Part shown: one piece after another, positions 1 to 64,000 of the stretch
Numbering within the stretch: position 1 is the stretch's first letter
How the letters are laid out: every line of letters starts with the position of its first letter
Assembly (NCBI GenBank): GCA_963843575.1
Contig: CAWJKZ010000004.1
Coordinates: forward strand, 88,465-152,464
Direction: 5' to 3'
Length of the DNA: 64,000 nucleotides
From: an uncultured Acidobacteriota bacterium
GTDB taxonomy: Bacteria; Acidobacteriota; UBA6911
The notes under the pieces: model-generated
The model's input: only the letters and a program-made list of their open reading frames with translations
What the model was told of the DNA's origin: nothing
The model's database searches: none
Translations under genes and position numbers: made by a program

Positions 1-1226
1 GCATCCCCGGAGCCAACGACCGGATCGCGCTTGGGCACATCGGGGTGGGAAGCCGCGGCACTGAGCTGCATATGATGGTGTCGCGCGTGAAGGACAAGCA
101 CAACGTGGAGACCGTCGCCGTCTGCGACCTCTGGAAAAACAACCGGGAGCGTGCGGCGGCAAGCACCGAGCGTTACTACGGACGCGCCCCGCGCGCCTTC
201 CAGCACATGGAGGAACTGCTCGCATTGAAGGAGGTGGACGCCGTCATGATCGCCACCCCCGAGCATTCCCATTCACCCGTCCTGAAAGCGACGGCTGAAG
301 CGGGAAAGGACGCCTACTGCGAGAAACCGATGGGGAACGTGCTCGCCGAAGTCAAAGCGGCCCGCGACGCGGTCAAGGAGCGCAAGCTCGTCGTGCAGGT
401 CGGGACGCAGCACCGCAGCGAGCCCTACCAGCTCGCCGCGCGCGAAGTCGTGCGCAGCGGCGCTCTCGGAGACATAAGCAAGTATGAGATCGTCTGGAAT
501 TACAACGGCCCGCGTTGGCGCGGCCGCCCCGAGGTAAAGCAGATCCGCGAGCAGGATACCGACTGGAGGAAGTGGCTGATGACCAAGCCGCCGCGCCCCT
601 TCGACCCGCAGCTGTATTTCGAGTTCCGCCTCTACCGCGATTTCTCCAGCGGCATCCCCGACCAGTGGATGAGCCACGGCATCGATCTCGTCCACTTCTT
701 CCTGAACGAAGTGCCGCCCCGCTCGGTTGTCGCCCAGGGCGGCGTGTTCGCATGGCACGACGGCCGCGAGAACCCCGACACGTTTCAGGCCCTCGTCGAA
801 TACCCTTCCTTCCTGGCCAGCTTTTCGACCAGTTTCGGCAACGATTGCGACAGCTTCTCGCGGATCATGGGGAAGAAGGCGACGCTCGTCAACATCGGCG
901 GCGAGGGGAGCCCCCGCTGGAAGGTGGTCGAGGAAAAGGGAAATCACGAAAGCAACCCCTACATCCAGCGTACCGAGAAATGGGTCACGCTTCCCGGCGA
1001 CGACAAGCCCGGCCCGATCAACATCGGCGACGAGGACCTGTCCCATCTGACCAACTGGTTCGACTGCCTGCGCAGCCGGAACGCGAAGACCAACGCGACC
1101 GTCGACACCGGCTTCATGCATTCGGTCGCCTGCATCATGGCCACCCAATCCTACTGGCAGGGCAAGCGCCTGTATTACGATCCCAGGACCGAGCAGATAA
1201 AGGACAGTGCACCCGCGACGGCATAA
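1..1226 (+). CDS. Gfo/Idh/MocA family oxidoreductase (5' end outside window)
   Basis: Frame open from the window edge (IPGANDRIALGHIGVGSRG Rossmann start); motifs VAVCD, IATPEHSH, YCEKP, VQVGTQHRS and DQWMSHGID are typical of the family. Confidence 0.9.
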   Translation, partial: IPGANDRIALGHIGVGSRGTELHMMVSRVKDKHNVETVAVCDLWKNNRERAAASTERYYGRAPRAFQHMEELLALKEVDAVMIATPEHSHSPVLKATAEAGKDAYCEKPMGNVLAEVKAARDAVKERKLVVQVGTQHRSEPYQLAAREVVRSGALGDISKYEIVWNYNGPRWRGRPEVKQIREQDTDWRKWLMTKPPRPFDPQLYFEFRLYRDFSSGIPDQWMSHGIDLVHFFLNEVPPRSVVAQGGVFAWHDGRENPDTFQALVEYPSFLASFSTSFGNDCDSFSRIMGKKATLVNIGGEGSPRWKVVEEKGNHESNPYIQRTEKWVTLPGDDKPGPINIGDEDLSHLTNWFDCLRSRNAKTNATVDTGFMHSVACIMATQSYWQGKRLYYDPRTEQIKDSAPATA

Positions 1227-1292
1227 CCCGCGCGGGGCGGCGGCCGGGCCCGAAGCCGGGCGGGCGCTTCAACTCCTTGGACGCGCGGATCG

Positions 1293-4193
1293 TTATTGAT
1301 TGAGTGCGGCAATGTGGTGCGCCAGAATGGCGCGCCACTCGTCGAGCGTGTGGCCGGCCACGGCGCGACGGCGGCGCAGCGGGTCCCCGTAATCCTCCCG
1401 GGAGATATACGGAAGCGCCGCCCCGAGCAGGGATGCCAGATCCGCCTGTGCCGCCGCGACCTCAGGTCCTGTGCGCCCGGTCCGCGTCGCCGTCTCGATC
1501 CGTTCCCTGAGGGTTGCGACGTACAGGTAATCCCCGATTCCCGCGGTCAGCCTCTCGAAGGCGGGCGTTTCGATCGGCCCGTCCGGGCCGGGCAGCGTCA
1601 CGCCTGACCGGTTGTACGGATGAAACCGCTGAAACGGGAGCAGGTCCCAGCCGAAGTGCCACTGCCAGAAGCCGTACGAGCTCGACGCCGCGATCTGGAT
1701 CCCGAAATCGTACCGGTCGGGGATGCCGTTGAAGTACCACAGCCGCGGCTTCCCCCTCTTGCGGGCGGCCTCGATAATCCCCGCCGATTGATCCCAAGGA
1801 TGGGTGGCGACGCAGTCGAAATGATCGAGCAACGGCAGGTAGTCTACGCCGTCCTCCTTGTCCCGCATCGGGTCGATGAAGATCTTCGCGCCCGGCACGC
1901 CTTCGCGCACCAGCCGCGCATAGCGGATCGTGTCCTGCAGGTTCCGGTTCCACTGGTTGATGTTGCGCTCCCGCGGCTCATCCGCAAGGTACAGCAGCAC
2001 TGGCAGGCCGCGCTTCCGAAAGAAATCGTGGATCTTCCCGGCCGCGTCGACATACCTCCTGATGAACAGCGGCGAGAATTCCCCGGTCAAGTCGCCGTCG
2101 GGCAGAGGCGCGGAGATTTCTTCGGGCTCGTGAAAGTCGCCGTAACGTGTTTCCCTCATCAGCCGCCGTGCCACCTCCAGCAGCAGAAGGATGATTCCAG
2201 GCCTCCGGGCATCGCAGAGACCCGCTTCCTTTGCCGCGCGGGCTTCTTCCTCCAGCAGGCTGAAGTCCAGGATCGTGCGTCCACCTTCGACGCCCTTCAC
2301 GATCGGTGCGGTGAACATGTAGGACGTCAGCCCGTGCGCCTTCATCACGCGGGCCTCCGCACGCAGCACGCGGCGGAGATCCTCAATCTTGCCGGGCAGG
2401 AAGTATCGAAGCGAATAGCCGAGGTTATACGGGCTGGACCGGAAGAAACCATACGAGACCGGGTGCTCGGCAGTGAGGGAGAACGGATGAATCGTGATCT
2501 CCACGGGCAGCTCGGCCGACCCCCCCGTGCCGGTTGCGACCTGCAGGCGGCCCCTATACAGGCCCGGAACCGCGTCGGGAGCCGGCGCAAGGGTGATCCA
2601 ATGGGTCACATTCACGCCGCCGGGCGACGGTATCTTTTGCGCCGGGAGCAGGCATCCTTCCCTGAGTTCCGCCGGCCAGTCCGTCCACATGTATTTAAGG
2701 ACTCGCAGCATCAAGGCGCTGCGCGGAAGAACGGCGCCGCCGTCGGTCCTGAATTCCGAGAGGGCCGCCTCCACGGATGCCAGGGGCCCGATCGGCGTAA
2801 CCGTGACCGCGGCATGCCCGAAATCGCCTCGGGCCGCGGCCAACCGGAGCACGCCGGGATCGAGTTCGGCGGCCCGGGGCAGGTCGTACGGGCCGATTTC
2901 CTCGTTGAAGTCCCTGTTCCACAGGAGAAACCCGCGGAGCCGAGCCGTTTCCGACGCTGAAGGCGCAGCGTTCCGAGGTTGCGGCGGGCGCAGGTGGGAG
3001 AGGAAATCGCTCTCCCGGACCTTATCGACCGCGGCCGCAGCGGATTCGAAATCCCTCCCTTCGGGGGCGATGAGGAGACCGAAGACGCAGAGGACACCTC
3101 CCCACGTGAACTCGGCGTGGCCGGCACTCACCTCGAAGGAGAAGTCGTACGACTGCCACGCTTCCGCGACCGACTTGCGGTAGGTATCCTCTCCGGGCGC
3201 ATACCAGTCGTTCATGCCGCGGAAATACTCCGCTTCGGTGTAGTACGCGGCCTGGTCGACCTTTCTCGACGCGACCTGCCGGCCGTCGACTGCCAGCGTA
3301 AAGGAAAGGACGGCCAGGAGCTTGCTGCTGTAGTTTCCGCCATAGAACCGCGCCCTGTACCGCCCAGCCGGCAGGTCAACCCGGAAGCTCGCCTTGCCGC
3401 CGCCGAGGTCGGACCAGATCCAGTCGGAGGTCAGACGCTCCGGCCTCTGGAGAGCCCAAGCCTGCGTCCTTGCCGGTATCGTGGTCCATCCATAGCCGCG
3501 GAAGCCGGCGTAGGCCGCCTTATCGGTCGCAGGCTTTGCGCCCGGTATCAGGGCCGAACCGACAGGGCCGAAGTCGAACAGCACGGTCCCTTTGCCCGCC
3601 CCGACTGCGGATCTTTCATCCCCCGCGAGCACGAAGTTGTAGAGCCAGACGTCGCGTTCGAATTTCTCGGCACTGCGGATCTGCATCAAAACCGAGCGGA
3701 TGCGGACCAGATCGACGGAGCGCCCCGCGCCCGTCCTCAACTCGTCCAGCGGGATCTCAAAGACGTTCCGGGCGCGGGAGAGCCAGATTTCAGGGGATGT
3801 GTAGCTTATCCCAGTTTCGTCCTTGATCGTGAGCACTACCGGGATCATGAATTCCGCCCCGTTGACCACCGTGAACAGGAGCCGTCGAAACCCGGTCCAG
3901 TTCGTCGGCATCCCTGCCTGCGGCGTGAACTCGAGGGAGCTGTAGCCCTCGCCGGGGAGGAGGACAAGGTGGAGCGCACCGGCCGGGACGGCGGGAAGTT
4001 CGACCTCGGGTCGCTCGATCGCGGCCCCATCGGCCGAGGTCCTCGACCATGCGGCCCGGCACCCGGTCACGCCTATCGACCCGACGACCCCCGCATCCTG
4101 AAACGTGCACACAAACCTTCCGGGCGGCCTTTCCGCGCCTGCGGGCATTGCCGACACCAGCATCAAGCTCAACAGCGCGACGACGCGGATCAT
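1293..4193 (-). CDS. Large secreted glycoside hydrolase-like protein (beta-sandwich modules plus GH123-like catalytic region)
   Basis: Signal peptide MIRVVALLSLMLVSAMPAGA at ATG 4193 (ORF track start 4295 probably too long). FDFGP...GYGW and FRVDLPAGRY beta-sandwich motifs, WITLAPAPDAVPGLYRG Ig-like segment, DEP putative catalytic motif, C-terminal ERLTAGIGDYLY. Confidence 0.65.
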   Translation of the reverse strand: MIRVVALLSLMLVSAMPAGAERPPGRFVCTFQDAGVVGSIGVTGCRAAWSRTSADGAAIERPEVELPAVPAGALHLVLLPGEGYSSLEFTPQAGMPTNWTGFRRLLFTVVNGAEFMIPVVLTIKDETGISYTSPEIWLSRARNVFEIPLDELRTGAGRSVDLVRIRSVLMQIRSAEKFERDVWLYNFVLAGDERSAVGAGKGTVLFDFGPVGSALIPGAKPATDKAAYAGFRGYGWTTIPARTQAWALQRPERLTSDWIWSDLGGGKASFRVDLPAGRYRARFYGGNYSSKLLAVLSFTLAVDGRQVASRKVDQAAYYTEAEYFRGMNDWYAPGEDTYRKSVAEAWQSYDFSFEVSAGHAEFTWGGVLCVFGLLIAPEGRDFESAAAAVDKVRESDFLSHLRPPQPRNAAPSASETARLRGFLLWNRDFNEEIGPYDLPRAAELDPGVLRLAAARGDFGHAAVTVTPIGPLASVEAALSEFRTDGGAVLPRSALMLRVLKYMWTDWPAELREGCLLPAQKIPSPGGVNVTHWITLAPAPDAVPGLYRGRLQVATGTGGSAELPVEITIHPFSLTAEHPVSYGFFRSSPYNLGYSLRYFLPGKIEDLRRVLRAEARVMKAHGLTSYMFTAPIVKGVEGGRTILDFSLLEEEARAAKEAGLCDARRPGIILLLLEVARRLMRETRYGDFHEPEEISAPLPDGDLTGEFSPLFIRRYVDAAGKIHDFFRKRGLPVLLYLADEPRERNINQWNRNLQDTIRYARLVREGVPGAKIFIDPMRDKEDGVDYLPLLDHFDCVATHPWDQSAGIIEAARKRGKPRLWYFNGIPDRYDFGIQIAASSSYGFWQWHFGWDLLPFQRFHPYNRSGVTLPGPDGPIETPAFERLTAGIGDYLYVATLRERIETATRTGRTGPEVAAAQADLASLLGAALPYISREDYGDPLRRRRAVAGHTLDEWRAILAHHIAALNQ

Positions 4194-4276
4194 AGGGACT
4201 CCGTCTCTTTTCCGCCCGCTTGAGACTTTCCGGGTCTTTTCCGGCGAATTGCGGGGGCCAGGCAGGATTTCACGGG

Positions 4277-4468
4277 TTACCTGCAGCGGGCCCACAGAAA
4301 CAGGCGCACCCGGTCCTCGGTCAATTGCAGGCCCAGGCCAGGCCGGTCTGTAACTGGGATGAAGCCGTTCCTGAGCTCGAGCTCAGGTGCGTGATCGACG
4401 ATCTGGAAATGCTCCGGCACCCGGTACGGATACAGTTCCTGGATGATGAAGTTCGAGATGCCGGCATG
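4277..4468 (-). pseudogene. C-terminal fragment of a mandelate racemase/muconate lactonizing enzyme (galactonate dehydratase-like)
   Basis: Manual translation of the minus strand: AGISNFIIQELYPYRVPEHFQIVDHAPELELRNGFIPVTDRPGLGLQLTEDRVRLFLWARCR*. NF..QE and P..PGLG.L are enolase-superfamily C-terminal motifs. The 5' part is missing and runs into AT-rich sequence. Confidence 0.7.
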
Positions 4469-4599
4469 TTGTCTCGCTTTCGTCCTCGAAAAGTGGCCTT
4501 AAATCCAATTTTTGCCCCTGTTTTTTCGGTTTAAGGTCGCCGGGAAACGCATTTGAGATCGCGGCTATTTCAATAAAATAGCACCAAAAATCGCAAAAG

Positions 4600-5929
4600 G
4601 CGCCCGCGTTGTTTCCGGACGCCCTGTTCACGGAGTTCCCGATCACGGTGCAACAAAACCAAACGCGGTCGGTATGGGTGACGATCCATGTGCCGACGGG
4701 CCAAGAACCGGGCGAGTACAGGGGCGAACTGAGGCTGCGGCAGGGCACGGAGACGTTGGCGACCGTCCCGTACACCCTGGTGGTTCACAAAGCCACGGTT
4801 TCGAGGCCGATCCCGCTGGCGATCAATAACTACTTGAATCTCGGCGATCGTCACCTCGAGCAGTTTCACAGCTGCACGCGCGGATCAGGGCCGTGGTGGG
4901 ACCTGATCGCGAGTTACGCGCGCTTCTGGGCCGACTACTACCAGACTTCCATCAGCGCAAATGCGGTCTCGCTCACAAAGCCAGCAGCTATCGGGCGGGG
5001 GATTGAGTTACAGCTTCAGCGACTTTGAACGGTACGTCGAAACGTGGGAGGCCGCTGGAGTGAAGGGCCAGATCGACGGCGGGAACCTCATGGAACGGCA
5101 GCGGCGGCGGGACGCCACCATCATGACCGAGGCCTGGCTGGTCGAGGGCGGCAAACCGGTCCGGCGCAGCATCCCGTGGAACGACCCGCGGGCTCAGCAG
5201 TTCCTGAACACCTTCCTGCCCGCGCTCTCCGCGCGGCTCCAGGAACTCGGCTGGACGAACAAGTACATCCAGGGAATCATGGACGAGCCGAACCAGTGGG
5301 AGATCCCGGCGTTCCTCGACACTGCCGCCAAGGTCCGGAAGCTCCTGCCGGGCGTCCGGACAATCGAACCGGTCGGGCTGCGCCAGGACGTCGGCTTCAT
5401 GAAGAAAACGGTGGACATATGGGTGCCTCTGCTCGGCACGTTCGACGAGAAGCTTGACCTCCTTCAACGACACATCAACGAGGACAAGGGCGAGATCTGG
5501 TTTTACACATGCCTGTCGCCGCGGGGGAAATATCCCAACCGCTTCGTCGATACCTCACTGACGAAGGTGCGGCTGCTGCATTGGATCAACTACAAGTGGA
5601 ACTTCACCGGCTTCCTGCACTGGGGCGGTAACTTCTGGGGGCCGGAGCCGCTCAAGGACACACAACCCGTCATCAACGAGGGGCGGACGTACCTGCCTCC
5701 GGGTGACGCGTTCATCACCTACCCTGCCCGCATGGGCCTCTACAGTTCAATCCGGCTGGAGCAGATGCGGGAGGGCATCGAGGACTACGCGCTGCTCAAG
5801 GAACTCGACAGGAAGGACAGAGCACTGGCCCAGAAGATCGCGGGTGAAGCGGTAAGGACGTTCGTCGATTACGTGCGCGGGGCCAAGGAGTTCCGGGCAA
5901 TCCAGCAGAAGCTGCTGGAGGCGCCGTAG
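4600..5929 (+). pseudogene. GH123/DUF4091-like glycoside hydrolase, 5'-truncated and frameshifted near 4995
   Basis: ORFs 4609-5028 (FPDAL, SVWVTIHVP..PGEYRG) and 4961-5929 (MDEP, WFYTC, GFLHWG, SSIRLEQMREGIEDY) join across the G-run at ~4993-5001; no N-terminus. Confidence 0.75.
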
Positions 5930-5970
5930 CGGGTTGGGCAGATCGTAAAGAAGACAGTGCCCCCTCCATC

Positions 5971-6327
5971 TCATTCCCCCGACTGAGTGTCTCTGATGAA
6001 GTGTGGGATGGATTCGGGTATGGGGAGAGCCAGCTCGATGAAGCCGGAATACCTGCCATCCTTGTACCAGGGCGACTGGTAAATCAGCTTCCTGCTGCCT
6101 GCTTTTTCGATCGAATAGATGTTTGGAACCCCCGATGCCAGCAAGGCCGCCAACTTCGTCCGGGCCGGTTCGGGGTGGCAATCGAGCACGTTGGTGCCGA
6201 TCAGGGCGGATCCGCCATCTTTGGCAAAAGTGTCACATGCCTTCTCGTTCATCCCCAGTAGTATCCCCTCCGGATCACACACCGTGATCGCGGCCGGGAA
6301 TTCGCCAATCCAGGCTGCATCGTTCAT
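5971..6327 (-). CDS. Stand-alone PAS-domain protein
   Basis: MNDAAWIGEFPAAITVCDPEGILLGMN...LIGTNVLDCHPEP...KLIYQSPWYKDGRYSGFIE is a single PAS fold with the DCH motif. Confidence 0.8.
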   Translation of the reverse strand: MNDAAWIGEFPAAITVCDPEGILLGMNEKACDTFAKDGGSALIGTNVLDCHPEPARTKLAALLASGVPNIYSIEKAGSRKLIYQSPWYKDGRYSGFIELALPIPESIPHFIRDTQSGE

Positions 6328-6381
6328 CGATCCCTTTCTCACGCTGCCTTGAGTAGTCAATTACATAAATACGATAGCGTC

Positions 6382-6638
6382 TTTTCGGACGCAGATCCAC
6401 GCGGATCAAAGACAGAGGCGTTGACTGGGGAAGCCCGTGTCCTGCTTTTGTCTTTCGTGGCCGGACCAGACGCCGATAGATCGAAGCTCCCCGCGCTTTC
6501 TTGAGTACTTGGCAGAAGCCAGAACGCGGATTTCCGCGGATTTGAAGGGTTCACGCGGATCGGCCGCGCCGGGCGCGGCCTGTCACCAATGTCTCTGTTG
6601 TTAATTTGCGTGGATCCTCGTCCATCCGCGTCCGAAAA
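6382..6638. repeat. Palindromic intergenic repeat element (ACGCGGAT family)
   Basis: Terminal inverted repeat TTTTCGGACGC (6382-6392) / GCGTCCGAAAA (6628-6638), extending imperfectly inward; internal ~9-nt periodic CGCGGAT units. Confidence 0.75.
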
Positions 6639-6652
6639 ATTCGGGCGGAGTG

Positions 6653-9367
6653 CTATCGCGATGCTTCGCTTCTGACGTGTTGGTTGCGGGGAGTTACCGA
6701 CGTCGAAAGCGCCAGGACCCGTTCCAGGCTGCCGAAGCGCAGAAACAAACGGTCGAACACGTGCAGGTGAAGTCGTGCAAGAAGCCACCCGGCGGAGCTC
6801 ATCCCGATGCCCACGAGCACGGACTGCAGCGTCTTGCGGTACCGGATGGCTTTGACCAGCGGACCCCACCCCGCAGCGCCGGCCGCCGCACACACCAGCA
6901 TCGTCAAGAGCGCTCCCACCGTCAGCGAAAACGCAGTCGCAGCCCGAAGCCGATAGGCATAGAAGAGGCCGATCGTCAGCAGACCCACGATGGCGGCGCC
7001 ACCGACAAGCTGTAGTGACCTCGACAGCGCCCAGATTTTGAAGGCGAGCTTATCTGCAACCTCGAGCTGCCGCTGCAGCGCCGTATCGGCCCGTGGCTGA
7101 ACCATCAGTGGTTCAATCTGCAGAAACTTCCACGGCACACGATCGGCAGGCTGCAACCGGAAGCCGAGGATTGGCTCGCGGAGCGAGTACTCGGTCATCA
7201 GGTACCCGCTCGTCATGAGTGCATACGCCTCCACCTCGGAAAAGGAGTCCAGGTCGGTTCGAATAGCCGCGAGCCGGCGTTGCACATCCCTGTGGATCCC
7301 GTAAGGGCAAACCGGATCGTGGCGTGGCGGGTCGGAACGATCCTGGCACTCGATCCAGTCGACCGCCTCCGCTCCGAGGTCCTGTTTCAGGTGCACGAAC
7401 ATCAGGCCCCTCAATAGCCCGGCGCGACGGCGTGCCTCCAGTTCGCGGAACTGCGTGCTTCTCAGGCGCGCCTGCAAAATGCTGTTGGATCGAAGCGGCA
7501 CGCCCAGCAGGCCCGTACTCGGGGCGTCCTGCGAGTCCATCTGACCGCTGGCGTCACTCAGCAGGAGCACGTTACAGCCCTGTTCGAGAAGGGCCGCGAC
7601 ACCCTGGTTGTCGTGCACGCCGCCATCCACGAGGCGGACGATCAAAGATCGGCCATCACGTTCGTAAAGGCCATTCAGGGACAGGGGTTCAAAGATACCC
7701 GGCACACAGGCTGATGCCGCGACGGCATATCCCAGCCGGATGCCTTGCCGGCCCGGTGGCATCTGATCGTAATACATGCGTCGCAGGCGATAGTTGGAGT
7801 CGATTTTGGCATCCGCCCCCCCGGGCGGCTCGCCCATCCAGGAGGCCGTGAACTGCCAGTTGTGCCCGGTGTTTAGGGAGGTCGCATTCAGCACCAGGAT
7901 GGGCACCTTCGCCGACCGCTTCCAGTTATTGTCCTTGGGCACGAAGTTCTCGTCCCCTTTTGGCCTGATGAACAACCGGTCAAGCCACCTCTTGCCGGTC
8001 TCGCCGTCCTGAACCCGTGAGTAGATCTCGGACTCGTAAAGCTCGCCGGCCCGCAGGGTGCGGGAGTAACCCGGCAGGAAGACCATTTTGACGTTGGTCA
8101 GCCACTCGGCGGCGATCCGAGTACGGACATTCCGCTGTACGCCGGCCAGAAAGTCTTGCGCTACCCGGCCCACCATATCGATGTAGTCCTCCCTCGTGAT
8201 CTCCGGGTCTGTCTTGGTCTGCAGGAGATGGCGGACCTCGAGATAATAGTGAGCGCCAACGATGGATCCTCCCGACACGCACGAAAGGTACTCGACGGTC
8301 CGCAAGAGGTCGAGTTCCGCCAACTTGGCGAGGACTCCTATGTGATAGAGCGAGGCGCGGAACCCGCCGCCACTCAAAGCCAGGCCGACCTTGCCCTGCA
8401 TGACCGATGTGACCGCGGCGTAGTTGCCGCCCAGGAACTCACGCAGCACACGTTCACCTTCAAGACTCGTCTGCTGGTTCCTGGTTTCGCGGGCCTTCCG
8501 CTGCAATCGAAGCAGTGTGGCGATCTGACGTGCGGTGGTTTCCCACTCCCAGTCGCACACCTCGGGGAGCCGGGCGGCCTGCTGGAGCCACAGGCCTGAT
8601 TGCGCGAAGTTCTCCAGCCCGAAATACGCCTCCCCGAGCGTCGCCAGAAACCACCATTCCTGCGCAAGCCAGTCCCTGCCCGGCTGCTCGGGCAGAGGGG
8701 GCAGGACCTTGACGATCTCTTCGCGGATGGCGCGCGACTGCTGGCGGCGCTCCTGGGCCAGAGTACTGGAGGATGCGGCAGCGCGAGCCCCCGATTCGGC
8801 TGAATCGGCGAGGAGGTCGAGCACGAAGGCGGCGTTGATTGCAGTGTACCCGTAATCGCCGACCACACCCTGTCTGTAACCGCGCATGTAGTAGGCCAAT
8901 GACGTCTCGAGATGGTCATCCAGCCCGGTCAGCTCCCACTTGCGCTTGTAGATCGCGCCTGCCTGGCCGAGCGTCTCCTGGTTCGTGGACGTCCCGAGTG
9001 GATCTGCGGCGTTGAGGATGCCCAGTGCGCGGTCAAAGCGGTCGTCCGTGGCTCGCGCAGGGCCGTAGGGAGTGCGGCTCAGACCCGGGTCGGCGGGCAG
9101 GTCGGGATCCTTGTAGGTACAGAGTGCGCGCTGCTGCGCGAACTTGAGACGCTGCTCCCGGTCGGGATGCTGTTGGATTTCGGGGGAATTGGCATGACGG
9201 TCCAGGATCTTACGCGCCAGGCCGAACTTGCGTTCCTTCTTGAGCGCAAAAACAAGTTCGAGCAACGCGCCCGGCTGAATGCTCCTGCCGGCGAGTATGG
9301 ACTCTGCTTCTCGAACCGCCTCGCTCGTGCCGAGTGTGCGGGACTGTTGGATCGGACCTGATGTCAT
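6653..9367 (-). CDS. TPR-S (TRAF-binding-like TPR) - patatin-like phospholipase fusion with C-terminal hydrophobic helices
   Basis: Patatin motifs ALSGGGFRA, SCVSGGS (nucleophile Ser) and DGGVHDNQG. N-terminal TPR region (QETLGQAGAIYKRKWE, GYTAINAA, WWFLATLGEA, WEWETTARQ). Hydrophobic segments near the C-terminus. GGAGG RBS 9 nt before ATG 9367. Confidence 0.85.
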   Translation of the reverse strand: MTSGPIQQSRTLGTSEAVREAESILAGRSIQPGALLELVFALKKERKFGLARKILDRHANSPEIQQHPDREQRLKFAQQRALCTYKDPDLPADPGLSRTPYGPARATDDRFDRALGILNAADPLGTSTNQETLGQAGAIYKRKWELTGLDDHLETSLAYYMRGYRQGVVGDYGYTAINAAFVLDLLADSAESGARAAASSSTLAQERRQQSRAIREEIVKVLPPLPEQPGRDWLAQEWWFLATLGEAYFGLENFAQSGLWLQQAARLPEVCDWEWETTARQIATLLRLQRKARETRNQQTSLEGERVLREFLGGNYAAVTSVMQGKVGLALSGGGFRASLYHIGVLAKLAELDLLRTVEYLSCVSGGSIVGAHYYLEVRHLLQTKTDPEITREDYIDMVGRVAQDFLAGVQRNVRTRIAAEWLTNVKMVFLPGYSRTLRAGELYESEIYSRVQDGETGKRWLDRLFIRPKGDENFVPKDNNWKRSAKVPILVLNATSLNTGHNWQFTASWMGEPPGGADAKIDSNYRLRRMYYDQMPPGRQGIRLGYAVAASACVPGIFEPLSLNGLYERDGRSLIVRLVDGGVHDNQGVAALLEQGCNVLLLSDASGQMDSQDAPSTGLLGVPLRSNSILQARLRSTQFRELEARRRAGLLRGLMFVHLKQDLGAEAVDWIECQDRSDPPRHDPVCPYGIHRDVQRRLAAIRTDLDSFSEVEAYALMTSGYLMTEYSLREPILGFRLQPADRVPWKFLQIEPLMVQPRADTALQRQLEVADKLAFKIWALSRSLQLVGGAAIVGLLTIGLFYAYRLRAATAFSLTVGALLTMLVCAAAGAAGWGPLVKAIRYRKTLQSVLVGIGMSSAGWLLARLHLHVFDRLFLRFGSLERVLALSTSVTPRNQHVRSEASR

Positions 9368-9411
9368 GGCATGCATCCTCCAGCGCCACTCGGTTTGAAG
9401 CAGAACGTTCC

Positions 9412-10737
9412 TCAACGACCCGAGCTGGCGCGCAGGGAGCGCTCCACGTCCAGTGCCCACCCGACTGATTGTCCGCGTCGTTCGCGGGTTTCTGTGATGA
9501 GGTGCAGGTTACGGGCTGTGGTCTCGGGTTCCCAAACTTCCCGCACCGCGGCAAGAGCATTGGCCAGCGCATCGTCGGCGGTTGCCTGGTCGTTCGCCAG
9601 CACCGCCAGTTCCAGCCGCGTCGCGTGGTCCCAGTAATCCGGCTTGCCCGCAGCGATCCGGCGTTCGACCGCGTATGAAACGACGGGGATGATCCGCAGC
9701 CGTCGTTCATCGGGCGGATCGCGCAGTTCCATGAGCGTTACGGCGTTGATGCCGGGATAGGCGTCGCGCCAGTCGGCCTCGAATCCCTTCAGATAGGCGT
9801 CAATCGCCTTGTTCAACAATCCGCGTGCAAGGGCGTTTTCACCGGCCTTGGCTGCTTCCTCCCAACGGTCTTTGTAGACCCGCCCGAGGATGCCATAGGT
9901 TTCGCTGCTCGGTCCACGTTGACCGAGCAGGTCCAACAGCACCCGTTCTGCCTCGTCCCCGCGATTGGCCCGATTCAACGCCAATCCCAGTTGTTCGCGC
10001 ACCATGACCGTCGCCGCCAGCGGAGGAGTCATTTTCGGCACCAGCTCGATCATGTCGGACCACGCCTTCACAGCCCGATAGGACAGGAAGAGATCGATGA
10101 CAACACCGGCCTCGGCATCAGCGAGGTCGGTGATTTCCTCCTCGATCTCATGGAGGGCGTCGCGCCCCCGCTTCCTTGCCCCGGCCAGCTTTGCTCGAAG
10201 CTGCTCCGCATAGGTGACGCGTTCCCGAAAAACATCCGTCTTCAGCCGCTGAATGTCGGGGAATCCATCCAACAGCTGGTAGACGGGGCTGTCGATTGGG
10301 TAGTGCCGTGCCCCTTCCAGCCGTTTGACTATCCTGAATCGGTCGTCGTCGACATTCGCGGGCTTGCCATTCGCTCCCAGCCTGTAGGGAACCGCACGGA
10401 GCGGACCCACATCGAAAGGGAGTTGGCCCGAACCCTCGGCGAAGATCAGGACCGTGCTGGCCGGCCGAACGGCGTGTCGGAGCCCGAGCTCGTAGAACAC
10501 GTTCGCGTTCGCGGTGGTGAGATCCGCCACGGCATATTCGCAGAGGATGAGCCGCTCGAACATCGGCTTGTGGATCATCCCGCCGGCCTGCTCCTCGTCG
10601 GCACGCAGCGGTTCCAGCGAGGCTTCCCGGATCGCGGGAGCGATCAACTCGTTGAAGACGGCGTCGAACTGGATCGGCATCCCGCCACTACCCGGTTTAG
10701 TGCCAAACGGCATTAAAACGAAGCAGAGAGGCTTCAT
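9412..10737 (-). CDS. Deoxyribohydrolase/TIR-like domain + TPR-S (DUF4071/MAP3K TRAF-binding-like) protein
   Basis: MKPLCFVLMPFG...RADEE...ADLTTANANVFYELGLRHA...LPFDV (nucleoside deoxyribosyltransferase-like fold), then LFLSYRAVKAW, EQLGLALNR, SETYGILGRVYKD, YPGINAVTL, DYWDHAT, WEPETTARNL. Confidence 0.85.
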   Translation of the reverse strand: MKPLCFVLMPFGTKPGSGGMPIQFDAVFNELIAPAIREASLEPLRADEEQAGGMIHKPMFERLILCEYAVADLTTANANVFYELGLRHAVRPASTVLIFAEGSGQLPFDVGPLRAVPYRLGANGKPANVDDDRFRIVKRLEGARHYPIDSPVYQLLDGFPDIQRLKTDVFRERVTYAEQLRAKLAGARKRGRDALHEIEEEITDLADAEAGVVIDLFLSYRAVKAWSDMIELVPKMTPPLAATVMVREQLGLALNRANRGDEAERVLLDLLGQRGPSSETYGILGRVYKDRWEEAAKAGENALARGLLNKAIDAYLKGFEADWRDAYPGINAVTLMELRDPPDERRLRIIPVVSYAVERRIAAGKPDYWDHATRLELAVLANDQATADDALANALAAVREVWEPETTARNLHLITETRERRGQSVGWALDVERSLRASSGR

Positions 10738-10970
10738 GGTTTGGTTTCTCCCGCAAACTGAGCTTCGGCCCACCAGAGGTCGGGCCACAGTTCTTCGCAA
10801 GAAAGGAAATAGAGCTGCGTCGACAGGCGGCCTTTCATTGAGGCCCGGTTTCGTTCGTCCGGCCCGTGAGAGCCACCGCCGGTAAGATCAAGTCTGAACG
10901 TACTCTAGGTCCAGATTGGTGGTCACCGTCAAGCGAAATTAGCGTGTGGCGGGCACATTCCTGGGTGGTG

Positions 10971-11043
10971 CTGGTCACCGGCTAACACGGCGGAACGCGG
11001 ATTTCATCGAATCTCACGGATTCACGGATCCGAATCCGCGTCC
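10971..11043. repeat. Copy of the ACGCGGAT intergenic repeat family
   Basis: 10971-11000 matches the reverse complement of 18246-18275 at 25/30 nt; tandem CACGGAT units ending in ATCCGCGTCC. Confidence 0.7.
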
Positions 11044-11251
11044 TTATCATATTTCTGAACTTCCTCGAGCGTCGTTTTGAGCTATGATTCTCGTCATATA
11101 GCCGGGGAGAGTGACCCCGAATCGGGAAGCAGCGAATCCTGTCCCAGACGGTGGTTTACTTGTCCCCCCCTTTCCTCTCCGCTGGCGCCATGTTGCGGAT
11201 GGCCGGTCCAGGCCACCCGGTGTCGAGCTTTGCAGACGCGGGGCCCTCACG

Positions 11252-14200
11252 ATGCTGATCAAGAAGATATTCCTGGCCTCCTCCTCGGAGCTCAAGGAGG
11301 ACCGCACGCAGTTCGAGCTCCTCATCAATCGCAAGAACAAGGAGTGGGTCGGTAAGGGCGTTTTCCTGGAGCTTCTGGTCTGGGAAGACTTCCTCGACGC
11401 CGTCTCGAAAACCCGCCTGCAGGATGAATACAACAAGGCCATCCGGGACTGCGACCTTTTCGTGATGCTGTTCTTTACCAAGGTCGGGAAATACACCGAG
11501 GAGGAGTTCGAGGCTGCGTTTGGCCAGTTCAAGGCCACCAACAGGCCCTTCATCTTCACCTATTTCAAGGACGCGGAGGTCAGCCTTGGCAGTGCGAACA
11601 AAAAGGACATGCTCAGCCTGTTCGCCTTCCAGGAGAAGCTGGACGCCCTGGGACACTTCTACACTCGATACGAGAACATCGACGCGCTGAAGCTTCACTT
11701 CACCCAGCAGCTGGACAAGCTCGCCGCGAGCGGGTTTATCGAGTTCGGGGCTGACAAGGCGGGAGGCAAAGCGCCTGGCGCGCCCTACCAGGCACCTCCC
11801 CCCGCGGCCGACCATGTCGCACGACCCGCGGAACTGGCGGATCTCAAGCGGCATCTCCTCGGCAAGAATGGGGAACTGCTCCCGAGCACGATCGGGTTGC
11901 ACGGCTTCGGCGGGGCCGGCAAGACTACGCTGGCGCGTCTTCTTTGCGCCGATGCCGCGGTTCGGCAGGCATGTCGGGACGGCATTCTGTGGGTGCCGCT
12001 GGGAAAGAACCCTCCGGAGCCGCGTGCGCAGATGGCAGATCTCGTCTCGGCCTTAACCGGTGATTGCAGCGGGTGTACCACGCTTCCGGGTGCGCGGGCA
12101 CGATTGCAGGCCGCACTGTCTAATAAAAACATCCTCCTCGTCCTGGATGACGTCTGGGATGAGGCCCAGGTCCGTGACGTCGTCGAAGCCAGCACCGGCT
12201 GCGCCCGGCTCATCACCACCCGCAACACGTTCACGCTGCCTTTCGAAGCGATCCTGATCGACGTGGGAACGATGCAGGACGAGGAGGCGGGACGCCTGCT
12301 TGCAGCCGGACTGCCGCAAGGTCAGGACGCGCGGCTCTCGGATCTCGCTCGCAAACTCGGATGCTGGCCGGTGCTGCTGCGTCTGGCCAACCGCACCCTG
12401 CGCCAGCGCATTTTGGGCCAGCGGACGTCGCTCCCCAAGGCGCTGGATGCGGTCGAGAGCGACCTGGCGCGCAAGGGCATTCTCGCTTTCGATCCCACAC
12501 GCGACGCGGCCGAGCGGGACCAGGCGGTCGCGGCAACCGTCGAAGCGAGTCTGGAACTTCTGGACCCCGCAGAGCGCCGACGCTATCTCGAGTTGGCACT
12601 CTTTCCGCAGGACATCCCCATCCCGCTGCGACGTGTCGCGGAGCTTTGGGAGCTCTCGGGTGGGATCACTTTTGAACAGGCCGAAGACCTCGTAACCACG
12701 CGACTCGATCCCCTGTCGCTGGTCGAATATAACGGGGAGGCCGGTACGATTCAGCTGCACGACGTTCTGCGTCGGTACGTCTCGGCCAAGCTGCCGGACA
12801 AGGCAACTCTGCACCTGCGTCTGGTCGAGCGGTGGGGCGACCGTCCCGCGCATGACGACCTCTATGGGTGGCGCTGGATCGCATTTCACCGCGCGCAGGC
12901 CGCCCTGGCGAGCGATCAACCTGCGCGCCACGCCCTGACCGAGCGGTTGGTGGGGCTTGTGACGGATGAGCAGTGGCAGAAAGTGCACGAAGACACGCTC
13001 ACGGATCCTCCCGCCCTGAGGGATGCGCTCGCGGTCGCGCTCGAGGCGGCCATCGCAGACGACGTGCCGCTGGGAGTCCCGCTGGTGGTCCGGGTGGCGG
13101 ACGCCCTCGTCGGTTTCCAGCGCGATCATTCCCGCCCGGAACCCGTGTTCGACCTCGCGCGGCGGGGTGATCTTGGCGGTGCCCGTCGCCGCAGCGCGCT
13201 GTTCTCCATCGACGAGCACTGGCGCCAACTGCTGATGCTCGCCGCGGCGTGGCTCGCGCCGCTCGATTGCCGCGACAGCGCGCGCAAGCTGGTGGACGAG
13301 ATCCAGGCCGAGCTCGCACCGCACCAGGCCCTGCGCGACCTGTGCCGCTGGATTCGCGCCGATCTTTGGGGCGAGCCCGCGCCGGCTTTCCCCTTCCTGG
13401 TTCCCCCCGACAAAGCCGACGAGGCGCTGATCGAGGAGTTGCTCAAACGCGTCGGCGGAGGTCAATACAGCCGGGAGCTCATCGTAAGCCGGGGACTCGA
13501 TCCGAACGTCGCGGACCCGGACACGCCTCCGCCGGCGGAGGGGCTCTACCGCCAGCCGGTGCTGGGCGGAACCAGCGCCAACGAGAAGGAAGAGCGGACC
13601 ACCACGCGCTATCTTGCCGAGCTGGACGGTCCCTACCTGGTAGCCTACGCGGCGCGCGATCCGGCGAACGGAAGGGAGGCTCTCGAACGGTACCTCAGTG
13701 TCTACACGAACTACAGCTATCCCGAGTACCGATTCAGTACCCTGTGGCTGCTCCTGGGCTACATTGTCCAGCTGCCGCGGACCGACGGCGGCCAGTGGGT
13801 CCGGGAGTGCGTCCTGCGGATTCTCACCTCGGCCTTGAGTGGCGGAAGCGTCGAATTCGAGAAGGGGTTGCCCATTGCCGCTACCGCCCTGCGCGCCCGC
13901 GCCGGGGACCAGGGCGCGTGGAAAACGCTCACCGAACAGGCTCGTCGGCTGATGGACGAGGCCGCTCGACTGAAGCCGGGACGCGACCGCGGGGGCAGCG
14001 ACATCTGGGCACACCAGAAGCGGCTGATGCTCGCAACCGCTCAGGCGCTCGGGTGGCTGGTGGGCGAAAAAACTCTGGCGGGCCAAGTCCTGCACGACGC
14101 GTTCGGTCTGGCCGATTCGGGTTTTGCCGGGTACCAGGCGCCGGCCTGCCTCGCACTGGCGGAGGCCGTTCTGGTGTGCCGGCGAAACGACCCCGAAGGG

Positions 14201-14887
14201 GCGGGAGAGATCGAGCAGGCACTGGAGTGGGCACAGCGGGCCGCGCACAACGTGCAGGACCCGACCTTTTGCGCGCGAATGACGGCCCGCGTCAACGCGA
14301 TGCGGCGAGGCTGGTCGCAAGGCTTCGACCCGGTCGCGGGGGCGCGGCGCCTGGCAGAAGCCGCCCACGCACCGGAGTTCGCCGCGCTGCACCGCGTCGG
14401 CCATCAATACACCGGTCGCAGGCCGGATGCACTGCCCCTTCCACCGTGGGCATTCGATGACGGGACCTTCGACGGGTTGCAGCGGCTCTATCAGCGTCCG
14501 AAAGCTGATTTCCTGCGTCTCAACATCGGCGCGAACGAGCCGTTCAAGAAGGACAGCAAACTGATCGTGCGTGAGGTGGCGGTGCCCGATCCGGGCTTCG
14601 TGCCGCATCTGGCCGCGAGACTTGCGGCCGAGGTGCTCGCTCAGGCAATCGACGTGCCCCTGTCGGCCGAGCGTCTGCAATTGCTGCGCTTGCTCGTGCC
14701 CTATGCCATACCGAGCCCAACGGCGCTCGATGCCGTGCTGACGCGGCTGGTGCTTGCGCAGGGCCGCCGCGCGGCGCCCGCAGGTCCCGCCGAGGTGGAA
14801 GCACTCGATGCCGTCATCGCGCGGCGCACGGCGACCAAGTCCGACGCGCCGGCAAGCGAGCTTCTTGCCGGGCGCTTGCCCGCCTGA
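11252..14887 (+). CDS. NLR-like STAND ATPase: N-terminal DUF4062/TIR-like domain, NB-ARC, winged helix, uncharacterised helical C-terminus
   Basis: N-terminus KIFLASSSELKEDR...CDLFVMLFFTKVGKYTEEEF; Walker A GFGGAGKT; Walker B LLVLDDVWD; LITTR sensor; GCWPVLL (GxP); LHDVLR (MHD-like). Confidence 0.88.
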   Translation: MLIKKIFLASSSELKEDRTQFELLINRKNKEWVGKGVFLELLVWEDFLDAVSKTRLQDEYNKAIRDCDLFVMLFFTKVGKYTEEEFEAAFGQFKATNRPFIFTYFKDAEVSLGSANKKDMLSLFAFQEKLDALGHFYTRYENIDALKLHFTQQLDKLAASGFIEFGADKAGGKAPGAPYQAPPPAADHVARPAELADLKRHLLGKNGELLPSTIGLHGFGGAGKTTLARLLCADAAVRQACRDGILWVPLGKNPPEPRAQMADLVSALTGDCSGCTTLPGARARLQAALSNKNILLVLDDVWDEAQVRDVVEASTGCARLITTRNTFTLPFEAILIDVGTMQDEEAGRLLAAGLPQGQDARLSDLARKLGCWPVLLRLANRTLRQRILGQRTSLPKALDAVESDLARKGILAFDPTRDAAERDQAVAATVEASLELLDPAERRRYLELALFPQDIPIPLRRVAELWELSGGITFEQAEDLVTTRLDPLSLVEYNGEAGTIQLHDVLRRYVSAKLPDKATLHLRLVERWGDRPAHDDLYGWRWIAFHRAQAALASDQPARHALTERLVGLVTDEQWQKVHEDTLTDPPALRDALAVALEAAIADDVPLGVPLVVRVADALVGFQRDHSRPEPVFDLARRGDLGGARRRSALFSIDEHWRQLLMLAAAWLAPLDCRDSARKLVDEIQAELAPHQALRDLCRWIRADLWGEPAPAFPFLVPPDKADEALIEELLKRVGGGQYSRELIVSRGLDPNVADPDTPPPAEGLYRQPVLGGTSANEKEERTTTRYLAELDGPYLVAYAARDPANGREALERYLSVYTNYSYPEYRFSTLWLLLGYIVQLPRTDGGQWVRECVLRILTSALSGGSVEFEKGLPIAATALRARAGDQGAWKTLTEQARRLMDEAARLKPGRDRGGSDIWAHQKRLMLATAQALGWLVGEKTLAGQVLHDAFGLADSGFAGYQAPACLALAEAVLVCRRNDPEGAGEIEQALEWAQRAAHNVQDPTFCARMTARVNAMRRGWSQGFDPVAGARRLAEAAHAPEFAALHRVGHQYTGRRPDALPLPPWAFDDGTFDGLQRLYQRPKADFLRLNIGANEPFKKDSKLIVREVAVPDPGFVPHLAARLAAEVLAQAIDVPLSAERLQLLRLLVPYAIPSPTALDAVLTRLVLAQGRRAAPAGPAEVEALDAVIARRTATKSDAPASELLAGRLPA

Positions 14888-14930
14888 TGCCTCTGCATTT
14901 GGGGACGCGGATCGTCTTTTCGGCAGAATG

Positions 14931-15009
14931 ACTTCGAGGTTCTTTGAGGTCTTGGAGGTAAGTTCCTTAGCCCACCTCCAAGACTCCAAGACCTCAAAGA
15001 ATCTCCAAG
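14931..15009. repeat. Hairpin built from short periodic units
   Basis: Perfect 18-bp inverted repeat TTCTTTGAGGTCTTGGAG (14940-14957) / CTCCAAGACCTCAAAGAA (14984-15001); units CTTCGAGGT, CTTTGAGGT, CTTGGAGGT. Confidence 0.8.
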
Positions 15010-15117
15010 TGCGTTTGCGGCTCTGCCGCGCCGTGTTGTTCTGCGGTCGTTACCGTTTGCCGCGGGTACTTTTATGTGCAATGAGCATGAAAAACAGCAG
15101 GCCGGGTGTCCCAACCC

Positions 15118-16674
15118 ATGAGTGACATCTTTCTGAGCTATGCTTCCGCGGACCGTGACAGGGTTCGCCCTCTGGTCGCCTGGCTCCAAGGCAGAGGCTG
15201 GTCGGTGTGGTGGGACCGCACTATCGTTCCAGGCCAGACATGGGATGAGGTTCTTGCCGTGGCGCTGGCAGACTCCCGTTGCGTACTCGCGGTCTGGAGC
15301 CGGGCTTCTGTTAATTCCGACTGGGTGCGCATCGAAGCCTCCGACGGCAAGGAGCGGGAAATCCTGGTGCCCATCCTCATCGACGACATCGCCCTCCCGC
15401 TTGCCTTCCGACTTGTCCAGGCAGCCTCGCTGGTCGGCTGGAACGGCGAAGAGAATCACCCTGCCCTGACCCAGGTCGCTCTCGGCATCAGCGCGATCCT
15501 GAACGACACGCGTCCAAAGGAGAGCGCCCTGATTCGACCTGCGCCAGCCGCTCACATCGAACCGCGTGTTCTGGACGCCGCCATCTGCCGCCACCTTCCA
15601 GTCCATGAGCCGGCCGACTTGATCGCCATGGTTCGCCGCGAGGCCTCGGGGGGGCTTCGAGCAATCCTCGAATTCGATGAGGAATATGCCATGTCGCCTT
15701 CCGACGTGGCCTCCAAGCCCTTCGAGCTCGAATTCCCGCTCGATCCGGCGGGCAAGCCGTTGGGCGCAGAGCTCCTGCTCCGCATCAAGGCCCCGGATTT
15801 CGAGCCTCCGTCCCAGGAGAAGAAACTTCGGGTTCCGCCGGGCCGCGACTCCGTCGTGTGCGCCTTCCTTCTGACCCCACAGGTTCAGGGGAACCTGCTC
15901 GTTCAGCTGGAGGTCCTCCAGGGCGAATCGTCTGTAGCCTCGCGCCTGCTTCGCCCAACCGGGATTCCTTCGGACCGTCCCGTCGCCCGGCGCGCCGGGA
16001 TGGTCGTGTCGATGCCATTGCCGGTCTCCGTCCACGATCTGGACCGCACGGCCGTGCCCTACGGACCTCCGCCGGCCGGCAGCCGTCCCATCGAGAGGGA
16101 GAAACCCGTGGGAAGCGCGCCGGAACAGCGCCGTCCCGCTGCGCCGGCACCTCGTCACCCGGAATCAGGGGAATCTGATGATACGGTTTCGTTCCCGAGG
16201 CGTCGTCCCCGCTCACATTCTTACATGAGACTGGGCACCATTGCCGCCGCACTGTTCGTTTGTGTGACGGCCACTTACCTGTTCTATCTGCCGAGGGCAG
16301 CCCCGCCTGGGATGGTGCGGCCGACTCCGCCCGACGCCGCGCCAGTTATTCCGCCCGTGACGACTCCGCCGTCCACGCCGGCGAAGCCAATGCGCGTCGA
16401 AGCAGACGTGCAGGCATCCAAGCTGGTCAGGAGAGTCGCCCCGGCCTATCCCGAGGCGGCGAGGCGGAGTCGCGCGCACGGCGAGGTTGTGCTGTCGATA
16501 CACGTGGACCAGGCGGGAAACGTCTCCGAAGTGAGTGTGCTGAGCGGGCACCCGCTGCTGCGTGATGCCGCAGTCGAGGCAGTGCGTCGATGGAAGTACT
16601 CACCAACTCTGTTGAAGGGAGAGCCGGTTCCTGTTACAACCACAGTAACGGTGACACTCGAACCTCACGACTGA
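15118..16674 (+). CDS. TIR domain - unknown beta-rich domain - TM helix - TonB C-terminal domain fusion
   Basis: TIR motifs DIFLSYAS, VWWDR, VWSRASVNSDWVRIEA; TM LGTIAAALFVCVTATYLFYL; Pro-rich linker; TonB_C PAYPEAARR...GEVVLSIHVDQAGNV...SGHPLLRDAAVEAVRRWKYSP. Confidence 0.85.
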   Translation: MSDIFLSYASADRDRVRPLVAWLQGRGWSVWWDRTIVPGQTWDEVLAVALADSRCVLAVWSRASVNSDWVRIEASDGKEREILVPILIDDIALPLAFRLVQAASLVGWNGEENHPALTQVALGISAILNDTRPKESALIRPAPAAHIEPRVLDAAICRHLPVHEPADLIAMVRREASGGLRAILEFDEEYAMSPSDVASKPFELEFPLDPAGKPLGAELLLRIKAPDFEPPSQEKKLRVPPGRDSVVCAFLLTPQVQGNLLVQLEVLQGESSVASRLLRPTGIPSDRPVARRAGMVVSMPLPVSVHDLDRTAVPYGPPPAGSRPIEREKPVGSAPEQRRPAAPAPRHPESGESDDTVSFPRRRPRSHSYMRLGTIAAALFVCVTATYLFYLPRAAPPGMVRPTPPDAAPVIPPVTTPPSTPAKPMRVEADVQASKLVRRVAPAYPEAARRSRAHGEVVLSIHVDQAGNVSEVSVLSGHPLLRDAAVEAVRRWKYSPTLLKGEPVPVTTTVTVTLEPHD

Positions 16675-16735
16675 ATGTCAGCGGCTCGGGGCTCCGCAAT
16701 ACCTCGGCTCTGCCAGACTTTTCCAGGACAAGACT

Positions 16736-18175
16736 ATGGCGTTTCACATCCGCTGTTCCGCCCTTTTGTTTCTGCTTTGTGCTTTCCCGCTTTTTGCCCA
16801 GGACGCAGCGGTCTCATGTGCTCCCGCAGTTGTCGGGAACCGTGACGGCAACTACATCCTGCCGGGATCGCTGGGCGACGTAGCCTACGCCGAAGGCGTG
16901 ACCCTGGACGCTTACGCCCCGGCGGGTGGACCGCGCCCTGCGGCATTGGTGATCCACGGCAGCCGGGGAAACAAGCGAGGCTTCGTCACGCGCCTGTACG
17001 AGCATCTGGACAAGGCAGGGTATGCCTGGTTTGCGCCAAACTTCCGCAACGAGGCAGATGTGGCATCGGCTCTGCGTTATGTCAGCTGCCCGGGAAGGTT
17101 CAACATCAGTAAACGGATTATTCTGGTGGGCGAAGACACGGGAGCGCTGACGGCGCTCAAGCTCGCTTCCGACGGGGGAGTTGCAGGTGTGGTGACCGTG
17201 GGGGCCAGGCTTGACGATGACTCGGCGCGGCCTGAGGTGCCGGTGCTGATGATCCAGGGCTCGGAAGACAAGGAGTGGTCGTTGGCGCAGGCGGAGGGGT
17301 ACTGCGGGCGGCTCAAAAACTGTAGGTTGTACGTGCAGAAAGGAGCGCAGCACACGTTTGAGAACTGGCTGCCGGCCCAGTGGGATTACCGCGAGGAACT
17401 GGACGGATGGCTGCGAAACGACCGGCGGGGACTGTGGAAGGACATCGTTTTCGCTCGGCCGGGCGGCCTGGAGCTGCGCATGGACGCATGGCTTCCGGAA
17501 GGTCCGGGACCGTTTCCGGCCGTTATCATCGCCCACGGTGGCGGTTGGGAAGGCGGCGACAAGGTGACCTACGTCGCTCCCCTGTTCGAGCCTTTGGCCA
17601 AGGCGGGCATTGCCTGGTTCTCGATCGACTACCGATTGGCGCCGTACGTACGCAATCACGAGCAGATTGAAGATGTGCGGACGGCCATCCGGTTTGTGAA
17701 GCAGAATGCCTCGCGGTACCACGTCGATTCGAACCGGCTCGCGTTGATGGGCGAGTCGGCTAGCGGCCAGATAGTCACGCTCCTGGCTTCGGTGCCGTGT
17801 CCCGGTTGTGAAGTCCAGGCAGTCCTGTGCTTCTACGGCGTTTATGATTTCTTGTCGTGGGCCAAAGAGGGCCGGGGCGCCCGGCTTGAGTCGATGTTCG
17901 GAACTCTGGACGAGAACGTGCTGCGCCAGTACTCGCCGCTGTTTCAGGCTCACGCCAAGATGCCGCCGGTGCTGATCCTGCAGGGAGCAGGAGACCGGCT
18001 GATAGGCGGCTCGAAATTGTATGCGGCGCGGCTCAAAGAGTTAGGGGTCCGCCACGACCTCGTGATCCTCGAAGGCGCGCCCCACGGGATCGAAAACTGG
18101 GAAGATCACCCCGAATGGGCCTTCTGGAAAAAGCGCGTCACCGATTGGCTCCAAGACGTCTGGGGACAACGCTGA
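16736..18175 (+). CDS. Secreted tandem alpha/beta hydrolase (esterase/lipase-like)
   Basis: Signal peptide; two hydrolase domains. The second has HGGGW, DYRLAP, GESASG and a His in GAPHG; the first has GEDTG in place of GxSxG. Confidence 0.85.
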   Translation: MAFHIRCSALLFLLCAFPLFAQDAAVSCAPAVVGNRDGNYILPGSLGDVAYAEGVTLDAYAPAGGPRPAALVIHGSRGNKRGFVTRLYEHLDKAGYAWFAPNFRNEADVASALRYVSCPGRFNISKRIILVGEDTGALTALKLASDGGVAGVVTVGARLDDDSARPEVPVLMIQGSEDKEWSLAQAEGYCGRLKNCRLYVQKGAQHTFENWLPAQWDYREELDGWLRNDRRGLWKDIVFARPGGLELRMDAWLPEGPGPFPAVIIAHGGGWEGGDKVTYVAPLFEPLAKAGIAWFSIDYRLAPYVRNHEQIEDVRTAIRFVKQNASRYHVDSNRLALMGESASGQIVTLLASVPCPGCEVQAVLCFYGVYDFLSWAKEGRGARLESMFGTLDENVLRQYSPLFQAHAKMPPVLILQGAGDRLIGGSKLYAARLKELGVRHDLVILEGAPHGIENWEDHPEWAFWKKRVTDWLQDVWGQR

Positions 18176-18198
18176 TGTGGCGCAGCCGCGCGTTTACA

Positions 18199-18275
18199 GG
18201 ACGCGGATTTTCGCTGATTCACGCGGATGTTGACTTGGTGACAGGCCGCGTTCTGCTGTGTTAACCGGTGGTCAG
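18199..18275. repeat. Copy of the ACGCGGAT intergenic repeat family
   Basis: GGACGCGGATTTTCGCTGATTCACGCGGAT; 18235-18250 is the exact reverse complement of 6574-6589 (CGCGGCCTGTCACCAA). Confidence 0.75.
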
Positions 18276-18292
18276 CTCCGTGAAAACGGGTA

Positions 18293-19581
18293 TTACGCAT
18301 TCTGCAACGCAAATGACGGTTTCTGCGCGCGCCACTTGCCGCGCGTAAAGTCAGGGCATGCCACCGGCGCGCTCCCTTTGGCGATGGACTCTTGCGAAAG
18401 CGGGATGATGGAGGTCATGAGCACCGAATCGTAAACGTCGATCGGGGGAGGCGTGTGATTCTTGGCCGACTTGACGAATTCCCTCATGACCAGGTAGTCG
18501 GCGCCGCCGTGCCCCCCGTCGGGTGAGTCCGCCGGGATGCTCTTCCACAGGCTGTGCTCAAACTTCGTTTGATAGGGTTCAAACGCCTCCCACTGGTCGC
18601 CCTTCGTCCTTCCCTCCAGGTAGACGGCGTTGTGCTCATGCGAGTACAGACCCAAGGTGCCCTGGATGAGCCACCGATTGTCGTAAGGCCGGGGCAGCTG
18701 CATGTCGTTGTTGACCACTATGGTGTTGCCTTTGTGCGTCTTGATCACCGTGGTCACGATGTCGCCCTGCAGATATTTCTGTTTCGCGGATGGGTGATCG
18801 GCGCCGAATCTCCGGTGTGAGCTCGCGATAGATGCCGAGCGGCCGGCTTGCCGTCGAGGTTGCGTACTCGAAGTAGTCGCCGCAGTTGAGGTTCATCCAG
18901 CTCATGGCCGGGCCGATGGCGTGGGTGGGTTCCGGGTTGGCGTTGCGCCTCGTCAAAAACTCGCCGCTCCACTTGGGATTTCCCTTGTCGTCGAAGTACC
19001 AGTACACGCAATCGTGCGAGTAGGCGCAGTGGCAGTGGACGATCTCTCCGAGGAGGCCCTGCCGGATCATGTTGAGGACGGCGAGGTTGTCTTCACGGTA
19101 GCACCAGTTCTCGAGCATCATGTAGGGAACCCCGGTTTGCTCGTGGGTATTGACCAGGCTCCAGCACTCCTCGAATGTCAGTGCCGCCGGCACCTCGCAC
19201 GCGGTGTACTTGCCGGCCTTCATGCAGTAGACCGACATGGGGGTGTGCCAGCTCCACGGAGTCGCGATGACCACGGCGTCGAGGTCGTCCCGCGACATGA
19301 GCCGTTCGAAGTCGTGCTCGTTCCGGGAATAGCCTTCCGGCCGGGGCCGTCCCGATTCCTGCACCTTCTGCTGAGCCGACGTCAGGCGCGGCACATCGAT
19401 GTCGCAAAGCGCGGGGACAGCCACGTCCTTCATCGAGAGCAACAAGCCGCAACAGGCTGCTGCCGCGACTACCGACCCCGACCACGCCGATTCTGACCGT
19501 GTCTTCCGCCGCCGCACCCGCGGGTATCAGGGCTGCTGCCGCAACTTCGAGGAAACTGCGTCGATCCATTCTGTTGTCCAC
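18293..19581 (-). pseudogene. Tat-exported Gfo/Idh/MocA oxidoreductase (GH109 alpha-N-acetylgalactosaminidase-like), two frameshifts
   Basis: Three frames join into one protein: MDRRSFL...VRIGVVGVGSRG; ALCDID...IATPWSWH...CEVPAA...MLENWCY; then GDIVTTVIKT...LPRPY...GGHGGADY...PDFTRGKW. Single-base shifts near 19445 and 18815, possibly sequencing errors. Confidence 0.8.
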
Positions 19582-20000
19582 CGATTGCCTCCGTGGGATG
19601 AACGGGCCATGTTGGCGTCAGCCGAACCGAGCCGTGCCAACCGAGTTCCCGGCTGATTGGCCTGTTCCCGGCTCCGACCGACCGGGGTTCCGGTTCTTCC
19701 GGAGCCATGATCTCACAATTGCCCTGCCGTGTGGGGCACAGAGCATCTGACTCCAGTAAGTTCTTATATCTGGCGCAGGAAAGGAGGGGAGCAAGACAGG
19801 AACCTGGGCGTTCACGGTTGGCTGAGAGCCTTGGCACCGGCACCGATCCCCTCGCCTGGCCAGGCCTGGTCACATTTCACTGGCTTGGTATGAAAGACCT
19901 TTCGCCCGCTCAGAAATGCGTGCCGACGATGAACTTAGTTGGTTCCGGCCTTGGGCTGTCGCACCCGGCGATGTGGCGTCTAGCCCGTGAGCCCGCAGGC

Positions 20001-20204
20001 TGTTCATGAAGAGGAAAGTAGGCAGCAGAAAAGCGTAGTGGGACGCGGATACACGCTGGCAGAGCTTTTGCCACGCCGAAGGGCCTGCGAGGCGGGTCAT
20101 CCTTGGCGGCAAAAGCTCTGCACACAGACCGAATCGTCAGTTCTGATACGCGTTTCTCCGCGCTCATCCGCGTCCCACTTCCCTGCCGCTCGGTTGTTCA
20201 TGAA
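20001..20204. repeat. Nested-hairpin element of the ACGCGGAT family
   Basis: Perfect 14-bp outer IR (20037-20050 / 20166-20179) and perfect 14-bp inner IR (20059-20072 / 20108-20121); TGTTCATGAA occurs at both 20001 and 20195. Confidence 0.8.
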
Positions 20205-20472
20205 TTATCCAAACCCTCAGCAGGGCTGCTTGTAGAACGCTCGGTTTTGCGAATTTCACCTGCTCAAAATTTCTCCGGGTATGGCAGGATACGGCAAATG
20301 GAGGTCTGTGATTCAGCCGAAGAGAGTTCCTCGCATCAGTCGCAGCCGCTGCTGGAACCTCCGGCAAGCACGACCTGGTTCGGTGGCTCCGGTAACCCGC
20401 GTCCAAGGGTCGTTTTTCTCTACGACCGGCGTCTCCGCGGTGAAGTTTGAAGGTCTATCCCCAGGGGGAACC

Positions 20473-22278
20473 ATGAGAATAGCGCTTGCGATCGGAATCC
20501 TGACTCTATGCCTGGTCGACACGGCCCGCACCGCGCAGGTGGAAAATGCCCGGCGCACGACCCGTCCCGTCATACGAGGGGTGGAGTACGCCATCTCGTC
20601 CATGAAGCCCCAGGCGACGCAGGCGGCCGAGCGCATCCTGCGAGCCGGCGGCAATGCCTTTGATGCCGCAGTGGCGGGGCAGGCCGTGCTGGGAATAGTG
20701 GATGCGGCAAACAACGGCGTCGGCAGCGACGCCGTGTTGCTGATCTACGATGCACGCTCCAACACCGCGCATTCCCTCAATGCGGAAGGCACCGCGCCGC
20801 GGCTGGCAACCATCGACTGGTACATGAAAAACCAGGGCGGCAAAATACCCGTGGACGACGGCCTGCTCTCCGCCACGGTCCCGGGAGTGGTGGACGCGTG
20901 GTTCACGCTGCTGGACCGCTGGGGCAGCAAGAGTTTCGCCGAGGTGCTGCAGCCGGCGATCGAATTGGCCGAAAACGGTTTCCCCCTCTCGGACGGGTTG
21001 GCACGCCTCTATGCGGAATCCAAGAAGCTGCGAAAATACCAGTCCAGCGTGAATCTCCTCAAGCTGGACACGGCCGTCTACCACCCGGGGGACGTCATCA
21101 GAAATCCCGACCTGGCGCGTACCCTGAGGAAACTGGTCGAAGCCGAAAACGAGAATACCCCCAAGGGCCGGCACGCAGCGCTTAAGGCGGCTCGGGACCG
21201 TTTCTATAAAGGCGATATCGCGCGAGCCATGGCCCGCTTCAGCGAGGAAAACGGCGGCCTCTTCCGCTACGATGATTTTGCCTCATACTCCGCAGAGGTC
21301 GAGCAGCCGGTCTCAGTCAATTATCGTGGTTACGAGGTTTTCAAAAATCCCTCCGCAAGCCAGGGCCCGGCAGAACTGTTCACGCTCAACCTGCTCGCGG
21401 GTTATGACCTGAAATCCATGGGGCACAACAGCCCCGATTACATCCACACCTGCATTGAGGCCGTAAAGCTCGCTTTTGCCGACCGCGACCAGTTTCTCGG
21501 CGATATGGACTTTATCAAGATTCCATTTGAAGGCCTCCTCTCCGCGGATTACGCCCGGGAGAGGCGCAAGCTGATCGATCCCCGCGCGGCATCGCTGGAA
21601 TTCCGCCCAGGCAACCCCGAAAAATTCACCAGGGGGTTTGAGCCCGTCGTCCGTCCGCTCGACATTCGGTACGACGGCAATGCCCAACATGACGGCGATA
21701 CGAGCTACATCGCGGTGATCGACGGCAGCCGCAACATGGTGAGCTTCACGCCGAGCCTGCACAGCGCCTTCGGCACCGGAGTCGTCATCGGCGACCTGGG
21801 TTTTATCCTGAATTGCCGGGGCGATTATTATTCACTTGTTCCCGGACATGCGAACGCCCTGGAACCGGGCAAACGGCCGCGCAGCACACTGCAGAGCTCC
21901 CTGGTCATGAAGGACGGCAAACCACTCATGATCCTGGGCAGCCCCGGCGGAGACGAACAGTGCATGCGCACAATGCAGACCTTCTTGAACATGGTGGAAT
22001 TCGGCATGAATATCCAGCAGGCGATCGAAGCGCCGCGATGGGCCTCGCAGAGCTTCCCCGCCTCGCCATTCCCACACACAATGTATCCGGGTGCCATGTC
22101 GATAGAGGACAGGGTGCCTGAAGCCGTCCGGGATGAGTTGCAGAAAAGGGGGCACAGGTTGAAGGTCGGCGGCGCGTGGACCATGGGTTCGAACGCCGGG
22201 ATTGTCATCGATCCGAAGACCGGCACTCTCAGTGCGGGTGCGGACCCGCGCGTGGACGCCTACGCCCTAGCCTGGTGA
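20473..22278 (+). CDS. ggt: Gamma-glutamyltransferase family protein
   Basis: Signal peptide MRIALAIG; GGNAFDAAVA, TVPGVVDAW, FYKGDIA, nucleophile GDTSYIA, PGKRPRSTL, GSPGG, GADPR. Confidence 0.92.
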   Translation: MRIALAIGILTLCLVDTARTAQVENARRTTRPVIRGVEYAISSMKPQATQAAERILRAGGNAFDAAVAGQAVLGIVDAANNGVGSDAVLLIYDARSNTAHSLNAEGTAPRLATIDWYMKNQGGKIPVDDGLLSATVPGVVDAWFTLLDRWGSKSFAEVLQPAIELAENGFPLSDGLARLYAESKKLRKYQSSVNLLKLDTAVYHPGDVIRNPDLARTLRKLVEAENENTPKGRHAALKAARDRFYKGDIARAMARFSEENGGLFRYDDFASYSAEVEQPVSVNYRGYEVFKNPSASQGPAELFTLNLLAGYDLKSMGHNSPDYIHTCIEAVKLAFADRDQFLGDMDFIKIPFEGLLSADYARERRKLIDPRAASLEFRPGNPEKFTRGFEPVVRPLDIRYDGNAQHDGDTSYIAVIDGSRNMVSFTPSLHSAFGTGVVIGDLGFILNCRGDYYSLVPGHANALEPGKRPRSTLQSSLVMKDGKPLMILGSPGGDEQCMRTMQTFLNMVEFGMNIQQAIEAPRWASQSFPASPFPHTMYPGAMSIEDRVPEAVRDELQKRGHRLKVGGAWTMGSNAGIVIDPKTGTLSAGADPRVDAYALAW

Positions 22279-22324
22279 CCCCGGGGACCCCGCACCCGGC
22301 CCCGATGAAGCAACTGAAGCCAGT

Positions 22325-22560
22325 GGCCGGGCTCGGGCGGACGGGCGTGACCGAACGAATCGGCACCTGGCTGCTTCGGATCTCTGGAGGGAGCGAAAGT
22401 TGGCTCATCGTGGCCCTCATGGCGGCAGGCGCGATCCTTTCGCTGGTCATGAACAACATCGCCGCCGCATCGGTGCTGCTCCCGGGCCGCTTCCACGGCC
22501 GCCCACAGATCGAACGTCACGCTCTCCCGCTTGCCGAATGGTGCTCGGCTTCAGCACGCT
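22325..22560 (+). pseudogene. Fragment of an SLC13/ArsB-NhaD family permease
   Basis: GLGRTGVTERIG...LMAAGAILSLVMNNIAAASVLLP matches the conserved S.FMNN segment; no start and no remainder. Confidence 0.6.
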
Positions 22561-23165
22561 GCTTCGCGGCACTCACGACGGACACCCTTGCCGTCGGCTT
22601 GCAGTTCCCCTGACCGGGCCTGCAGAACACCTCCCATCCGTGGGTCTCTCCCGAGGGGTACGATCGGGCGCACCAACCAAGGGGCGCCCTCCGGCGCCTG
22701 GCCCTTTGCTTCTCTTCGCCTGGAGGGCCTCGGATCCGCCGACCTCTCAGAGCATCGGCCCCTTTTGGGGCGCACAGCTAACCGACCGCAAGGTTATCAG
22801 TCACGGCGAACGAGCAGCTTCCCTTTTCCATATCCCTTAAACATGTTCCACCTCCCGGTTTCCCTTTCACCGGGCTCTTGTGTAAACCCACATGATCAGA
22901 TCATCGAATAGTTGCAGAGGGCATTCTAATCACGAACGCCGTTCGGCGGGATAGCGCACAGATTTTCACGAGGTTCGGCGAGTGGCAGGGAATGCACACC
23001 CGCAACATAAGCGACACACACAGCGCAAAACCGCGTCTTTGCTGGGCTTGAGCCTCCGTTTCATCGGGCGGCCGGCTAAACCGCTACACCGCAGGACCTT
23101 CGCAACTCCTTTATGCAACGACTCCAGGTGACTGAAAAAGCTCACCTTGCACATGCCGTGCAAGT

Positions 23166-23182
23166 CTGGCACGGCACGTGCA
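23166..23182 (+). promoter_or_regulatory. Putative sigma-54 (-24/-12) promoter of the degP-like gene
   Basis: CTGGCACGGCACGTGCA has exact GG-N10-GC spacing and a TGGCACG core, ~50 nt upstream of ATG 23234. Confidence 0.65.
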
Positions 23183-23233
23183 AACCTTGGTTCGGCCGCC
23201 CGCACTGAAGGGGTCGGCAAAGGGAGATCGAAA

Positions 23234-24727
23234 ATGTTCAAATCAACATCGCTTGGAAGCACGTTGCATCGCCCTGGCTTCCGGCCGGGTTTTGCGCTGG
23301 GCCTGGCCACGCTGATTCTTCTGGTTGGCGGAGTTCTGGGATTCCACGCCGCGTTTGGCACGTCAAGTACAGCGATCACGGGAAATGCAGCCGGAATCCC
23401 CTCCGCAGCCCTGGATCTGAGCAAAGCTTTTGAAACCGTCGCCCGGCAGGTCGAACCTGCCGTGGTAAATATCAACACCGAACAGGTTATCCACAACACG
23501 GCTGTGGAGAGCCCGTTCCGAGACTTTTTCGGCAACGACAATCCATTAGGATCGTTCTTCGGCCAGATGCCGCACGACTTCAAACAGAGGAGTCTCGGTT
23601 CCGGATTCGTGGTGGATCCCAACGGCTACATCCTGACCAACAATCATGTCGTTGAAAATGCCTCGAAAATACGCGTCAAATTGAACGACGGCCGCGAAAT
23701 GGGGGCCAGCGTGGTGGGCACGGACCCGCAGACGGACCTGGCCATCCTGAAAGTGAAGGCCGCGCACCTGTCCACGTTGCCGCTGGCCAGATCCGACCAG
23801 ATTCAGGTCGGCGACTGGGTGCTGGCATTCGGGAGTCCTTTCGGCCTCGAGAAGACGATGACGGCCGGCATCATCAGTGCCAAGGGCCGGGTGATCGGGG
23901 CGGGCCCCTACGACAATTTCCTGCAGACGGACGCGGCCATCAACCCTGGCAACAGCGGAGGCCCGCTCGTGAACCTGCGGGGTGAAGTTGTCGGTATCAA
24001 CACGATGATTGCCTCCCAGAACGGGGGATTCCAGGGGGTGGGTTTTGCCATCCCGTCTCCGATGGCCTTTGATGTATACCAGGAAATCGCCAAGTCCGGC
24101 AAGGTGACGCGCGGCTGGTTGGGCGTGCATATCCAGGACTTGACCGCAGAGCTCGCGAAGGGTTTCAATCTCAGCGGGCGCAAGGGGGTCCTGGTTTCCG
24201 ACGTGGACTCTGACAGCCCGGCGGCAAAAGCCGGCCTCAAGCCGGGCGACGTCATAGTCTCGTACGCGGGCAAACAGATTGAGTCCGCGCGCGACCTTTC
24301 GCTCTCCGTCGCCGCGACCAGCGTGGGCGCACCTTCGCGGTTGACGGTTCTGCGGGACGGCAACCAGCTAGACCTTACGGTCGCGGTCGGGGAACGGCTG
24401 AACGATGTTGCCGAGAACTTCAAATCTTCCCGGCAGGAAGAGCACGGACGCCTCGGCATCACTGTGGAAAACGTCACCGCCGACGCGCAGCACGAACTGA
24501 AACTCTCGACCGGCAGGGGAGCGCTCGTCACCGAAGTGAAACCGGGGAGCCCCGCGGACACAGGCGGCGTCGAGCCGGGAGACGTGATACACGAGATCAA
24601 TCAAAACCCGGTGGACCATGCCGCGGACCTTCAGGGGTTCGCGCGCAATCTGAAGCCCGGCCAGACCGTTCTGCTCCAGGTCGAACGACAAGGGCACAAC
24701 CTCTTCCTGGCGTTCGACGTGTCCTAG
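23234..24727 (+). CDS. Do/DegQ (HtrA) family serine endoprotease with two PDZ domains
   Basis: [34 protein letters not shown], two PDZ repeats, N-terminal anchor. Confidence 0.95.
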
Positions 24728-25374
24728 CCCGCCTTTGGGAGGGCAGCCTCCATTCCCTGGTGCACGTGGCATCAGGGGGCCGGGCTCTCGGAGGACTGCC
24801 CTCGCCCAAATCCATAAAGGTATCCTTCACGCCCTCGCGGGCGTGCGCGGCATCGGCGACACGCGTGTTCTCGGGCGTTTCCTGCGCGATGTGACGACGC
24901 TGAACGCTGAATTTTCCGGTTTTAGCCCTGACGAGACGCTCTCCAACAACCTGGAAGCCGTCTTTGAAGTGACCAATCGCTCATGGGACGCCGCGGCCGT
25001 GTCGAACGACGAACTTCTCGTACCCAGGTGGGGTGATGGAAATGCTCTGCGAGCACAAGTGCGAGGGTTGGCTCGCCGACAGCACAATGGCCTATCATTT
25101 AGGCCCTGAGCGAGAATCTTGCCAAGCACCGCCCGCTGCGCGCCGAAATTCGGGGTACGTTCGGCGCTGTGTAGAGGACTTGCGTGAATGCGCACTCACT
25201 CATAGGATGGTTGTTACTATGCGAACGATGCCTTGTCGTGAACGACGCCCTGAAGGTCGCGATGATCAGGTGGCGCGCACCTCTGGCGGTGGCCTAGAAG
25301 CCGCTCAATACTGCTTGCTCGAGGACACAGCCGGCCGCTATCAACCGAACTGGTAAGAAAAAAGGAAAGAGCTC

Positions 25375-26493
25375 GTGACTCGACAAAAGGTTCCATTGGG
25401 CAGGATCCTGGGCATTCCCATTGGCTTGGACTATTCCTGGTTTTTGATCTTCGCGCTGCTCACCTGGATGCTGGGGGGCAGTTACTATCCCGCCGAGTTC
25501 AAGAACTGGCCGCCGCTGCTCTATTGGTTCATGGGCGCGGTAACAGCCATCATGCTCTTTGCCAGCGTGCTGCTGCATGAATTGGGGCACTCGGTGGTGG
25601 CGATACGGTACAAAATTCCGGTGCGCAGCATCACGCTTTTTATTTTTGGTGGGGTTGCCCAGATCGGGGCGGAACCACCTAGCGCCATTGCTGAATTCTG
25701 GATCGCAATCGCCGGGCCGATTGTCAGTCTCTCCCTCGCGGTGCTCTTTTCCGTGCTGAAATCTGTGACTACAGGAATCGAGCCCTTGTTGGGTCTGGTG
25801 AAATACCTGGCCTACATTAACTTTGCACTCGTGCTCTTCAATCTTATTCCCGGCTATCCGCTTGACGGTGGTCGCGTGTTCCGCGCCATCGTTTGGGCCG
25901 TCACGAAAAACATGCGCCGCGCCACGCTCATGGCTGCGAACGTGGGACGCCTTTTTGGTTTTCTGTTCATCTTCGCAGGAGTGTGGCGGATGTTCTCGGG
26001 CGACTTTGGTGGCGGGGTGTGGATTGCATTCATCGGCTGGTTTCTCGACAACGCCGCTTCTGCGCAGATACAGCAAGTGATATTTCAAGGCTTGTTGGCC
26101 GGGCACAAGGTTGCGCAGGCCATGAGCGGTCATTGCGTTACTATTCCTGCAGAATTGACACTGCAACAATTGGTGGACGAGCACATTCTCAGCGGCGGGC
26201 AGCGTTGTTTCCTTGTCCATAGCGGATCAAACACTGTTGGCCTTATGACCCTGCACCGGATAAGAATAGTGCCGCGGGGCGAGTGGCAGACGACGAGCGC
26301 CGGCCAAGCCATGCTCCCGCTGGACAAATTGATGCGCATAAGCCCGGATAAGGAGCTGTGGACCGCCCTGCAGCAGATGGACCGCGACGGAGTGAACCAA
26401 CTTCCCGTGATGACCGACAACCAAGTGGTCGGCATGCTGAGCCGTGAGGACGTCATCACCTTTCTACGCACAGTGCAGGAACTGGGGGGCTAG
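25375..26493 (+). CDS. Site-2 protease (M50) with CBS domains
   Basis: LLHELGHS (HExxH), AGP, FNLIPGYPLDGGR; C-terminal CBS pair. Confidence 0.93.
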   Translation: MTRQKVPLGRILGIPIGLDYSWFLIFALLTWMLGGSYYPAEFKNWPPLLYWFMGAVTAIMLFASVLLHELGHSVVAIRYKIPVRSITLFIFGGVAQIGAEPPSAIAEFWIAIAGPIVSLSLAVLFSVLKSVTTGIEPLLGLVKYLAYINFALVLFNLIPGYPLDGGRVFRAIVWAVTKNMRRATLMAANVGRLFGFLFIFAGVWRMFSGDFGGGVWIAFIGWFLDNAASAQIQQVIFQGLLAGHKVAQAMSGHCVTIPAELTLQQLVDEHILSGGQRCFLVHSGSNTVGLMTLHRIRIVPRGEWQTTSAGQAMLPLDKLMRISPDKELWTALQQMDRDGVNQLPVMTDNQVVGMLSREDVITFLRTVQELGG

Positions 26494-26655
26494 CAGGCCT
26501 GCGGCGGAGGGCATGGCGCGGATGGAACGCGAGCCCGGCGAGATCCATCGCGAGCTCACGCCCGAGTTCGGTGCGCCGTAGGGATATCCGCACTCTTTGG
26601 CAGCGCTCCTGGTGCTCTACCTGCAGGGCCCTCGTAGGTATGCTATTTGTTTGCC

Positions 26656-27639
26656 ATGGCAAACGTAGAGAGTAAAACCGACGGGAAAAAGAAGGTCGGA
26701 GGACGCTGGATCTCCTGGCTCTTCGGGCTGGGGATCCTGGTAGCCGTCGCCTTGTTCGCAGCACATCGGAGCGAGGAACAGGAGTTCGCGCGGCTCGTGG
26801 CTCACGCTCAGCCCGCCTGGCTGTTCCTTGGCCTCCTGCTCCAGATGAGTACCTATATAGCGGACGCCCGGATCTGGCAACGAATCATTGTGCGCGCGGG
26901 CATATCCAGGCCGCTCTGGTCCTATATGGGCCTTGGCCTTGCGAAACTCTTCATGGATCAAGCGGTTCCGAGCGGCGGCATGAGCGGAACCTTGCTCGTC
27001 GTCCGCGCGCTGGATCGCCGCGGCATTCCGCGGGGTACCAGCATGGCTGCCGTCGTCGTCAACCTCGTGAGCTACTATGCCGCATATGTTGCGGCGTTGG
27101 CCGCCGCACTCGGCGTCGTTTGGGTACACGGGGGTCTCACGCTGTTTGTCATCCTGCCGGCGGTCATCTTTGCTCCCGTGGCGGCGGGCATTCCGTCGGT
27201 TCTCGTTTTGGTGAGCCGTGGCCGGAGGTTGCCGCACTGGATTCGGCGGCTGCCGATCGTCGGGTCGGGACTTCGGGCGCTTGCAGAGGCGACACCGGCT
27301 ATTGCTCATGACGGCTCGCTCATCGCCCGGTGCCTGGGCCTTCAGGTTGCGATCTTCCTGCTCGACGCCGGGACTCTCTGGATCATGCTCCGTGCCCTCG
27401 GTCTCTCGGTTCACCCGGCACAGGTCTTCGCGAGCTTTATGCTGTCGACGCTGGCGCGCACGCTGGGACCCGTGCCCGGAGGGCTCGGCATCTTTGAGGC
27501 AGCGTCTGTGGCGACGCTGAAGTTGATGGGAGTACCGATCGCCGCCGGCCTCGCTGCCACGCTCCTATTTCGGGGTTTGAGCTACTGGCTGCCTATGGCG
27601 CCGGGCATCCTCCTCGCGCGTCGGGAAACGGGGACCTGA
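26656..27639 (+). CDS. Lysylphosphatidylglycerol synthase TM / flippase-like (UPF0104) membrane protein
   Basis: Multi-TM; PSGGMSG, PVPGGLGIFEA, ATLLFRGLSYWLP. Confidence 0.85.
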   Translation: MANVESKTDGKKKVGGRWISWLFGLGILVAVALFAAHRSEEQEFARLVAHAQPAWLFLGLLLQMSTYIADARIWQRIIVRAGISRPLWSYMGLGLAKLFMDQAVPSGGMSGTLLVVRALDRRGIPRGTSMAAVVVNLVSYYAAYVAALAAALGVVWVHGGLTLFVILPAVIFAPVAAGIPSVLVLVSRGRRLPHWIRRLPIVGSGLRALAEATPAIAHDGSLIARCLGLQVAIFLLDAGTLWIMLRALGLSVHPAQVFASFMLSTLARTLGPVPGGLGIFEAASVATLKLMGVPIAAGLAATLLFRGLSYWLPMAPGILLARRETGT

Positions 27640-28059
27640 TGGCCGGTTTCCCCTTCCCCGTCAGCCACGCTTTCTGCAGGCACAGTCTTCGACGAATTTG
27701 CTCTGTTTGACGGCTCGGCGCTGTTGTAGACCAACGCGGTCGTGGGTGTGACCGACGGGAGCCGCTTCATTTACCCGATGACCAGGAAAATCGGCCACGA
27801 CAGCTCGGCCCTGAACACCTGGCCGTTCATCGACCGCGTCAACAGGAGCTGGAGCAAAACCAACAAGAACATGCTCGGCGTCTTCGGCGAACGCCTCGAT
27901 GCGACGCTGAGGGCCTTTGCGCACGTGCCTGTCCTTATCGCCTGGCCCGCGCATCTTCCGGATTGCTTCGGACATCCGTGAAATCCGTGGCGGAATGGAA
28001 AAGGTGTATCATCACCGCGTGCCGCATGGAGCGGCAGACTCACCAACCAGGAGCGCTCT

Positions 28060-28773
28060 ATGTCGAACAATGCAAGTCTCGCCGTCAACCGCAGGCAGTT
28101 TCTCTTCATGTCAAGCCTGGCCGGCATCACGCTGGCGGCGCCGCCCGGAGACGAACCGGCTCGGGTCCAGTCCGGTGTCGCCCCAATAGCGCTGCCGCCG
28201 CTGCCGTATGCCCAAGATGCGCTGGCGCCGGTCATCTCTGAACAGACCCTTTCCTTCCACTACGGAAAACACCACCTCGCTTACGTCAACAATACGATCA
28301 AGCTGATCGCGGGCACCGGGCTGGAAAAGCAGCCGCTCGACGAGATCATCCGAAAGACGTCGGGCAAACCTGAGCAGGCGGGGATCTTCAACAATGCCGC
28401 CCAGGTGTTCAACCACACTTTCTATTGGCACAGCATGAAGCCGGGCGGCGGGGGCGAACCGAAAGGCGTGATCGCCGACAGGATCGGCAAGTCGTTTGGC
28501 TCGTACCAGAAGTTCGTCGAAGCCTTCTCGGGCGCGGCGGCACAGCAGTTCGGCAGCGGTTGGGCTTGGCTTGTGGATGACGGCGGCAAGCTCGGGGTAA
28601 TCAGGACTCCGAATGCCGAAACCCCACTGACCATGTCGCTCCGGCCGCTGGTGACCATCGATGTCTGGGAACACGCCTATTACCTCGACTTCCAGAATCG
28701 CCGTCCGGACTACATCAAGGCGTTCGTGGAAAAACTTCTGAACTGGGATTTCGCGGAGAAGAACCTTTCCTGA
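28060..28773 (+). CDS. sodB: Fe-superoxide dismutase with twin-arginine leader
   Basis: LPPLPY, HYGKHH, FNNAAQVFNHTFYW (Fe-type), FGSGWAWL, DVWEHAYY; N-terminal NRRQFL. Confidence 0.92.
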   Translation: MSNNASLAVNRRQFLFMSSLAGITLAAPPGDEPARVQSGVAPIALPPLPYAQDALAPVISEQTLSFHYGKHHLAYVNNTIKLIAGTGLEKQPLDEIIRKTSGKPEQAGIFNNAAQVFNHTFYWHSMKPGGGGEPKGVIADRIGKSFGSYQKFVEAFSGAAAQQFGSGWAWLVDDGGKLGVIRTPNAETPLTMSLRPLVTIDVWEHAYYLDFQNRRPDYIKAFVEKLLNWDFAEKNLS

Positions 28774-29020
28774 GGTGTTCGCGCAATAAACTCCATTTCG
28801 GCGCAGGCACGTAACCGTGGTCGTGGTGACGAAGCCGACACCATGGGGCTCCTCCGGGCCCAGTGGCTGGATTGGACGCTGCTCCCAGACGCCGGCCGCC
28901 GGATGGCACCCGGATAATACAGCAGCCCAAAACCGCGCTTTGGTCAACCGGCGCTTGGCCGCAGGATAACGCCGTAGATTCTCACCGCGATGCTGGATTA
29001 TTGTAGGTGTTTGTGCCAAT

Positions 29021-29039
29021 TAGATGTAAGTTGCATCTA
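29021..29039. promoter_or_regulatory. Palindromic operator TAGATGTA-AGT-TGCATCTA
   Basis: Near-perfect palindrome ~65 nt upstream of ATG 29104; identical half-sites recur at 34045-34063. Confidence 0.75.
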
Positions 29040-29103
29040 CTAGAGACTTCTGTTAGATTATTCTATGGTGCTGGAAAGCGGAAGGTACGAAGGGAGGGTT
29101 CTT

Positions 29104-29619
29104 ATGAAGCGAGCATGCCTGGCATGGGCGGCCGTCCTACTGGTGGCAGCCGCATCACGCGCACAAGGGCAATCCGAACCCCAGCAGAATCAGGATCAGT
29201 CCCAGCTGCAGGGCCGTGGCAGGGGCGGCGCACCGTTTGCCTGGAACGACAGCAACAAGGACGGCATCTGCGACGTCACCGGGCAGCCCGTCGGCCAGCG
29301 GCAGACCGGTTTCGGGCGGGGGCGGCGCATGTGGGCCGCTGTCGGACAAGCTGCGGGTCAGGCCGCGCCAGTGTATGGCCGTGGCAGCGGCGGCGCGCCG
29401 TTTGCCTGGAACGACAGCAACAAAGACGGCATCTGCGACGTCACCGGGCAGCCCGTCGGGCAAGCCAGAGCGATCCGCAACGGCGGCAGCCGGGGCCGCG
29501 CCGGCGGCTTTGCCTGGGGTGACACTGACGGGGACGGTGTCTGCGATTTCACCGGCAGGCCCGTGCGCACCGGCCGACGCGGCCCCGGGCGAAACCCGGC
29601 GGTCCAACCGAAGCCTTAA
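29104..29619 (+). CDS. Secreted protein with three FAW-D-x-[ND]-x-DG-[IV]-CD repeats and Gly/Arg-rich linkers
   Basis: Signal peptide MKRACLAWAAVLLVAAASRA; FAWNDSNKDGICDVTGQPVG twice plus FAWGDTDGDGVCDFTGRPV; DNA direct repeat ~29224-29297 / ~29389-29462. Confidence 0.8.
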   Translation: MKRACLAWAAVLLVAAASRAQGQSEPQQNQDQSQLQGRGRGGAPFAWNDSNKDGICDVTGQPVGQRQTGFGRGRRMWAAVGQAAGQAAPVYGRGSGGAPFAWNDSNKDGICDVTGQPVGQARAIRNGGSRGRAGGFAWGDTDGDGVCDFTGRPVRTGRRGPGRNPAVQPKP

Positions 29620-29736
29620 AGTCACGCCACACGGGAACACGCCACTTGTTTCCGCGAAGCTATACTCTGCGAAACAGCAAGACGCCAGCACCGTCTTCCG
29701 ACGCCAGAAGCCCCGGGCGATCGCAGGCTGAATTCG

Positions 29737-30744
29737 ATGATCGAACTGGTTAAGACGGCGTTGATGATCACCGGTTTTGTACTGGGGATGATGCTGCTTA
29801 TCGAGTATCTGAATGTCCTCAGTGCCGGATTGTGTCAAAAGCGCCTGGCGCACCACTCGTGGGGGCAGTACCTGTTGGGAGCATTTCTCGGGGTCACACC
29901 CGGATGCCTCGGAGCGTTCGCCGCAGTCGCAATGTACTCGCACGGGGTTCTGACCCGCGGGGCGTTGGTCACCACGATGATAGCCGCGAGTGGTGATGAG
30001 GCTTTCGTGATGCTCGCAATGGTCCCCTCCCAGGCTCTGGTCGTCATCGGCATCCTGTTTGTGTTCGGGATAACGGTAGGTGTCATCATTGATCTCGTCA
30101 GCCACAATCGGCGTGCGCCGGACGGCTGCCTCGAAATACACCGGCAGGACCGTTCCGAATGTTACGCCCGGGGACGGATCTTCGATCAATGGAGAGAGTG
30201 CTCTGCAGCTCGAGGCACGCTCGCCGTGGCATTGATCCTGTTCCTCGGTGCCGTCATCCTCGGCCAGCTGGGTCCTTCGGAATGGGATTGGATACGCGTC
30301 ACCCTGGTTTCAATATCGGGTATCGCACTGTTTATCATAGCCACAGTCTCCGACCATTTTCTTGAGGAGCACCTCTGGCGGCACGTGTTTCGAAAGCACG
30401 CCATGCGCATCCTTCTGTGGACGCTTGGCGCACTCTTCGCCATGCACCTCCTGATGGATGTTCTTCAACTGGAAACCACGATACGGAAAGGGAAATGGGT
30501 GGTTCTGCTGGTTGCGTGCCTGGTCGGCCTGATCCCTGAATCCGGCCCTCACCTGATTTTCGTCACGCTTTTCGCCCAGGGGGTGATACCCATAAGCATC
30601 CTCCTGGCAAGTTCAGTCGTTCAGGACGGCCATGGGATGCTCCCGATGTTGGCCCACTCGCGCCGCGAGTTCCTGATTGTCAAGGCAATCAACTTCTGCG
30701 CGGGTATCGTTCTTGGTGCGGTCGCGCTGGCACTCGGTTTCTGA
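29737..30744 (+). CDS. Putative manganese/metal transporter (DUF2899-like)
   Basis: Multi-TM with PGCLGAF, GDEAFVMLA, DHFLEEHLW, LIPESGPHL, QDGHGMLP. Confidence 0.8.
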   Translation: MIELVKTALMITGFVLGMMLLIEYLNVLSAGLCQKRLAHHSWGQYLLGAFLGVTPGCLGAFAAVAMYSHGVLTRGALVTTMIAASGDEAFVMLAMVPSQALVVIGILFVFGITVGVIIDLVSHNRRAPDGCLEIHRQDRSECYARGRIFDQWRECSAARGTLAVALILFLGAVILGQLGPSEWDWIRVTLVSISGIALFIIATVSDHFLEEHLWRHVFRKHAMRILLWTLGALFAMHLLMDVLQLETTIRKGKWVVLLVACLVGLIPESGPHLIFVTLFAQGVIPISILLASSVVQDGHGMLPMLAHSRREFLIVKAINFCAGIVLGAVALALGF

Positions 30745-30884
30745 GTGCTCCATTATCGGCATGCAATGGCATACACGGAGGTAGTCGGGTCGACGTCACC
30801 CCCTTTTTGCGGCCCGTGCAAAGCTCGCTTTCGATGGCGGTTTCTATGGACATATGCGCAAGCAGCTTCTTCAACCTGGCATGT

Positions 30885-31670
30885 TCATCCCCCCCGAGAG
30901 CCTTCAAAACAATCCGAACTACCAACGCGCCGGGGAACCGCTTTCCGCCTTCGACCCGCGGCAGATCCAGTTCGGAGTCTGCCTTCGATTCTGATCCGCT
31001 TTGCGGCCACGGCCCGGGCAGGTGGCGGTGTCTTTAATTTCTTATAATAGGAGTGGCTTGTGTACAGGGCCGCCACCGGGTTGTGCCCCAGAACACGGTC
31101 CTTTGCAACCAAAACGGTCGCTGGTGCGCGCGAGTGCATGAAGAAAAGGCTGTCGTGGCCCACACACAGCCCGATGACCACGTTGAGCTGCGTGCCGGCG
31201 GCGGCCAGGAGAGATGCCTGGGCGATCGGGTTACACAGAGCCTCGAAATGGCCGGGATGCACTTTCTCTATATCCTTCAATCCTATTTTCCCCTTTTCGA
31301 TCGACCCTACCTTGCAGCAGATTGTGTGCACCTGAAAACCGTTGCTGAGGAAGATATCACGTGCGATTTTTGCTTCCTCGATCAGGCCCATGCAGTGCGC
31401 AATGCCCAGATTAGTCGCGCCAATACGGCGCGCGAAGTCCATAATCTCCTCGACGCGTGTGCTCCGACCATAGCCGGCTGCCTCCGTACGCGCCGACTCA
31501 CGTGCCAGCTTCTGCAATGCCTGGTCCTCCAGATAGCTCCTCTCGACGCTTGCCAGACGCTCGCACTCGACAGGCATGGGGCAGAATGACGGGGTTTTCT
31601 TTGCGCCGGGTTCATCGGAGCAGGCTTTGATGCTACAGAGAGCGCATCTCAGTTCGCCATGATCCTCCAT
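30885..31670 (-). CDS. DUF1847 family Cys-rich putative metal-binding protein
   Basis: CxxC..C..FCP, TRVEEI, GIAHCMGL, CCKVGSIEK, CNPIAQA, GLCVGHDSLF, KDRVLGHNP. Confidence 0.88.
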   Translation of the reverse strand: MEDHGELRCALCSIKACSDEPGAKKTPSFCPMPVECERLASVERSYLEDQALQKLARESARTEAAGYGRSTRVEEIMDFARRIGATNLGIAHCMGLIEEAKIARDIFLSNGFQVHTICCKVGSIEKGKIGLKDIEKVHPGHFEALCNPIAQASLLAAAGTQLNVVIGLCVGHDSLFFMHSRAPATVLVAKDRVLGHNPVAALYTSHSYYKKLKTPPPARAVAAKRIRIEGRLRTGSAAGRRRKAVPRRVGSSDCFEGSRGG

Positions 31671-31851
31671 GATAGCGGTATCCTCCGTTGGGCAGTCGAA
31701 CGGCAGTTCAGATGGAGACTTCGGTTACGTAAAGAACCGATACGAGCTGATGTCCGCACCGCGTTCCTGGGCTTCATTGTCCATTTGCGGACAGCTGCCG
31801 AGGTACCGGTGACGCCCTGCGCGCGACGCTCACGCGGCGCAAGCGTCTTTG

Positions 31852-32691
31852 CTATTGCTCCAGCGCGATACGATCCCCCGTCGAGTTCGAGACAAAGGCC
31901 GGGCCGAACTTCTCCCACAACGCGAACTGTCCTCGCAGGCCGGTACAGTGGCATGGAGCGATCCTCGAGATCTCAAACTCCTGCAGATACTCGAGAGTCC
32001 TCCCGATCCTGGTCTCGTCGGCATCGATGAGATGCGTTCCCCCGATCACCAGAGAGAAGCGCGTCGTGTTCGTCAGTTCGGCCGCGTAAAGCAACGTGTT
32101 CACGATGCCCGAGTGGCCGCAGCCCAGCACCAGGACAGGGCCACCACGCTGATCAAGTATCAGCGCCTGATCGTCCTCCAGGGAGTCCTGAATGGGGACC
32201 GTTCCTTCCGGCGCCGCCGTGAGGAAATGCGCCGGAACCTGCTCGAATTCCGTCACACGGGGGATGGGCCCGGTTACGAGGATTCCAGGCCCAACCGCCA
32301 CGGGCCTCGTGCAGCTGAGCAACTGCATACCGGCGTGTTCGAGCGCTTCCCGACTCTCCGCCACGCCGATCGATCGGAGTTCTCCCTGTTTGTTAGAGTA
32401 TTTGGGGGAGAGGGCGGAGGGATGGGCAAACACGGGTCGGGGACCAATCTCGGCTAATAGCCGCGGCAAGCCTCCGGTGTGATCACGGTGCCCGTGACTG
32501 AGTACGATTCCTGAGATCCTCCTCAGATCGATTTCCATTCGACTCGCATTGGGATTCAGTGCGAAACCCTGGCCCGTGTCGAATAGAATGTCTCCATCCG
32601 GCATGGTGATCAGGAACGACAGGCCGTGTTCGGCGATCAATCCCAGCTTGCGAACGGTATTCTCTACCAGCGTCAAAATCGTCATGCCCAT
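31852..32691 (-). CDS. MBL-fold metallo-hydrolase
   Basis: AEHGLS, LFDTG, SHGHRDHTGG, DDQAL, GCGHSG, GGTHL, PCHCTG. Confidence 0.9.
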   Translation of the reverse strand: MGMTILTLVENTVRKLGLIAEHGLSFLITMPDGDILFDTGQGFALNPNASRMEIDLRRISGIVLSHGHRDHTGGLPRLLAEIGPRPVFAHPSALSPKYSNKQGELRSIGVAESREALEHAGMQLLSCTRPVAVGPGILVTGPIPRVTEFEQVPAHFLTAAPEGTVPIQDSLEDDQALILDQRGGPVLVLGCGHSGIVNTLLYAAELTNTTRFSLVIGGTHLIDADETRIGRTLEYLQEFEISRIAPCHCTGLRGQFALWEKFGPAFVSNSTGDRIALEQ

Positions 32692-32712
32692 GCGGAGTTC
32701 CTCGGGGACGGT

Positions 32713-33417
32713 CTATTGACCTTGCTCGAGTGCATATTCGAGCGCCTTTCTGGCGTGCAGGAGGGTCGTGTTGAACAGGGGCAGCGGTGAATCTCCTGGA
32801 CCCAGGAGCAGCGGGATCTCGGTGCAGCCCAGGACGATCCCCTCAGCCCCTTCTTCGGCCAGCGCTTTAACTATCTGGACGAAAGTGTCGCGCGAAGCGG
32901 CACGGATCTCCCCGCGGCAGAGTTCATCGTAAATAACCCGGTTGATTCTCTCCTGGGCGCTGTCCGGCGGCACGAGAACATCGATTCCGTGACGGGCGAG
33001 GCCATCGCGATAGAAGGCCTCCCGCATCGTGAAAACGGTGCCGAGCAGCCCGATCTTCTTGAGACGGGAGTCCACGACAGCGGAGGCGGTCGCGTCGACG
33101 ATGCTCAGCAACGGCATGTCGACGGCAGCCTGAACCTCCGAAAAAACGATGTGCATCGTGTTGGTCGCGATCAGACCGAAATCTGCACCCGCCTGTTTGA
33201 GACACTGCATGCCACGAGCCATTTCGCGCGCGGCGCAATGCCACTCAGCCCGGCGTTGCCACTCCACGAACTTCTGGAAGTTCACGCTGTAGATTATGAT
33301 CTCCGGATAGCCGTAGTCCCCGTGGGTTTTGGTATAAGTTCGGGTAATCTCTTCGTAATAGGTAACCGTGGATTCCGGACTCATGCCGCCGAGAATTCCG
33401 ATGTTGCGATACACCAT
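32713..33417 (-). CDS. Aspartate/glutamate racemase family protein
   Basis: IGILGGMSPEST, IATNTMH, GLLGT.FTM, LGCTEIP. Confidence 0.92.
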   Translation of the reverse strand: MVYRNIGILGGMSPESTVTYYEEITRTYTKTHGDYGYPEIIIYSVNFQKFVEWQRRAEWHCAAREMARGMQCLKQAGADFGLIATNTMHIVFSEVQAAVDMPLLSIVDATASAVVDSRLKKIGLLGTVFTMREAFYRDGLARHGIDVLVPPDSAQERINRVIYDELCRGEIRAASRDTFVQIVKALAEEGAEGIVLGCTEIPLLLGPGDSPLPLFNTTLLHARKALEYALEQGQ

Positions 33418-33504
33418 GCCTCCTCATGCGATTTGAAAGGGGAACGATTGCTGCTCGAATCCGATAATGGCCACCACTGCGCGCCGCTCGGAGACACCCG
33501 GAGA

Positions 33505-33936
33505 TCAGGGCCGTGCCCGGCGCCGACTGGGACGCCGCGCGGGTGTGGTGCGCTGCATTCTCCGCGCAGTCCGGACAAACCGAGCCATCGATTTGGACAC
33601 GTGCTCCAGGACTGTTGCCCATTCGTCGAGGTGCGCCTCCCCCTTTGCGGTCAGCTTGTACACGTGCCGCGCCGGACCGGCCTCTTCGATATCCCATTCC
33701 GAAGTGACGTTGCCGTTCGCCTCCAGCTGGTGCAGGACGCGATAAAGAGCAGCGCGCTCGATTTCAGCGTCAGTCAGGGCATATGCCTGCAGGTCGGCAG
33801 ACAAGTCGTAGCCGTAGGACTTCCCTTTCTGCTTCAAGAGGAGAAGGACCACCGGTTCGACGAAACGATACAGATTCCCCATGGCGCAGGTGCATGGATG
33901 GTTCCGTCCGTGCCGTGTGCAAGTACGTTTTGGCAT
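33505..33936 (-). CDS. PadR family transcriptional regulator with Cys/His-rich N-terminus
   Basis: SYGYDL, LYRVLHQLEANG, GPARHVYKLTAKG winged helix; N-terminal CTRHGRNHPCTC. Confidence 0.88.
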   Translation of the reverse strand: MPKRTCTRHGRNHPCTCAMGNLYRFVEPVVLLLLKQKGKSYGYDLSADLQAYALTDAEIERAALYRVLHQLEANGNVTSEWDIEEAGPARHVYKLTAKGEAHLDEWATVLEHVSKSMARFVRTARRMQRTTPARRPSRRRARP

Positions 33937-34044
33937 CTAGCCTCCTGGTGCAGCGTGCTTGTGATCTTTCGCCACCATGCTTTGAATTTGAATCACGCGC
34001 TCAAAGTGGAAACCGCGGTCGCTCAACAACGTGATTATAGGCGA

Positions 34045-34063
34045 TAGATGTACCATGCATCTA
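34045..34063. promoter_or_regulatory. Palindromic operator TAGATGTA-CCA-TGCATCTA upstream of padR
   Basis: Same half-sites and spacing as 29021-29039; ~110 nt upstream of the padR start. Confidence 0.75.
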
Positions 34064-34335
34064 CATGGATCCTCAGTAGGAGTATATCCTGTGAGTTCGG
34101 CTGCACTGGCGACAGGGAGTTCCCGGAATGGCTCCGATCACCGCCTGGATGGCGAGCGATTGGCGGGCGGCCTTGACGCCTGGAACGGCTTACGCGCCGC
34201 CGTGCTAAACGTTGACGTTTCCTCTCTCGTAACCTGCCCGTTCAGGCGAGGGAGACCGTCGCACCTTCTACGCCGGAATGGCAGAGCCTGTTCGGGTCGC
34301 GCCTCCAGAGACGGTCACCCCACCGGCAAGAACGA

Positions 34336-34357
34336 GGGGCGGCTGCTGGGCCGCCCC
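34336..34357 (-). terminator. GC-rich hairpin downstream of the 34389-35156 gene
   Basis: GGGGCGGC-N6-GCCGCCCC; only a weak U-tract. Confidence 0.4.
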
Positions 34358-34388
34358 ATGGTGGATAACTTCGGCTTCGACCTCTTAA

Positions 34389-35156
34389 TCAGTCCTCTAT
34401 CACTATCGGGATCTGGGCCATCACGAGGCCGCGCAGGTGAAGCGCAAGCGCGCACACGGGCTCGCTGCAGGTAATGCGGACAAACCCCACCTCGTCCGTG
34501 AGATCAGGGAACAGCTCAAAGAGAAATCGTGCCGTCTGGGAGTGAGGTCCCAAGTTGATCTGAGTGGTCCCGAGCACGGTCACCCCATCTGAACCGATGA
34601 CTTCCAGGGTGCAGATCGCGGTCTGATTCGTTGAGGCATTCGTGAGCGCCAGCCCTATGCCGGCCCCGTCGGCCTGGTCGGCGTAAAAGGCGGCCCGGCG
34701 GAACTGCTGGCCCGGGACCACGATGGCTTCCGACACAATGTTGCCAACGCCGTCGAGCAGCTGGAGCCGGGACTGGACCTGGATCCGGTTCTGCGATTGG
34801 ATCATCGCGTATCCGGCCTGCATCGCACCCCCGCCGCCGGACTGATAGCCGACCGCAGCACGGGCGCGAATGGGTTCCGGATCGAACTGCCCGCCGGGCC
34901 CCGCATGCGCAGGGGAACCGGAACCGCCGCGGCGCCTCATTTCAAGCTGAATAGGTGTGCCGTTGTTGTCGTAGAAATTCAACCGCACCTGTGCCTGGGT
35001 CTGATCCTGATTCTGCAGTATCAGTGTCGTGCGCCATTGGAACGGGCCGGCGCTGCCGTCGAGAAACTGAGGGACACAAACCTGCGTTTGCGCCAAAGCG
35101 CTCGCGCCCTGCAGCCAGAGTGCCGCAATGCCAAATGTGAGTAAGTTGCGAATCAT
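34389..35156 (-). CDS. Secreted hypothetical protein (beta-rich)
   Basis: Signal peptide; VPQFLDG...WRTTLILQN, GYA, GLALTN, ARFLFELFP pattern recalled from Acidobacterial secreted proteins. Confidence 0.7.
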   Translation of the reverse strand: MIRNLLTFGIAALWLQGASALAQTQVCVPQFLDGSAGPFQWRTTLILQNQDQTQAQVRLNFYDNNGTPIQLEMRRRGGSGSPAHAGPGGQFDPEPIRARAAVGYQSGGGGAMQAGYAMIQSQNRIQVQSRLQLLDGVGNIVSEAIVVPGQQFRRAAFYADQADGAGIGLALTNASTNQTAICTLEVIGSDGVTVLGTTQINLGPHSQTARFLFELFPDLTDEVGFVRITCSEPVCALALHLRGLVMAQIPIVIED

Positions 35157-35240
35157 GATCGTACTCCTCGATAACCGATTGGGTTGCTCATGGGCTCACC
35201 AGAGAGCCCGACTTTTTCTCAGATCTTCCCTGTTGAGGTC

Positions 35241-35257
35241 TGCATTTCATGTTCCAG
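35241..35257 (-). promoter_or_regulatory. Possible sigma-54 promoter
   Basis: Minus strand CTGGAACATGAAATGCA with GG-N10-GC spacing, ~85 nt upstream of the 35156 start. Confidence 0.4.
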
Positions 35258-35654
35258 GGGTCGCGAGAAAACGAGGGAGGGTTCTTTCGGCCAGCGAAAC
35301 CTTGTAGTAACAGCCGCATACGTTCCATGCCCATTCCGGCCTGAACTGCGCGCCCGAAGCGCGGGCCGCAGTATTTGCATGGCGGAAGTTGTCGCGTGCA
35401 GACTTTGCACTCGACTCCTCGACGACGATCAAGGTGATTGCGATGCCAGGCGCACCTGCCGGCCAGCCAAGGCAAGGTTGCCTGGAACCGTAATGGCAGG
35501 TATATTCCGATCGAAAAATAGGCAACGGCACTCACGGGAGCGGCTGGGCGGCTGAGGGAGCCATGTTGCGTGTCCGTCTGTAGCGTTGCCCTGTGGGGAG
35601 GCACGAATGGAGAAGCGCAGGACAGCCTGGTTCAGGGTGCTGCTTGGCATGCCG

Positions 35655-35745
35655 TCGCGTGCTCATCGAAATGAGATCCTTCGCCGGCACAGAGCCGCTG
35701 AGAGACGATTTGACTCTGCTGGTCGTCCGCCTCGTGCCGCCCCCG
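35655..35745 (+). pseudogene. C-terminal remnant of a PP2C/SpoIIE phosphatase
   Basis: VLIEMRSFAGTEPLRDDLTLLVVR matches the DD.T motif ending SpoIIE domains; the rest is absent. Confidence 0.55.
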
Positions 35746-36308
35746 GACACAGGAGGCGCGCAACCAAACGCATGAAGACGGGATAGCGACATCTCAGATG
35801 GGCTTTCGAGCAACATGGAGTCCCTCCCGGCCAACCTGAGAGTCTGTCACAGAATAACAGGCCCACTTTGGCGCGAGCGCCGGGCGGGAGATTCAGTTTC
35901 ATCAACCGCGCGCCGCTGGACATGCGCCCGCAGCCGAAGTTCGAGTCGCGCGCCGTGGTCACCGACGCCTCGCGCAAGATGTACCGCCCCAAGGCGGAGC
36001 CCATCGTCGCGCCGATCGCCGACAAGGTCCTGGACCTCGGGCAAATCGAGGTGAAGAGGGGCGGCATCCTGGTCAAGCCCATCACGGCGCGCCTGTTCAG
36101 AGCGGTTGCGTTGATGCCCTCCGAGGTGAGGGACACCGCGGTCTATGAGCAGTTGGGCTACTGCCAGATGAGGAAGCGCCGCTACCGGGAGGCGCTGGGC
36201 CCGTTCGAAGCCGCATGCAAGATCAATCCGCGTTCGCCGGGGGCGGCATATCTCCTGCGGTCCTGCTGCAGCAGGACCGGACGGTCGGGAGCGACAGGAA
36301 GGTTGAAC

Positions 36309-36761
36309 GTGCTCGACATATTCATCGATGCCGACGGCTGCCCCGTAAAGCAGGAAGTGTATCGCGTCGCGCAGCGATACAGCTTGCACGTTACTGTTGT
36401 CGCCAATTCACGGATCACCATACCGTCCGGGGATTGGGTAGATCTCGTCGTTGTTGAAGGGCAGTTCGACGCCGTCGATGACTGGATCGTGGAGCATGTC
36501 GCGGCGAACGACATCGTGATCTCGGCGGACATCCCCCTGGCGGCGCGCTGTCTCGATAAAGGAACTCTGGTTCTCGGTCACCGCGGGGATACGTTCACGC
36601 AGGATTCCATCGGCGAAGCCCTTGCGAGCCGCGCGTTGCTGGCGCATGTTCGGGAACTCGGAACAATAACGAGGGGCCCCGCTCCGTTCGACAAGCGTGA
36701 TAGATCCCGTTTCCTTCAGCGCCTGGACGAGACCATTCAGGCAGCTCGGAGGAGAGGGTGA
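36309..36761 (+). CDS. YaiI/YqxD (UPF0178) family protein
   Basis: From GTG 36309: IFIDADGCPVK, VVAN, DAVDDWI, ADIPLAARC, FLQRLD. Confidence 0.9.
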   Translation: MLDIFIDADGCPVKQEVYRVAQRYSLHVTVVANSRITIPSGDWVDLVVVEGQFDAVDDWIVEHVAANDIVISADIPLAARCLDKGTLVLGHRGDTFTQDSIGEALASRALLAHVRELGTITRGPAPFDKRDRSRFLQRLDETIQAARRRG

Positions 36762-37025
36762 GCCGCACTCCACCACGGCTCCTCGCCGGCAACCGAACGG
36801 TTGGTGCTTCAATTCTCCTGCTCGGATTCCATCTGCTGTGGATTGCTTGATCCTGAACACAAAAACGGCTCAGAAGCTCCGCGATCCGGGAGCGATCTCG
36901 CCGCCGGGCCCACGGCCCGCGGATGCCGAGGACAGGACAGGGCCAGACCCCTGCGCCGATGGAGCCACCTCTCAGTCCGCCCTTTACGCTTGCCACCTCA
37001 GAAACTGAATTGATAGCATGGCGGC

Positions 37026-37073
37026 GGTGATGAGGTTCGCCATAACCGGCACCTGTACCTGATGGCTCCTACC
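37026..37073 (+). ncRNA. Fluoride (crcB) riboswitch-like aptamer
   Basis: GGTGATGAGGTTCGCC-ATAA-CCGGCACCTGTACC-TGATGGCTCCTAC follows the fluoride riboswitch pattern (GGyGAUGgaGUUCrCC...UAA...CUrAUGrCuyCUAC). P1 GGUGA/UCGCC pairs fully; the pseudoknot pairing is imperfect. Confidence 0.72.
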
Positions 37074-37111
37074 TTGAGGCAATCCTCGGGAGGGGACTGC
37101 AAAAACAGGAG

Positions 37112-37152
37112 ACCCTGCCTGAGCTGAAGTTCGGGGAGGGTTTTTCTGTTTT
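37112..37152 (+). terminator. Intrinsic terminator in the leader of the RND operon
   Basis: ACCCT-G-CCTGAGC-TGAA-GTTCGGG-G-AGGGT stem-loop followed by TTTTCTGTTTT, between the aptamer and the TolC-like start. Confidence 0.8.
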
Positions 37153-37276
37153 GAGCGGTCTCATCCGGGGATGTGCCGGGGTGATCCAGCCCCACGTTCG
37201 CACGCGGCGGAACGAACCGCCCTCGGTTTGAAATCGATTCAGTGTTTGCGCTCAATCACGATGAGGGAATTAATCC

Positions 37277-38557
37277 GTGCGCAATCTCTTTTTGATCGTA
37301 GGTTTTCTTGTAGCATCCGTTATGTGCGCACCCGCGCAGCAAGCCTCTCAAGTCCTCACATTGCAGGATTGCATCCGGCTGGCAGAGGCGGCGCCGTCGA
37401 CGGTGAGCATTGCCGAACGGGAGCAGGAGATCGCGGCGCGCGATATTTCACAGGCTCGCGCCGGCTACCTCCCGCAATCTCATCTGGCGAACGGCTTCAC
37501 CTACAACAGCCCCTTGCTCTACAACCGCGAGGTCTTCAGTCACCTGCCGCTGAACGGGATTCGTGAATATGCGATGCTTCTCAGCGTGAACCAGGAAGTC
37601 GACACATCCGGCCGACTGCGCGCCCAAATGTCCAGGGCGCGCATTTCACGGGAAATAGCATCCACGGGCATTACGCTGGCCCGGCGCGACCTCAAGCGGG
37701 CGGTAACGGCTTCTTATTACCAGGCTCTCCTGACACGGCGCATCGTCCGGATTGCGCAAGAGGCGCTCCTGGAGGGCCAGGGCTTCGAGAAGCGCACCAG
37801 CCTGCTGTTCGACGGGGGAGAGGTGGCACAAGCCGATCTCGTGAAAGCTTCGGCGCAAGCAGCCTTCCTTCAGCAGGCGGTGAATGCCGCGCAACTCGAC
37901 CAGAAGCTCGCCGAGCAGGAACTGGCCTCTTTCTGGACCGCCGACGTGGCCCGGCCACTTGCGCTGGCCGACGTTCTCGACGATGCTCCTCCCGCCCCCG
38001 ACGGCGCAGCCACGCAATCCGCCCCCTTCCTCAAGCGCCCTGAATTCAGCCTTTTCGATGCGCAGCAGAGGGGCTTTCAGGCCGACGCGAGGCGCGCGCG
38101 GGCCGACCTGCTTCCGCAGTTGGGCGTAGCCTTTCAGTACGGCATCGATTCCACTGCCGTCGTGATACGTGATCGTGGCTACGCCGCCTTTCTCAACCTC
38201 ACGATCCCGATCTTCGACTGGAACAGGGCGCGCTCAGCGATGCAGCAGGCACGGCTGAAAGAACAGCAAACAGAACAGACGCGCGCTATGTCCGAGCGCG
38301 CGTTTTCGAAAGAGTATCAAAACGCGCTCGCGCGGGTTAGGCAGCTCTTCGAGCAGATCCCATTGACCCAACGCCAGGCGAAACTCGCAGAGGATGATCT
38401 GCGGTTGAGCCGAATCCGCTATGAGGGCGGCGAGGGATCGGCCCTGGACGTCGTGACCGCGCAAAATCAAGTGGCGCAGGCAAGGACGAATCAGTACGCC
38501 ACGATCGCGAATTATCTCAATGCCAAGGCAGACCTGGAGGTTGCAGCCGGACGATGA
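37277..38557 (+). CDS. TolC family outer membrane efflux protein
   Basis: Signal peptide; ARAGYLP, LLPQLG, IPIFDW, RYEGGEGSALDVVTAQ. Confidence 0.9.
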   Translation: MRNLFLIVGFLVASVMCAPAQQASQVLTLQDCIRLAEAAPSTVSIAEREQEIAARDISQARAGYLPQSHLANGFTYNSPLLYNREVFSHLPLNGIREYAMLLSVNQEVDTSGRLRAQMSRARISREIASTGITLARRDLKRAVTASYYQALLTRRIVRIAQEALLEGQGFEKRTSLLFDGGEVAQADLVKASAQAAFLQQAVNAAQLDQKLAEQELASFWTADVARPLALADVLDDAPPAPDGAATQSAPFLKRPEFSLFDAQQRGFQADARRARADLLPQLGVAFQYGIDSTAVVIRDRGYAAFLNLTIPIFDWNRARSAMQQARLKEQQTEQTRAMSERAFSKEYQNALARVRQLFEQIPLTQRQAKLAEDDLRLSRIRYEGGEGSALDVVTAQNQVAQARTNQYATIANYLNAKADLEVAAGR

Positions 38558-39783
38558 GAAAACGTAGCCTGATATTCCTCTTCCTTGTCGCACTAGCGGG
38601 CTGTTCCTCACCCGAGGAGACCCCTCCCAGTCCCGTCGTGGACGTGAAGGTCGCCAAAGCCGGGACCGCCGATGTCAAGATCACCGTGCGTGCCCCCGCC
38701 ACTGTCTTTGCCCGCGAGCAAGCCAACATCAGCAGCCGTGTTACGGCGCCCATTCACAAGCTGCTCGTCCGGAAGGGAGACAACGTTGCGGCGGGCCAGG
38801 TGCTGGCGCAACTCGACAACCGGGACCTGCTTGCCCAGCAGAGAGAAGCACTGGCGGCGGTCACGGACGCCGAAGCCAACCTGCAACGCATGACCACTGG
38901 GACGCTGCCGACGGACGTCGAGCGGGCGCGCGGGCAAGTGGTCAGCGCGGAGGCGGCGCTGAACCAAGCCCAGAAGATTCACGACCGGCGGCGCCAGCTG
39001 TTCGACCAGGGAGCCATCCCCCAGCGCGAGCTGCTGGTGAGCCAGACCGAACTGGCACAGGCGAGGGCTTCCTACGAGGTGGCGAAAAATACTCTCGATC
39101 TGCTCCAGAACCAATCGCGCGACAAGGACATCCTCATCGCCAGAAGCAAGGTGGAGCAGGCCCAGGCGCGGCTCGCTCTCGTCAGGGCGCAACTCGAGTT
39201 CACCGAGATTCGGAGCGCAACGGCGGGGACGATCACCGAGCAGTTCATGTTTCCCGGCGACATGGCGAAACCTGACGCACCGCTTTTCACCGTCATGGAT
39301 TTGAGCGTTGCAGTCGCTCGCGCCCAGATGCCGGAGAGCGCAGCCGTTGCGGTCAGAGTGGGGGAGCCGTGCACATTCGTGCCTTCCGACAACAGGGGGG
39401 CTTCATTCGGCGGCCGCGTCTCGATGGTCAACCAGGCGGTCGATCCTGCCCGCCAAACCGTCGAGGCCTGGTGCGAAATCCCGAACCCGAGGCGCCTCCT
39501 TCGGGGCGGAGTGTTTGGACAGGCAATGATCGTCACCGGGATTGCGCCGAAAAGCGTTGTCGTCCCTTTGACGGCGGTCCAATTGACTGAGGGCACCAAG
39601 AAAGGATTTGTCATGGTCGTCGGCGACAAAGGAGCGGCGACCAAAAAGGAGGTTGAGATCGGGGAAGTCATCGAGGGCACTGTTCAGGTCAAGAGCGGGT
39701 TGACTGCCGGAGACTCCGTCATTGTCCAAGGCGCTTACGGGTTGCCCGAAGGCACCCAGGTGCGGGTGCAGGAGGAGAAATAG
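38554..39783 (+). CDS. RND efflux periplasmic adaptor (MFP) lipoprotein
   Basis: Lipobox LAGC; lipoyl motif VRKGDNVAAGQVLAQLD; coiled coil; start overlaps the TolC stop (ATGA). Confidence 0.92.
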   Translation: MRKRSLIFLFLVALAGCSSPEETPPSPVVDVKVAKAGTADVKITVRAPATVFAREQANISSRVTAPIHKLLVRKGDNVAAGQVLAQLDNRDLLAQQREALAAVTDAEANLQRMTTGTLPTDVERARGQVVSAEAALNQAQKIHDRRRQLFDQGAIPQRELLVSQTELAQARASYEVAKNTLDLLQNQSRDKDILIARSKVEQAQARLALVRAQLEFTEIRSATAGTITEQFMFPGDMAKPDAPLFTVMDLSVAVARAQMPESAAVAVRVGEPCTFVPSDNRGASFGGRVSMVNQAVDPARQTVEAWCEIPNPRRLLRGGVFGQAMIVTGIAPKSVVVPLTAVQLTEGTKKGFVMVVGDKGAATKKEVEIGEVIEGTVQVKSGLTAGDSVIVQGAYGLPEGTQVRVQEEK

Positions 39784-39785
39784 CC

Positions 39786-42700
39786 GTGACCGCCCGCCTC
39801 GCTCAATTCGTTCAGGCCCACGCCCGGGCCATGGCAATCATCGTCCTCAGTTTTGCGCTTGCAGGAGTGGCATTCACTTTTCGCCTGCCCATCGCGATCT
39901 TTCCGCAGACGGATTTTCCGCGAATCGTCATCCTGGTGGACAACGGCATCACGCCGGTGGACATCCAGATGCTGCGCGTTACACGCCCCATCGAGGAGAC
40001 CATTCGCATTGTTCCCGGCATAACGACCATCCGGTCGGTAACCGCGCGCGGATCGTCCGAGATCAGCGTCTTCTTCCGGTGGGACGTGGATATTCTTAAT
40101 GCGCTCCACCTCGTGCAGGGTCGCATCTCCCAGATTACCCCGTCGCTGCCGCCGACATGCCGGTTCTACATCAATCGTCTGACTTTTTCTGTTTTCCCGA
40201 TGGTAGGCTTCAGCATCACGTCCCCGACCCGCTCACAGTCGGAGCTGTGGGAACTGGCATACTACAACATCGCCCCGCGTCTCTACAGGCTGCCGGGTGT
40301 CGCAGAAACCCGCATCGTCGGCGGGCGCCTTCCCGAGTACCACGTCCTGGTGGACCCGCAGAAGCTGAACAGTTACGGAATGCCTCTGACGAAAGTCACC
40401 GATGCCCTGCGCAGCAACAACATCATTTCGCCGTCGGGAATGGTCCAGGAAAACTACCACCTCTACCTGACCACTGTGACGGGTCTGCTGCGCACCCGCG
40501 AAGAGATCGAAAACACCGTGGTCGACATCCGGGCCGGAACGCCGGTCGCCGTGAAGAATCTCGCGCAGGTCGTAGCCGGAGAGCGGCCCACCTACAACGT
40601 CGTGACTGCCAATGGCCGGCCGGCCGTATTGGTGAATGTGCTGCAGCAGCCGGACGGAAACGCCGTGCAGATCGCCGATGCGGTAAACGCCGAGTTGCGC
40701 GACATCAAGACTCTCCTCCCCCCGGACATCGAACTCGCGACCTTTTACGACCAGTCGGTGCTCGTGCGAGAATCGATCTCGGGAGTAACGGAAAGCATCC
40801 TGATTGGCCTCGTGCTGTCGGTGATCGTGCTGCTGGTTTTTCTCAAGAGCTGGCGCACCACCCTCGTGGCGGCGGTCGTGATCCCGCTGGCGGTGCTTAT
40901 GGCGATCGTCTTCATGAAGTTCTTCAACATGAGCTTCAACCTGATGACGCTCGGGGGATTGGCCGCCTGTATCGGGGTTGTGATCGACGATGCGATCGTG
41001 ATGGTGGAGAACATCGTCGTGCATATCTCCACGGGCCAGTCTCCCACGGATGCCGCGAAGAGCGCCATCACGGAGCTCACCCCGGCGCTGACCGGCTCCA
41101 CCCTCACTCCCATCATGGTCTTCGCGCCCCTGGTCATACTGGGGGGGGTCACCGGCGTCTTCTTCCGTGCCCTGGCCCTGACCATGGTCACCGCGCTGCT
41201 CGCTTCCCTGTTCCTGGCGATCTTCTTCACGCCGACCCTGGCCGCCATTTTCTTCCGCCGCCCGGCCGGGGCAGCGGAAACTGACATCGAAAAGGCGGAG
41301 CAGTCGGGCGAGGGGCGGATCCTGCGCTGGCTCACGGCGCGCTACGAGATTGCCCTGCACTGGTCCCTCCACCATCCGCGATCCATTCTCCTCGCCGCGG
41401 TCGTGCTGCTCGCCCTCATGGTCGGCATTTACTACCAGCTGGGCAGCGGTTTCTTACCCGAGATGGACGAAGGGGCCTTCGTGCTGGATTACGTCATGCC
41501 CCCGGGCACCTCGTTGCTGGAAACGGACCGTGTGCTGAAGCACATCGAGGCATTCCTCAAGGAGACGCCCGAGATTGAGAGCTATTCGCGCCGCACCGGC
41601 GCCCGCCTGGCTCTCGCCATCGCGGAACCGAACACGGGCGATTTCCTCATCAAGCTCAAAAAGAACAGAAAACGCGGCCTGGAAGATGTGACCTCCGAGC
41701 TGCGGCGCAAGATCGTCTCTTCGGAGCCGGCCATAGAAGTGGAGTTCCCGCACATACTCGAGGACCTGATCGGCGATCTCGCGTGGTCGCCGCAGCCGAT
41801 CGAGATCAAGGTGAGCCACGACGACGAAGCCACCTACAAGCGGGTTGCGAAAGAGATCGAGGAGTGGCTTCCGAAGGTGCCGGGAGTCGTGGACATTGTC
41901 AATCGGACGATCGTCATCGGCCCATCCATCAACTTCCGCGTGGATCCGGAGAAGGCGCGCCTGGCTGGATTCGGCGTGCAGGACGTCGCCGACCTGCAGG
42001 CTGCGATGCTCGACGGCGAGGTGGCCTCGGATCTCATTCGCGGGGAAAGGCTGGTGGGCATCCGGGTTCGATATCCGGTCGAGTACCGCTCGTCGACGGA
42101 AAAACTGAAGTCTCTGTTGCTGACTTCTCCGACCGGGCAGACCGTTCCGATGTCGAGCATCTCCGACGTTGAGGTGGACCAGGGCACAACCGAGATAAGG
42201 CGTGAGAATCTGCGCAACATGTCGGCGGTGACCGCTCGTCTCGAGAGACGCGACCTCGGGTCGGCGATCCGGGAGATCCAGCAGCGACTTCCAAAGGAAA
42301 TCGCCATTCCGCCCGGCACGCATATCGAATTCGGCGGCCTGTACGAAATGCAGCGGGAATCGTTCCTTGGACTGACGCAGGTTTTGTTGTTATCGATCCT
42401 GCTCATCTTCATCATCCTGGTCTTCGAATTCCGCTCCTTCTCGCATCCGCTCGCGATTCTGGCGGCGACGATTCTGTGTGGTTCGGGCGCACTCGCGGCC
42501 CTATGGGTCACGGGAACCACGTTGAACATCTCTTCGTTCATGGGCGCTATCATGGTGGTCGGCATCGTCCACAAGAACGGCATCCTGATGCTGGACGCGG
42601 AACAGTATTTTTCAGAGAGGGGTTACGAGCTGCGCGAGGCGATTTTCCACGCCGGACGGCGTCGTTTGCGGCCTATTACCATGACCGCGCTGGCCACCAT

Positions 42701-42857
42701 TTTCGGCATGGCCCCGCTGGCGGTTGGAGCGGGTTCCGGAGCGCAACTGCTCCAGCCGCTCGCCATCGCAGTGATCGGCGGGGTCGCGGTTTCAATGGTC
42801 TTGTCGCTCCTGATCACCCCGGTCCTTTTCTACCAGCTGCGCCAGCACGGGCTGTGA
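39786..42857 (+). CDS. RND efflux permease (AcrB/CusA superfamily)
   Basis: 1023 aa; LPIAIFPQTDFP, GVVIDDAIVMVENI, FLPEMDEG, KNGILM, RRLRPITMT, QPLAIAVIGG. Confidence 0.95.
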   Translation: MTARLAQFVQAHARAMAIIVLSFALAGVAFTFRLPIAIFPQTDFPRIVILVDNGITPVDIQMLRVTRPIEETIRIVPGITTIRSVTARGSSEISVFFRWDVDILNALHLVQGRISQITPSLPPTCRFYINRLTFSVFPMVGFSITSPTRSQSELWELAYYNIAPRLYRLPGVAETRIVGGRLPEYHVLVDPQKLNSYGMPLTKVTDALRSNNIISPSGMVQENYHLYLTTVTGLLRTREEIENTVVDIRAGTPVAVKNLAQVVAGERPTYNVVTANGRPAVLVNVLQQPDGNAVQIADAVNAELRDIKTLLPPDIELATFYDQSVLVRESISGVTESILIGLVLSVIVLLVFLKSWRTTLVAAVVIPLAVLMAIVFMKFFNMSFNLMTLGGLAACIGVVIDDAIVMVENIVVHISTGQSPTDAAKSAITELTPALTGSTLTPIMVFAPLVILGGVTGVFFRALALTMVTALLASLFLAIFFTPTLAAIFFRRPAGAAETDIEKAEQSGEGRILRWLTARYEIALHWSLHHPRSILLAAVVLLALMVGIYYQLGSGFLPEMDEGAFVLDYVMPPGTSLLETDRVLKHIEAFLKETPEIESYSRRTGARLALAIAEPNTGDFLIKLKKNRKRGLEDVTSELRRKIVSSEPAIEVEFPHILEDLIGDLAWSPQPIEIKVSHDDEATYKRVAKEIEEWLPKVPGVVDIVNRTIVIGPSINFRVDPEKARLAGFGVQDVADLQAAMLDGEVASDLIRGERLVGIRVRYPVEYRSSTEKLKSLLLTSPTGQTVPMSSISDVEVDQGTTEIRRENLRNMSAVTARLERRDLGSAIREIQQRLPKEIAIPPGTHIEFGGLYEMQRESFLGLTQVLLLSILLIFIILVFEFRSFSHPLAILAATILCGSGALAALWVTGTTLNISSFMGAIMVVGIVHKNGILMLDAEQYFSERGYELREAIFHAGRRRLRPITMTALATIFGMAPLAVGAGSGAQLLQPLAIAVIGGVAVSMVLSLLITPVLFYQLRQHGL

Positions 42858-42971
42858 ATCGCATCCGGAAGGCCAATATCGCTCCTGCCACAGAAAAGAA
42901 CAAGCCGCGGCCGGCAGCCCGATCAGTCCTCTATCACTGTCGGGATCTTGGCCATTCGGCTGTTACCGGCG

Positions 42972-43424
42972 CTAGTCGACGCGCACCTTGACGACGATCT
43001 TGTGCACCGGCGCCGGCGCGTCGGCGGCGAGGCCCGGCATGTGGGCATCATGGGGATAGAAGACCGCGAACATTCCGGCGCGGAGCGTGGCGAAGCTCCC
43101 CTGGCCTACGAGAAAGACCACGTCTTTTTCGTCGTCGTACTCCTGAACGATTCTCATGTCCGACACGAGCGAGTGTCCGATGGTCTCTACGCCCGACACA
43201 ATGAATTGGATATCCGCGTAGCGGCGATGAGCCTCCCACTTCCCAAGGCGGCGCGGCTTCGTTTCGTAGTGCTGGACGATCGCGAACACGTCCGGACCCA
43301 CGAGCTCGTGGCGTCCCGATTCTGACCGTAGCAGCTCACCGGACCGCAAGGCCCTAAATGCCGCTTCCATTCGGGGTCCCAGCGCGAAATAAAGCGGTGC
43401 GTTTTGCAGATGGTCAACGATCAT
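42972..43424 (-). CDS. YhcH/YjgK/YiaL family protein
   Basis: MIVDHL, WEAHRRYADIQ, YDDEKDVVF, FAVFYPHDAHMPG, KIVVKV. Confidence 0.92.
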   Translation of the reverse strand: MIVDHLQNAPLYFALGPRMEAAFRALRSGELLRSESGRHELVGPDVFAIVQHYETKPRRLGKWEAHRRYADIQFIVSGVETIGHSLVSDMRIVQEYDDEKDVVFLVGQGSFATLRAGMFAVFYPHDAHMPGLAADAPAPVHKIVVKVRVD

Positions 43425-43643
43425 GGAGATCCTCGCAAAACAGCATCATACCCTTTGCTGGGCAGCGTCACGCCGGAGATCCCCTTGGTTCGAGCCGACG
43501 GAAGAGCTCACCCGTACCAGGGGAGAGGATATTGTGCTATAAGAGCGGTCATCAGAGGCTTCCCGCGCGCAACGGCGACGTTCCCTGCCGAGCGAGGGAA
43601 GCCACAGACCACGCCCAGATCACCAGGGCAACACGAGGGTACC

Positions 43644-45791
43644 ATGGCCCGAATCCGGTTCGCTTTCCTTTTCAGCATCGCCCTCTTCGCGTCGGCACAG
43701 GAGTCCTGGAAACCCAGCACGGACTGGGCGCGCTGGCGGCTGGGGCAGAAGCCCGACCTCGAATTCCTGAAGAAAAACAACCTCACGATCACGTTCGGGT
43801 CCGGCGCACCCAACGTCGAGAGCGTCACCCGCAAGGAGTTCGATGCGGCTATGGAGAAAGCCAAAGCCGCAAACGCGAGCTACCACGAAAAGGGCTACAT
43901 CGTGCTCCGCTACCTCTCGACGTCTCTCGCCGGCACGTCGGAGACGGGTGAATCCGTCCCCGCAAAAGCACAGATCCGCATGCTCCGGTTCTACAACGAG
44001 AACTGGAACGACTTCGAAGACTATATCGGGCCAAAGCCGCCCGAGGATCCGACCACCTGGATTACGGTTCGGCCCGACGGCACTTTCCCCTTTTACCGCT
44101 ACGCACCCTACGGCCAGAAGACGGGCAAGGGCTTTGAAACATGGGGATGCCCCAACAACCCCTACTACGTCCGGATGATGGAAGGGCAGATCCGGGCGCA
44201 GGCCGAGACGGGCATCGACGGCTCGTACGTCGACTGGACCCAGATCGCGGGGGGCACCTGCTACTGCAAGTATTGCCAAAAGAGTTTTATCCGCTGGCTC
44301 GAAAAAAACTACCCGCACGACGCCGCGAAAGCCCGCTACGGCACGTCGGACTACGAGCACGTACGCCTGCCGCAGAAACGCGGCGAGCCGTTCTGGACGG
44401 AGTACATCACCTTCCGCTGCGACACGGTCGCGGCCTTCCACAAGCGGCTGCGCGAGGTCGCACGAAAATACAATCCGCACTTCATGATCTCAGGCAACGT
44501 CTTCGGCGGGTTCGGCTATGGTCCGATTGCCTATGACGCCGCAGGCAACATGGAATCGCTCGGCCGCGAGGGCTACGACGACTTCATTTACTCGGAGATC
44601 CAGGAATTCCTCGACTCTGCACCCCGCAAGGACGAAGCGGGAACGAAGATCACCAACAGCCCCGCCCTCAAGTTCCTCGCGGCCGTCACGCACGGCAAGC
44701 CGGTCGTGGTGTATGCGACCGAGATCACACCGCCGATCTTCCCCAACCCGACGGTGAAATGCCTGAGCGCCATGGCGCAGATCAACATCGCGGAAGCGGA
44801 GGCCAATCACTGCATCTTCCGGGAAAAGCGCGAAACGCCCCCGGGCGCAACCGAGATGTACCGCTTCCTGGCGGCGAACGAAGACAAGCTCCTGGGGCAG
44901 CAACTCTACAGCAACGTGGCCGTCGTCGCTTCACTCCGCCAGTACCTGGCCGACGAACTCAGCTTTGCCTTCAGCACCTCCCGCGTGCTTGCCGACAGGG
45001 GGATCGCCCACACGATGATCACCGACGGCGACCTCCTGTCCTCTTCGCCTCTCGCTTACGACGCCGTCGTGGTGCCCTATCTCCCTTTGTTGAGCACCGC
45101 AGAGCAGAACGGACTGATCGGATTTGCGAGGAAGGGCGGGACGGTGCTGGTGCTCGGGGAAAGCGGCTTCAAGAATGAATTCAACCTGCCCCACAAACAA
45201 CCGGTACTGGCGAGTGCGCTGGGCGGCTCCTATCCACGGGCGACGGTGACGAAGAAACTGGGAGCGGGGCAGGTCGTCTTTGTTCCGCTGGTCATCCCGA
45301 AAAACCGCTTCCTGATCCCGATGAAGTCCAAGGGGGACTACACAACCTTCGGCCCGACCATGGCCGACATGTTCGCGGATATCCCGGAGGGATACACCCG
45401 CAACCGCATCGACCCGGCTCTTCGGCAGGTTCTCGACAAACTCGCCGGCACACTCACAAGCGCCTTGGACAAGCGCGTCACAAAATTACTGTCCCCGGCA
45501 CCTTACGTCGAGGTGACCACCATGCTGGACGAGGCGGGGACGCGGATGCTCCTTCACGCCGTGAATTACGACGTAACGGTGCAGGGGGACATCACGCCGG
45601 CCCGCGCACTGAGGGTGCAGCTGGCGCTCCCCAGGGGCAAAGCGGTCCGCAGCATCCGTTACGGGGGGACGCTCGGCGATCTGCACCCGGTGCAACCGGA
45701 ACGCGCGGCCCCGAAACAAGACTCCGTGGTTTTCGAGCTTGACCGGCTCGACCTGTACGGCCTGGCGGTTATCGAGCTGGGTACTCACTGA
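43644..45791 (+). CDS. Secreted putative glycoside hydrolase (TIM barrel + GH42-like trimerisation domain)
   Basis: Signal peptide from ATG 43644; CPNNP, DGSYVDW, CYCKYCQ (GH42-like Cys cluster); YDAVVVP...GGTVLVLG GATase-like domain. Confidence 0.65.
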   Translation: MARIRFAFLFSIALFASAQESWKPSTDWARWRLGQKPDLEFLKKNNLTITFGSGAPNVESVTRKEFDAAMEKAKAANASYHEKGYIVLRYLSTSLAGTSETGESVPAKAQIRMLRFYNENWNDFEDYIGPKPPEDPTTWITVRPDGTFPFYRYAPYGQKTGKGFETWGCPNNPYYVRMMEGQIRAQAETGIDGSYVDWTQIAGGTCYCKYCQKSFIRWLEKNYPHDAAKARYGTSDYEHVRLPQKRGEPFWTEYITFRCDTVAAFHKRLREVARKYNPHFMISGNVFGGFGYGPIAYDAAGNMESLGREGYDDFIYSEIQEFLDSAPRKDEAGTKITNSPALKFLAAVTHGKPVVVYATEITPPIFPNPTVKCLSAMAQINIAEAEANHCIFREKRETPPGATEMYRFLAANEDKLLGQQLYSNVAVVASLRQYLADELSFAFSTSRVLADRGIAHTMITDGDLLSSSPLAYDAVVVPYLPLLSTAEQNGLIGFARKGGTVLVLGESGFKNEFNLPHKQPVLASALGGSYPRATVTKKLGAGQVVFVPLVIPKNRFLIPMKSKGDYTTFGPTMADMFADIPEGYTRNRIDPALRQVLDKLAGTLTSALDKRVTKLLSPAPYVEVTTMLDEAGTRMLLHAVNYDVTVQGDITPARALRVQLALPRGKAVRSIRYGGTLGDLHPVQPERAAPKQDSVVFELDRLDLYGLAVIELGTH

Positions 45792-45805
45792 AGCGGAGAA
45801 ACCTG

Positions 45806-47806
45806 ATGAAAGCACGGCTTGCCCTCTTCGTGTGCCTCCTGCCTGCGATCGTCGCGATCCCGGCTGACCGGGACCAGAATTGGACCCACTTCGTCCGGAT
45901 CGGAGGCAATTCCCTCCGCCTCGACCGGGTGGATCAGATCGTCAGGGATGCCGCGGAAACCAACGTATTCGGCATCGAAACGGACAACGACATCCCCGGC
46001 AGGTACGACAGTTTTCTCGATCCCACGGAAAAACTCGAGGCGATCAAGGCGGTTGCCGCAAAAGCGCACGCGGCCGGCAACTATGCTTTCGTCTACATCG
46101 CCGGACTGGAGTGCATTACGGCCAATGCCGACACGAAGGCCCACACGTTCATGAAGGACCACCCCGACTGGGTGCAGCGCAAGATCACGGGCGAACCGGC
46201 CGTATTCGGCGGGGGATCGGCGTTCTGGATCGCGAAGGGAGATGAGGACGTCTGGATCAGTCCATACGCTCCGGAGTGGCGCCGGATTTACATGGAACGG
46301 GTACGGCAGATTGCGGCAACGGGGATCGACGGGGTGTACGTCGACATCCCATACTGGATGACACATTTCGAAGGTTGGGAGAACACCTGGGCGAGCTTCG
46401 ACGATTACACCGTCGCCGCGTTCCGGCGTGAAACGGCGCTGGACGCGCGCAAGGACATCAAGCTCGGTGACTTCAAGGATCCCGGGTTTCGCCGCTGGGT
46501 CGATTTCCGGATCGCTACCCTCACGGCGTTCATGCGGGAAATCGATGCGAACGTCAAGGCGGTCAATCGCAGCTGCATGACTATCGCGGAGGTCTACCCG
46601 GGAATCGAGGAGGAGGCCGTCCGCGTCGGGGCGGACGTCAGCGAGATGTACGGGGTGGTCGATGCGATTGCCCACGAGTACAACTTCGCCGCGGGCGGCG
46701 GCACGGCGGCCGCCAAGACGCCGCTCGACTGGTTCGGCCACCTCGCGGTCATCCGGAGTTTCCGCTCCTTCGCGCAGGGGAAGCCCTCCTGGATGCTGAC
46801 CTATTCATGGGACGGGGAAAAGGGCGTCGATCGGCGCGATGCCATGGCGAACATGTTCATGGCCCAGGTGATGTCCGGGGCAAACGTGTGGGACGCGCGG
46901 GGCCACGTGATGTCCGGGTCCAACGACCTGCCGACTCGCACAAGAGTCTTCGCCTGGATCAAGGAACACGAGAAGACGTTCTATGCGCCTCGCCACCCGA
47001 TCGCCCCGATCGGTGTTTATTTCTCGCCCGGTACGCGCAATTATTTCGCCTCGGAGTTTGTAGAGTCGTACAAGGGCACCCTCGCGCTCCTGATGCAGTC
47101 CCACCTGGAGTTTCAGGTCGTCACCCCGACAATGCTGCCGGCTTTCGCGGGCCCGGTCCTGATAATGCCCGACGTGAAATGCCTCAGTTCCTCGGAAACA
47201 GAGGCTCTCCGCTCGTTTGTCGCGGCGGGCAGGAGCCTCGTCGTCACCGGGGAGACCGGCCGCTACGACCAACACGGAGAGGCACGCAACGAAAATCCCG
47301 TGTTCCGGCTGCTCGGCGTGAAGCGTCCGGAACGAACGGAGGCGAGCACCACGAGGGTGAGATTCATCTACGATCCCACCTGCCCCGAGAAAGTCTATTG
47401 GCGGCAGCTCACAAAAGAGTTCGACTCCTGCGCCGCGCAGGGGACGGCGACGGGCAGCCGGTTCGATAAATTGCGGCGCAGGTTCATCGACGATCTTATC
47501 CGCGTCTCCGGGTACCGGTCCGAAGTCGACGTGGCGGCGTCCCCCTTCGTGGCCGCGCAGATCGCGCAGGTGAACGGAACGCCGCACGTCTTTCTGGCGA
47601 ACTTCAAGGGCCTCAGGAGCAAGGAAAACGCCACCCAACTGCCCGAACGCAACGTCACCATATCCTTCCGGGCGAAGCCCGGCGCTCGCATCCGCATGCT
47701 GCCGTTCCTTGGTACCGGCGAAGATCTGAAACCCGTCGACAAAGGCGGACGCACGGTTGTGGTCGTTCCCGAAGTGCACAGGGGCGCGGTCGTCTGGGCC
47801 GAGTAG
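45806..47806 (+). CDS. Secreted putative glycoside hydrolase (GHL-type TIM barrel + trimerisation-like domain)
   Basis: Signal peptide; DHPDWVQR, WISPYAPEW, IDGVYVDIP, LIMPDVKCLS...LVVTGETG. Confidence 0.65.
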   Translation: MKARLALFVCLLPAIVAIPADRDQNWTHFVRIGGNSLRLDRVDQIVRDAAETNVFGIETDNDIPGRYDSFLDPTEKLEAIKAVAAKAHAAGNYAFVYIAGLECITANADTKAHTFMKDHPDWVQRKITGEPAVFGGGSAFWIAKGDEDVWISPYAPEWRRIYMERVRQIAATGIDGVYVDIPYWMTHFEGWENTWASFDDYTVAAFRRETALDARKDIKLGDFKDPGFRRWVDFRIATLTAFMREIDANVKAVNRSCMTIAEVYPGIEEEAVRVGADVSEMYGVVDAIAHEYNFAAGGGTAAAKTPLDWFGHLAVIRSFRSFAQGKPSWMLTYSWDGEKGVDRRDAMANMFMAQVMSGANVWDARGHVMSGSNDLPTRTRVFAWIKEHEKTFYAPRHPIAPIGVYFSPGTRNYFASEFVESYKGTLALLMQSHLEFQVVTPTMLPAFAGPVLIMPDVKCLSSSETEALRSFVAAGRSLVVTGETGRYDQHGEARNENPVFRLLGVKRPERTEASTTRVRFIYDPTCPEKVYWRQLTKEFDSCAAQGTATGSRFDKLRRRFIDDLIRVSGYRSEVDVAASPFVAAQIAQVNGTPHVFLANFKGLRSKENATQLPERNVTISFRAKPGARIRMLPFLGTGEDLKPVDKGGRTVVVVPEVHRGAVVWAE

Positions 47807-47838
47807 GCTCTCGCGCCTGCCGCGTCAAGCCCGCCTTA

Positions 47839-48071
47839 GGGCTCGCGCAAGAGTAATTTCACATTTTGCTGACAGCTCCCGAGCCAACAGAGCAAGCGAC
47901 GACAGGAGACTGCTATTAGCGGAGCCGTCAGCCCTCCGGGGCGCGGCGGCGGGCGGGCATCTGCGGCGTTGGCGCTCCTCGACGATGTCACCACATCGCC
48001 TGCGTCGCGGAGCCTGGCATCTGCCCGCCCGGCGCTCGCACCAAAATGTGAACTTATTCTTGCGCGAACCC
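47839..48071. mobile_element. MITE-like element with ~30-bp terminal inverted repeats and TTA target duplication
   Basis: GGGCTCGCGCAAGAGTAATTTCACATTTTG (47839-47868) versus CAAAATGTGAACTTATTCTTGCGCGAACCC (48042-48071): 3 mismatches. TTA on both flanks (47836-38, 48072-74). No ORF. Confidence 0.75.
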
Positions 48072-48291
48072 TTATTTCGTTGTTTTTGAAAAGCCCTCGC
48101 GCTGGGGTAGCCGCAAATGGAGCCGGGTTCTCGCCCCGTACACGCGGATGAACTATGTGGTGCTCGCATCCGGTGCCCCCGGGGCTGGGGAAGTCCCAAA
48201 CCCTGGGCCCCCGACATGGACCAGCGTTGCTTCAATGGCGGCATCGGGATCTGCTGCCATCCGAAAGCAGGGCTCGTCCGCAACATTGGAC

Positions 48292-49323
48292 TCAAGGACC
48301 CGGCCTTGACCGCGGGACGATGTGGAGTGTTTTCTTTTCTAAATTCCTCAACAAAGTAACAGTCCCCGCGGTTCCCGCTTGCCGTTCGGCCAGAAGCTTG
48401 TGCAGGTCGTCGACCCCTTCGGTCGGGTTTCCGTCAAACTCGACGACGATGTCGCCTTCCTGCACGCCGGCTGCCTGCGCGGGGCTTCGGTTTTCAACCG
48501 ATACCACCAGGATCCCGCTGTCTGTTGCGAGGTTGTGGAAACGGCTCACGCGCCTCGGGAGCGGGACCCTTTGGCCTCCCACCCCGATGTAGCCGCGGTT
48601 GATTTTGCCGTCCCGGATGAGCCGGCCTGCCACAAATTTCGCCGTGGCGCTCGCGACCGCGAAACAGATGCCTTGAGCGGGGAGGATCATGGCCGTACTC
48701 ACTCCGACCACTTCACCCGCGGAGGTAACCAGCGGCCCCCCGGAGTTTCCTGGATTGAGGGCTGCGTCGGTTTGAATGATGTTGTCGATGAGCCTGCCTG
48801 AAGAGGAGCGCAACGAACGGCCGAGGGCGCTGACCACGCCGGCAGTCACGGTGCACTGGAACCCGTACGGGTTGCCGATAGCGATTACCAGTTGACCTAC
48901 CCGGAGCCGGTCGGAGTCGCCGAGCGGAGCCGAGGCCAGGCCGGGCGCGGCGATGCGCACAACTGCAAGGTCCGTGTCCGGATCGTCCCCGGTGAGCTCG
49001 GCCCTGAACCGAAGTCCGTCGTGGAGTATCACGTCGATGCGCGACGCGCCGTGTACGACGTGACTGTTAGTCAGGATGAACCCATCCGGTGTAAAGGCGA
49101 AACCCGATCCGCTACCCCCGTTCTCGCGCTGTGGGGATCCCGCTCGGCCTCGGCCGACGTGTTGCACATCCACCTTGACCACCGAGGGGCTGACCCGGCC
49201 GGCAGCGGCGACAACCGCGCGGGAATATGCATCCAGGAGCGTATCCTGGGATTGATCAGCCGATTCCGACAACCCAGGCAGTTCGGCCGGAATCGGGCTG
49301 CCTAAAAACACAAGTTTACTCAT
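48292..49323 (-). CDS. S1C (HtrA-like) serine protease with one PDZ domain
   Basis: [44 protein letters not shown]; start MSKLVFL at 49323. Confidence 0.92.
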   Translation of the reverse strand: MSKLVFLGSPIPAELPGLSESADQSQDTLLDAYSRAVVAAAGRVSPSVVKVDVQHVGRGRAGSPQRENGGSGSGFAFTPDGFILTNSHVVHGASRIDVILHDGLRFRAELTGDDPDTDLAVVRIAAPGLASAPLGDSDRLRVGQLVIAIGNPYGFQCTVTAGVVSALGRSLRSSSGRLIDNIIQTDAALNPGNSGGPLVTSAGEVVGVSTAMILPAQGICFAVASATAKFVAGRLIRDGKINRGYIGVGGQRVPLPRRVSRFHNLATDSGILVVSVENRSPAQAAGVQEGDIVVEFDGNPTEGVDDLHKLLAERQAGTAGTVTLLRNLEKKTLHIVPRSRPGP

Positions 49324-49531
49324 ATTCTCTCTTCCACCCTTTCGAGGAATATGCGATCGGAGCCGACGGAATGCAAATTGGCGGATGATTTCCCGCGGTC
49401 CACGCCTCCTTTCGAGGTGTGGTCGAGGTGCACCTGACCGGATTGCGCGCTCCGCCGTCGAGAGGTAGACTGGGATCACTCGGGTGCCGCGGTCTCCTCG
49501 CTAACACCGCAGCGCGGAAAGGAGAGCACGC

Positions 49532-49873
49532 ATGTTTGATCCTGTTCATAATCTTCTCCATCTGCTCTTAGACCCGTTGGAGAAGGGCCTGAACTCTTTA
49601 GGATTAGGCTTTCCTGAATATGTTGCCATCCTCTTCGTAGTCGGGGTGCTGATTACCATTCCATGGGCCAACATATTCATGAGAGTGGGGTACAGTCCGT
49701 TGAAGGGATTCCTCATGTTTATCCCTATCCTGAACATTTTCGTGTTTTTCAAATTTGCCTTCGGCGAGGAGTGGCCGATCGAACGCGAACTGCGGAACGC
49801 CAGCCGGTCCGTGCGAGATCCCGAGCGCGCTTTAAGAGGCAGCTCGCCGCCGCGAACGCCAGAGTCCCGATAA
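49532..49873 (+). CDS. Small membrane protein
   Basis: GGAG RBS; PW..IF.R.GYS...LMFIPILN...FAF..WP two-TM pattern. Confidence 0.65.
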   Translation: MFDPVHNLLHLLLDPLEKGLNSLGLGFPEYVAILFVVGVLITIPWANIFMRVGYSPLKGFLMFIPILNIFVFFKFAFGEEWPIERELRNASRSVRDPERALRGSSPPRTPESR

Positions 49874-49930
49874 TTCCGGCAGTGCGCACAGGAGAGGCAT
49901 GTGCGAGTCTGTTGATGCCGCCACCTGTTT

Positions 49931-50027
49931 GCCGCGGATTACGCGGATTGGGCTGTAAGAGGTCACGGTTGTACATGAGTAGCAGCCAAGGATTCCGCGG
50001 CTTCGAATCCGTGGAATCCGGGGCTGC
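49931..50027. repeat. Copy of the ACGCGGAT intergenic repeat family
   Basis: GCCGCGGATTACGCGGATT ... AATCCGTGGAATCCGGGGC imperfect terminal inverted repeat. Confidence 0.6.
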
Positions 50028-50049
50028 ATCTGATTGGGGGACCCATCAG

Positions 50050-50745
50050 ATGGCATCGAAGATCATGGCAATTGCCGGCCACCCAGGCGACGCATACTTC
50101 ACCATGGGCGCAACCGTCGCCCAGCACATTCACGGCGGAGGCAGCGGAATTTTCGTCAGCCTGTCGCACGGCGAAAAGGGCGCGCCCAAAAACATCCCGG
50201 CCAAGGAATACGGGGAGATGCAGCGCGCGGCCACGGAGAAAGCCGCGAAGCTCCTGGGCGCCGAGAGCCATCTGCTCGCCTATCCGGACGCCGAGATCCC
50301 CAACAACGACAGGATCACGCTCGAGGTCAGCGACCTGATCCGCAAGCACAAGCCCTCGATCGTCGTCACGCACTGGAGCGGGACTTGGCACAAGGACCAC
50401 CTGCACTGCTACCTCATCGTGCTCGATGCAATTTTCTACGCGGATCTCGCGACGCTCGAGAGGCCGCTCCCCGCCCACACGGTGGAGAAACTCTATTACG
50501 CCGAAAACTGGGAGGACCCGACGAACTACCAACCGGACGTGTACCTGGACGTCAGCGCGGTGTTCGACCGGTGGATGGAGGCGTGCGACATGTTCCCCAT
50601 GTGGCGCGGGCAGACCGGCTTCTTCCGCTACAACGATTACTACCGCAGCCTCGCGGTCATGCGCGGTTGCCTCGCGAAATTCCAGTATGCCGTCGCGCTC
50701 ATGAAAGATCCCTACCAGCGCGTAGCGAACCTGAAATCTCTGTGA
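50050..50745 (+). CDS. PIG-L family deacetylase
   Basis: IMAIAGHPGDA, SHGEKG, IRKHKPSIVVTHW, HKDH, PDVYLDVS. Confidence 0.85.
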   Translation: MASKIMAIAGHPGDAYFTMGATVAQHIHGGGSGIFVSLSHGEKGAPKNIPAKEYGEMQRAATEKAAKLLGAESHLLAYPDAEIPNNDRITLEVSDLIRKHKPSIVVTHWSGTWHKDHLHCYLIVLDAIFYADLATLERPLPAHTVEKLYYAENWEDPTNYQPDVYLDVSAVFDRWMEACDMFPMWRGQTGFFRYNDYYRSLAVMRGCLAKFQYAVALMKDPYQRVANLKSL

Positions 50746-50845
50746 CAGCATGCACGGAAATGGCAATCGAGTCCTGCCTGATGCCGGTGCGTACTGTGAT
50801 AGCTTTCTCCGGGGGATATCATTGATGGCAGCCGATCTCGATTCC

Positions 50846-51850
50846 ATGAAGATTGCTTTTTTCGAACTCCCTGCGCGTGAGGAAGCCTACCTGCGCAGCT
50901 CGCCGCTTGCGCGCTATAGGCCAGCCTATCACGCCGAGCCCCTGCGAACCGAGAATCTGGGGTCGGCGGCAGACGCGCAAGCCATCTCGATTTTCATCTA
51001 CTCACGGATAGGGCCGGCGGAGCTGGAGCGGCTCGCGGCCCTGCGGCTGATCGCGACGCGTTCCACCGGGTTCGACCACATCGACCTGGCCGCGTGCCGG
51101 GCCCGCGGCATCACGGTTTCGAATGTGCCGTTTTATGGTGAGAACACGGTGGCGGAGCACACTTTCGGCCTCATCCTGGCCCTGTCGAGAAACATCCACA
51201 GAGCTCACGTCCGAACGAGCCGCGGCGATTTCTCGCTCGAAGGGCTGATGGGTTTTGACCTGAAAGGGAAAACCATCGGCGTGGTCGGCGCAGGACGGAT
51301 CGGTCTGCACGTGATTCGCATGGCCAGGGGCTTCGGCATGGAGGTCCTCGCCTCGGATACACGCCAGGACCATTTCCTTGCCGAGGTGCTCGGGTTTGCC
51401 TATGTTCCCTTCGAGGAACTGCTCGCCCGGTCCGACGTTATTTCGCTGCATGCCCCCTACAACACCCACACTCACCACCTGATCGATCGCGAACGGCTGG
51501 CGCTGGTGAAGAGGGGCGCCATATTGATCAACACCGCCCGAGGAGGGCTGATCGACACTGCGGCCCTGGTCTGGGCTCTCGACGAGGGAATCCTGTGCGG
51601 CGCAGGACTCGACGTCCTGGAGGGCGAAGACATCATCAAGGAGGAAACTCAACTGCTTGCGAGCCAGCAGTCCACGGAAAAACTGCGGCTGCTGCTGTCC
51701 AATCATATCCTGCGCAATCGGGAAAATGTCGTGCTCACGCCGCACATCGCCTTCAACAGCCGGGAAGCCCTCAACCGCATTCTCGACAGCACGATCGAAA
51801 ACATTCTCGCGTTCGCTTCCGGCCGTCCGGTCAATGTCGTTGCCGAGTGA
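50846..51850 (+). CDS. D-isomer specific 2-hydroxyacid dehydrogenase (D-lactate dehydrogenase-like)
   Basis: TRSTGFDHID, NVPFYGENTVAEH, GVVGAGRIG, SLHAP, INTARG, GLDVLEGE, TPHIAFNS. Confidence 0.92.
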   Translation: MKIAFFELPAREEAYLRSSPLARYRPAYHAEPLRTENLGSAADAQAISIFIYSRIGPAELERLAALRLIATRSTGFDHIDLAACRARGITVSNVPFYGENTVAEHTFGLILALSRNIHRAHVRTSRGDFSLEGLMGFDLKGKTIGVVGAGRIGLHVIRMARGFGMEVLASDTRQDHFLAEVLGFAYVPFEELLARSDVISLHAPYNTHTHHLIDRERLALVKRGAILINTARGGLIDTAALVWALDEGILCGAGLDVLEGEDIIKEETQLLASQQSTEKLRLLLSNHILRNRENVVLTPHIAFNSREALNRILDSTIENILAFASGRPVNVVAE

Positions 51851-52004
51851 AGTTCGGAAGACCTGAGCATCGCCGCAACCTGTCGGATTCGTGGCGTGGC
51901 GACTACAATCTGGCCATGCGATTAGACTGCTGGCGTGTGTCATCTGCCTTGCCGCCGGTTAGGCGGTCAATCTTCCGGGCGCAGGTCGACACGGCCTGGA
52001 TGAG

Positions 52005-52330
52005 AGGTTATATGCTGACCATCGTCGAGAAGCAGTCCATGGTCCAGGAAGTGGTCGCAAGCGCTGAAGTGTTCCAGTCCGGGCTGAAAGCCAGTGGCCA
52101 CGTCGAGGTCCCGGGCATCTTTTTCGACACCGGCAAATCCGAGCTGAAACCCGAATCGGATGCAGCCGTGGGGGAGGTTGCGAAACTGCTGAATGCGGAT
52201 CCCTCCCTGAAGGTCTACGTCGTGGGCCACACCGACAACGTCGCCTCGCTGGAACTGAACACGAAACTGTCCCAGGTCCGGGCCGAGGCCGTCGTCCAGG
52301 CGCTCGTAACAAAACACGCGCCCGGCGCAG
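52005..52330 (+). pseudogene. OmpA C-terminal domain fragment
   Basis: GIFFDTGKSELKPES...VVGHTDN...NTKLSQVRAEAVVQAL; lacks the N-terminus and the final NRRVE motif. Confidence 0.75.
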
Positions 52331-52439
52331 CACCACACACTGATCCGTACCAGCTCATAAGGTACGGCATCAACGAAGAGACCTACTCAAGCAGCCTGCT
52401 GCCAGTCGTATCGATGATGCAAGCCACCGACTGCTCCGG

Positions 52440-52871
52440 TCACTTAATCGGGGAGTAGTCTGTCGCCTCCATGAACACCGAATCGATCTTGCCTACCAGC
52501 TTGCCGTTGGTTTCCGACTCCTGCTGCACCTTCTTCCACTCTGGGTCCTCGATGAACGCAGCCCACGACTTCTTGGCTACCTCGCGGTCAGGAAAAGAGA
52601 GTATGTAGATCAGGGTATTCTGGGATGCCGGCGCGTCCGTGGGGACCCAGTACCCTACGCCTTTCATCCCGTGCTTCTCGAAAATCCTCGTCGTGTGATC
52701 CCTGAACCTGGCCTGCAGTCCTGGCAGTTTGCCCTCGTTCGTCGTGTAGGTCCGGAGTTCGAACACACGGCCTTTCGGCAGACCCTGCGCCGCGTTCTCG
52801 CTGCCAACCCAGAAACCGACTACGAAAATCCCAGCTATCGCGATGGCAACAACTACTGCTCGTCTGATCAT
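52440..52871 (-). CDS. NIPSNAP family protein, secreted
   Basis: FELRTY, RFRDHT..IFEKHGM, LIYIL, WAAFIEDPEW, TDYSPIK. Confidence 0.9.
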   Translation of the reverse strand: MIRRAVVVAIAIAGIFVVGFWVGSENAAQGLPKGRVFELRTYTTNEGKLPGLQARFRDHTTRIFEKHGMKGVGYWVPTDAPASQNTLIYILSFPDREVAKKSWAAFIEDPEWKKVQQESETNGKLVGKIDSVFMEATDYSPIK

Positions 52872-53029
52872 GGTAACCTCGATAGTCAGACTACGGCTTT
52901 CCTGGGGATAGTAGTTCGTCTTTCCTGCGAGAGCAGAATAGCACCGGTTTGGGTGGAAACCTCCCGGAATTGTCCAGCGTGGCAGACGAGGCAGGGAGTT
53001 CCGAAATCGGGGGAGTCAACGCGCTCGGC

Positions 53030-53371
53030 CAAGTACGGCGGCGTGACCGGCGTGGGAGCGAACATGGCGTTTCGACGCCCACTTTTTGAGACGCTTGGGT
53101 GGTTTGATATGGCCCTGGATGTGTGGACGCCCTCGTGCGGACGCTGTTGTCTGCAGTATCATCGCTGCGACTTCGAGAGTCTTCGCCGGCAGCTTTACCG
53201 CAACGGGTGTTCGTACGGGGCGAACCGGAGGTGACCTCCAAGGCGGGGAGGATGGGCTGCCGGATCTACGAGGTGGGAATCAGCGACTGGGGCACGACGC
53301 ACGCCGAGGGAAAGAAAATCGAATGGAAGGACCGGGTACGCACCATCTTGTGCATCCTCAAGTACCGTTGA
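53030..53371 (+). pseudogene. Degenerate remnants of two family-2 glycosyltransferases
   Basis: GVGANMAFRR..FETLGWFD.ALD and, in another frame, RIYEVGIS..G.T.AEGKKIEWKD..RTILCILKYR*. Confidence 0.6.
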
Positions 53372-55244
53372 GCGAGTGGACGGAAGGGAAACGGACAGAG
53401 TGTATCCGGTCGCTTGAACGGATCGGAACTGCGTTCCTCCTGTTTCTTGCCTCAATACTGCTTATCGGGATTCCCTCCCCGGCAGCCGCCCAGTCCCCGG
53501 TGGGGCCGAGCAGGCCCCTGGAATTCCGCTACCGGGCTCCCGAAGCCGGGGAAGTCTTCCTTGTCTGGGGGATTGAGGGCTGGCAGGCCGTACCTGAGGA
53601 GGAACAACCGCCGGGGACCTCGGTAAGGAACCGGGTGATGCACACACCCATGGTGCGCCGGGGGAGCAGTTTCCTGGCCAAGGTGCAGGTTGATCCTCGC
53701 GTTACGGTCGAATACGGATTTCTGGTCACAAAAACCTGCGACGGACTGGAACTCGAGCTGCGGCCGGGTTGGGATGGCCGGAAGGAATTCCGGGTCGTGG
53801 CGGGCGAAGCCCCGGATCTTCTGGAAATCGGTTCTTCCCTGGAACTCTTCCCCCCGATCGACCTCGGGACGCTCCTTTTCGGCGTGGCCTGTTTAATGTT
53901 GGCGATCGGAGCCGGGTACTTGGCCGATTTCATTTTTCGCAAGGCGCACAGCCGTTCCGACCGCTCTGTTCTGGTCGTGGCTCTGATCGTCATCGTCGCC
54001 ATAGGCTTCGGGTTGCGCATTGGAGCGGCGACCCATTGGAGTCATGTCCGACCGGACAGCCCGGCGCGGTTGATCGGGGATGAGCCCGGCTTCGACCGTA
54101 TGGCTCGAGATTTGCTGGACGGATTCGGATTCACATGGCCGGGGCGTGTACCCCTCTATCCGATCTGGCTTGCAGGGATCTACCGGGTCTCGGGCGGATC
54201 GTACCACGCGGTCGCCTACTTCCAGTCCCTTTGGGCGTCGCGACGATCGTGCTCACCTTTTTCCTGGGGAAGCGGATGCTCGACACGCGGGCCGGCATTC
54301 TTGCCGCCATTGGGGTATCGGTCAGCTACGTCCTCATCAAACAACCGCTGCATTTACTGAGCGAGGCCTTGTACACGCCGGTTTTGTTGCTGGTCATGCT
54401 CTCGCTGGCCAAAGCGTTCTCGGAACCTACCCGGAATCGCTTTTTTGCCGCCGGGGCCTTGATCGGCGTCGGCAATCTCGTCCGACCGGCGTTGCTGTTT
54501 TTTCCCTTGTTCTTGGTCGTTCTCCTCCCCTTCGTACAGGAAAGGAAGAAGATAGCGAAATACTGGCTCGGCCTCTGCGTCGTTTCCTTTTTGGTTGTGT
54601 TACCGTGGATCCTGCACAACTACCTGAAGTACCGGGCGATCATCCCTCTGCAGACCAGCAACGCGATCCTGTGGCAGGGAAGTCCGGAATACTATCACCT
54701 GGTCCACGATCGGCAGTACACATACATGCGGATCTGGAATGAGATATTGTATGGTCCCGGTTGGCAGCAACACGATCCGACGAGCATCCCGGGAGACCGG
54801 TACTGGACCCGGCGAGCCCTGCAATCGATCGTTGCGGAGCCGCTGGTTTATCTAAGATATTCCGGGGAAAAGATCTTCACATATTGGCTCGGAGATCCAA
54901 GCGCCGATTGGGGTAACCGGCACATCTTCAGCTATACCGGTTTGCGGCAGGTCGGCTTTTCCTCCTATGCGGCGGTGCAGATCATCTTTGCCCGGTTTCT
55001 TCCGATCGTCGCGATGATTTCGCTGCTTTTTCTGCGATCGAAATGGTCGAAGCTCCTGCCGCTCCTTGTCATTTTGAGCTATTTTACCCTGCTCCATGCC
55101 ATGACCCATGCGGAAGCGAGATTGAGCGAACCGTTGCAGCCGATGTTGCTGATCCTGACCGGCGGAGCGTACATGACGGTGATCGATAAGGCGAGAGAGC
55201 GAAGAATAGCGAAAGGACCCATACCCGTATCTCCATTAGTGTGA
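53368..55244 (+). CDS. ArnT/GT39-like membrane glycosyltransferase with N-terminal CBM48-like domain (frameshift ~54230)
   Basis: FRYRAPEAGEVFLVWG; GDE..F...A, R.PLYP..LA, then in the next frame LLSEALY, LVRP, PWILHNY, EARL. One T is missing in CCCTTTGGG. Start uncertain. Confidence 0.75.
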
Positions 55245-55369
55245 ATGTTTCCGTCACCTTGCGATTTGGACGGATAGGTGAAATAAGCTGCTTGGCGGCG
55301 GTTGCTCAGCTGCGGCGGATGTACTGGTTCACCCAGCACGGTATGAGACTTTTTTGCTGGCCGGGTAGG

Positions 55370-55626
55370 AGGCCGCCGCCAGTGGACTCCCGGTGATCGC
55401 AACGCGCACCAACGGCGTCGAGGATTTATTGGGAGATGGCCAGGCCGGTGTGCTGGTCGAGCGGAACGAGGAAGCCGTCGCCGATGCGTTGGTCCGGTTG
55501 ACTCGCGACCCGGCCTTGCGGGCACGCATGGGCAGCACCGGCCGCGCGCGGGCCCTGTCCTTCGGTCACGCTCGTTTTACGGACAGCGTACTCGAAGCCT
55601 ATCGCCTTCTCTCGCCCGGCGCCTGA
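55370..55626 (+). pseudogene. C-terminal remnant of a GT4 glycosyltransferase
   Basis: PVIATRTNGVEDLLGDGQAGVLV...LADALVRL..DPALRARMG. Confidence 0.7.
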
Positions 55627-55649
55627 GTGTTTGCTGAAAGCTGACTGCT

Positions 55650-56807
55650 CTAAGCCTTTTCCATCTCTTCGGCATAAGCACGCATCCGTGCCAGCCGCGC
55701 CCGGTACGCTTCGTACAGCCCGTCGGCGTGCTCCCGGAGCGTTCTGCGTGAATTCGTCACGGGCATCTTCGTCGTGGCGTAGTCCACCTGGCGCACCCAA
55801 TCCCCGGGTATCGAAGACGCCCCGCTGAGTGCGCCCGAAATCCCTCCTGCGATCGCGGCCAGGCAGTCCGTGTCGCGTCCGAAGTTCACAGCCGCGCTGA
55901 TCGCTTCCTTCGGGTTTCCACGGGCCATCCGGAAGACGCAGATTGCCTTTGTGACCACCTCGTTCGCCGACGAGAAGGCATACGGCGTGCCGCTCCCGTT
56001 GTAGATGCTGTCGAACGCCTTCCGCATCTGCCTGAAGGCGGTGCAGTCTTTTGTGCGTTCCAGACCCCGCTCGATCTCGCCCGCGGCGCGCACCTCCCCG
56101 AAATCCTTGCCGAACCGCGGATCGCCTTCGTGGATGGCAGCGAGCACGCTCTCGACCGTGGCCCCCGGCCTGGTTGCGGCCGCAATTGCGAGGGCGGTTA
56201 TGGCGGCCCACTGCAAACCGCGGCTGTTGGTCGTCTGGTAGAGCTGCCCGACCTCGAAGACGTCACTGACCGCACCCGCCGCGTCGCCGGCGTTGATCAG
56301 CCCGATCGGGTGACACGAGCGCGCGAACGAGTTCAGCCCCGCGTAGTCGCAGTACCGGCCAATGTCACAGGCCGGGATGCCGCTCTTGGCCATCTCGAGG
56401 AGCTTCATCTCGAAGGGTTCGGAAATCATGCCGGCCTGCTCGGGCTTCATGTCGCGGACCCAGATCTTTCGGACATCCTCGGCATTCACGCGGTCTTTCT
56501 TTTCGATGATCGCCGTGATCATGAGCTTCTGCCGCTCGCACCCGTCTTCGGTAGTGCCCGGCTCGCGGTTCCAGCCATTGCTGTAATGCTGGTAAGGAAG
56601 GAGGCGGTCGATGGTGCCGTATTTCTGCTCGATGCGTTCGTAAGGCCAGCTCTCGCATGGTGCACCCATCGAAGACCCGACGTGGCAACCCACGATGCAG
56701 CCGTAGAACTTGTCACGGAGACTGACCTGCGCGGCAGGCACATCCCTGACAATGGCTGAGGCCACACTCAGTGCAATGCCGTTCTGAAGGAACTGGCGAC
56801 GTTTCAT
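55650..56807 (-). CDS. ADP-ribosylglycohydrolase family protein with Tat signal
   Basis: MKRRQFL; GCIVGCHVGSSMGAPCE, GTTEDG, AVNFGRDTDCLAAIAGGISGA...IPGDW. Confidence 0.88.
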   Translation of the reverse strand: MKRRQFLQNGIALSVASAIVRDVPAAQVSLRDKFYGCIVGCHVGSSMGAPCESWPYERIEQKYGTIDRLLPYQHYSNGWNREPGTTEDGCERQKLMITAIIEKKDRVNAEDVRKIWVRDMKPEQAGMISEPFEMKLLEMAKSGIPACDIGRYCDYAGLNSFARSCHPIGLINAGDAAGAVSDVFEVGQLYQTTNSRGLQWAAITALAIAAATRPGATVESVLAAIHEGDPRFGKDFGEVRAAGEIERGLERTKDCTAFRQMRKAFDSIYNGSGTPYAFSSANEVVTKAICVFRMARGNPKEAISAAVNFGRDTDCLAAIAGGISGALSGASSIPGDWVRQVDYATTKMPVTNSRRTLREHADGLYEAYRARLARMRAYAEEMEKA

Positions 56808-56876
56808 TGGAACCTCCCGGGCTGGCGAAGGCCTATAATAACTCCAAATTTCCACGTGGCCACAGCGGAGGGGGCA

Positions 56877-57946
56877 ATGGAACGAAGGGACTTTCTGAAG
56901 TCGCTGATCGCGGCACCCGCACTAGGCTCGTTCGACTGGGATGCCTTCCCCGAGGGTGCGCAGGCTGCGAAACCCGGCCAGGATTTCGATGCCATTATCA
57001 TCGGCTCCGGACTGGGGGACCTGAGCTGTGCCTATGCTTTTGCGCGAAAGAATTTCCGACCGCTCGTCCTGGAGCAGCACGACAGGCCGGGCGGTTATGC
57101 CACTTCCTTCGCCCGGCCCGGCGGCTTCGAATTCGACGTCAGCCTTCATTCCACGGGTGCGGGACAGCGGGAAGGCGTCTACAACGTGATCCCGGGGTTG
57201 TCGGACATCACGGACGTGGAATTCGAGCCGCACCCGCACTTGTACCGCGCGATATACCCGGAGCACGACATCACGGTCGCGCAGAAGGACCTCCCGGCTT
57301 ACATGAGGATGCTGACCGGCCACTTCCCTTCGGAGGAGGCCGGGATCAAGGGGATCGTGGAGGACATGGAGGGACTCGCGCGGGACATCAACCGGTTCTC
57401 CGGGATCTCCGATCTGCGCCGGTTCGCCTCGGATTATCCCTACCTGTTCAGTACCGGGGCCAAACGTGGGGTCAGATGGCCGACGCCCGCATCAAGGACC
57501 CGAAGCTGAAGGCTATCGTTTCGAATCTGTGGGGATACTACGGCCTGCCTCCGTCGCGGCTGTCCTGTTACTACTATGCGATTCCCACTATCGGGTACCT
57601 CGCGGAAGGGGGTTACTACCCGCGTGGCACGTCGCAGAAGATCAGCCGCTCGCTCGTCAAGTACATCGAGGAGAAGGGCGGCAAGGTCCTCCTGCGCACG
57701 CCCGTGACGGAGATCCTGGTCAAAGATCACGCGGCCACGGGGGTACGGACCGCGGATGGGCCGGAGTATGCGGCCAGGGTGGTCGTCTCGAATGCGAGCG
57801 CCCAGTCCACGTTCCGCTCCATGATGAACGAAGCGGTCTACCTGAAGGACTACCTCGCCCGGCTCGATTCGTACAGCGTCAGCCTGTCCGCGTTCCAGGT
57901 ATTTCTCGGGTTGAAGACGGACCTGGTGCGCAAATGGGGGATCACT
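56877..57946 (+). pseudogene. Tat-exported FAD-dependent oxidoreductase (phytoene desaturase-like), frameshifted ~57450 and cut at ~57946
   Basis: MERRDFL; DAIIIGSGLG, VLEQHDRPGGYATSF, FDVSLH; next frame GGYYPRGTSQ, VVVSNAS; ends abruptly. Confidence 0.8.
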
Positions 57947-58500
57947 TGATCGGTAAAACGCCGGGCCATCATTAAGGCTACCGCCAGGGCATCCCCCAAG
58001 GCCAAGGCGACGGTGGTGCTGCAGGTGGGCGCCAGGTTCAGGGGATCAGCCTCCCGGTCCACCCGGGCATCCAGAACCACGTCAGCCTGTTTGGCCATGG
58101 GTGAGTTGAGGTTGCCCACGATGGCGATCAACGGCGACCGGAATTGCCGCAGGACCGGGATGAGGCGCAGCAATTCCGCGGTGCTGCCGCTCTTGGAGAT
58201 CAGGATACTGGGGTCGCCCGGGGTATAGATCCCCAAATCGCCATGCACGGCCTCGGCGGCATGGAGAAACACCGCCGGGGTTCCGGTGCTGGACAGGGTG
58301 GCGGCGATTTTCTGGCCGATGTGGCCGGATTTGCCGATGCCGCTGACCACGACTTTACCATCATGGGCCAGCAGCAGTTCCACGGCTTTGGTCAAGTTAT
58401 GATCCAGACGATCCGCCGCCGCCGCCAGGGCTTGAGCCTCGACCTTCAGCACCTCTTGGGCGATTTCCCGCCAATCTGTCGCCGGATGGAATGATGGCAT
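57946..58500 (-). pseudogene. KpsF/GutQ arabinose-5-phosphate isomerase, truncated before the CBS domains
   Basis: SGIGKSGHIG.KIAATLSSTGTPA.FLH..EA.HGDLG, ISKSG, READPLNLAPT.ST, GDALAVALM; stops before FHPGG. Confidence 0.85.
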
Positions 58501-58580
58501 TTTTTTTACTAGAGAGCCAGTCAATGTAATCCTTTTATTAATTATAACGAATCATCAACGCCAACTGAAGGCAATATATT

Positions 58581-59799
58581 TCATTTCTGATAATGGATAG
58601 GATACGTATACGAAAATTGCATCCAGGCCATATGGTTATGGGCGGACCCGCTCCCCCCGGTTACCCCGGTTAGATTTTCCCTACCTGAATAACTATACCC
58701 AGGTGACACTGACAATTTTTCGGTGATCTGATAACTCAGGTTAGAGTTGATACTGTAGTAATTATATTTGCTGGTGATAGTTTGACTGGACTGATTGCTT
58801 AAAGAATAACTCCCACCCAAGCTGCTGCTCAATCTCTCGGTGAACTTATACCCGAGAGAAAGGTTTAGCTGGTCAACTTCATAAACGGCTCCATAAGCTG
58901 AGGCATTTTGATCAACTTTGAAACTGGCGTTAAATGACAATTTGGTGGACCAACGATAATTGGTAGAAACATTAAAATAGGGGGTCACGTTGGAATCATT
59001 AACCCTCTGGGTCTTGACCGTGAGAAAGAAGGGAAACTGGGAAGTATCCAGGACCTGGGTGTTAAAGCTGAAAAAAGAGATATTAGCCCCTGACATGAAG
59101 CTGACATCCCACCGTTCGGAAAACTTATGGTTTACCCCCACATAAATCCCCAGGGATTTAAAATCGTTGCCGCCGGCATAGAGGCGTCTCCCTGACGATA
59201 TTGTTACTTATCAGGGAGGTCTTCTCGTTTTTCAGTAGATACGTGAAGTTCAACCCCGCTTGATGATTGGTATAATCGGTGTACTGGGGCGCCTGGTAGA
59301 GCACCCGGTTAAAATTATAGCTTGCCGTGGCCAAAAGCCGTTCCGTCAGGTTGTAGGTGACCCCTGGGCCCAAGGTAAAGGATTGGCGCGGGGAGCGGTT
59401 TATAACCAGTCCGGAAGTCAGCAACTCCTCATTCAAGGATGTATCGCTGATATAGCTGGAGTTTAAGGTAAGACTGACCCGGGGAGCTATCCGATGTTGC
59501 GCGTTGATCTGGTAATTCTGGTCGATATGGTCGAGTTCACTGTAAGTGAAATAGTGGATGCCCGTAAAGCCTAAGTGTCCTTGAAGCTGCGTGATTTCCG
59601 TGTTGTAGTTGAAATCCGCAGCCGGCATCAAGGTAAACCTGACGTCGCTGAGCGGGTTAGTAGAAGTATAATTCAAATTGCTGTTAAACTCGGATCTCTG
59701 CGTCACCGAAGGCACCACGGACCAGTCAGCCGCCACCGCCAGGTTAGCGGCCCACAGGCTCACAATTATCGCCAGCGCCCCCCAGATCTTAGTGCCCAT
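58581..59799 (-). CDS. Outer-membrane beta-barrel protein of an EPS export locus (frameshift ~59184)
   Basis: Signal peptide; alternating aromatic beta-strands. ORFs 59158-59799 and 58581-59141 join via ...ETL-YAGGNDFKSLGIYVGVNHK if one C is removed. Confidence 0.7.
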
Positions 59800-59822
59800 G
59801 ACCCTGTCTTCCCCCTTGCAAG

Positions 59823-60458
59823 TTAGGGCACTACCACTACATCTCCCGGCAACAGCGTTCGATTCTGCTCCAAAAATTGGCCCTTAGCCACCTCTTTATA
59901 ATTAAAGGGGAAGACCTCCTCCTTGCCGCCCACGCTCCTGATGACCATGATCGACCCGGGCGAGGCGAAGGGCGTCAGGCCGCCCGCCATGGAGATGGCC
60001 TGCATCACATTGACGGGCTTGCCGGTCAAGAAATCTCCCGGCTTGTTGACCTTGCCGGTGACATAGATCTTATAATTCTGCGCCTTGAGCAGGATCACGG
60101 TCACATGCGCGTCCGTCACATACTTCTCGAGACGTTTCAAGATTTCTTCCTGCAGTTGCTTGACGGTGCGCCCGGCGGCCTGAACCTCCCCGATTAAGGG
60201 GTAGGTGATCTTACCGTCCGGCCGCACGACCAGTTGCTTGGTCAGGTCGGGTTCTTTCCAGACGGAAATTTCAATGGCATCTTCCGGTCCCAGGAGATAT
60301 GTTGCCTGATCGGGAGTGGCAACCGCCGCGGCCGCAGCCTGAGCCTCGGTGAGGTGGCTCACCGGCGGGGTACAGCCGCACATCAGCACCAGGCTGAGCC
60401 CTACCATCATACTTCCAGGCAGCCATTTCCACTTCATTGCCCAACGAAATCTCGTCAA
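59823..60458 (-). CDS. Polysaccharide biosynthesis/export (Wza-like) lipoprotein
   Basis: YLLGPEDAIEISVWKEPDL, VRPDGKITYPLIGEV, YVTGKVNKPG, AGGLTPFA, LLPGDVVVVP. Confidence 0.92.
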   Translation of the reverse strand: MTRFRWAMKWKWLPGSMMVGLSLVLMCGCTPPVSHLTEAQAAAAAVATPDQATYLLGPEDAIEISVWKEPDLTKQLVVRPDGKITYPLIGEVQAAGRTVKQLQEEILKRLEKYVTDAHVTVILLKAQNYKIYVTGKVNKPGDFLTGKPVNVMQAISMAGGLTPFASPGSIMVIRSVGGKEEVFPFNYKEVAKGQFLEQNRTLLPGDVVVVP

Positions 60459-60660
60459 ACCCGCACCCTCCCCCTGAAGGTTACTTTGACCTCACGTTTT
60501 ATAATAATCATAAACAATTTAAATTATCAATAAAAAGTTCTCAAACCTCTTGGGAAAGATATCCTGTATCACTACTGTCCACACGCTAATTGAACAGCAA
60601 AGGTTGTCGGTTATCAGGTGATCGAGGGCAAAGTATAGCCCACAAATCCAGACGCTCTAT

Positions 60661-60921
60661 GAGCCTAGTCTGGGCCAGGTGCAGTCGGTGCTCGTAGAGC
60701 TGGACGGCCGTCGCTATCAACTTTGGACCGACTTGGTTGACTCCGCCCACCACGCCTTCGCCGCCGCCGGAGTGCGGCCGCCATCTCCGGTTACGCTCTT
60801 GGGCCCTATCTCTTAAGGGCTTAACTCCGTCAACCTGTAAACCTTGTAATGCCGAAAATATTTTTCAACTACTTACCTTAATTGTTATCACAATACTATT
60901 TATTTCTTGCGGTCGAAGATG
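60661..60921 (+). mobile_element. IS1634-family transposase C-terminal remnant and putative right end
   Basis: Manual translation LGQVQSVLVELDGRRYQLWTDLVDSAHHAFAAAGVRPPSPV resembles IS1634 transposase C-termini, followed by an AT-rich tail ending GTCGAAGATG. Family call is from recall. Confidence 0.6.
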
Positions 60922-61009
60922 CATCAGAGATGGGCCTCTGTTCAAACACTCCTGCCCTCGCCGCCCGTGGGGCAAGGGTTCTGCCAACCGATAGCTGACC
61001 GCGACCTGG

Positions 61010-63433
61010 CTATTTCCCTCCGGCGGGGAGGCTGTCCAGCAGCTTTTGGGCCGCGTCCCGCTCCATAAATTTGGTCTTGCTGTCCAGCGCCTTTTGGAGC
61101 GCGGCCCGAGCCGCGGCCGTCTCTCCCAGTTTGGCTTCACACCACCCCAAATGGTACAGCATGGCAGGTTGACCGGGGGCGTGCTCCGACGCCTTTTCCA
61201 GGTAGGTCTTGGCCAGGACGTATTTTTCCTGTTTACACAGGACCCAGCCCATGGTGTCCAAAAAGCTGGGTTCTTCGGGGTTATCCTCCAGGGTTTCCGC
61301 TGAGAGTTTCTGCGCCCGGGCCAGATTTTCCGCCGTGGGCTGGTGTTCCGCCAGCAGGTAGGCCAGATTGTTGCGCGCCAGGGAGGTAAAGAGGTTGTGG
61401 GCCAACAGGCTGCTATAGAGGTTAATCGCCTTATCAAACTTTTGCTGCCGCTCATAAACCGTGGCCAATACCAGGGACAAGATGGGGGCGGACTTGGGAT
61501 CGGCCACCTTGGCTTCCAACTGCTGCAGGGCCTGATCTGCATTGGGCATCTGCTGGTAGGCCAGGGCTAACAGTTGCAGGGCCGACATCTGCCGGGGATT
61601 CAGGTTCAGGGCTTCTTCCAGCGGGGCGATGGCGGCCTGGGGCTGCTTTTGGACCAACAGCAGTTCTCCCAACAATTGGTGCAACTGCGGGTTTTTCGGA
61701 CTGCGAGCCAGGGTCTGGCGCACTGCCGCCAAGGCCTTTTCAGGCTGCTTCTGATCCTGGTAGATGCCAACCTCGAGTTGCAGGGCCGGCAGGAAATCGG
61801 GGTTTGCCTGCAAGGCCTGGTCCGCGAACTTGAGGGCTTCGTCCGGCTTTTTGGTCTTTAAGGCCAGGCGCGCCATTTGAAAATAGCCTTGGGGGTTCTT
61901 GGGCTCCAGATCGATGATTTTCTGGAAGGTGGCCCGGGCCTGGGCATCATCGCCCTTGAGGGCATAGACCTCCCCCAGGGTGACCAGATTGACCACATCT
62001 TTGCCGTTGAGCCGCAGATAACCCTGGATAGTGGCGATGGCGCCGTCATAATCCTTGGCCTCGGAGAAAGAGCCATACAGGAATTTTCTGGCATCCAGAA
62101 AGTCCGGTTTGATCTCCAGCGCCTTTTTGGCATTTTCCTTGGCCAGTCCCGCTTCCTTATTCAGCAGGTTGGCCCTGGCCAGGAGCAGCCAGACCTCTGG
62201 AGATTTGGGACGATCCTGGGCCAAGAGACGGAAACTGTTCACCGCGGTCAAGCCGTCTTTTTTGTTCAGGGCGATGATCCCCCGGATTTCGGTGGCATCC
62301 ATGTCCTTGGGGTGATCCTTCAGGACCTCGTTTACCAGCTTCTCGGCCGCATCTATATGTCCCTGGGAGGCCTGAATGCGAGCCAGTCCATTTTTGGCTT
62401 GCACCCCTTTAGGTCCGTCGGGGTCCAGTTTGATGATTTCCTCCAGCACTTGCGAGGCCTGCCCTTGCCGCCGCAGGGCCAGGTAAAATTCTGCCAGGCC
62501 GAAGCGGGCCGCATAATTGTCCGGATGGGCCTTAATAAAATCCTGGAGGGTTTTCTCCGCCTCCGGGCGCCGCCCTTGACTGACCAGGAAGCGAGCCAGC
62601 ATCATGACCGGTTTCTCGCTGTCCGGCTCCAGGCTGACGCTCTGGCGGAGAGCCGCCTCGGCTTTATCCCGTTGCCCGGCCGTGGCGTAATGGCGCACTA
62701 ATTGATTATACAGGCCGGAGTTTTTGGGTTCCTGGGCGATGGCTTGCAGCAGGAACGACTCTCCCACCTCGAACTGCTTTTGGTTGTCAGCCAGGCCGGC
62801 TCTGGCAACATAGAGGTTCACGGCCTTGGGATTGGCCTTAATGCCCTGTTCCAATATAGCCGCAGCTCCTGCCATTTTCTTCTCTTTCGACAGGATGGCA
62901 GCCTCCAGGAGATAGGCCGAGATCTTGCCGGGGTCCAGCCGGCGCACTTCCGCCAGTACCTCCAGGGCCTTCTGGGGCTGTGACTGGGCCATAGCTACAG
63001 AAGCGGACAACAGTAAGGCGTCGGTATTGTTGGGTTCCTGCTTTAGGGCGAGCTCGGCCTTTTCCTTGGCCTTGTCCAGTTGCTTGGCCATCAACAAGAG
63101 ATCCCCCAGGAGTATTTGGGCCTCCGTGAGATTGGGGTCGAGTTCCACGGCTTTATTCAAGGCCCCAAATGCCCCCCGGGGATTTTGCAGCTTGAGTTCC
63201 GTTTTGCCCTGCCACAGGCAGGCTAGGGCAAATTTGGGGTCAATCTGCAAGGCGTTCTGGAATTGCAGGCGAGCCCGGACATAGTCTTCCTGCTGGTATA
63301 ATGCCTGCCCCGAGGCCAGGAATTTATCCCGTTTCTCCTCCATACTGCTGCAGGCGCCCAGAAATAGGGTCAAAAGCACCACCAGCATCCAGGCGGCGCC
63401 ATTCCTTAGGGATAGCTGTCTTTTCTGCATCAT
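61010..63433 (-). CDS. TPR-repeat lipoprotein (PrsT-like, EPS/PEP-CTERM associated)
   Basis: Lipobox LFLGAC; many TPRs; ARNNLAYLLAE, LDTMGWV, YHLG C-terminal pattern. Confidence 0.85.
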   Translation of the reverse strand: MMQKRQLSLRNGAAWMLVVLLTLFLGACSSMEEKRDKFLASGQALYQQEDYVRARLQFQNALQIDPKFALACLWQGKTELKLQNPRGAFGALNKAVELDPNLTEAQILLGDLLLMAKQLDKAKEKAELALKQEPNNTDALLLSASVAMAQSQPQKALEVLAEVRRLDPGKISAYLLEAAILSKEKKMAGAAAILEQGIKANPKAVNLYVARAGLADNQKQFEVGESFLLQAIAQEPKNSGLYNQLVRHYATAGQRDKAEAALRQSVSLEPDSEKPVMMLARFLVSQGRRPEAEKTLQDFIKAHPDNYAARFGLAEFYLALRRQGQASQVLEEIIKLDPDGPKGVQAKNGLARIQASQGHIDAAEKLVNEVLKDHPKDMDATEIRGIIALNKKDGLTAVNSFRLLAQDRPKSPEVWLLLARANLLNKEAGLAKENAKKALEIKPDFLDARKFLYGSFSEAKDYDGAIATIQGYLRLNGKDVVNLVTLGEVYALKGDDAQARATFQKIIDLEPKNPQGYFQMARLALKTKKPDEALKFADQALQANPDFLPALQLEVGIYQDQKQPEKALAAVRQTLARSPKNPQLHQLLGELLLVQKQPQAAIAPLEEALNLNPRQMSALQLLALAYQQMPNADQALQQLEAKVADPKSAPILSLVLATVYERQQKFDKAINLYSSLLAHNLFTSLARNNLAYLLAEHQPTAENLARAQKLSAETLEDNPEEPSFLDTMGWVLCKQEKYVLAKTYLEKASEHAPGQPAMLYHLGWCEAKLGETAAARAALQKALDSKTKFMERDAAQKLLDSLPAGGK

Positions 63434-64000
63434 GTCTCGAACCTCTGACAATAGGCTTTCATTACCCTAAACCGCAAAATTCCGGCACACGACTCATTGA
63501 CTGTTTCCAGGCAAATCCAAGAGTCAACACTAAAACCAGCCGGCCCCATCACCGTGGTGAACGTTAGAGGGCACCTCAACCCTTACCCAAACCCAAGGTA
63601 TTTTTAATAATGCAGTTTAATACAGGTTTCATTGACCGTCTACTTATTTAGGCTGGGTTTGGGGGTTCTTTTTTAGTTGAAACCGTTTAAGCCCGACTTT
63701 GGCCGTTACTCAAGCCGTGTTTCCCAACTTTTTTGCCTGGTAAGATCTTTCCGTGACTAAACCCTAATACCATATCATCATCCATCACCCAAATAAATTT
63801 ATAAAAAATTAGCTGCTCATGGGTTAATCTGACATCCCTGCTGTCCGGTAGAAATTACTTGAGATAGCAAGCAAAACAGCCCCATTCGGCCAGTGGAGCG
63901 CCCACAAAAGCCCGCGGGACCTGGTATTCAGTCTCAACCGGATAGTCCGCAAGTTCTACCACCCGGGTCTTGTCGCGGTGCCACGTTCCACTCTGGCCGA

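Follow-up and report, generated by a model that had tools for sequence, protein, structure and literature searches.

In 2020, Burroughs and Aravind, writing in J Bacteriol, reportedly predicted TPR-S systems in which a TPR scaffold senses NAD+-derived signals; TPR-S domains are said to be combined there with TIR, DRHyd, SLOG and effector domains, and to have been inherited by the animal ASK signalosome. The only experimental precedent for this already known class is a TIR-paired member without a lipase, BcTir/BcTpr of B. cereus, described in an unreviewed preprint. There, BcTir/BcTpr reportedly protects E. coli from T2 with depletion of NAD+, BcTpr is reported to be an NADase that makes a cADPR isomer, and its N82A and E86A substitutions abolish defence (10.1101/2023.05.26.542521). 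The preprint also states that cADPR binds BcTpr at 1.9 uM, permitting NAD+ binding, that the signal is not made by BcTir itself, and that Patatin-Tpr assemblies make up 4 of 78 operons in a data set reused from Burroughs and Aravind (10.1101/2023.05.26.542521). Our literature search found no experimental work on a TPR-S-patatin pair. An earlier note on the DNA analyzed here, which knew of no characterization of such a pair, was thus right about the patatin variant, although the class as such is not unknown.

We investigated a pair of TPR-S genes in an uncultured Acidobacteriota bacterium. The window, that is, the whole stretch of DNA analyzed, is 64,000 nucleotides long, and the features considered here are as follows.

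6653 to 9367, minus strand: gene 2, 904 aa, with its ATG 10 nt after GGAGG; TPR-S at ~16-295, patatin-like phospholipase at 327-605, conserved post-patatin region at 606-770, C-terminal membrane anchor
9368 to 9411, minus strand: 44-nt spacer between gene 1 and gene 2, with GGAGG ahead of the gene 2 start
9412 to 10737, minus strand: gene 1, 441 aa, with an ATG start and GGGAGA upstream; DRHyd (nucleoside deoxyribosyltransferase-like, a predicted NADase) at ~1-155, a long helix, TPR-S at ~206-425
10738 to 11251, no strand assigned: divergent intergenic region between the putative TPR-S and STAND operons
11252 to 14887, plus strand: STAND NTPase comprising an N-domain weakly similar to TIR, an NB-ARC module and, C-terminally, a long helical region
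15106 to 16674, plus strand: TIR-TM-TonB_C protein with a TM helix at ~374-396, then a linker rich in proline and a TonB_C domain on the periplasmic side

The two genes had been described as co-oriented and about 45 nt apart; both indeed lie on the minus strand, and all motifs quoted at that time were found in their translations. A terminator-like site was looked for in the spacer and none was found, which, given its 44 nt, suggests a single transcript, and the genes probably form one operon. The divergent intergenic region holds one sigma-70-like site on the plus strand (11021-11050), no more than in shuffles. Our preferred reading, which we hold to be right by a narrow balance of probability, is that gene 1 and gene 2 form the output side of an NAD-signalling conflict module of the abortive-infection type, which has four genes and spans approximately 6653-16674.

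Domains and catalytic residues of the gene pair

Gene 1 matched the Pfam families MAP3K_TRAF_bd (PF13281; 1.8e-49, residues 80-423) and TPR-S (PF20308; 2.7e-27, residues 226-336), and its N-domain profile matched Rcl/DNPH1 (E 0.0015) with YELG aligned. The N-x-N-x3-E motif is intact (N77, N79 and E83), and N77 and E83 are invariant in all aligned relatives (26/26 in alignment A3 and 22/22 in alignment A5), which agrees with the N-terminal DRHyd/TIR-like domain claimed previously. Among 50 family representatives, 35 keep the catalytic Glu and ~30% are without it. BcTpr, as described in the preprint, is built alike: its 415 aa comprise a MilB-like glycosidase at the N-terminus and a TPR region of ~12 helices at the C-terminus, and its N80, N82 and E86 are spaced as N77, N79 and E83 of gene 1, a match by motif spacing only; P0001 also has the BcTpr spacing. 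A TIR gene partner is common to both loci, so that the window holds the DRHyd and TPR-S core, the catalytic Asn/Glu spacing and the linked TIR gene of the TPR-S (Tpr-core) class. A difference is that BcTir/BcTpr includes neither a lipase nor a second TPR-S protein; in the window, the partners of gene 1 comprise a TPR-S-patatin-TM protein together with a STAND protein and a membrane-bound TIR protein. Because gene 1 has a TPR-S domain of its own and its relative BcTpr is reported in the preprint to be an NADase, it is less likely to be the sensor suggested earlier than an NADase gated by a signal, acting as co-effector or amplifier.

The resemblance to the regulatory region of animal ASK1/MAP3K5 was borne out by phmmer (8qgy, 7.6e-7) and by structure comparison, in which the best Foldseek matches of the gene 1 AF2 model (pLDDT 89.9) were ASK1 8qgy (7.2e-10) and 5ulm (rmsd 3.3 A, 256 columns). 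Homology to the ASK1 N-terminal region extends over its DRHyd-like thioredoxin-binding domain and the TPR region, and the motifs LSYR, GR(I/V)YKD and GIN are common to both. At the position of the catalytic Glu, ASK1 has H (FYHLG), whereas the bacterial family has FYELG. By sequence, gene 1 is a homologue of the ASK1 regulatory region only; an ASK1/MAP3K5-type kinase was rejected, as the protein ends at residue 441 after TPR-S and showed no kinase or PH match in Pfam.

Gene 2 matched TPR-S (PF20308; 8.7e-15, residues 68-182) and Patatin (PF01734; 8.3e-14, residues 329-592), and its AF2 model reached a pLDDT of 73.9 and a pTM of 0.79. Its patatin domain has a Gly-rich oxyanion loop (GGGFR, 333-337), a nucleophile Ser elbow (CVSGG, S365) and the Asp of D-G-[AG] (DGG, 581-583, D581), all invariant in 21/21 aligned homologues. 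In the elbow, C-V-S-G-G, an invariant Cys replaces the first Gly of the G-x-S-x-G type. A hydropathy scan gave two strong TM segments (783-805 and 810-838), followed by another hydrophobic helix beyond 847, possibly 847-870. The intact patatin and C-terminal TM helices noted before are therefore both present.

By analogy, gene 2 may follow the logic of CapV in CBASS, a second-messenger-gated patatin lipase that kills by membrane damage. Unlike CapV, it has a TPR-S sensor, a TM anchor and the C-V-S-G-G elbow, and it matched none of the PADLOC models, those of CapV included. CBASS itself was rejected: Pfam detected no CD-NTase domain in any ORF scanned between 45 and 31670. PADLOC returned a TIR effector match in gene 1 (9.4e-6, residues 49-117) but no system model that matched gene 1 or gene 2 as a named system.

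The shared TPR-S domain and the neighbouring genes

We sought to assess whether the TPR blocks of the two proteins are homologous, as had been claimed. BLASTP aligned them at 28% identity over 189 aa (E 0.005), and profile-profile alignment of both families with hhalign, pairing residues 211-421 of gene 1 with 33-292 of gene 2, gave a probability of 98.8% (E 1.4e-16, 204 columns). On these alignments, the common block is beyond chance. Conservation of the TPR-S domain equals or exceeds that of the enzyme domain (32 of 220 versus 11 of 155 columns conserved at >=90%). The same polar residues are kept in both families, among them the equivalents K289/K141, N331/N178 and T407/T278, and this pattern is more consistent with an unchanging ligand than with a phage protein under rapid evolution. 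To our knowledge, no ligand of a TPR-S domain has been shown structurally. PF20308 gave three matches in the 6.68-Mb genome; only gene 1 and gene 2 exceeded the cut-off, the third scoring 22.6 bits. Of the three TIR_2 matches in the same genome, two lie in this cluster, which places the only two TPR-S genes and two-thirds of the TIR_2 matches within one 10-kb stretch.

The STAND ORF opens at 11111, and the ATG at 11252 is its likely start. The encoded protein has an NB-ARC P-loop NTPase (6.4e-14, residues 198-326) between an N-terminal domain and a C-terminal region of ~900 residues without a Pfam match, as in STAND NTPases. Its N-domain matched TIR_2 at 3.7e-4 (21.4 bits, below the Pfam cut-off of 28 bits) and the PADLOC model PDC-S60 at 6.9e-10; a custom-built TIR HMM missed it. 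The second neighbour matched TIR_2 (2.9e-21) and TonB_C (9.3e-19), its TM helix coming from the hydropathy scan. These neighbours are homologous to modules that are fused to TPR-S-patatin elsewhere. The NB-ARC module shares 32-33% identity with the STAND module that is joined to TPR-S-patatin in survey loci L060 and L038, and 40% with a TIR-STAND-WD40 gene adjoining a gene 1 orthologue (L142). In L035 a TIR module is fused to TPR-S-patatin, and in L057 and L064 TIR genes immediately precede the patatin gene; residues 8-305 of the TIR-TonB_C protein show ~30% identity to each of these. We propose that both neighbours are parts of the same system.

Thoeris offers an analogy for this arrangement, in that a NAD-derived signal made by a TIR protein (ThsB) activates a separate effector (ThsA); the window differs in its predicted receptor, TPR-S, its two effectors and its STAND NTPase. 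Thoeris as such was rejected, since the cluster has no ThsA and no SIR2, SLOG or Macro domain, and the TIR-TonB_C protein matched ThsB weakly (E 0.0015 and 0.0061). A further comparison is with TIR-ParA/TIR-STAND apoptosis systems, described in the main text of their source as an upstream TIR gene with a ParA-TIR-STAND protein, and also in ParA-less versions with TIR fused straight to STAND (10.64898/2026.10.19.760177). The STAND gene of the window resembles the latter, and L060 and L038 (ParA, TIR_2 and NB-ARC), together with L071 and L034 (ParA-nSTAND1-TPR), fit that description. Patatin and TPR-S are absent from this main text, and the TPR-S-patatin-TM tail is therefore not mentioned there.

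The TPR region of ASK1, the closest solved relative, serves protein contacts. Accordingly, the two TPR-S proteins might instead touch or co-oligomerize with each other, or with the TIR and STAND proteins, in an ASK1-like relay without a diffusible messenger. The highlights of the B. cereus preprint describe BcTir and BcTpr as working in complex (10.1101/2023.05.26.542521), and in fusions TPR-S occupies the repeat-domain position of STAND proteins. However, partners are freely swapped (patatin, SLATT/DUF4231, TIR or none) and the gene 1 tree lacks partner-specific clades, which fits a common currency better than matched interfaces, and the polar residues common to both families look, as judged from the alignments, like a pocket and not a surface. 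We regard a direct relay as distinctly unlikely.

Recurrence, company and distribution

A neighbourhood survey showed that the pairing recurs in other genomes. A DRHyd gene lies <=6 kb from TPR-S-patatin in 16 of 80 loci when close orthologues are counted and in 22 of 80 when distant forms are included; conversely, 10 of 80 gene 1 orthologue loci have a patatin gene. TIR ORFs were found at 20 of 79 TPR-S-patatin loci, where ~2.9 were expected from the 70 TIR_2 matches in 28 Mb of five of the TPR-S-patatin genomes (binomial p 7e-12), and at 33 of 80 gene 1 orthologue loci. The more constant company is thus provided by TIR and STAND genes, not by the DRHyd or patatin partner. Natural fusions include ParA-TIR-NB-ARC-TPR-S-patatin (L060, L038), TIR-TPR-S-patatin (L035) and nSTAND1-TPR-S-patatin (L043), with similar fusions in database proteins P0009 and P0075, and relatives of gene 1 occur as fusions with TIR, with DUF4231/SLATT and with ParA. 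An Aliarcobacter plasmid, annotated independently in RefSeq, carries, within 13 kb and on the same strand, genes for TIR, patatin, TIR, TIR and TRAFs-binding proteins.

The two-gene system claimed earlier is therefore recurrent but optional, neither closed nor obligate. This bears on the possibility that the genes are merely neighbours in a defence island, a self-sufficient TPR-S-gated lipase beside a self-sufficient TPR-S-gated NADase, each triggered alone, whether by a ligand specific to it or by whatever TIR signal the cell contains, since such modules cluster and move together. At 58 of 80 patatin loci a DRHyd gene is missing within 6 kb, no patatin gene was found at 70 of 80 gene 1 orthologue loci (many on short contigs), and 29 of 78 Tpr cores stand alone in the preprint (10.1101/2023.05.26.542521). 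Order and orientation vary among the 26 loci with both genes. Loci with an adjacent patatin gene are spread over the gene 1 tree (11 changes versus 12.2 +/- 1.5 shuffled; 84 of 300 shuffles <=11), and so give no sign of a dedicated co-evolving pair. Against this, the commonest arrangement is that of the window, with gene 1 immediately upstream and co-directional (seven genome loci, L015, L035, L036, L039, L062, L068 and L071, and seven metagenome loci, L090, L111, L114, L122, L125, L132 and L163), the short spacer suggests one transcript, and one rare sensor domain in common is hard to explain without shared input. We consider independent neighbours an unlikely explanation, though one with some weight.

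The wider flanks of the locus are ordinary (GH123, GGT, an HtrA-like protease and esterases), no phage or integrase genes were seen within ~10 kb, and GC content is not deviant. Such surroundings would suit a stress or physiological circuit outside immunity, for instance membrane lipid remodelling tied to NAD or nucleotide status, comparable to ASK1 stress signalling. Yet the distribution is patchy and plasmid-borne: homologues occur in just 2 of 40 related genomes and in none of the same genus (one genome, 81% complete), the nearest relatives (70-77% identity) come from other phyla, and 67 plasmid records, 33 of them conjugative, carry homologues. Accessory distribution of this kind is usual for defence genes, and TIR, STAND, SLATT and ParA are company typical of conflict systems. 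A non-immune role accordingly seems very improbable.

A proposed NAD-signalling output module

Under the four-gene reading, the TIR-like NB-ARC STAND protein, the membrane TIR-TonB_C protein, or both would detect infection or an envelope cue, and the TIR domain of the sensor would convert NAD+ to an ADP-ribose-derived signal. This signal would be bound by the homologous TPR-S domains of gene 1 and gene 2. The DRHyd glycosidase of gene 1 (N77, N79, E83) would then be released to destroy NAD+ and perhaps make more signal, and the Ser365-Asp581 patatin lipase of gene 2 would be released to degrade phospholipids. The domains, residues, membrane anchor and gene company described above are observed; the signal, its recognition by TPR-S, the sequence of steps and a function against phage are inferred.

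Several observations weigh against this reading, among them the family representatives without the catalytic Glu, the TIR_2 match of the STAND N-domain below cut-off, the scattered patatin adjacency and the lack of a named PADLOC system, and no TPR-S ligand is known from a structure. TIR and DRHyd genes are both missing within 6 kb at 46 of 80 TPR-S-patatin loci, which counts against a four-gene unit, as the lipase is evidently able to work with distant or no such partners. In addition, the first step fits poorly with BcTir, reportedly not the signal maker (10.1101/2023.05.26.542521). The abortive-infection candidate put forward in the earlier note thus stands as a plausible module, given its domains, accessory distribution and conflict-type company, but not as a self-contained pair. 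Because of its shared sensor-like repeat domain and TIR neighbours, the pair looks like a variant of a predicted suicide-type anti-virus system, in which the gene 2 lipase, held at the inner membrane face by its C-terminal TM hairpin, would bring about cell death before phage release.

Two genes and a shared TPR-S block

Gene 1 and gene 2 are separated by a gap of 44 nt, with a GGAGG ahead of the gene 2 start, and a STAND gene and a TIR-TonB_C gene run divergently from gene 1.

Features of the locus, in window coordinates
10737..9412, minus strand: gene 1, DRHyd and TPR-S protein of 441 aa; Pfam MAP3K_TRAF_bd 1.8e-49 (residues 80-423) and TPR-S 2.7e-27 (residues 226-336)
9367..6653, minus strand: gene 2, TPR-S-patatin-transmembrane protein (lipase) of 904 aa; Pfam TPR-S 8.7e-15 (residues 68-182) and Patatin 8.3e-14 (residues 329-592)
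11111-14887, plus strand: STAND ORF, likely start 11252; NB-ARC 6.4e-14, N-domain matching TIR_2 (3.7e-4, sub-threshold) and PADLOC PDC-S60
15106-16674, plus strand: TIR-TonB_C ORF; TIR_2 2.9e-21, transmembrane helix at about residues 374-396, proline-rich linker, TonB_C 9.3e-19

All motifs quoted in the earlier note were found in the two translations, and its claim that the genes carry homologous TPR blocks was borne out by BLASTP (E 0.005) and by profile-profile alignment of the two families (98.8%, E 1.4e-16, 204 columns). Only gene 1 and gene 2 have TPR-S matches above the cut-off in their own genome (6.68 Mb, 27 contigs). A promoter and terminator scan gave matches no better than those in shuffled sequence.

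The N-terminal 160 residues of gene 1, as a profile built from 22 relatives, match the Rcl/DNPH1 deoxynucleotide N-hydrolases (E 0.0015-0.016), with the FYELG of the gene 1 family falling on their YELG. PADLOC returned a weak TIR-effector match for gene 1 (9.4e-6) and no named system for either gene, and an NCBIfam search found no match for gene 1. The whole gene 1 sequence matches human ASK1 (8qgy, 7.6e-7; 5ulm, 4e-6), as does its predicted model (pLDDT 89.9) in Foldseek (8qgy, 7.2e-10; 5ulm, rmsd 3.3 Å over 256 columns). Residues N77 and E83 are invariant in close and distant relatives. In a wider set of 50 family representatives, 35 retain the Glu, 35 retain N77 and 36 retain N79. The TPR-S residues E279, G285, K289, Y315, G329, N331, W369, E376 and T407 are each kept in 48-50 of the same 50. 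Positions common to the TPR-S domains of both families include, in gene 1 and gene 2 numbering, E279/E131, K289/K141, N331/N178, W369/W239 and T407/T278. The TPR-S residues are conserved even though 15 representatives lack the catalytic Glu; many DRHyd-TPR-S members may be non-catalytic sensors, as is presumed for ASK1.

This family is very large: 13,903 cluster representatives (50% identity) match at E up to 0.001, and 694 do so at 1e-30. It includes relatives fused to TIR (P0302), DUF4231/SLATT (P0317) and ParA (P0311). Distant relatives (28-31% identity) lie upstream of a TPR-S-patatin gene at L013:3869-5833, L018:3087-5051 and L040:1913-3925, directly so in L013 and L040 and with one ORF between in L018. 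These three are extended at the C-terminus by a domain of about 200 residues that has conserved GGxxGGD and DGPGGT motifs, lacks a Pfam match and may be SLOG-like.

In gene 2, the patatin GGGFR (333-337), the nucleophile S365 within an invariant C-V-S-G-G elbow, and D581-G-G are unchanged in all 21 aligned homologues, which come from several phyla and are 55-70% identical to it overall. Mean identity by region is 55% for TPR-S, 75% for the patatin core and 46% for the transmembrane region. Hydropathy indicates strong C-terminal transmembrane segments at 783-805 and 810-838, followed by a further hydrophobic helix, and there is no signal-like segment at the N-terminus; the sensor and lipase should therefore face the cytoplasm. 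We rejected a secreted ExoU-like toxin given the lack of a signal peptide-like N-terminus, the C-terminal anchor and the cytoplasmic type of the sensor domain. The AF2 model (pLDDT 73.9, pTM 0.79) is confident over TPR-S and most of the lipase. Foldseek with the whole model retrieved only generic TPR proteins plus cPLA2 (5izr) at rank 43, and was uninformative because the model is multi-domain. Among model collections, PADLOC gave no match for gene 2 and NCBIfam only a sub-threshold RssA match. A 580-aa protein without TPR-S, 37-40% identical to gene 2 residues 326-882 (patatin, post-patatin and transmembrane part), occurs on Bacillus cereus plasmid pRML01 (L168) and in six other plasmid records, with 40% identity on Bacillus plasmids, so the lipase-anchor unit is a module in its own right.

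Conservation of the pairing and distribution

The earlier note had described a two-gene sensor-effector system. To assess the pairing, we surveyed one genome per species, which yielded at least 525 confirmed relatives of gene 2, and looked closely at the best 80, taking flanks of up to 6 kb. Among these best 80, 16 loci have a close orthologue of gene 1 (at least 58% identity) and 6 more have a distant DRHyd-bearing gene, leaving 58 with none. Where both genes occur, in these loci and in the metagenome loci described below, the layout of the window, with gene 1 immediately upstream on the same strand, is the commonest (14 of 26 loci), and other orders and orientations are seen too. Upstream ORFs were counted in 79 of the best 80 loci, L046 being left out as its lipase ORF was not resolved. 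Fifty loci had a same-strand ORF directly upstream of the lipase gene: eight of these matched MAP3K_TRAF_bd/TPR-S, six matched TIR_2, and the rest were scattered. The reciprocal survey covered 80 metagenome loci with gene 1 orthologues (64-77% identity), many on short contigs; a TPR-S-patatin gene was present in 10 and a TIR ORF in 33.

In a FastTree phylogeny of 89 gene 1 orthologues (25 with patatin; 15 without, having at least 3 kb on both sides; 49 unlabelled owing to short flanks), patatin adjacency required 11 changes, against 12.2 +/- 1.5 for shuffled labels, and 84 of 300 shuffles reached 11 or fewer. This result indicates free exchange of partners. In a Blastocatellia genome (L039:4050-5689 and 6250-8451), the gene 1 orthologue is split between two ORFs, and the lipase ORF, at 733 aa, is shorter; this copy may be decaying.

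TIR genes accompany the lipase more often than chance predicts. Using a TIR HMM built here, we found TIR ORFs in 20 of the 79 parsed loci from the best 80, where the density of TIR_2 matches in five of these genomes (70 in 28 Mb) predicts about 2.9 (binomial p 7e-12), a figure that is approximate since the two detection methods differ. A TIR or DRHyd gene was present in 34 of the best 80 loci. Most lipase loci thus lack a nearby DRHyd or TIR gene, which makes independent action of gene 1 and gene 2 a serious rival reading.

Of 40 related genomes, 2 have a detected gene 2 homologue; the same-genus genome (81% complete) gave none, and the nearest relatives of both genes belong to other phyla. 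Gene 1 homologues occur in 67 plasmid records, of which 33 are conjugative. Within 13 kb of an Aliarcobacter plasmid, a single strand encodes TIR, patatin, TIR, TIR and TRAFs-binding proteins, and a Rhizobium plasmid carries TRAFs-binding, DUF4231 and TIR genes, with further TIR genes divergent.

TIR and STAND neighbours and natural fusions

The first ATG of the STAND ORF (11252) lies 47 codons beyond its opening GTG, and its roughly 900 C-terminal residues have no Pfam match. The TIR-TonB_C protein resembles a receptor whose TIR domain is cytoplasmic and whose C-terminal TonB domain is periplasmic. These two ORFs account for two of the three TIR_2 matches in the genome; the third lies on another contig (G000:C23:8485-8805, minus strand, 87 bits, 429-aa ORF). 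Nothing stands out among the genes farther away (GH123, esterase, GGT, HtrA-like protease and others), and the GC content is unremarkable. The GH123 gene (4609-5929, plus strand) appears split into overlapping ORFs at 4609-5028 (N-domain tail) and 4961-5929 (catalytic domain), which may reflect a frameshift or an assembly error. A 1000-aa ORF at 1293-4295 (minus strand) has no Pfam or PADLOC match, nor do overlapping plus-strand ORFs of 446 and 414 aa.

Elsewhere, the same modules are joined in single chains. Continuous ORFs combine CbiA/ParA, TIR_2, NB-ARC, TPR-S and Patatin (L060, 1984 aa; L038, 2157 aa), TIR, TPR-S and Patatin (L035), or nSTAND1, TPR-S and Patatin (L043), and database proteins agree (P0009, TIR_2 + TPR-S + Patatin; P0075, AAA_35 + TPR-S + Patatin). 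The NB-ARC module of the window is 32-33% identical to the fused module in L060 and L038, and 40% identical to a TIR-STAND-WD40 gene adjoining a gene 1 orthologue (L142). In the TIR-TonB_C protein, residues 8-305 share about 30% identity with the L035 TIR module and with TIR genes upstream of the lipase (L057, L064). In a Nitrospira genome (L053), a TIR-nSTAND1-FGE-sulfatase gene sits between the counterparts of gene 1 and gene 2.

Gene 1 orthologues also have a recurrent block of their own in five metagenome loci (L092, L093, L095, L100, L146): a TIR gene (about 475-500 aa), ORFs of about 235 and 212 aa, a short TIR and DRHyd-TPR-S. The long TIR is absent from L095, and a second short TIR follows DRHyd-TPR-S in four of the five. 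On a Rhizobium plasmid (L169), the TRAFs-binding gene is followed by a DUF4231 gene and a TIR gene, and comparable genes run divergently from it on the other strand: two for TIR proteins and one each for an HhH-GPD N-glycosylase, a QueC-like synthase and a carbohydrate kinase.

Possible modes of action and significance

In our preferred reading, gene 1 and gene 2 encode two effectors gated by TPR-S, a predicted NADase and a predicted membrane lipase, within a modular TIR/STAND-linked system rather than a closed sensor-effector pair. The paper that defined the class, by Burroughs and Aravind in 2020, reportedly predicts a TPR scaffold for sensing signals derived from NAD+, which the ASK signalosome took over. 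Our locus is a further member of this predicted class, and its TPR-S-patatin lipase is a variant of putative function. Our literature search returned no study joining TPR-S with patatin, TPR-S with TIR and an effector in this sense, or TRAFs-binding with phage.

One member, BcTir/BcTpr of Bacillus cereus (OOQ93166.1 operon), was tested in an unreviewed 2023 preprint. There, BcTpr, a glycosidase + TPR protein, is reported to deplete NAD+ and make a cADPR isomer, defence against T2 is lost with BcTpr N82A and E86A, and cADPR binds BcTpr at 1.9 uM, after which NAD+ binding is allowed (10.1101/2023.05.26.542521). The same preprint divides 78 operons of the 2020 data set to include Tpr alone (29), Tir-Tpr (28), YpsA-Tpr (5) and Patatin-Tpr (4) (10.1101/2023.05.26.542521). 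In its main text, a 2026 preprint on TIR-ParA-STAND systems leaves patatin and TPR-S unmentioned (10.64898/2026.10.19.760177). Two known systems were considered and rejected: CBASS, as no CD-NTase domain was found among the ORFs scanned between 45 and 31670 and PADLOC gave gene 2 no match, and Thoeris, as the cluster has no ThsA-type SIR2, SLOG or Macro domain and only weak ThsB-like matches.

Family context, the TPR-S conservation pattern, the free exchange of partners and the BcTpr data together lead us to infer a small-molecule relay. Direct protein contact is a possible alternative. A complex prediction that paired gene 1 with residues 1-320 of gene 2 scored 0.01 (mark, 0.32) and is counted neither for nor against contact. 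We consider it possible, if somewhat doubtful, that TPR-S is a second-messenger receptor, with the NLR-like TIR-STAND sensor and the membrane TIR-TonB_C receptor making an NAD-derived signal that has two outputs through a common receptor fold, NAD+ depletion and membrane lysis. Each TIR-STAND-TPR-S-patatin fusion would then hold this pathway in a single chain.

If the lipase acts independently, the locus is one more defence islet. Plant TIR-NLR signalling runs through lipase-like receptors of the EDS1 family, and a second-messenger receptor role for TPR-S would provide a bacterial parallel. The natural fusions reveal the wiring of NLR-like sensors, TIR enzymes and lipase effectors in bacteria, and membrane lysis by the patatin arm would be a simple read-out for finding the ligand. 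Were the model true, TPR-S would be a new and widespread receptor class for NAD-derived immune signals (at least 525 species genomes hold gene 2 relatives). With TPR-S as the ancestor of the human ASK1 regulatory region, that region would descend from, and perhaps remain, a sensor of nucleotide ligands.

Follow-up and report, generated by a model that had tools for sequence, protein, structure and literature searches.

The window analysed here is a 64-kb stretch of DNA from a Bryobacterales (Acidobacteriota) genome, to which all positions refer. On its + strand it carries a tripartite efflux pump operon with a fluoride riboswitch aptamer upstream. The first gene (37277-38557, +) encodes a TolC-like outer membrane factor (OMF) of 426 aa with two PF02321 repeats (136.8 bits) and has a GTG start with GAGGGA just before it. 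It is followed by a periplasmic adaptor (MFP) of 409 aa (38554-39783, +; PF16576; TIGR01730 with 195.9 bits at a cut-off of 94.9), whose first 4 nt overlap the end of the OMF gene. The RND permease of 1023 aa (39786-42857, +) begins 2 nt after the MFP stop, contains LPIAIFPQTDFPR in its N-terminal part and matches profile positions 10-1020 of 1021 of PF00873 with 802.4 bits. The genes between 37277 and 42857 overlap or abut, in agreement with the coupled TolC-MFP-RND operon named in a preliminary description of this DNA, and their translation is probably coupled as well. OMF orthologues with 43-79% identity occupy the corresponding position in 67 loci, and the gene order is kept in these 67 loci.

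A cmscan search with 4227 Rfam families identified the Fluoride family RF01734 as the only family at gathering score in the whole window. The match (37017-37078, +) covers model positions 1-64 of 64 and reaches 39.1 bits at a gathering score of 34 (E = 2.6e-07). It encloses the crcB-type aptamer suggested earlier at 37026-37073, and the covariance-model search that had been proposed as a check of this aptamer was thus significant. P1 is formed by 37023-37026 with 37035-37038 (GGUG/CGCC, four pairs including one G.U), and P3 lies at about 37047-37058, where three of the four pairs are standard and one C.A pair was flagged as non-canonical by cmscan. The 3' tail GCUCCUAC is the candidate pseudoknot partner of the P1 loop. 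As read from the alignment, the loop GAGGU and the tail GCUCC of the window form four of five pairs, two of them G.U, and leave one A.C mismatch; the relatives have GGAGU in the P1 loop. The conserved core is present (GAUG in the P1 loop, UGAUG before the tail), and the window matches all 27 invariant columns of an alignment of 19 aptamers. The aptamer is somewhat degraded, with one mismatch each in the pseudoknot and P3, and it scores below the about 45-60 bits of its relatives, which counts against fluoride gating. Two further fluoride aptamers were found in the genome of the window, one before a Na+/H+ exchanger and the other before an unassigned frame.

Downstream of the aptamer an intrinsic terminator is located at 37104-37152 (+), in which 37104-37124 pairs with 37129-37150 around a UGAA loop and a U-tract extends to 37152. 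The strong stem described before at 37112-37152 is therefore present with a larger extent. Its arms have a duplex energy of -28.2 kcal/mol and the stem appeared in all full-length folds, whereas a simple terminator scan picked up its inner part alone (37118-37135). Terminator-like sites are not enriched in 36500-43600 (six compared with 5.3 in shuffles), so the evidence for this terminator is its position and stem length and not the count. The leader as a whole (37020-37290) folds with z = -3.8, and none of 200 shuffles folded equally well. A sigma-70-like promoter candidate (36990-37019, +; TTGCCA, an 18-nt spacer and TG-TAGCAT) is the only promoter-like site in 36500-43600, which includes the stretch between the terminator and the OMF start. 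Since shuffles also give one such site (1.3 +/- 1.1), the candidate is supported by its position alone; transcription from it would start at about 37025, near the first aptamer bases.

Two alternative helices are predicted between aptamer and terminator. Folding of the nascent RNA 37026-37128, its aptamer left free, gave a minimum free energy (MFE) structure in which the aptamer tail together with UUGAGG (37066-37079) pairs with CCUCGGGAGGGG (37084-37095). This pairing forms a putative anti-antiterminator at 37066-37095 (+) with a duplex energy of -14.3 kcal/mol. This switching helix is predicted for RNA in which the pseudoknot leaves the tail unbound. When the aptamer (37026-37073) was made unavailable, the MFE structure instead contained a candidate antiterminator at 37085-37123 (+), in which CUCGGGAGGGG (37085-37095) pairs with CCCUGCCUGAG (37113-37123) of the terminator 5' arm (-15.8 kcal/mol). 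Together with the terminator, these predicted helices make up an expression platform with ON-type logic. Without fluoride the aptamer 3' tail (CUCCUACC) would pair with 37084-37095, which would leave the long terminator free to form and would stop transcription 125 nt upstream of the first gene. With fluoride and Mg2+ bound, the tail would be locked in the aptamer pseudoknot; 37085-37095 could then pair with the terminator 5' arm at 37113-37123, and the polymerase would read into the OMF, adaptor and RND genes. We consider it highly probable that an ON-type transcriptional fluoride riboswitch gates this operon; this confidence applies to the fluoride-gated expression of the pump and not to its substrate.

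The known leaders of crcB and eriC-F share with the window P1, P3, the GAUG and UGAUG cores, a candidate pseudoknot between P1 loop and 3' tail and a predicted terminator-based ON logic. In contrast to these, the riboswitch of the window precedes a tripartite RND pump, its pseudoknot and P3 each contain a mismatch, and its platform is predicted to be a relay of three helices rather than a terminator overlapping the aptamer tail.

The pairing of riboswitch and pump recurs in related genomes. We compared 67 orthologous operons with readable upstream DNA from Bryobacterales and other Acidobacteriota, and in 14 of them a covariance model detected a fluoride aptamer on the + strand that immediately precedes the OMF gene, within 400 nt. 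The presence of the riboswitch before orthologous operons, or of crcB or DUF190 next to them, had been named earlier as a check of the pairing, and the orthologous operons bear it out. The remaining 53, including the two nearest relatives of the window (L034 and L045), have no aptamer, which counts against fluoride gating. A pattern search had found aptamers in only three of 80 loci and missed variants, which is why a covariance model was needed. The Rfam Fluoride model recognized ten of the eleven pump-linked aptamers submitted at gathering score. In 15 pump-linked aptamers 96.2% of the cells are paired, compared with 41-63% when the partners were slid (P1 100%, P3 95.3% with compensatory changes, pseudoknot 94%). 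Four pairs are changed on both sides, and none of 500 shuffles matched the covariation score. In 14 of 15 compact leaders the aptamer tail itself serves as the 5' arm of a hairpin of 9-13 bp; a U-rich tract comes after it, at a distance of about 55 nt from the start codon. In the RND tree (FastTree) the window belongs to a supported clade (96) of ten rows, seven with an aptamer directly upstream and two with one next door. At least four further branches of the tree contain gated pumps as well. Moreover, metagenome contigs show the riboswitch before OMF-MFP-RND genes (L122, L132, L198) or before an RND gene (L152), which are at least four cases among the matches listed. In a genome of the same genus (81% complete) neither riboswitch nor OMF gene was found with the query used, another point against gating.

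A MAFFT alignment hinted at a decayed compact riboswitch at 37165-37255 of the window. This candidate was rejected, since local alignment with intact compact leaders scored no higher than shuffles that preserve dinucleotides (z = -0.2 to 1.5; between 36 and 171 of 300 shuffles reached the same score). As a separate observation, the upstream regions of the two nearest relatives gave borderline similarities to some compact leaders, namely L034 to L040 (z 4.0, 0/300 shuffles) and L045 to L036 and L040 (z 3.4 and 2.7), and failed in comparison with L033 or L037.

The surroundings of the pump operons include genes connected to fluoride. In L036 the neighbours are DUF190 and CrcB, and a riboswitch lies on the opposite strand. 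Elsewhere the operon lies beside CLC and DUF190 (L054), just upstream of enolase (L033), or amid four riboswitches together with pyrophosphatase, DUF190 and two MutS-like genes (L044). Divergent riboswitches next to the operon precede a Na+/H+ exchanger in L045 and a dynamin-like GTPase in L034, L095 and L097, and in L062 a cyclopropane-fatty-acid synthase is under a fluoride riboswitch. The recurrence of the pairing and this neighbourhood support the regulatory reading, and as the pairing is conserved the pump family is very probably induced by fluoride. We propose that the pump is an accessory member of a fluoride stimulon of the order, along with crcB, DUF190, enolase, pyrophosphatase, Na+/H+ exchangers, MutS-like ATPases, a metallophosphoesterase and dynamin-like GTPases. 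Our best guess is that it clears species from the periplasm or membrane that become harmful under fluoride or HF stress, which would be amphiphilic or complexed rather than free cytoplasmic F-, and that it acts alongside an inner-membrane exporter and not instead of one.

The idea that the AATGATAGCTCC aptamer variant is specific for pumps was refuted by the mixed genes downstream of it in metagenome contigs. This survey covered 80 of at least 120 matching stretches and yielded 50 ORFs of at least 80 aa behind an exact match in aptamer context. Among the matches listed, these encode 31 dynamin-family GTPases, seven enolases, three CrcB, three OMF, one RND, one metallophosphoesterase, two beta-propeller proteins, one 3-keto-disaccharide hydrolase and one protein without family. 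A cluster of six riboswitches in another genome (G023) was likewise considered as the site of an RND operon; instead, the gap in it contains the genes of a second dynamin-like GTPase and of glutamine synthetase.

The proton relay of HAE-1 multidrug RND pumps consists of Asp-Asp in TM4 and Lys in TM10, and heavy-metal (HME) RND pumps carry DFG...DGA...EN in TM4. Alignment to ZneA placed VIDDAIVMVEN in TM4 and HKNGIL in TM10 of the window permease (TM4 of ZneA DFGIIVDGAIVVMEN, of the window ACIGVVIDDAIVMVEN). Judged by these residues, the permease has an AcrB-like Asp-Asp/Lys relay and not the heavy-metal motif. The closest solved relative is ZneA (4k0e, 366 bits over the full length), compared with about 290-330 bits for solved HAE-1 members of the AcrAB-TolC/MdtABC type. 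In the NCBIfam profile search the permease stayed under the cut-offs of every named subfamily: 611 bits for the top model, the multidrug RND_permease_2 (NF033617, cut-off 1250), 559 for the CusA/CzcA model TIGR00914 (701.45), and 278-430 for the AcrB, MdtC and MdtB/MuxB equivalog models (1584-2150). The pump thus resembles AcrAB-TolC and MdtABC in its three genes for OMF, adaptor and permease, in a permease of about 1020 aa and in the TM4 and TM10 residues, and differs from them in its scores far under the cut-offs and in being controlled by a riboswitch rather than by a TetR- or two-component-type regulator. Among the HME pumps ZneA, CzcA and CusA it has its best solved relative (ZneA), and its adaptor has CzcB/NccB as second-best NCBIfam match; unlike these pumps it has no DFG...DGA in TM4 and scores under the TIGR00914 cut-off. 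None of the three operon proteins has homology to PF02537 (Fluc/CrcB) or PF00654 (CLC).

Known bacterial fluoride defence relies on two exporters of the inner membrane, Fluc and CLC-F; fluoride-sensitive enzymes in additional copies and pH homeostasis complete it. In accordance with the preliminary description, no CrcB or CLC gene was found in the window, and searches with PF02537 and PF00654 found neither in the 6.68-Mb assembly of its genome (88% complete). CrcB was also not seen in the two nearest relatives, and 13 of 26 riboswitch-bearing relatives show neither CrcB nor a full-length CLC. CrcB occurs in nine of the 13 genomes whose pump is gated, so the pump is not a general replacement for Fluc; for ungated pumps the figure is 15 of 19.

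What the pump exports may be read in different ways. An RND subfamily exporting fluoride, metal-fluoride complexes or organofluorines had been suggested earlier. Of this interpretation the fluoride riboswitch leader with ON logic before a tripartite pump was retained, and the pairing proved to be conserved; the export of fluoride species was not supported. As a third, trans-envelope route, the pump would carry F-/HF or Al-, Be- and Mg-fluoride complexes out of the periplasm and over the outer membrane. Such a role would fit the gating by a sensor of cytoplasmic fluoride among known fluoride-defence genes, the genomes described above in which CrcB or CLC was not found, and the metal pump ZneA as best solved relative. 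However, CrcB is about as frequent with gated as with ungated pumps, TM4 and TM10 carry the AcrB-like residues, TIGR00914 is missed, 53 of the 67 operons have no riboswitch, and we know of no RND pump for a small anion. In addition, HF and F- are expected to cross porins, which would leave little benefit from pumping them over the outer membrane, and the riboswitch-linked Na+/H+ exchanger plus DUF190 and MFS genes are better placed for transport of F- at the inner membrane. We therefore regard the pump as an unlikely fluoride exporter, and the more specific proposal, that in acid-soil diderms it keeps fluoride in the periplasm from re-entering the cell, as quite improbable. If it were true, an inorganic anion or metal-halide complex would for the first time be the substrate of an RND pump. 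The pump would then also be the exporter that is missing in the many Bryobacterales with fluoride riboswitches and without Fluc or CLC-F. To about an even degree we expect an ordinary amphiphile or multidrug (HAE-like) exporter that was put under fluoride control in some lineages and that, under HF stress, deals with secondary damage or with remodelling of the envelope, with no fluoride species as substrate. The Asp-Asp/Lys relay, the multidrug top model, the ungated majority of orthologues and the riboswitch control of other membrane-related genes, i.e. dynamin-like GTPases (31 of the 50 ORFs among the matches listed) and the cyclopropane-fatty-acid synthase, point to such a pump, although the top score lies far under its curated cut-off, the similarity to metal pumps is equally high, and a switch that was repeatedly gained or retained at one pump family speaks for a specific link.

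It is also conceivable, albeit improbable, that the riboswitch of the window was displaced or is decaying, for instance as a remnant of a neighbouring dynamin-type riboswitch after rearrangement, and that the operon is transcribed independently. The leader could be displaced because it is built unlike the other 14 and is most similar to the minus-strand dynamin riboswitch of L034 (76% over 87 nt); the defects in P3 and pseudoknot, the nearest relatives without a + strand aptamer and the 125 nt between terminator and start codon are consistent with this. Against it, the aptamer still scores above Rfam gathering, and orientation, upstream promoter-like site, predicted three-helix relay and strong terminator are all intact. 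A working terminator would silence the operon unless it is regulated, no promoter-like site lies 3' of it in the scanned region, and 14 other operons have a working-looking switch at the corresponding place. Public RNA-library contigs cover 37232-37446 (215 nt) and 38775-39000; these contigs carry no starts, ends or levels and thus give no information on regulation, and none covers the riboswitch. Among public reads, no run held more than 0.14 of the sampled words.

Our literature search found no link between a fluoride riboswitch and an RND pump; published lists of rarer riboswitch-associated genes and supplements lie outside its scope. A 2024 review of fluoride resistance names exporters, Na+/H+ antiporters, pyrophosphatase, HAD phosphoesterases, enolase and formate hydrogen lyase as riboswitch-associated genes; in its available text an RND pump is not among them and the word RND is absent (PMC11139923). 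A related case is island GI3 of Enterobacter cloacae FRM, where according to Table 1 of that study the genes of an RND adaptor and permease adjoin a riboswitch operon with crcB, enolase and others (PMC5533749). These RND genes are listed there as not induced by fluoride (0.9- and 1.4-fold), which counts against fluoride gating. As far as that table describes them, they are near the riboswitch operon and not behind the riboswitch, whereas in the window aptamer and terminator lie directly before the pump.

The pump pairing is found in the setting of acidic soils and peat. HF enters cells easily there, and aluminium-fluoride complexes are common. Half of the examined riboswitch-bearing relatives show no known fluoride exporter, which points to a gap. 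The findings are of relevance for the fluoride tolerance of soil microbes and for engineering the degradation of organofluorines, which according to the review text available is limited by fluoride toxicity (PMC11139923). As the pairing recurs in related genomes, the pump family seems to belong to the bacterial fluoride response as a part not described so far. A conserved, riboswitch-gated pump that spans the outer membrane suggests an unstudied envelope side of fluoride stress, as do the frequent riboswitch-gated dynamin-like GTPases.

The fluoride riboswitch was recovered at 37017-37078 on the + strand as a match with full model coverage to the Rfam Fluoride family RF01734 (39.1 bits against a gathering score of 34, E 2.6e-07), which was the sole family reaching its gathering score when the whole 64-kb window was compared with Rfam 15 by cmscan. 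It is followed on the + strand by a terminator consisting of a long hairpin and a U-tract (37104-37152) and by three genes encoding an outer membrane factor (OMF; 37277-38557, PF02321), a periplasmic adaptor (38554-39783; TIGR01730, 195.9 bits, above the cut-off) and an RND permease (39786-42857; PF00873, 802 bits). Each pump gene abuts or overlaps its neighbour, and the gene after the permease lies on the opposite strand. The preliminary description, which placed a crcB-type aptamer and a terminator before a TolC-MFP-RND operon, was correct in its coordinates and in all of these elements, and the covariance model gave the leader a significant score. The 55 frames called in the window include no other fluoride-type gene; pump and switch are by themselves here, unlike in the clusters at relatives' loci. 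Two metatranscriptome contigs from sediment, each with one difference, match the OMF start region (37232-37446) and part of the adaptor gene (38775-39000); their depth is about 2.5 and DNA carry-over is possible.

Just upstream of the aptamer lies a sigma-70-like site (36990-37019; TTGCCA and TG-TAGCAT, 18 nt apart). No second such site occurs within 36500-43600; shuffled sequences likewise give one, and only its position, not its count, speaks for it. Folding of the nascent transcript ending at 37128 was predicted for two cases, with a free and with an unavailable aptamer. In the former, 37066-37079, which comprises the aptamer tail and a further six bases, is predicted to pair with 37084-37095, whereas with the aptamer unavailable 37085-37095 pairs with 37113-37123, the 5' arm of the terminator. 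The duplex energies were -14.3 kcal/mol for the switching helix, -15.8 kcal/mol for the antiterminator and -28.2 kcal/mol for the terminator. Fluoride would lock the tail into the pseudoknot and thereby withhold it from its partner segment, which would then capture the terminator arm. The leader is thus predicted to act as an ON switch through a relay of three helices. The window aptamer has one non-canonical pair in P3 (C.A, from cmscan) and a P1 loop reading GAGGU; 18 other aptamers of relatives carry GGAGU or GGGGU. As read from the alignment, its pseudoknot between this loop and the tail GCUCC contains one A.C mismatch and two G.U pairs. Judged from the sequence, it may bind fluoride more weakly than the aptamers of the relatives.

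Judged by the closest relatives of the permease, the genome of the window belongs to the Bryobacterales (Acidobacteriota). We sampled the best 80 loci encoding RND relatives (64-92% identity), nearly all of which keep the OMF-adaptor-RND order; the flanking genes of the window (DUF188, GH42-like) are present in none of these 80. A crude sequence pattern detected aptamers in only three of the 80 loci. With a covariance model of our own, built from 19 aptamers of relatives, 14 of the 67 loci with readable OMF start and upstream DNA showed a + strand aptamer no more than 400 nt ahead of that start, and 53 showed none; riboswitches upstream of orthologous operons thus exist. The curated Rfam model was applied to 11 of the 14 gated loci (all but L038, L041 and L084), and ten passed the gathering score (36.4-53.5 bits) while L093 failed. 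The 14 loci, all from metagenome-assembled genomes (MAGs), are not fully independent, as L083 repeats the sequence of L084 in a second MAG and L041 and L105 come from a single one. In the isolate Paludibaculum fermentans (L108) the operon is present without a switch. L041 and L105 are two gated copies of the operon. The riboswitch-pump locus shared by L083 and L084 (RND branch lengths 0 and 0.001) occurs in one MAG bearing the label Verrucomicrobiia and in another labelled Terriglobales, which reflects either a binning error or a recent transfer.

Together with L051, where a second RND permease directly follows the aptamer and an internal stop interrupts the orthologous RND gene further on, the gated loci comprise 15 pump-linked aptamers. 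Their leaders are compact: in 14 of the 15, L093 being the exception, the aptamer tail itself supplies the 5' arm of a hairpin of 9-13 bp, after which come a U-rich tract and, about 55 nt on, the start codon. The fold is kept across the 15 aptamers (96.2% of cells paired, compared with 41-63% with slid partners), four pairs are changed on both sides, and the covariation score was reached by none of 500 shuffles. The window leader is built differently; nothing matches it better than the relay-type riboswitch ahead of a dynamin gene at L034 (76% over 87 nt). A search of the stretch from the terminator to the OMF gene of the window for the remains of a compact riboswitch did not demonstrate one. 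Metagenome contigs were screened for exact copies of the 3' part (17 bases) of the compact aptamer, and the matches listed include three riboswitches before OMF-MFP-RND operons (RND 86-88% identical) and one before an RND gene. In one of the three, L198, a different RND gene ends just before the aptamer, which suggests tandem pump operons. Taken together, fluoride-gated expression of this pump family is well supported by the comparison of loci; for the window itself we consider it probable, an estimate that takes the weakened aptamer into account.

In relatives, the pump operon often lies within a cluster of riboswitch-controlled fluoride genes. At L036, DUF190 and CrcB genes behind a minus-strand aptamer are followed by a metallophosphoesterase and then by aptamer and pump, and DUF190 also accompanies the pump at three further loci; an association of orthologous operons with crcB or DUF190 is therefore found. 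At the first of these, L044, the pump lies amid four aptamers with DUF190, a pyrophosphatase, an AAA/NB-ARC protein and two MutS-like genes; L110 reads aptamer, Na+/H+ exchanger, DUF190, pump, and at L054 an aptamer downstream of the pump heads a CLC with CBS domains and DUF190. The order at L033 is metallophosphoesterase, aptamer, pump, enolase. A divergent aptamer adjoining the pump precedes a Na+/H+ exchanger at L045, where enolase follows another aptamer, and a dynamin-family GTPase at L034, L095 and L097. At L086 aptamer, dynamin-like gene and pump follow one another in this order on one strand.

In this lineage the first gene to follow a fluoride riboswitch most often encodes a dynamin-family GTPase (PF00350; about 560-650 aa, in one case 951 aa). 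This family makes up 31 of the 50 ORFs downstream of one aptamer variant among the matches listed (metagenome contigs L120-L199) and 6 of the 16 in relatives, and an MFS gene frequently comes next; such loci are L010, L012, L014, L015, L017, L021, L034, L038, L062, L086, L095, L097 and L115-L117. The contig of L115/L116 (G023:C71:1-24804) carries six fluoride aptamers within 16 kb, preceding in turn dynamin and MFS; the 951-aa dynamin, an unknown gene and glutamine synthetase; two MutS-domain-V proteins and an AAA protein; a P-II protein region; enolase; and dynamin with a STAND NTPase. Nucleotide-hydrolysing enzymes are numerous among these genes. Aptamer matches at L044 (10114-10182 and 3328-3385), L038 (15637-15691) and L062 (10321-10378) precede less usual genes, namely a MutS-domain-V pair, an AAA/NB-ARC protein, glutamine synthetase (27.8 bits, with our own model only) and cyclopropane-fatty-acyl-phospholipid synthase. 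The best aptamer in the genome of the window (45.6 bits; L001, G000:C10:600667-603731, 1501-1565) has a relay platform and a terminator like those of the window, followed by frames of 89, 71 and 99 aa that match no Pfam family; since GNHD is read in one frame that has no start codon ahead of it, the gene may be broken. The third aptamer of this genome (36.1 bits; L003, G000:C12:268263-271341) lies ahead of a gene for a Na+/H+ exchanger of 388 aa (PF00999), a class already known to be associated with the riboswitch. Elsewhere in the window, a defence-like gene run (6653-16674) encodes a patatin with TPR-S sensor domain, a MAP3K-TRAF-binding/TPR-S protein, an NB-ARC (STAND) protein of 1258 aa and a fusion of a TIR domain with a TonB C-terminal domain.

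With regard to the pump itself, the permease scored 611 against the NCBIfam model RND_permease_2 (cut-off 1250) and 559 against that for CusA/CzcA (cut-off 701). Among solved structures ZneA was the best match (366 bits), followed by CusA (329) and AcrB (about 290), which places it about equally distant from multidrug and metal pumps. In the alignment, VIDDAIVMVEN of the permease stands against DFGIIVDGAIVVMEN of ZneA, and HKNGIL against VLNAII; the motifs of the permease we take to be the Asp-Asp/Lys proton relay of the AcrB type, not of the heavy-metal type. We therefore classify the system only as an RND tripartite pump of an unnamed subfamily. The preliminary description had proposed that the pump might export fluoride; on balance, the findings speak rather against a simple exporter of fluoride or heavy metals.

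In our survey of the literature on fluoride riboswitches we found no report of a riboswitch-gated RND pump; Baker et al. (2012) and its supplements lie outside this scope and may contain a mention. The riboswitch-associated gene classes listed in a 2024 review of fluoride resistance include neither RND nor dynamin (PMC11139923), and no paper joining fluoride, riboswitch and dynamin was found. According to Table 1 of a study of E. cloacae, RND genes there adjoin the fluoride operon and are not induced (PMC5533749).

The history of the linkage was examined in a midpoint-rooted FastTree phylogeny of 71 RND proteins with SH-like support and no bootstrap, omitting partial genes and L051, L097 and L103 (internal stops or frameshifts). 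The window permease belongs to a supported clade (96) of ten rows, seven with an aptamer directly upstream, two with one next door (L034, L045) and one with none (L035). Gated pumps are scattered over further separate branches (L044, L048, L062, L083/L084 and the L051 paralogue), and therefore at least five changes between the gated and the ungated state are required. Either the linkage is old and was lost many times, or it arose repeatedly; each history speaks for a functional tie of switch and pump.

The assembly of the window (6.68 Mb, 27 contigs, 88% complete) carries three fluoride aptamers. Neither CrcB nor CLC was found in it by family search or by tblastn with relatives' proteins (best CrcB E 0.016), an absence that at 88% completeness is suggestive only. 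Among 61 genomes, this one and 60 relatives, 26 have a riboswitch, 14 have CrcB (including G046, a genome flagged unpublished) and 26 some CLC. Half of the riboswitch-bearing genomes (13 of 26: G000, G006, G010, G012, G014, G019, G023, G026, G029, G034, G037, G045 and G047), several of them 94-98% complete, have neither CrcB nor a full-length CLC. The gap in known fluoride exporters may be larger still, since PF00654 does not tell CLC-F from chloride CLCs. Among the genomes behind the loci, whose completeness is not given, CrcB occurs in 9 of the 13 whose pump is gated, in 15 of the 19 whose pump is ungated and in 3 of the 7 in which an aptamer lies nearby. From the gated and ungated counts we therefore conclude that the pump generally operates alongside Fluc and not as its substitute.
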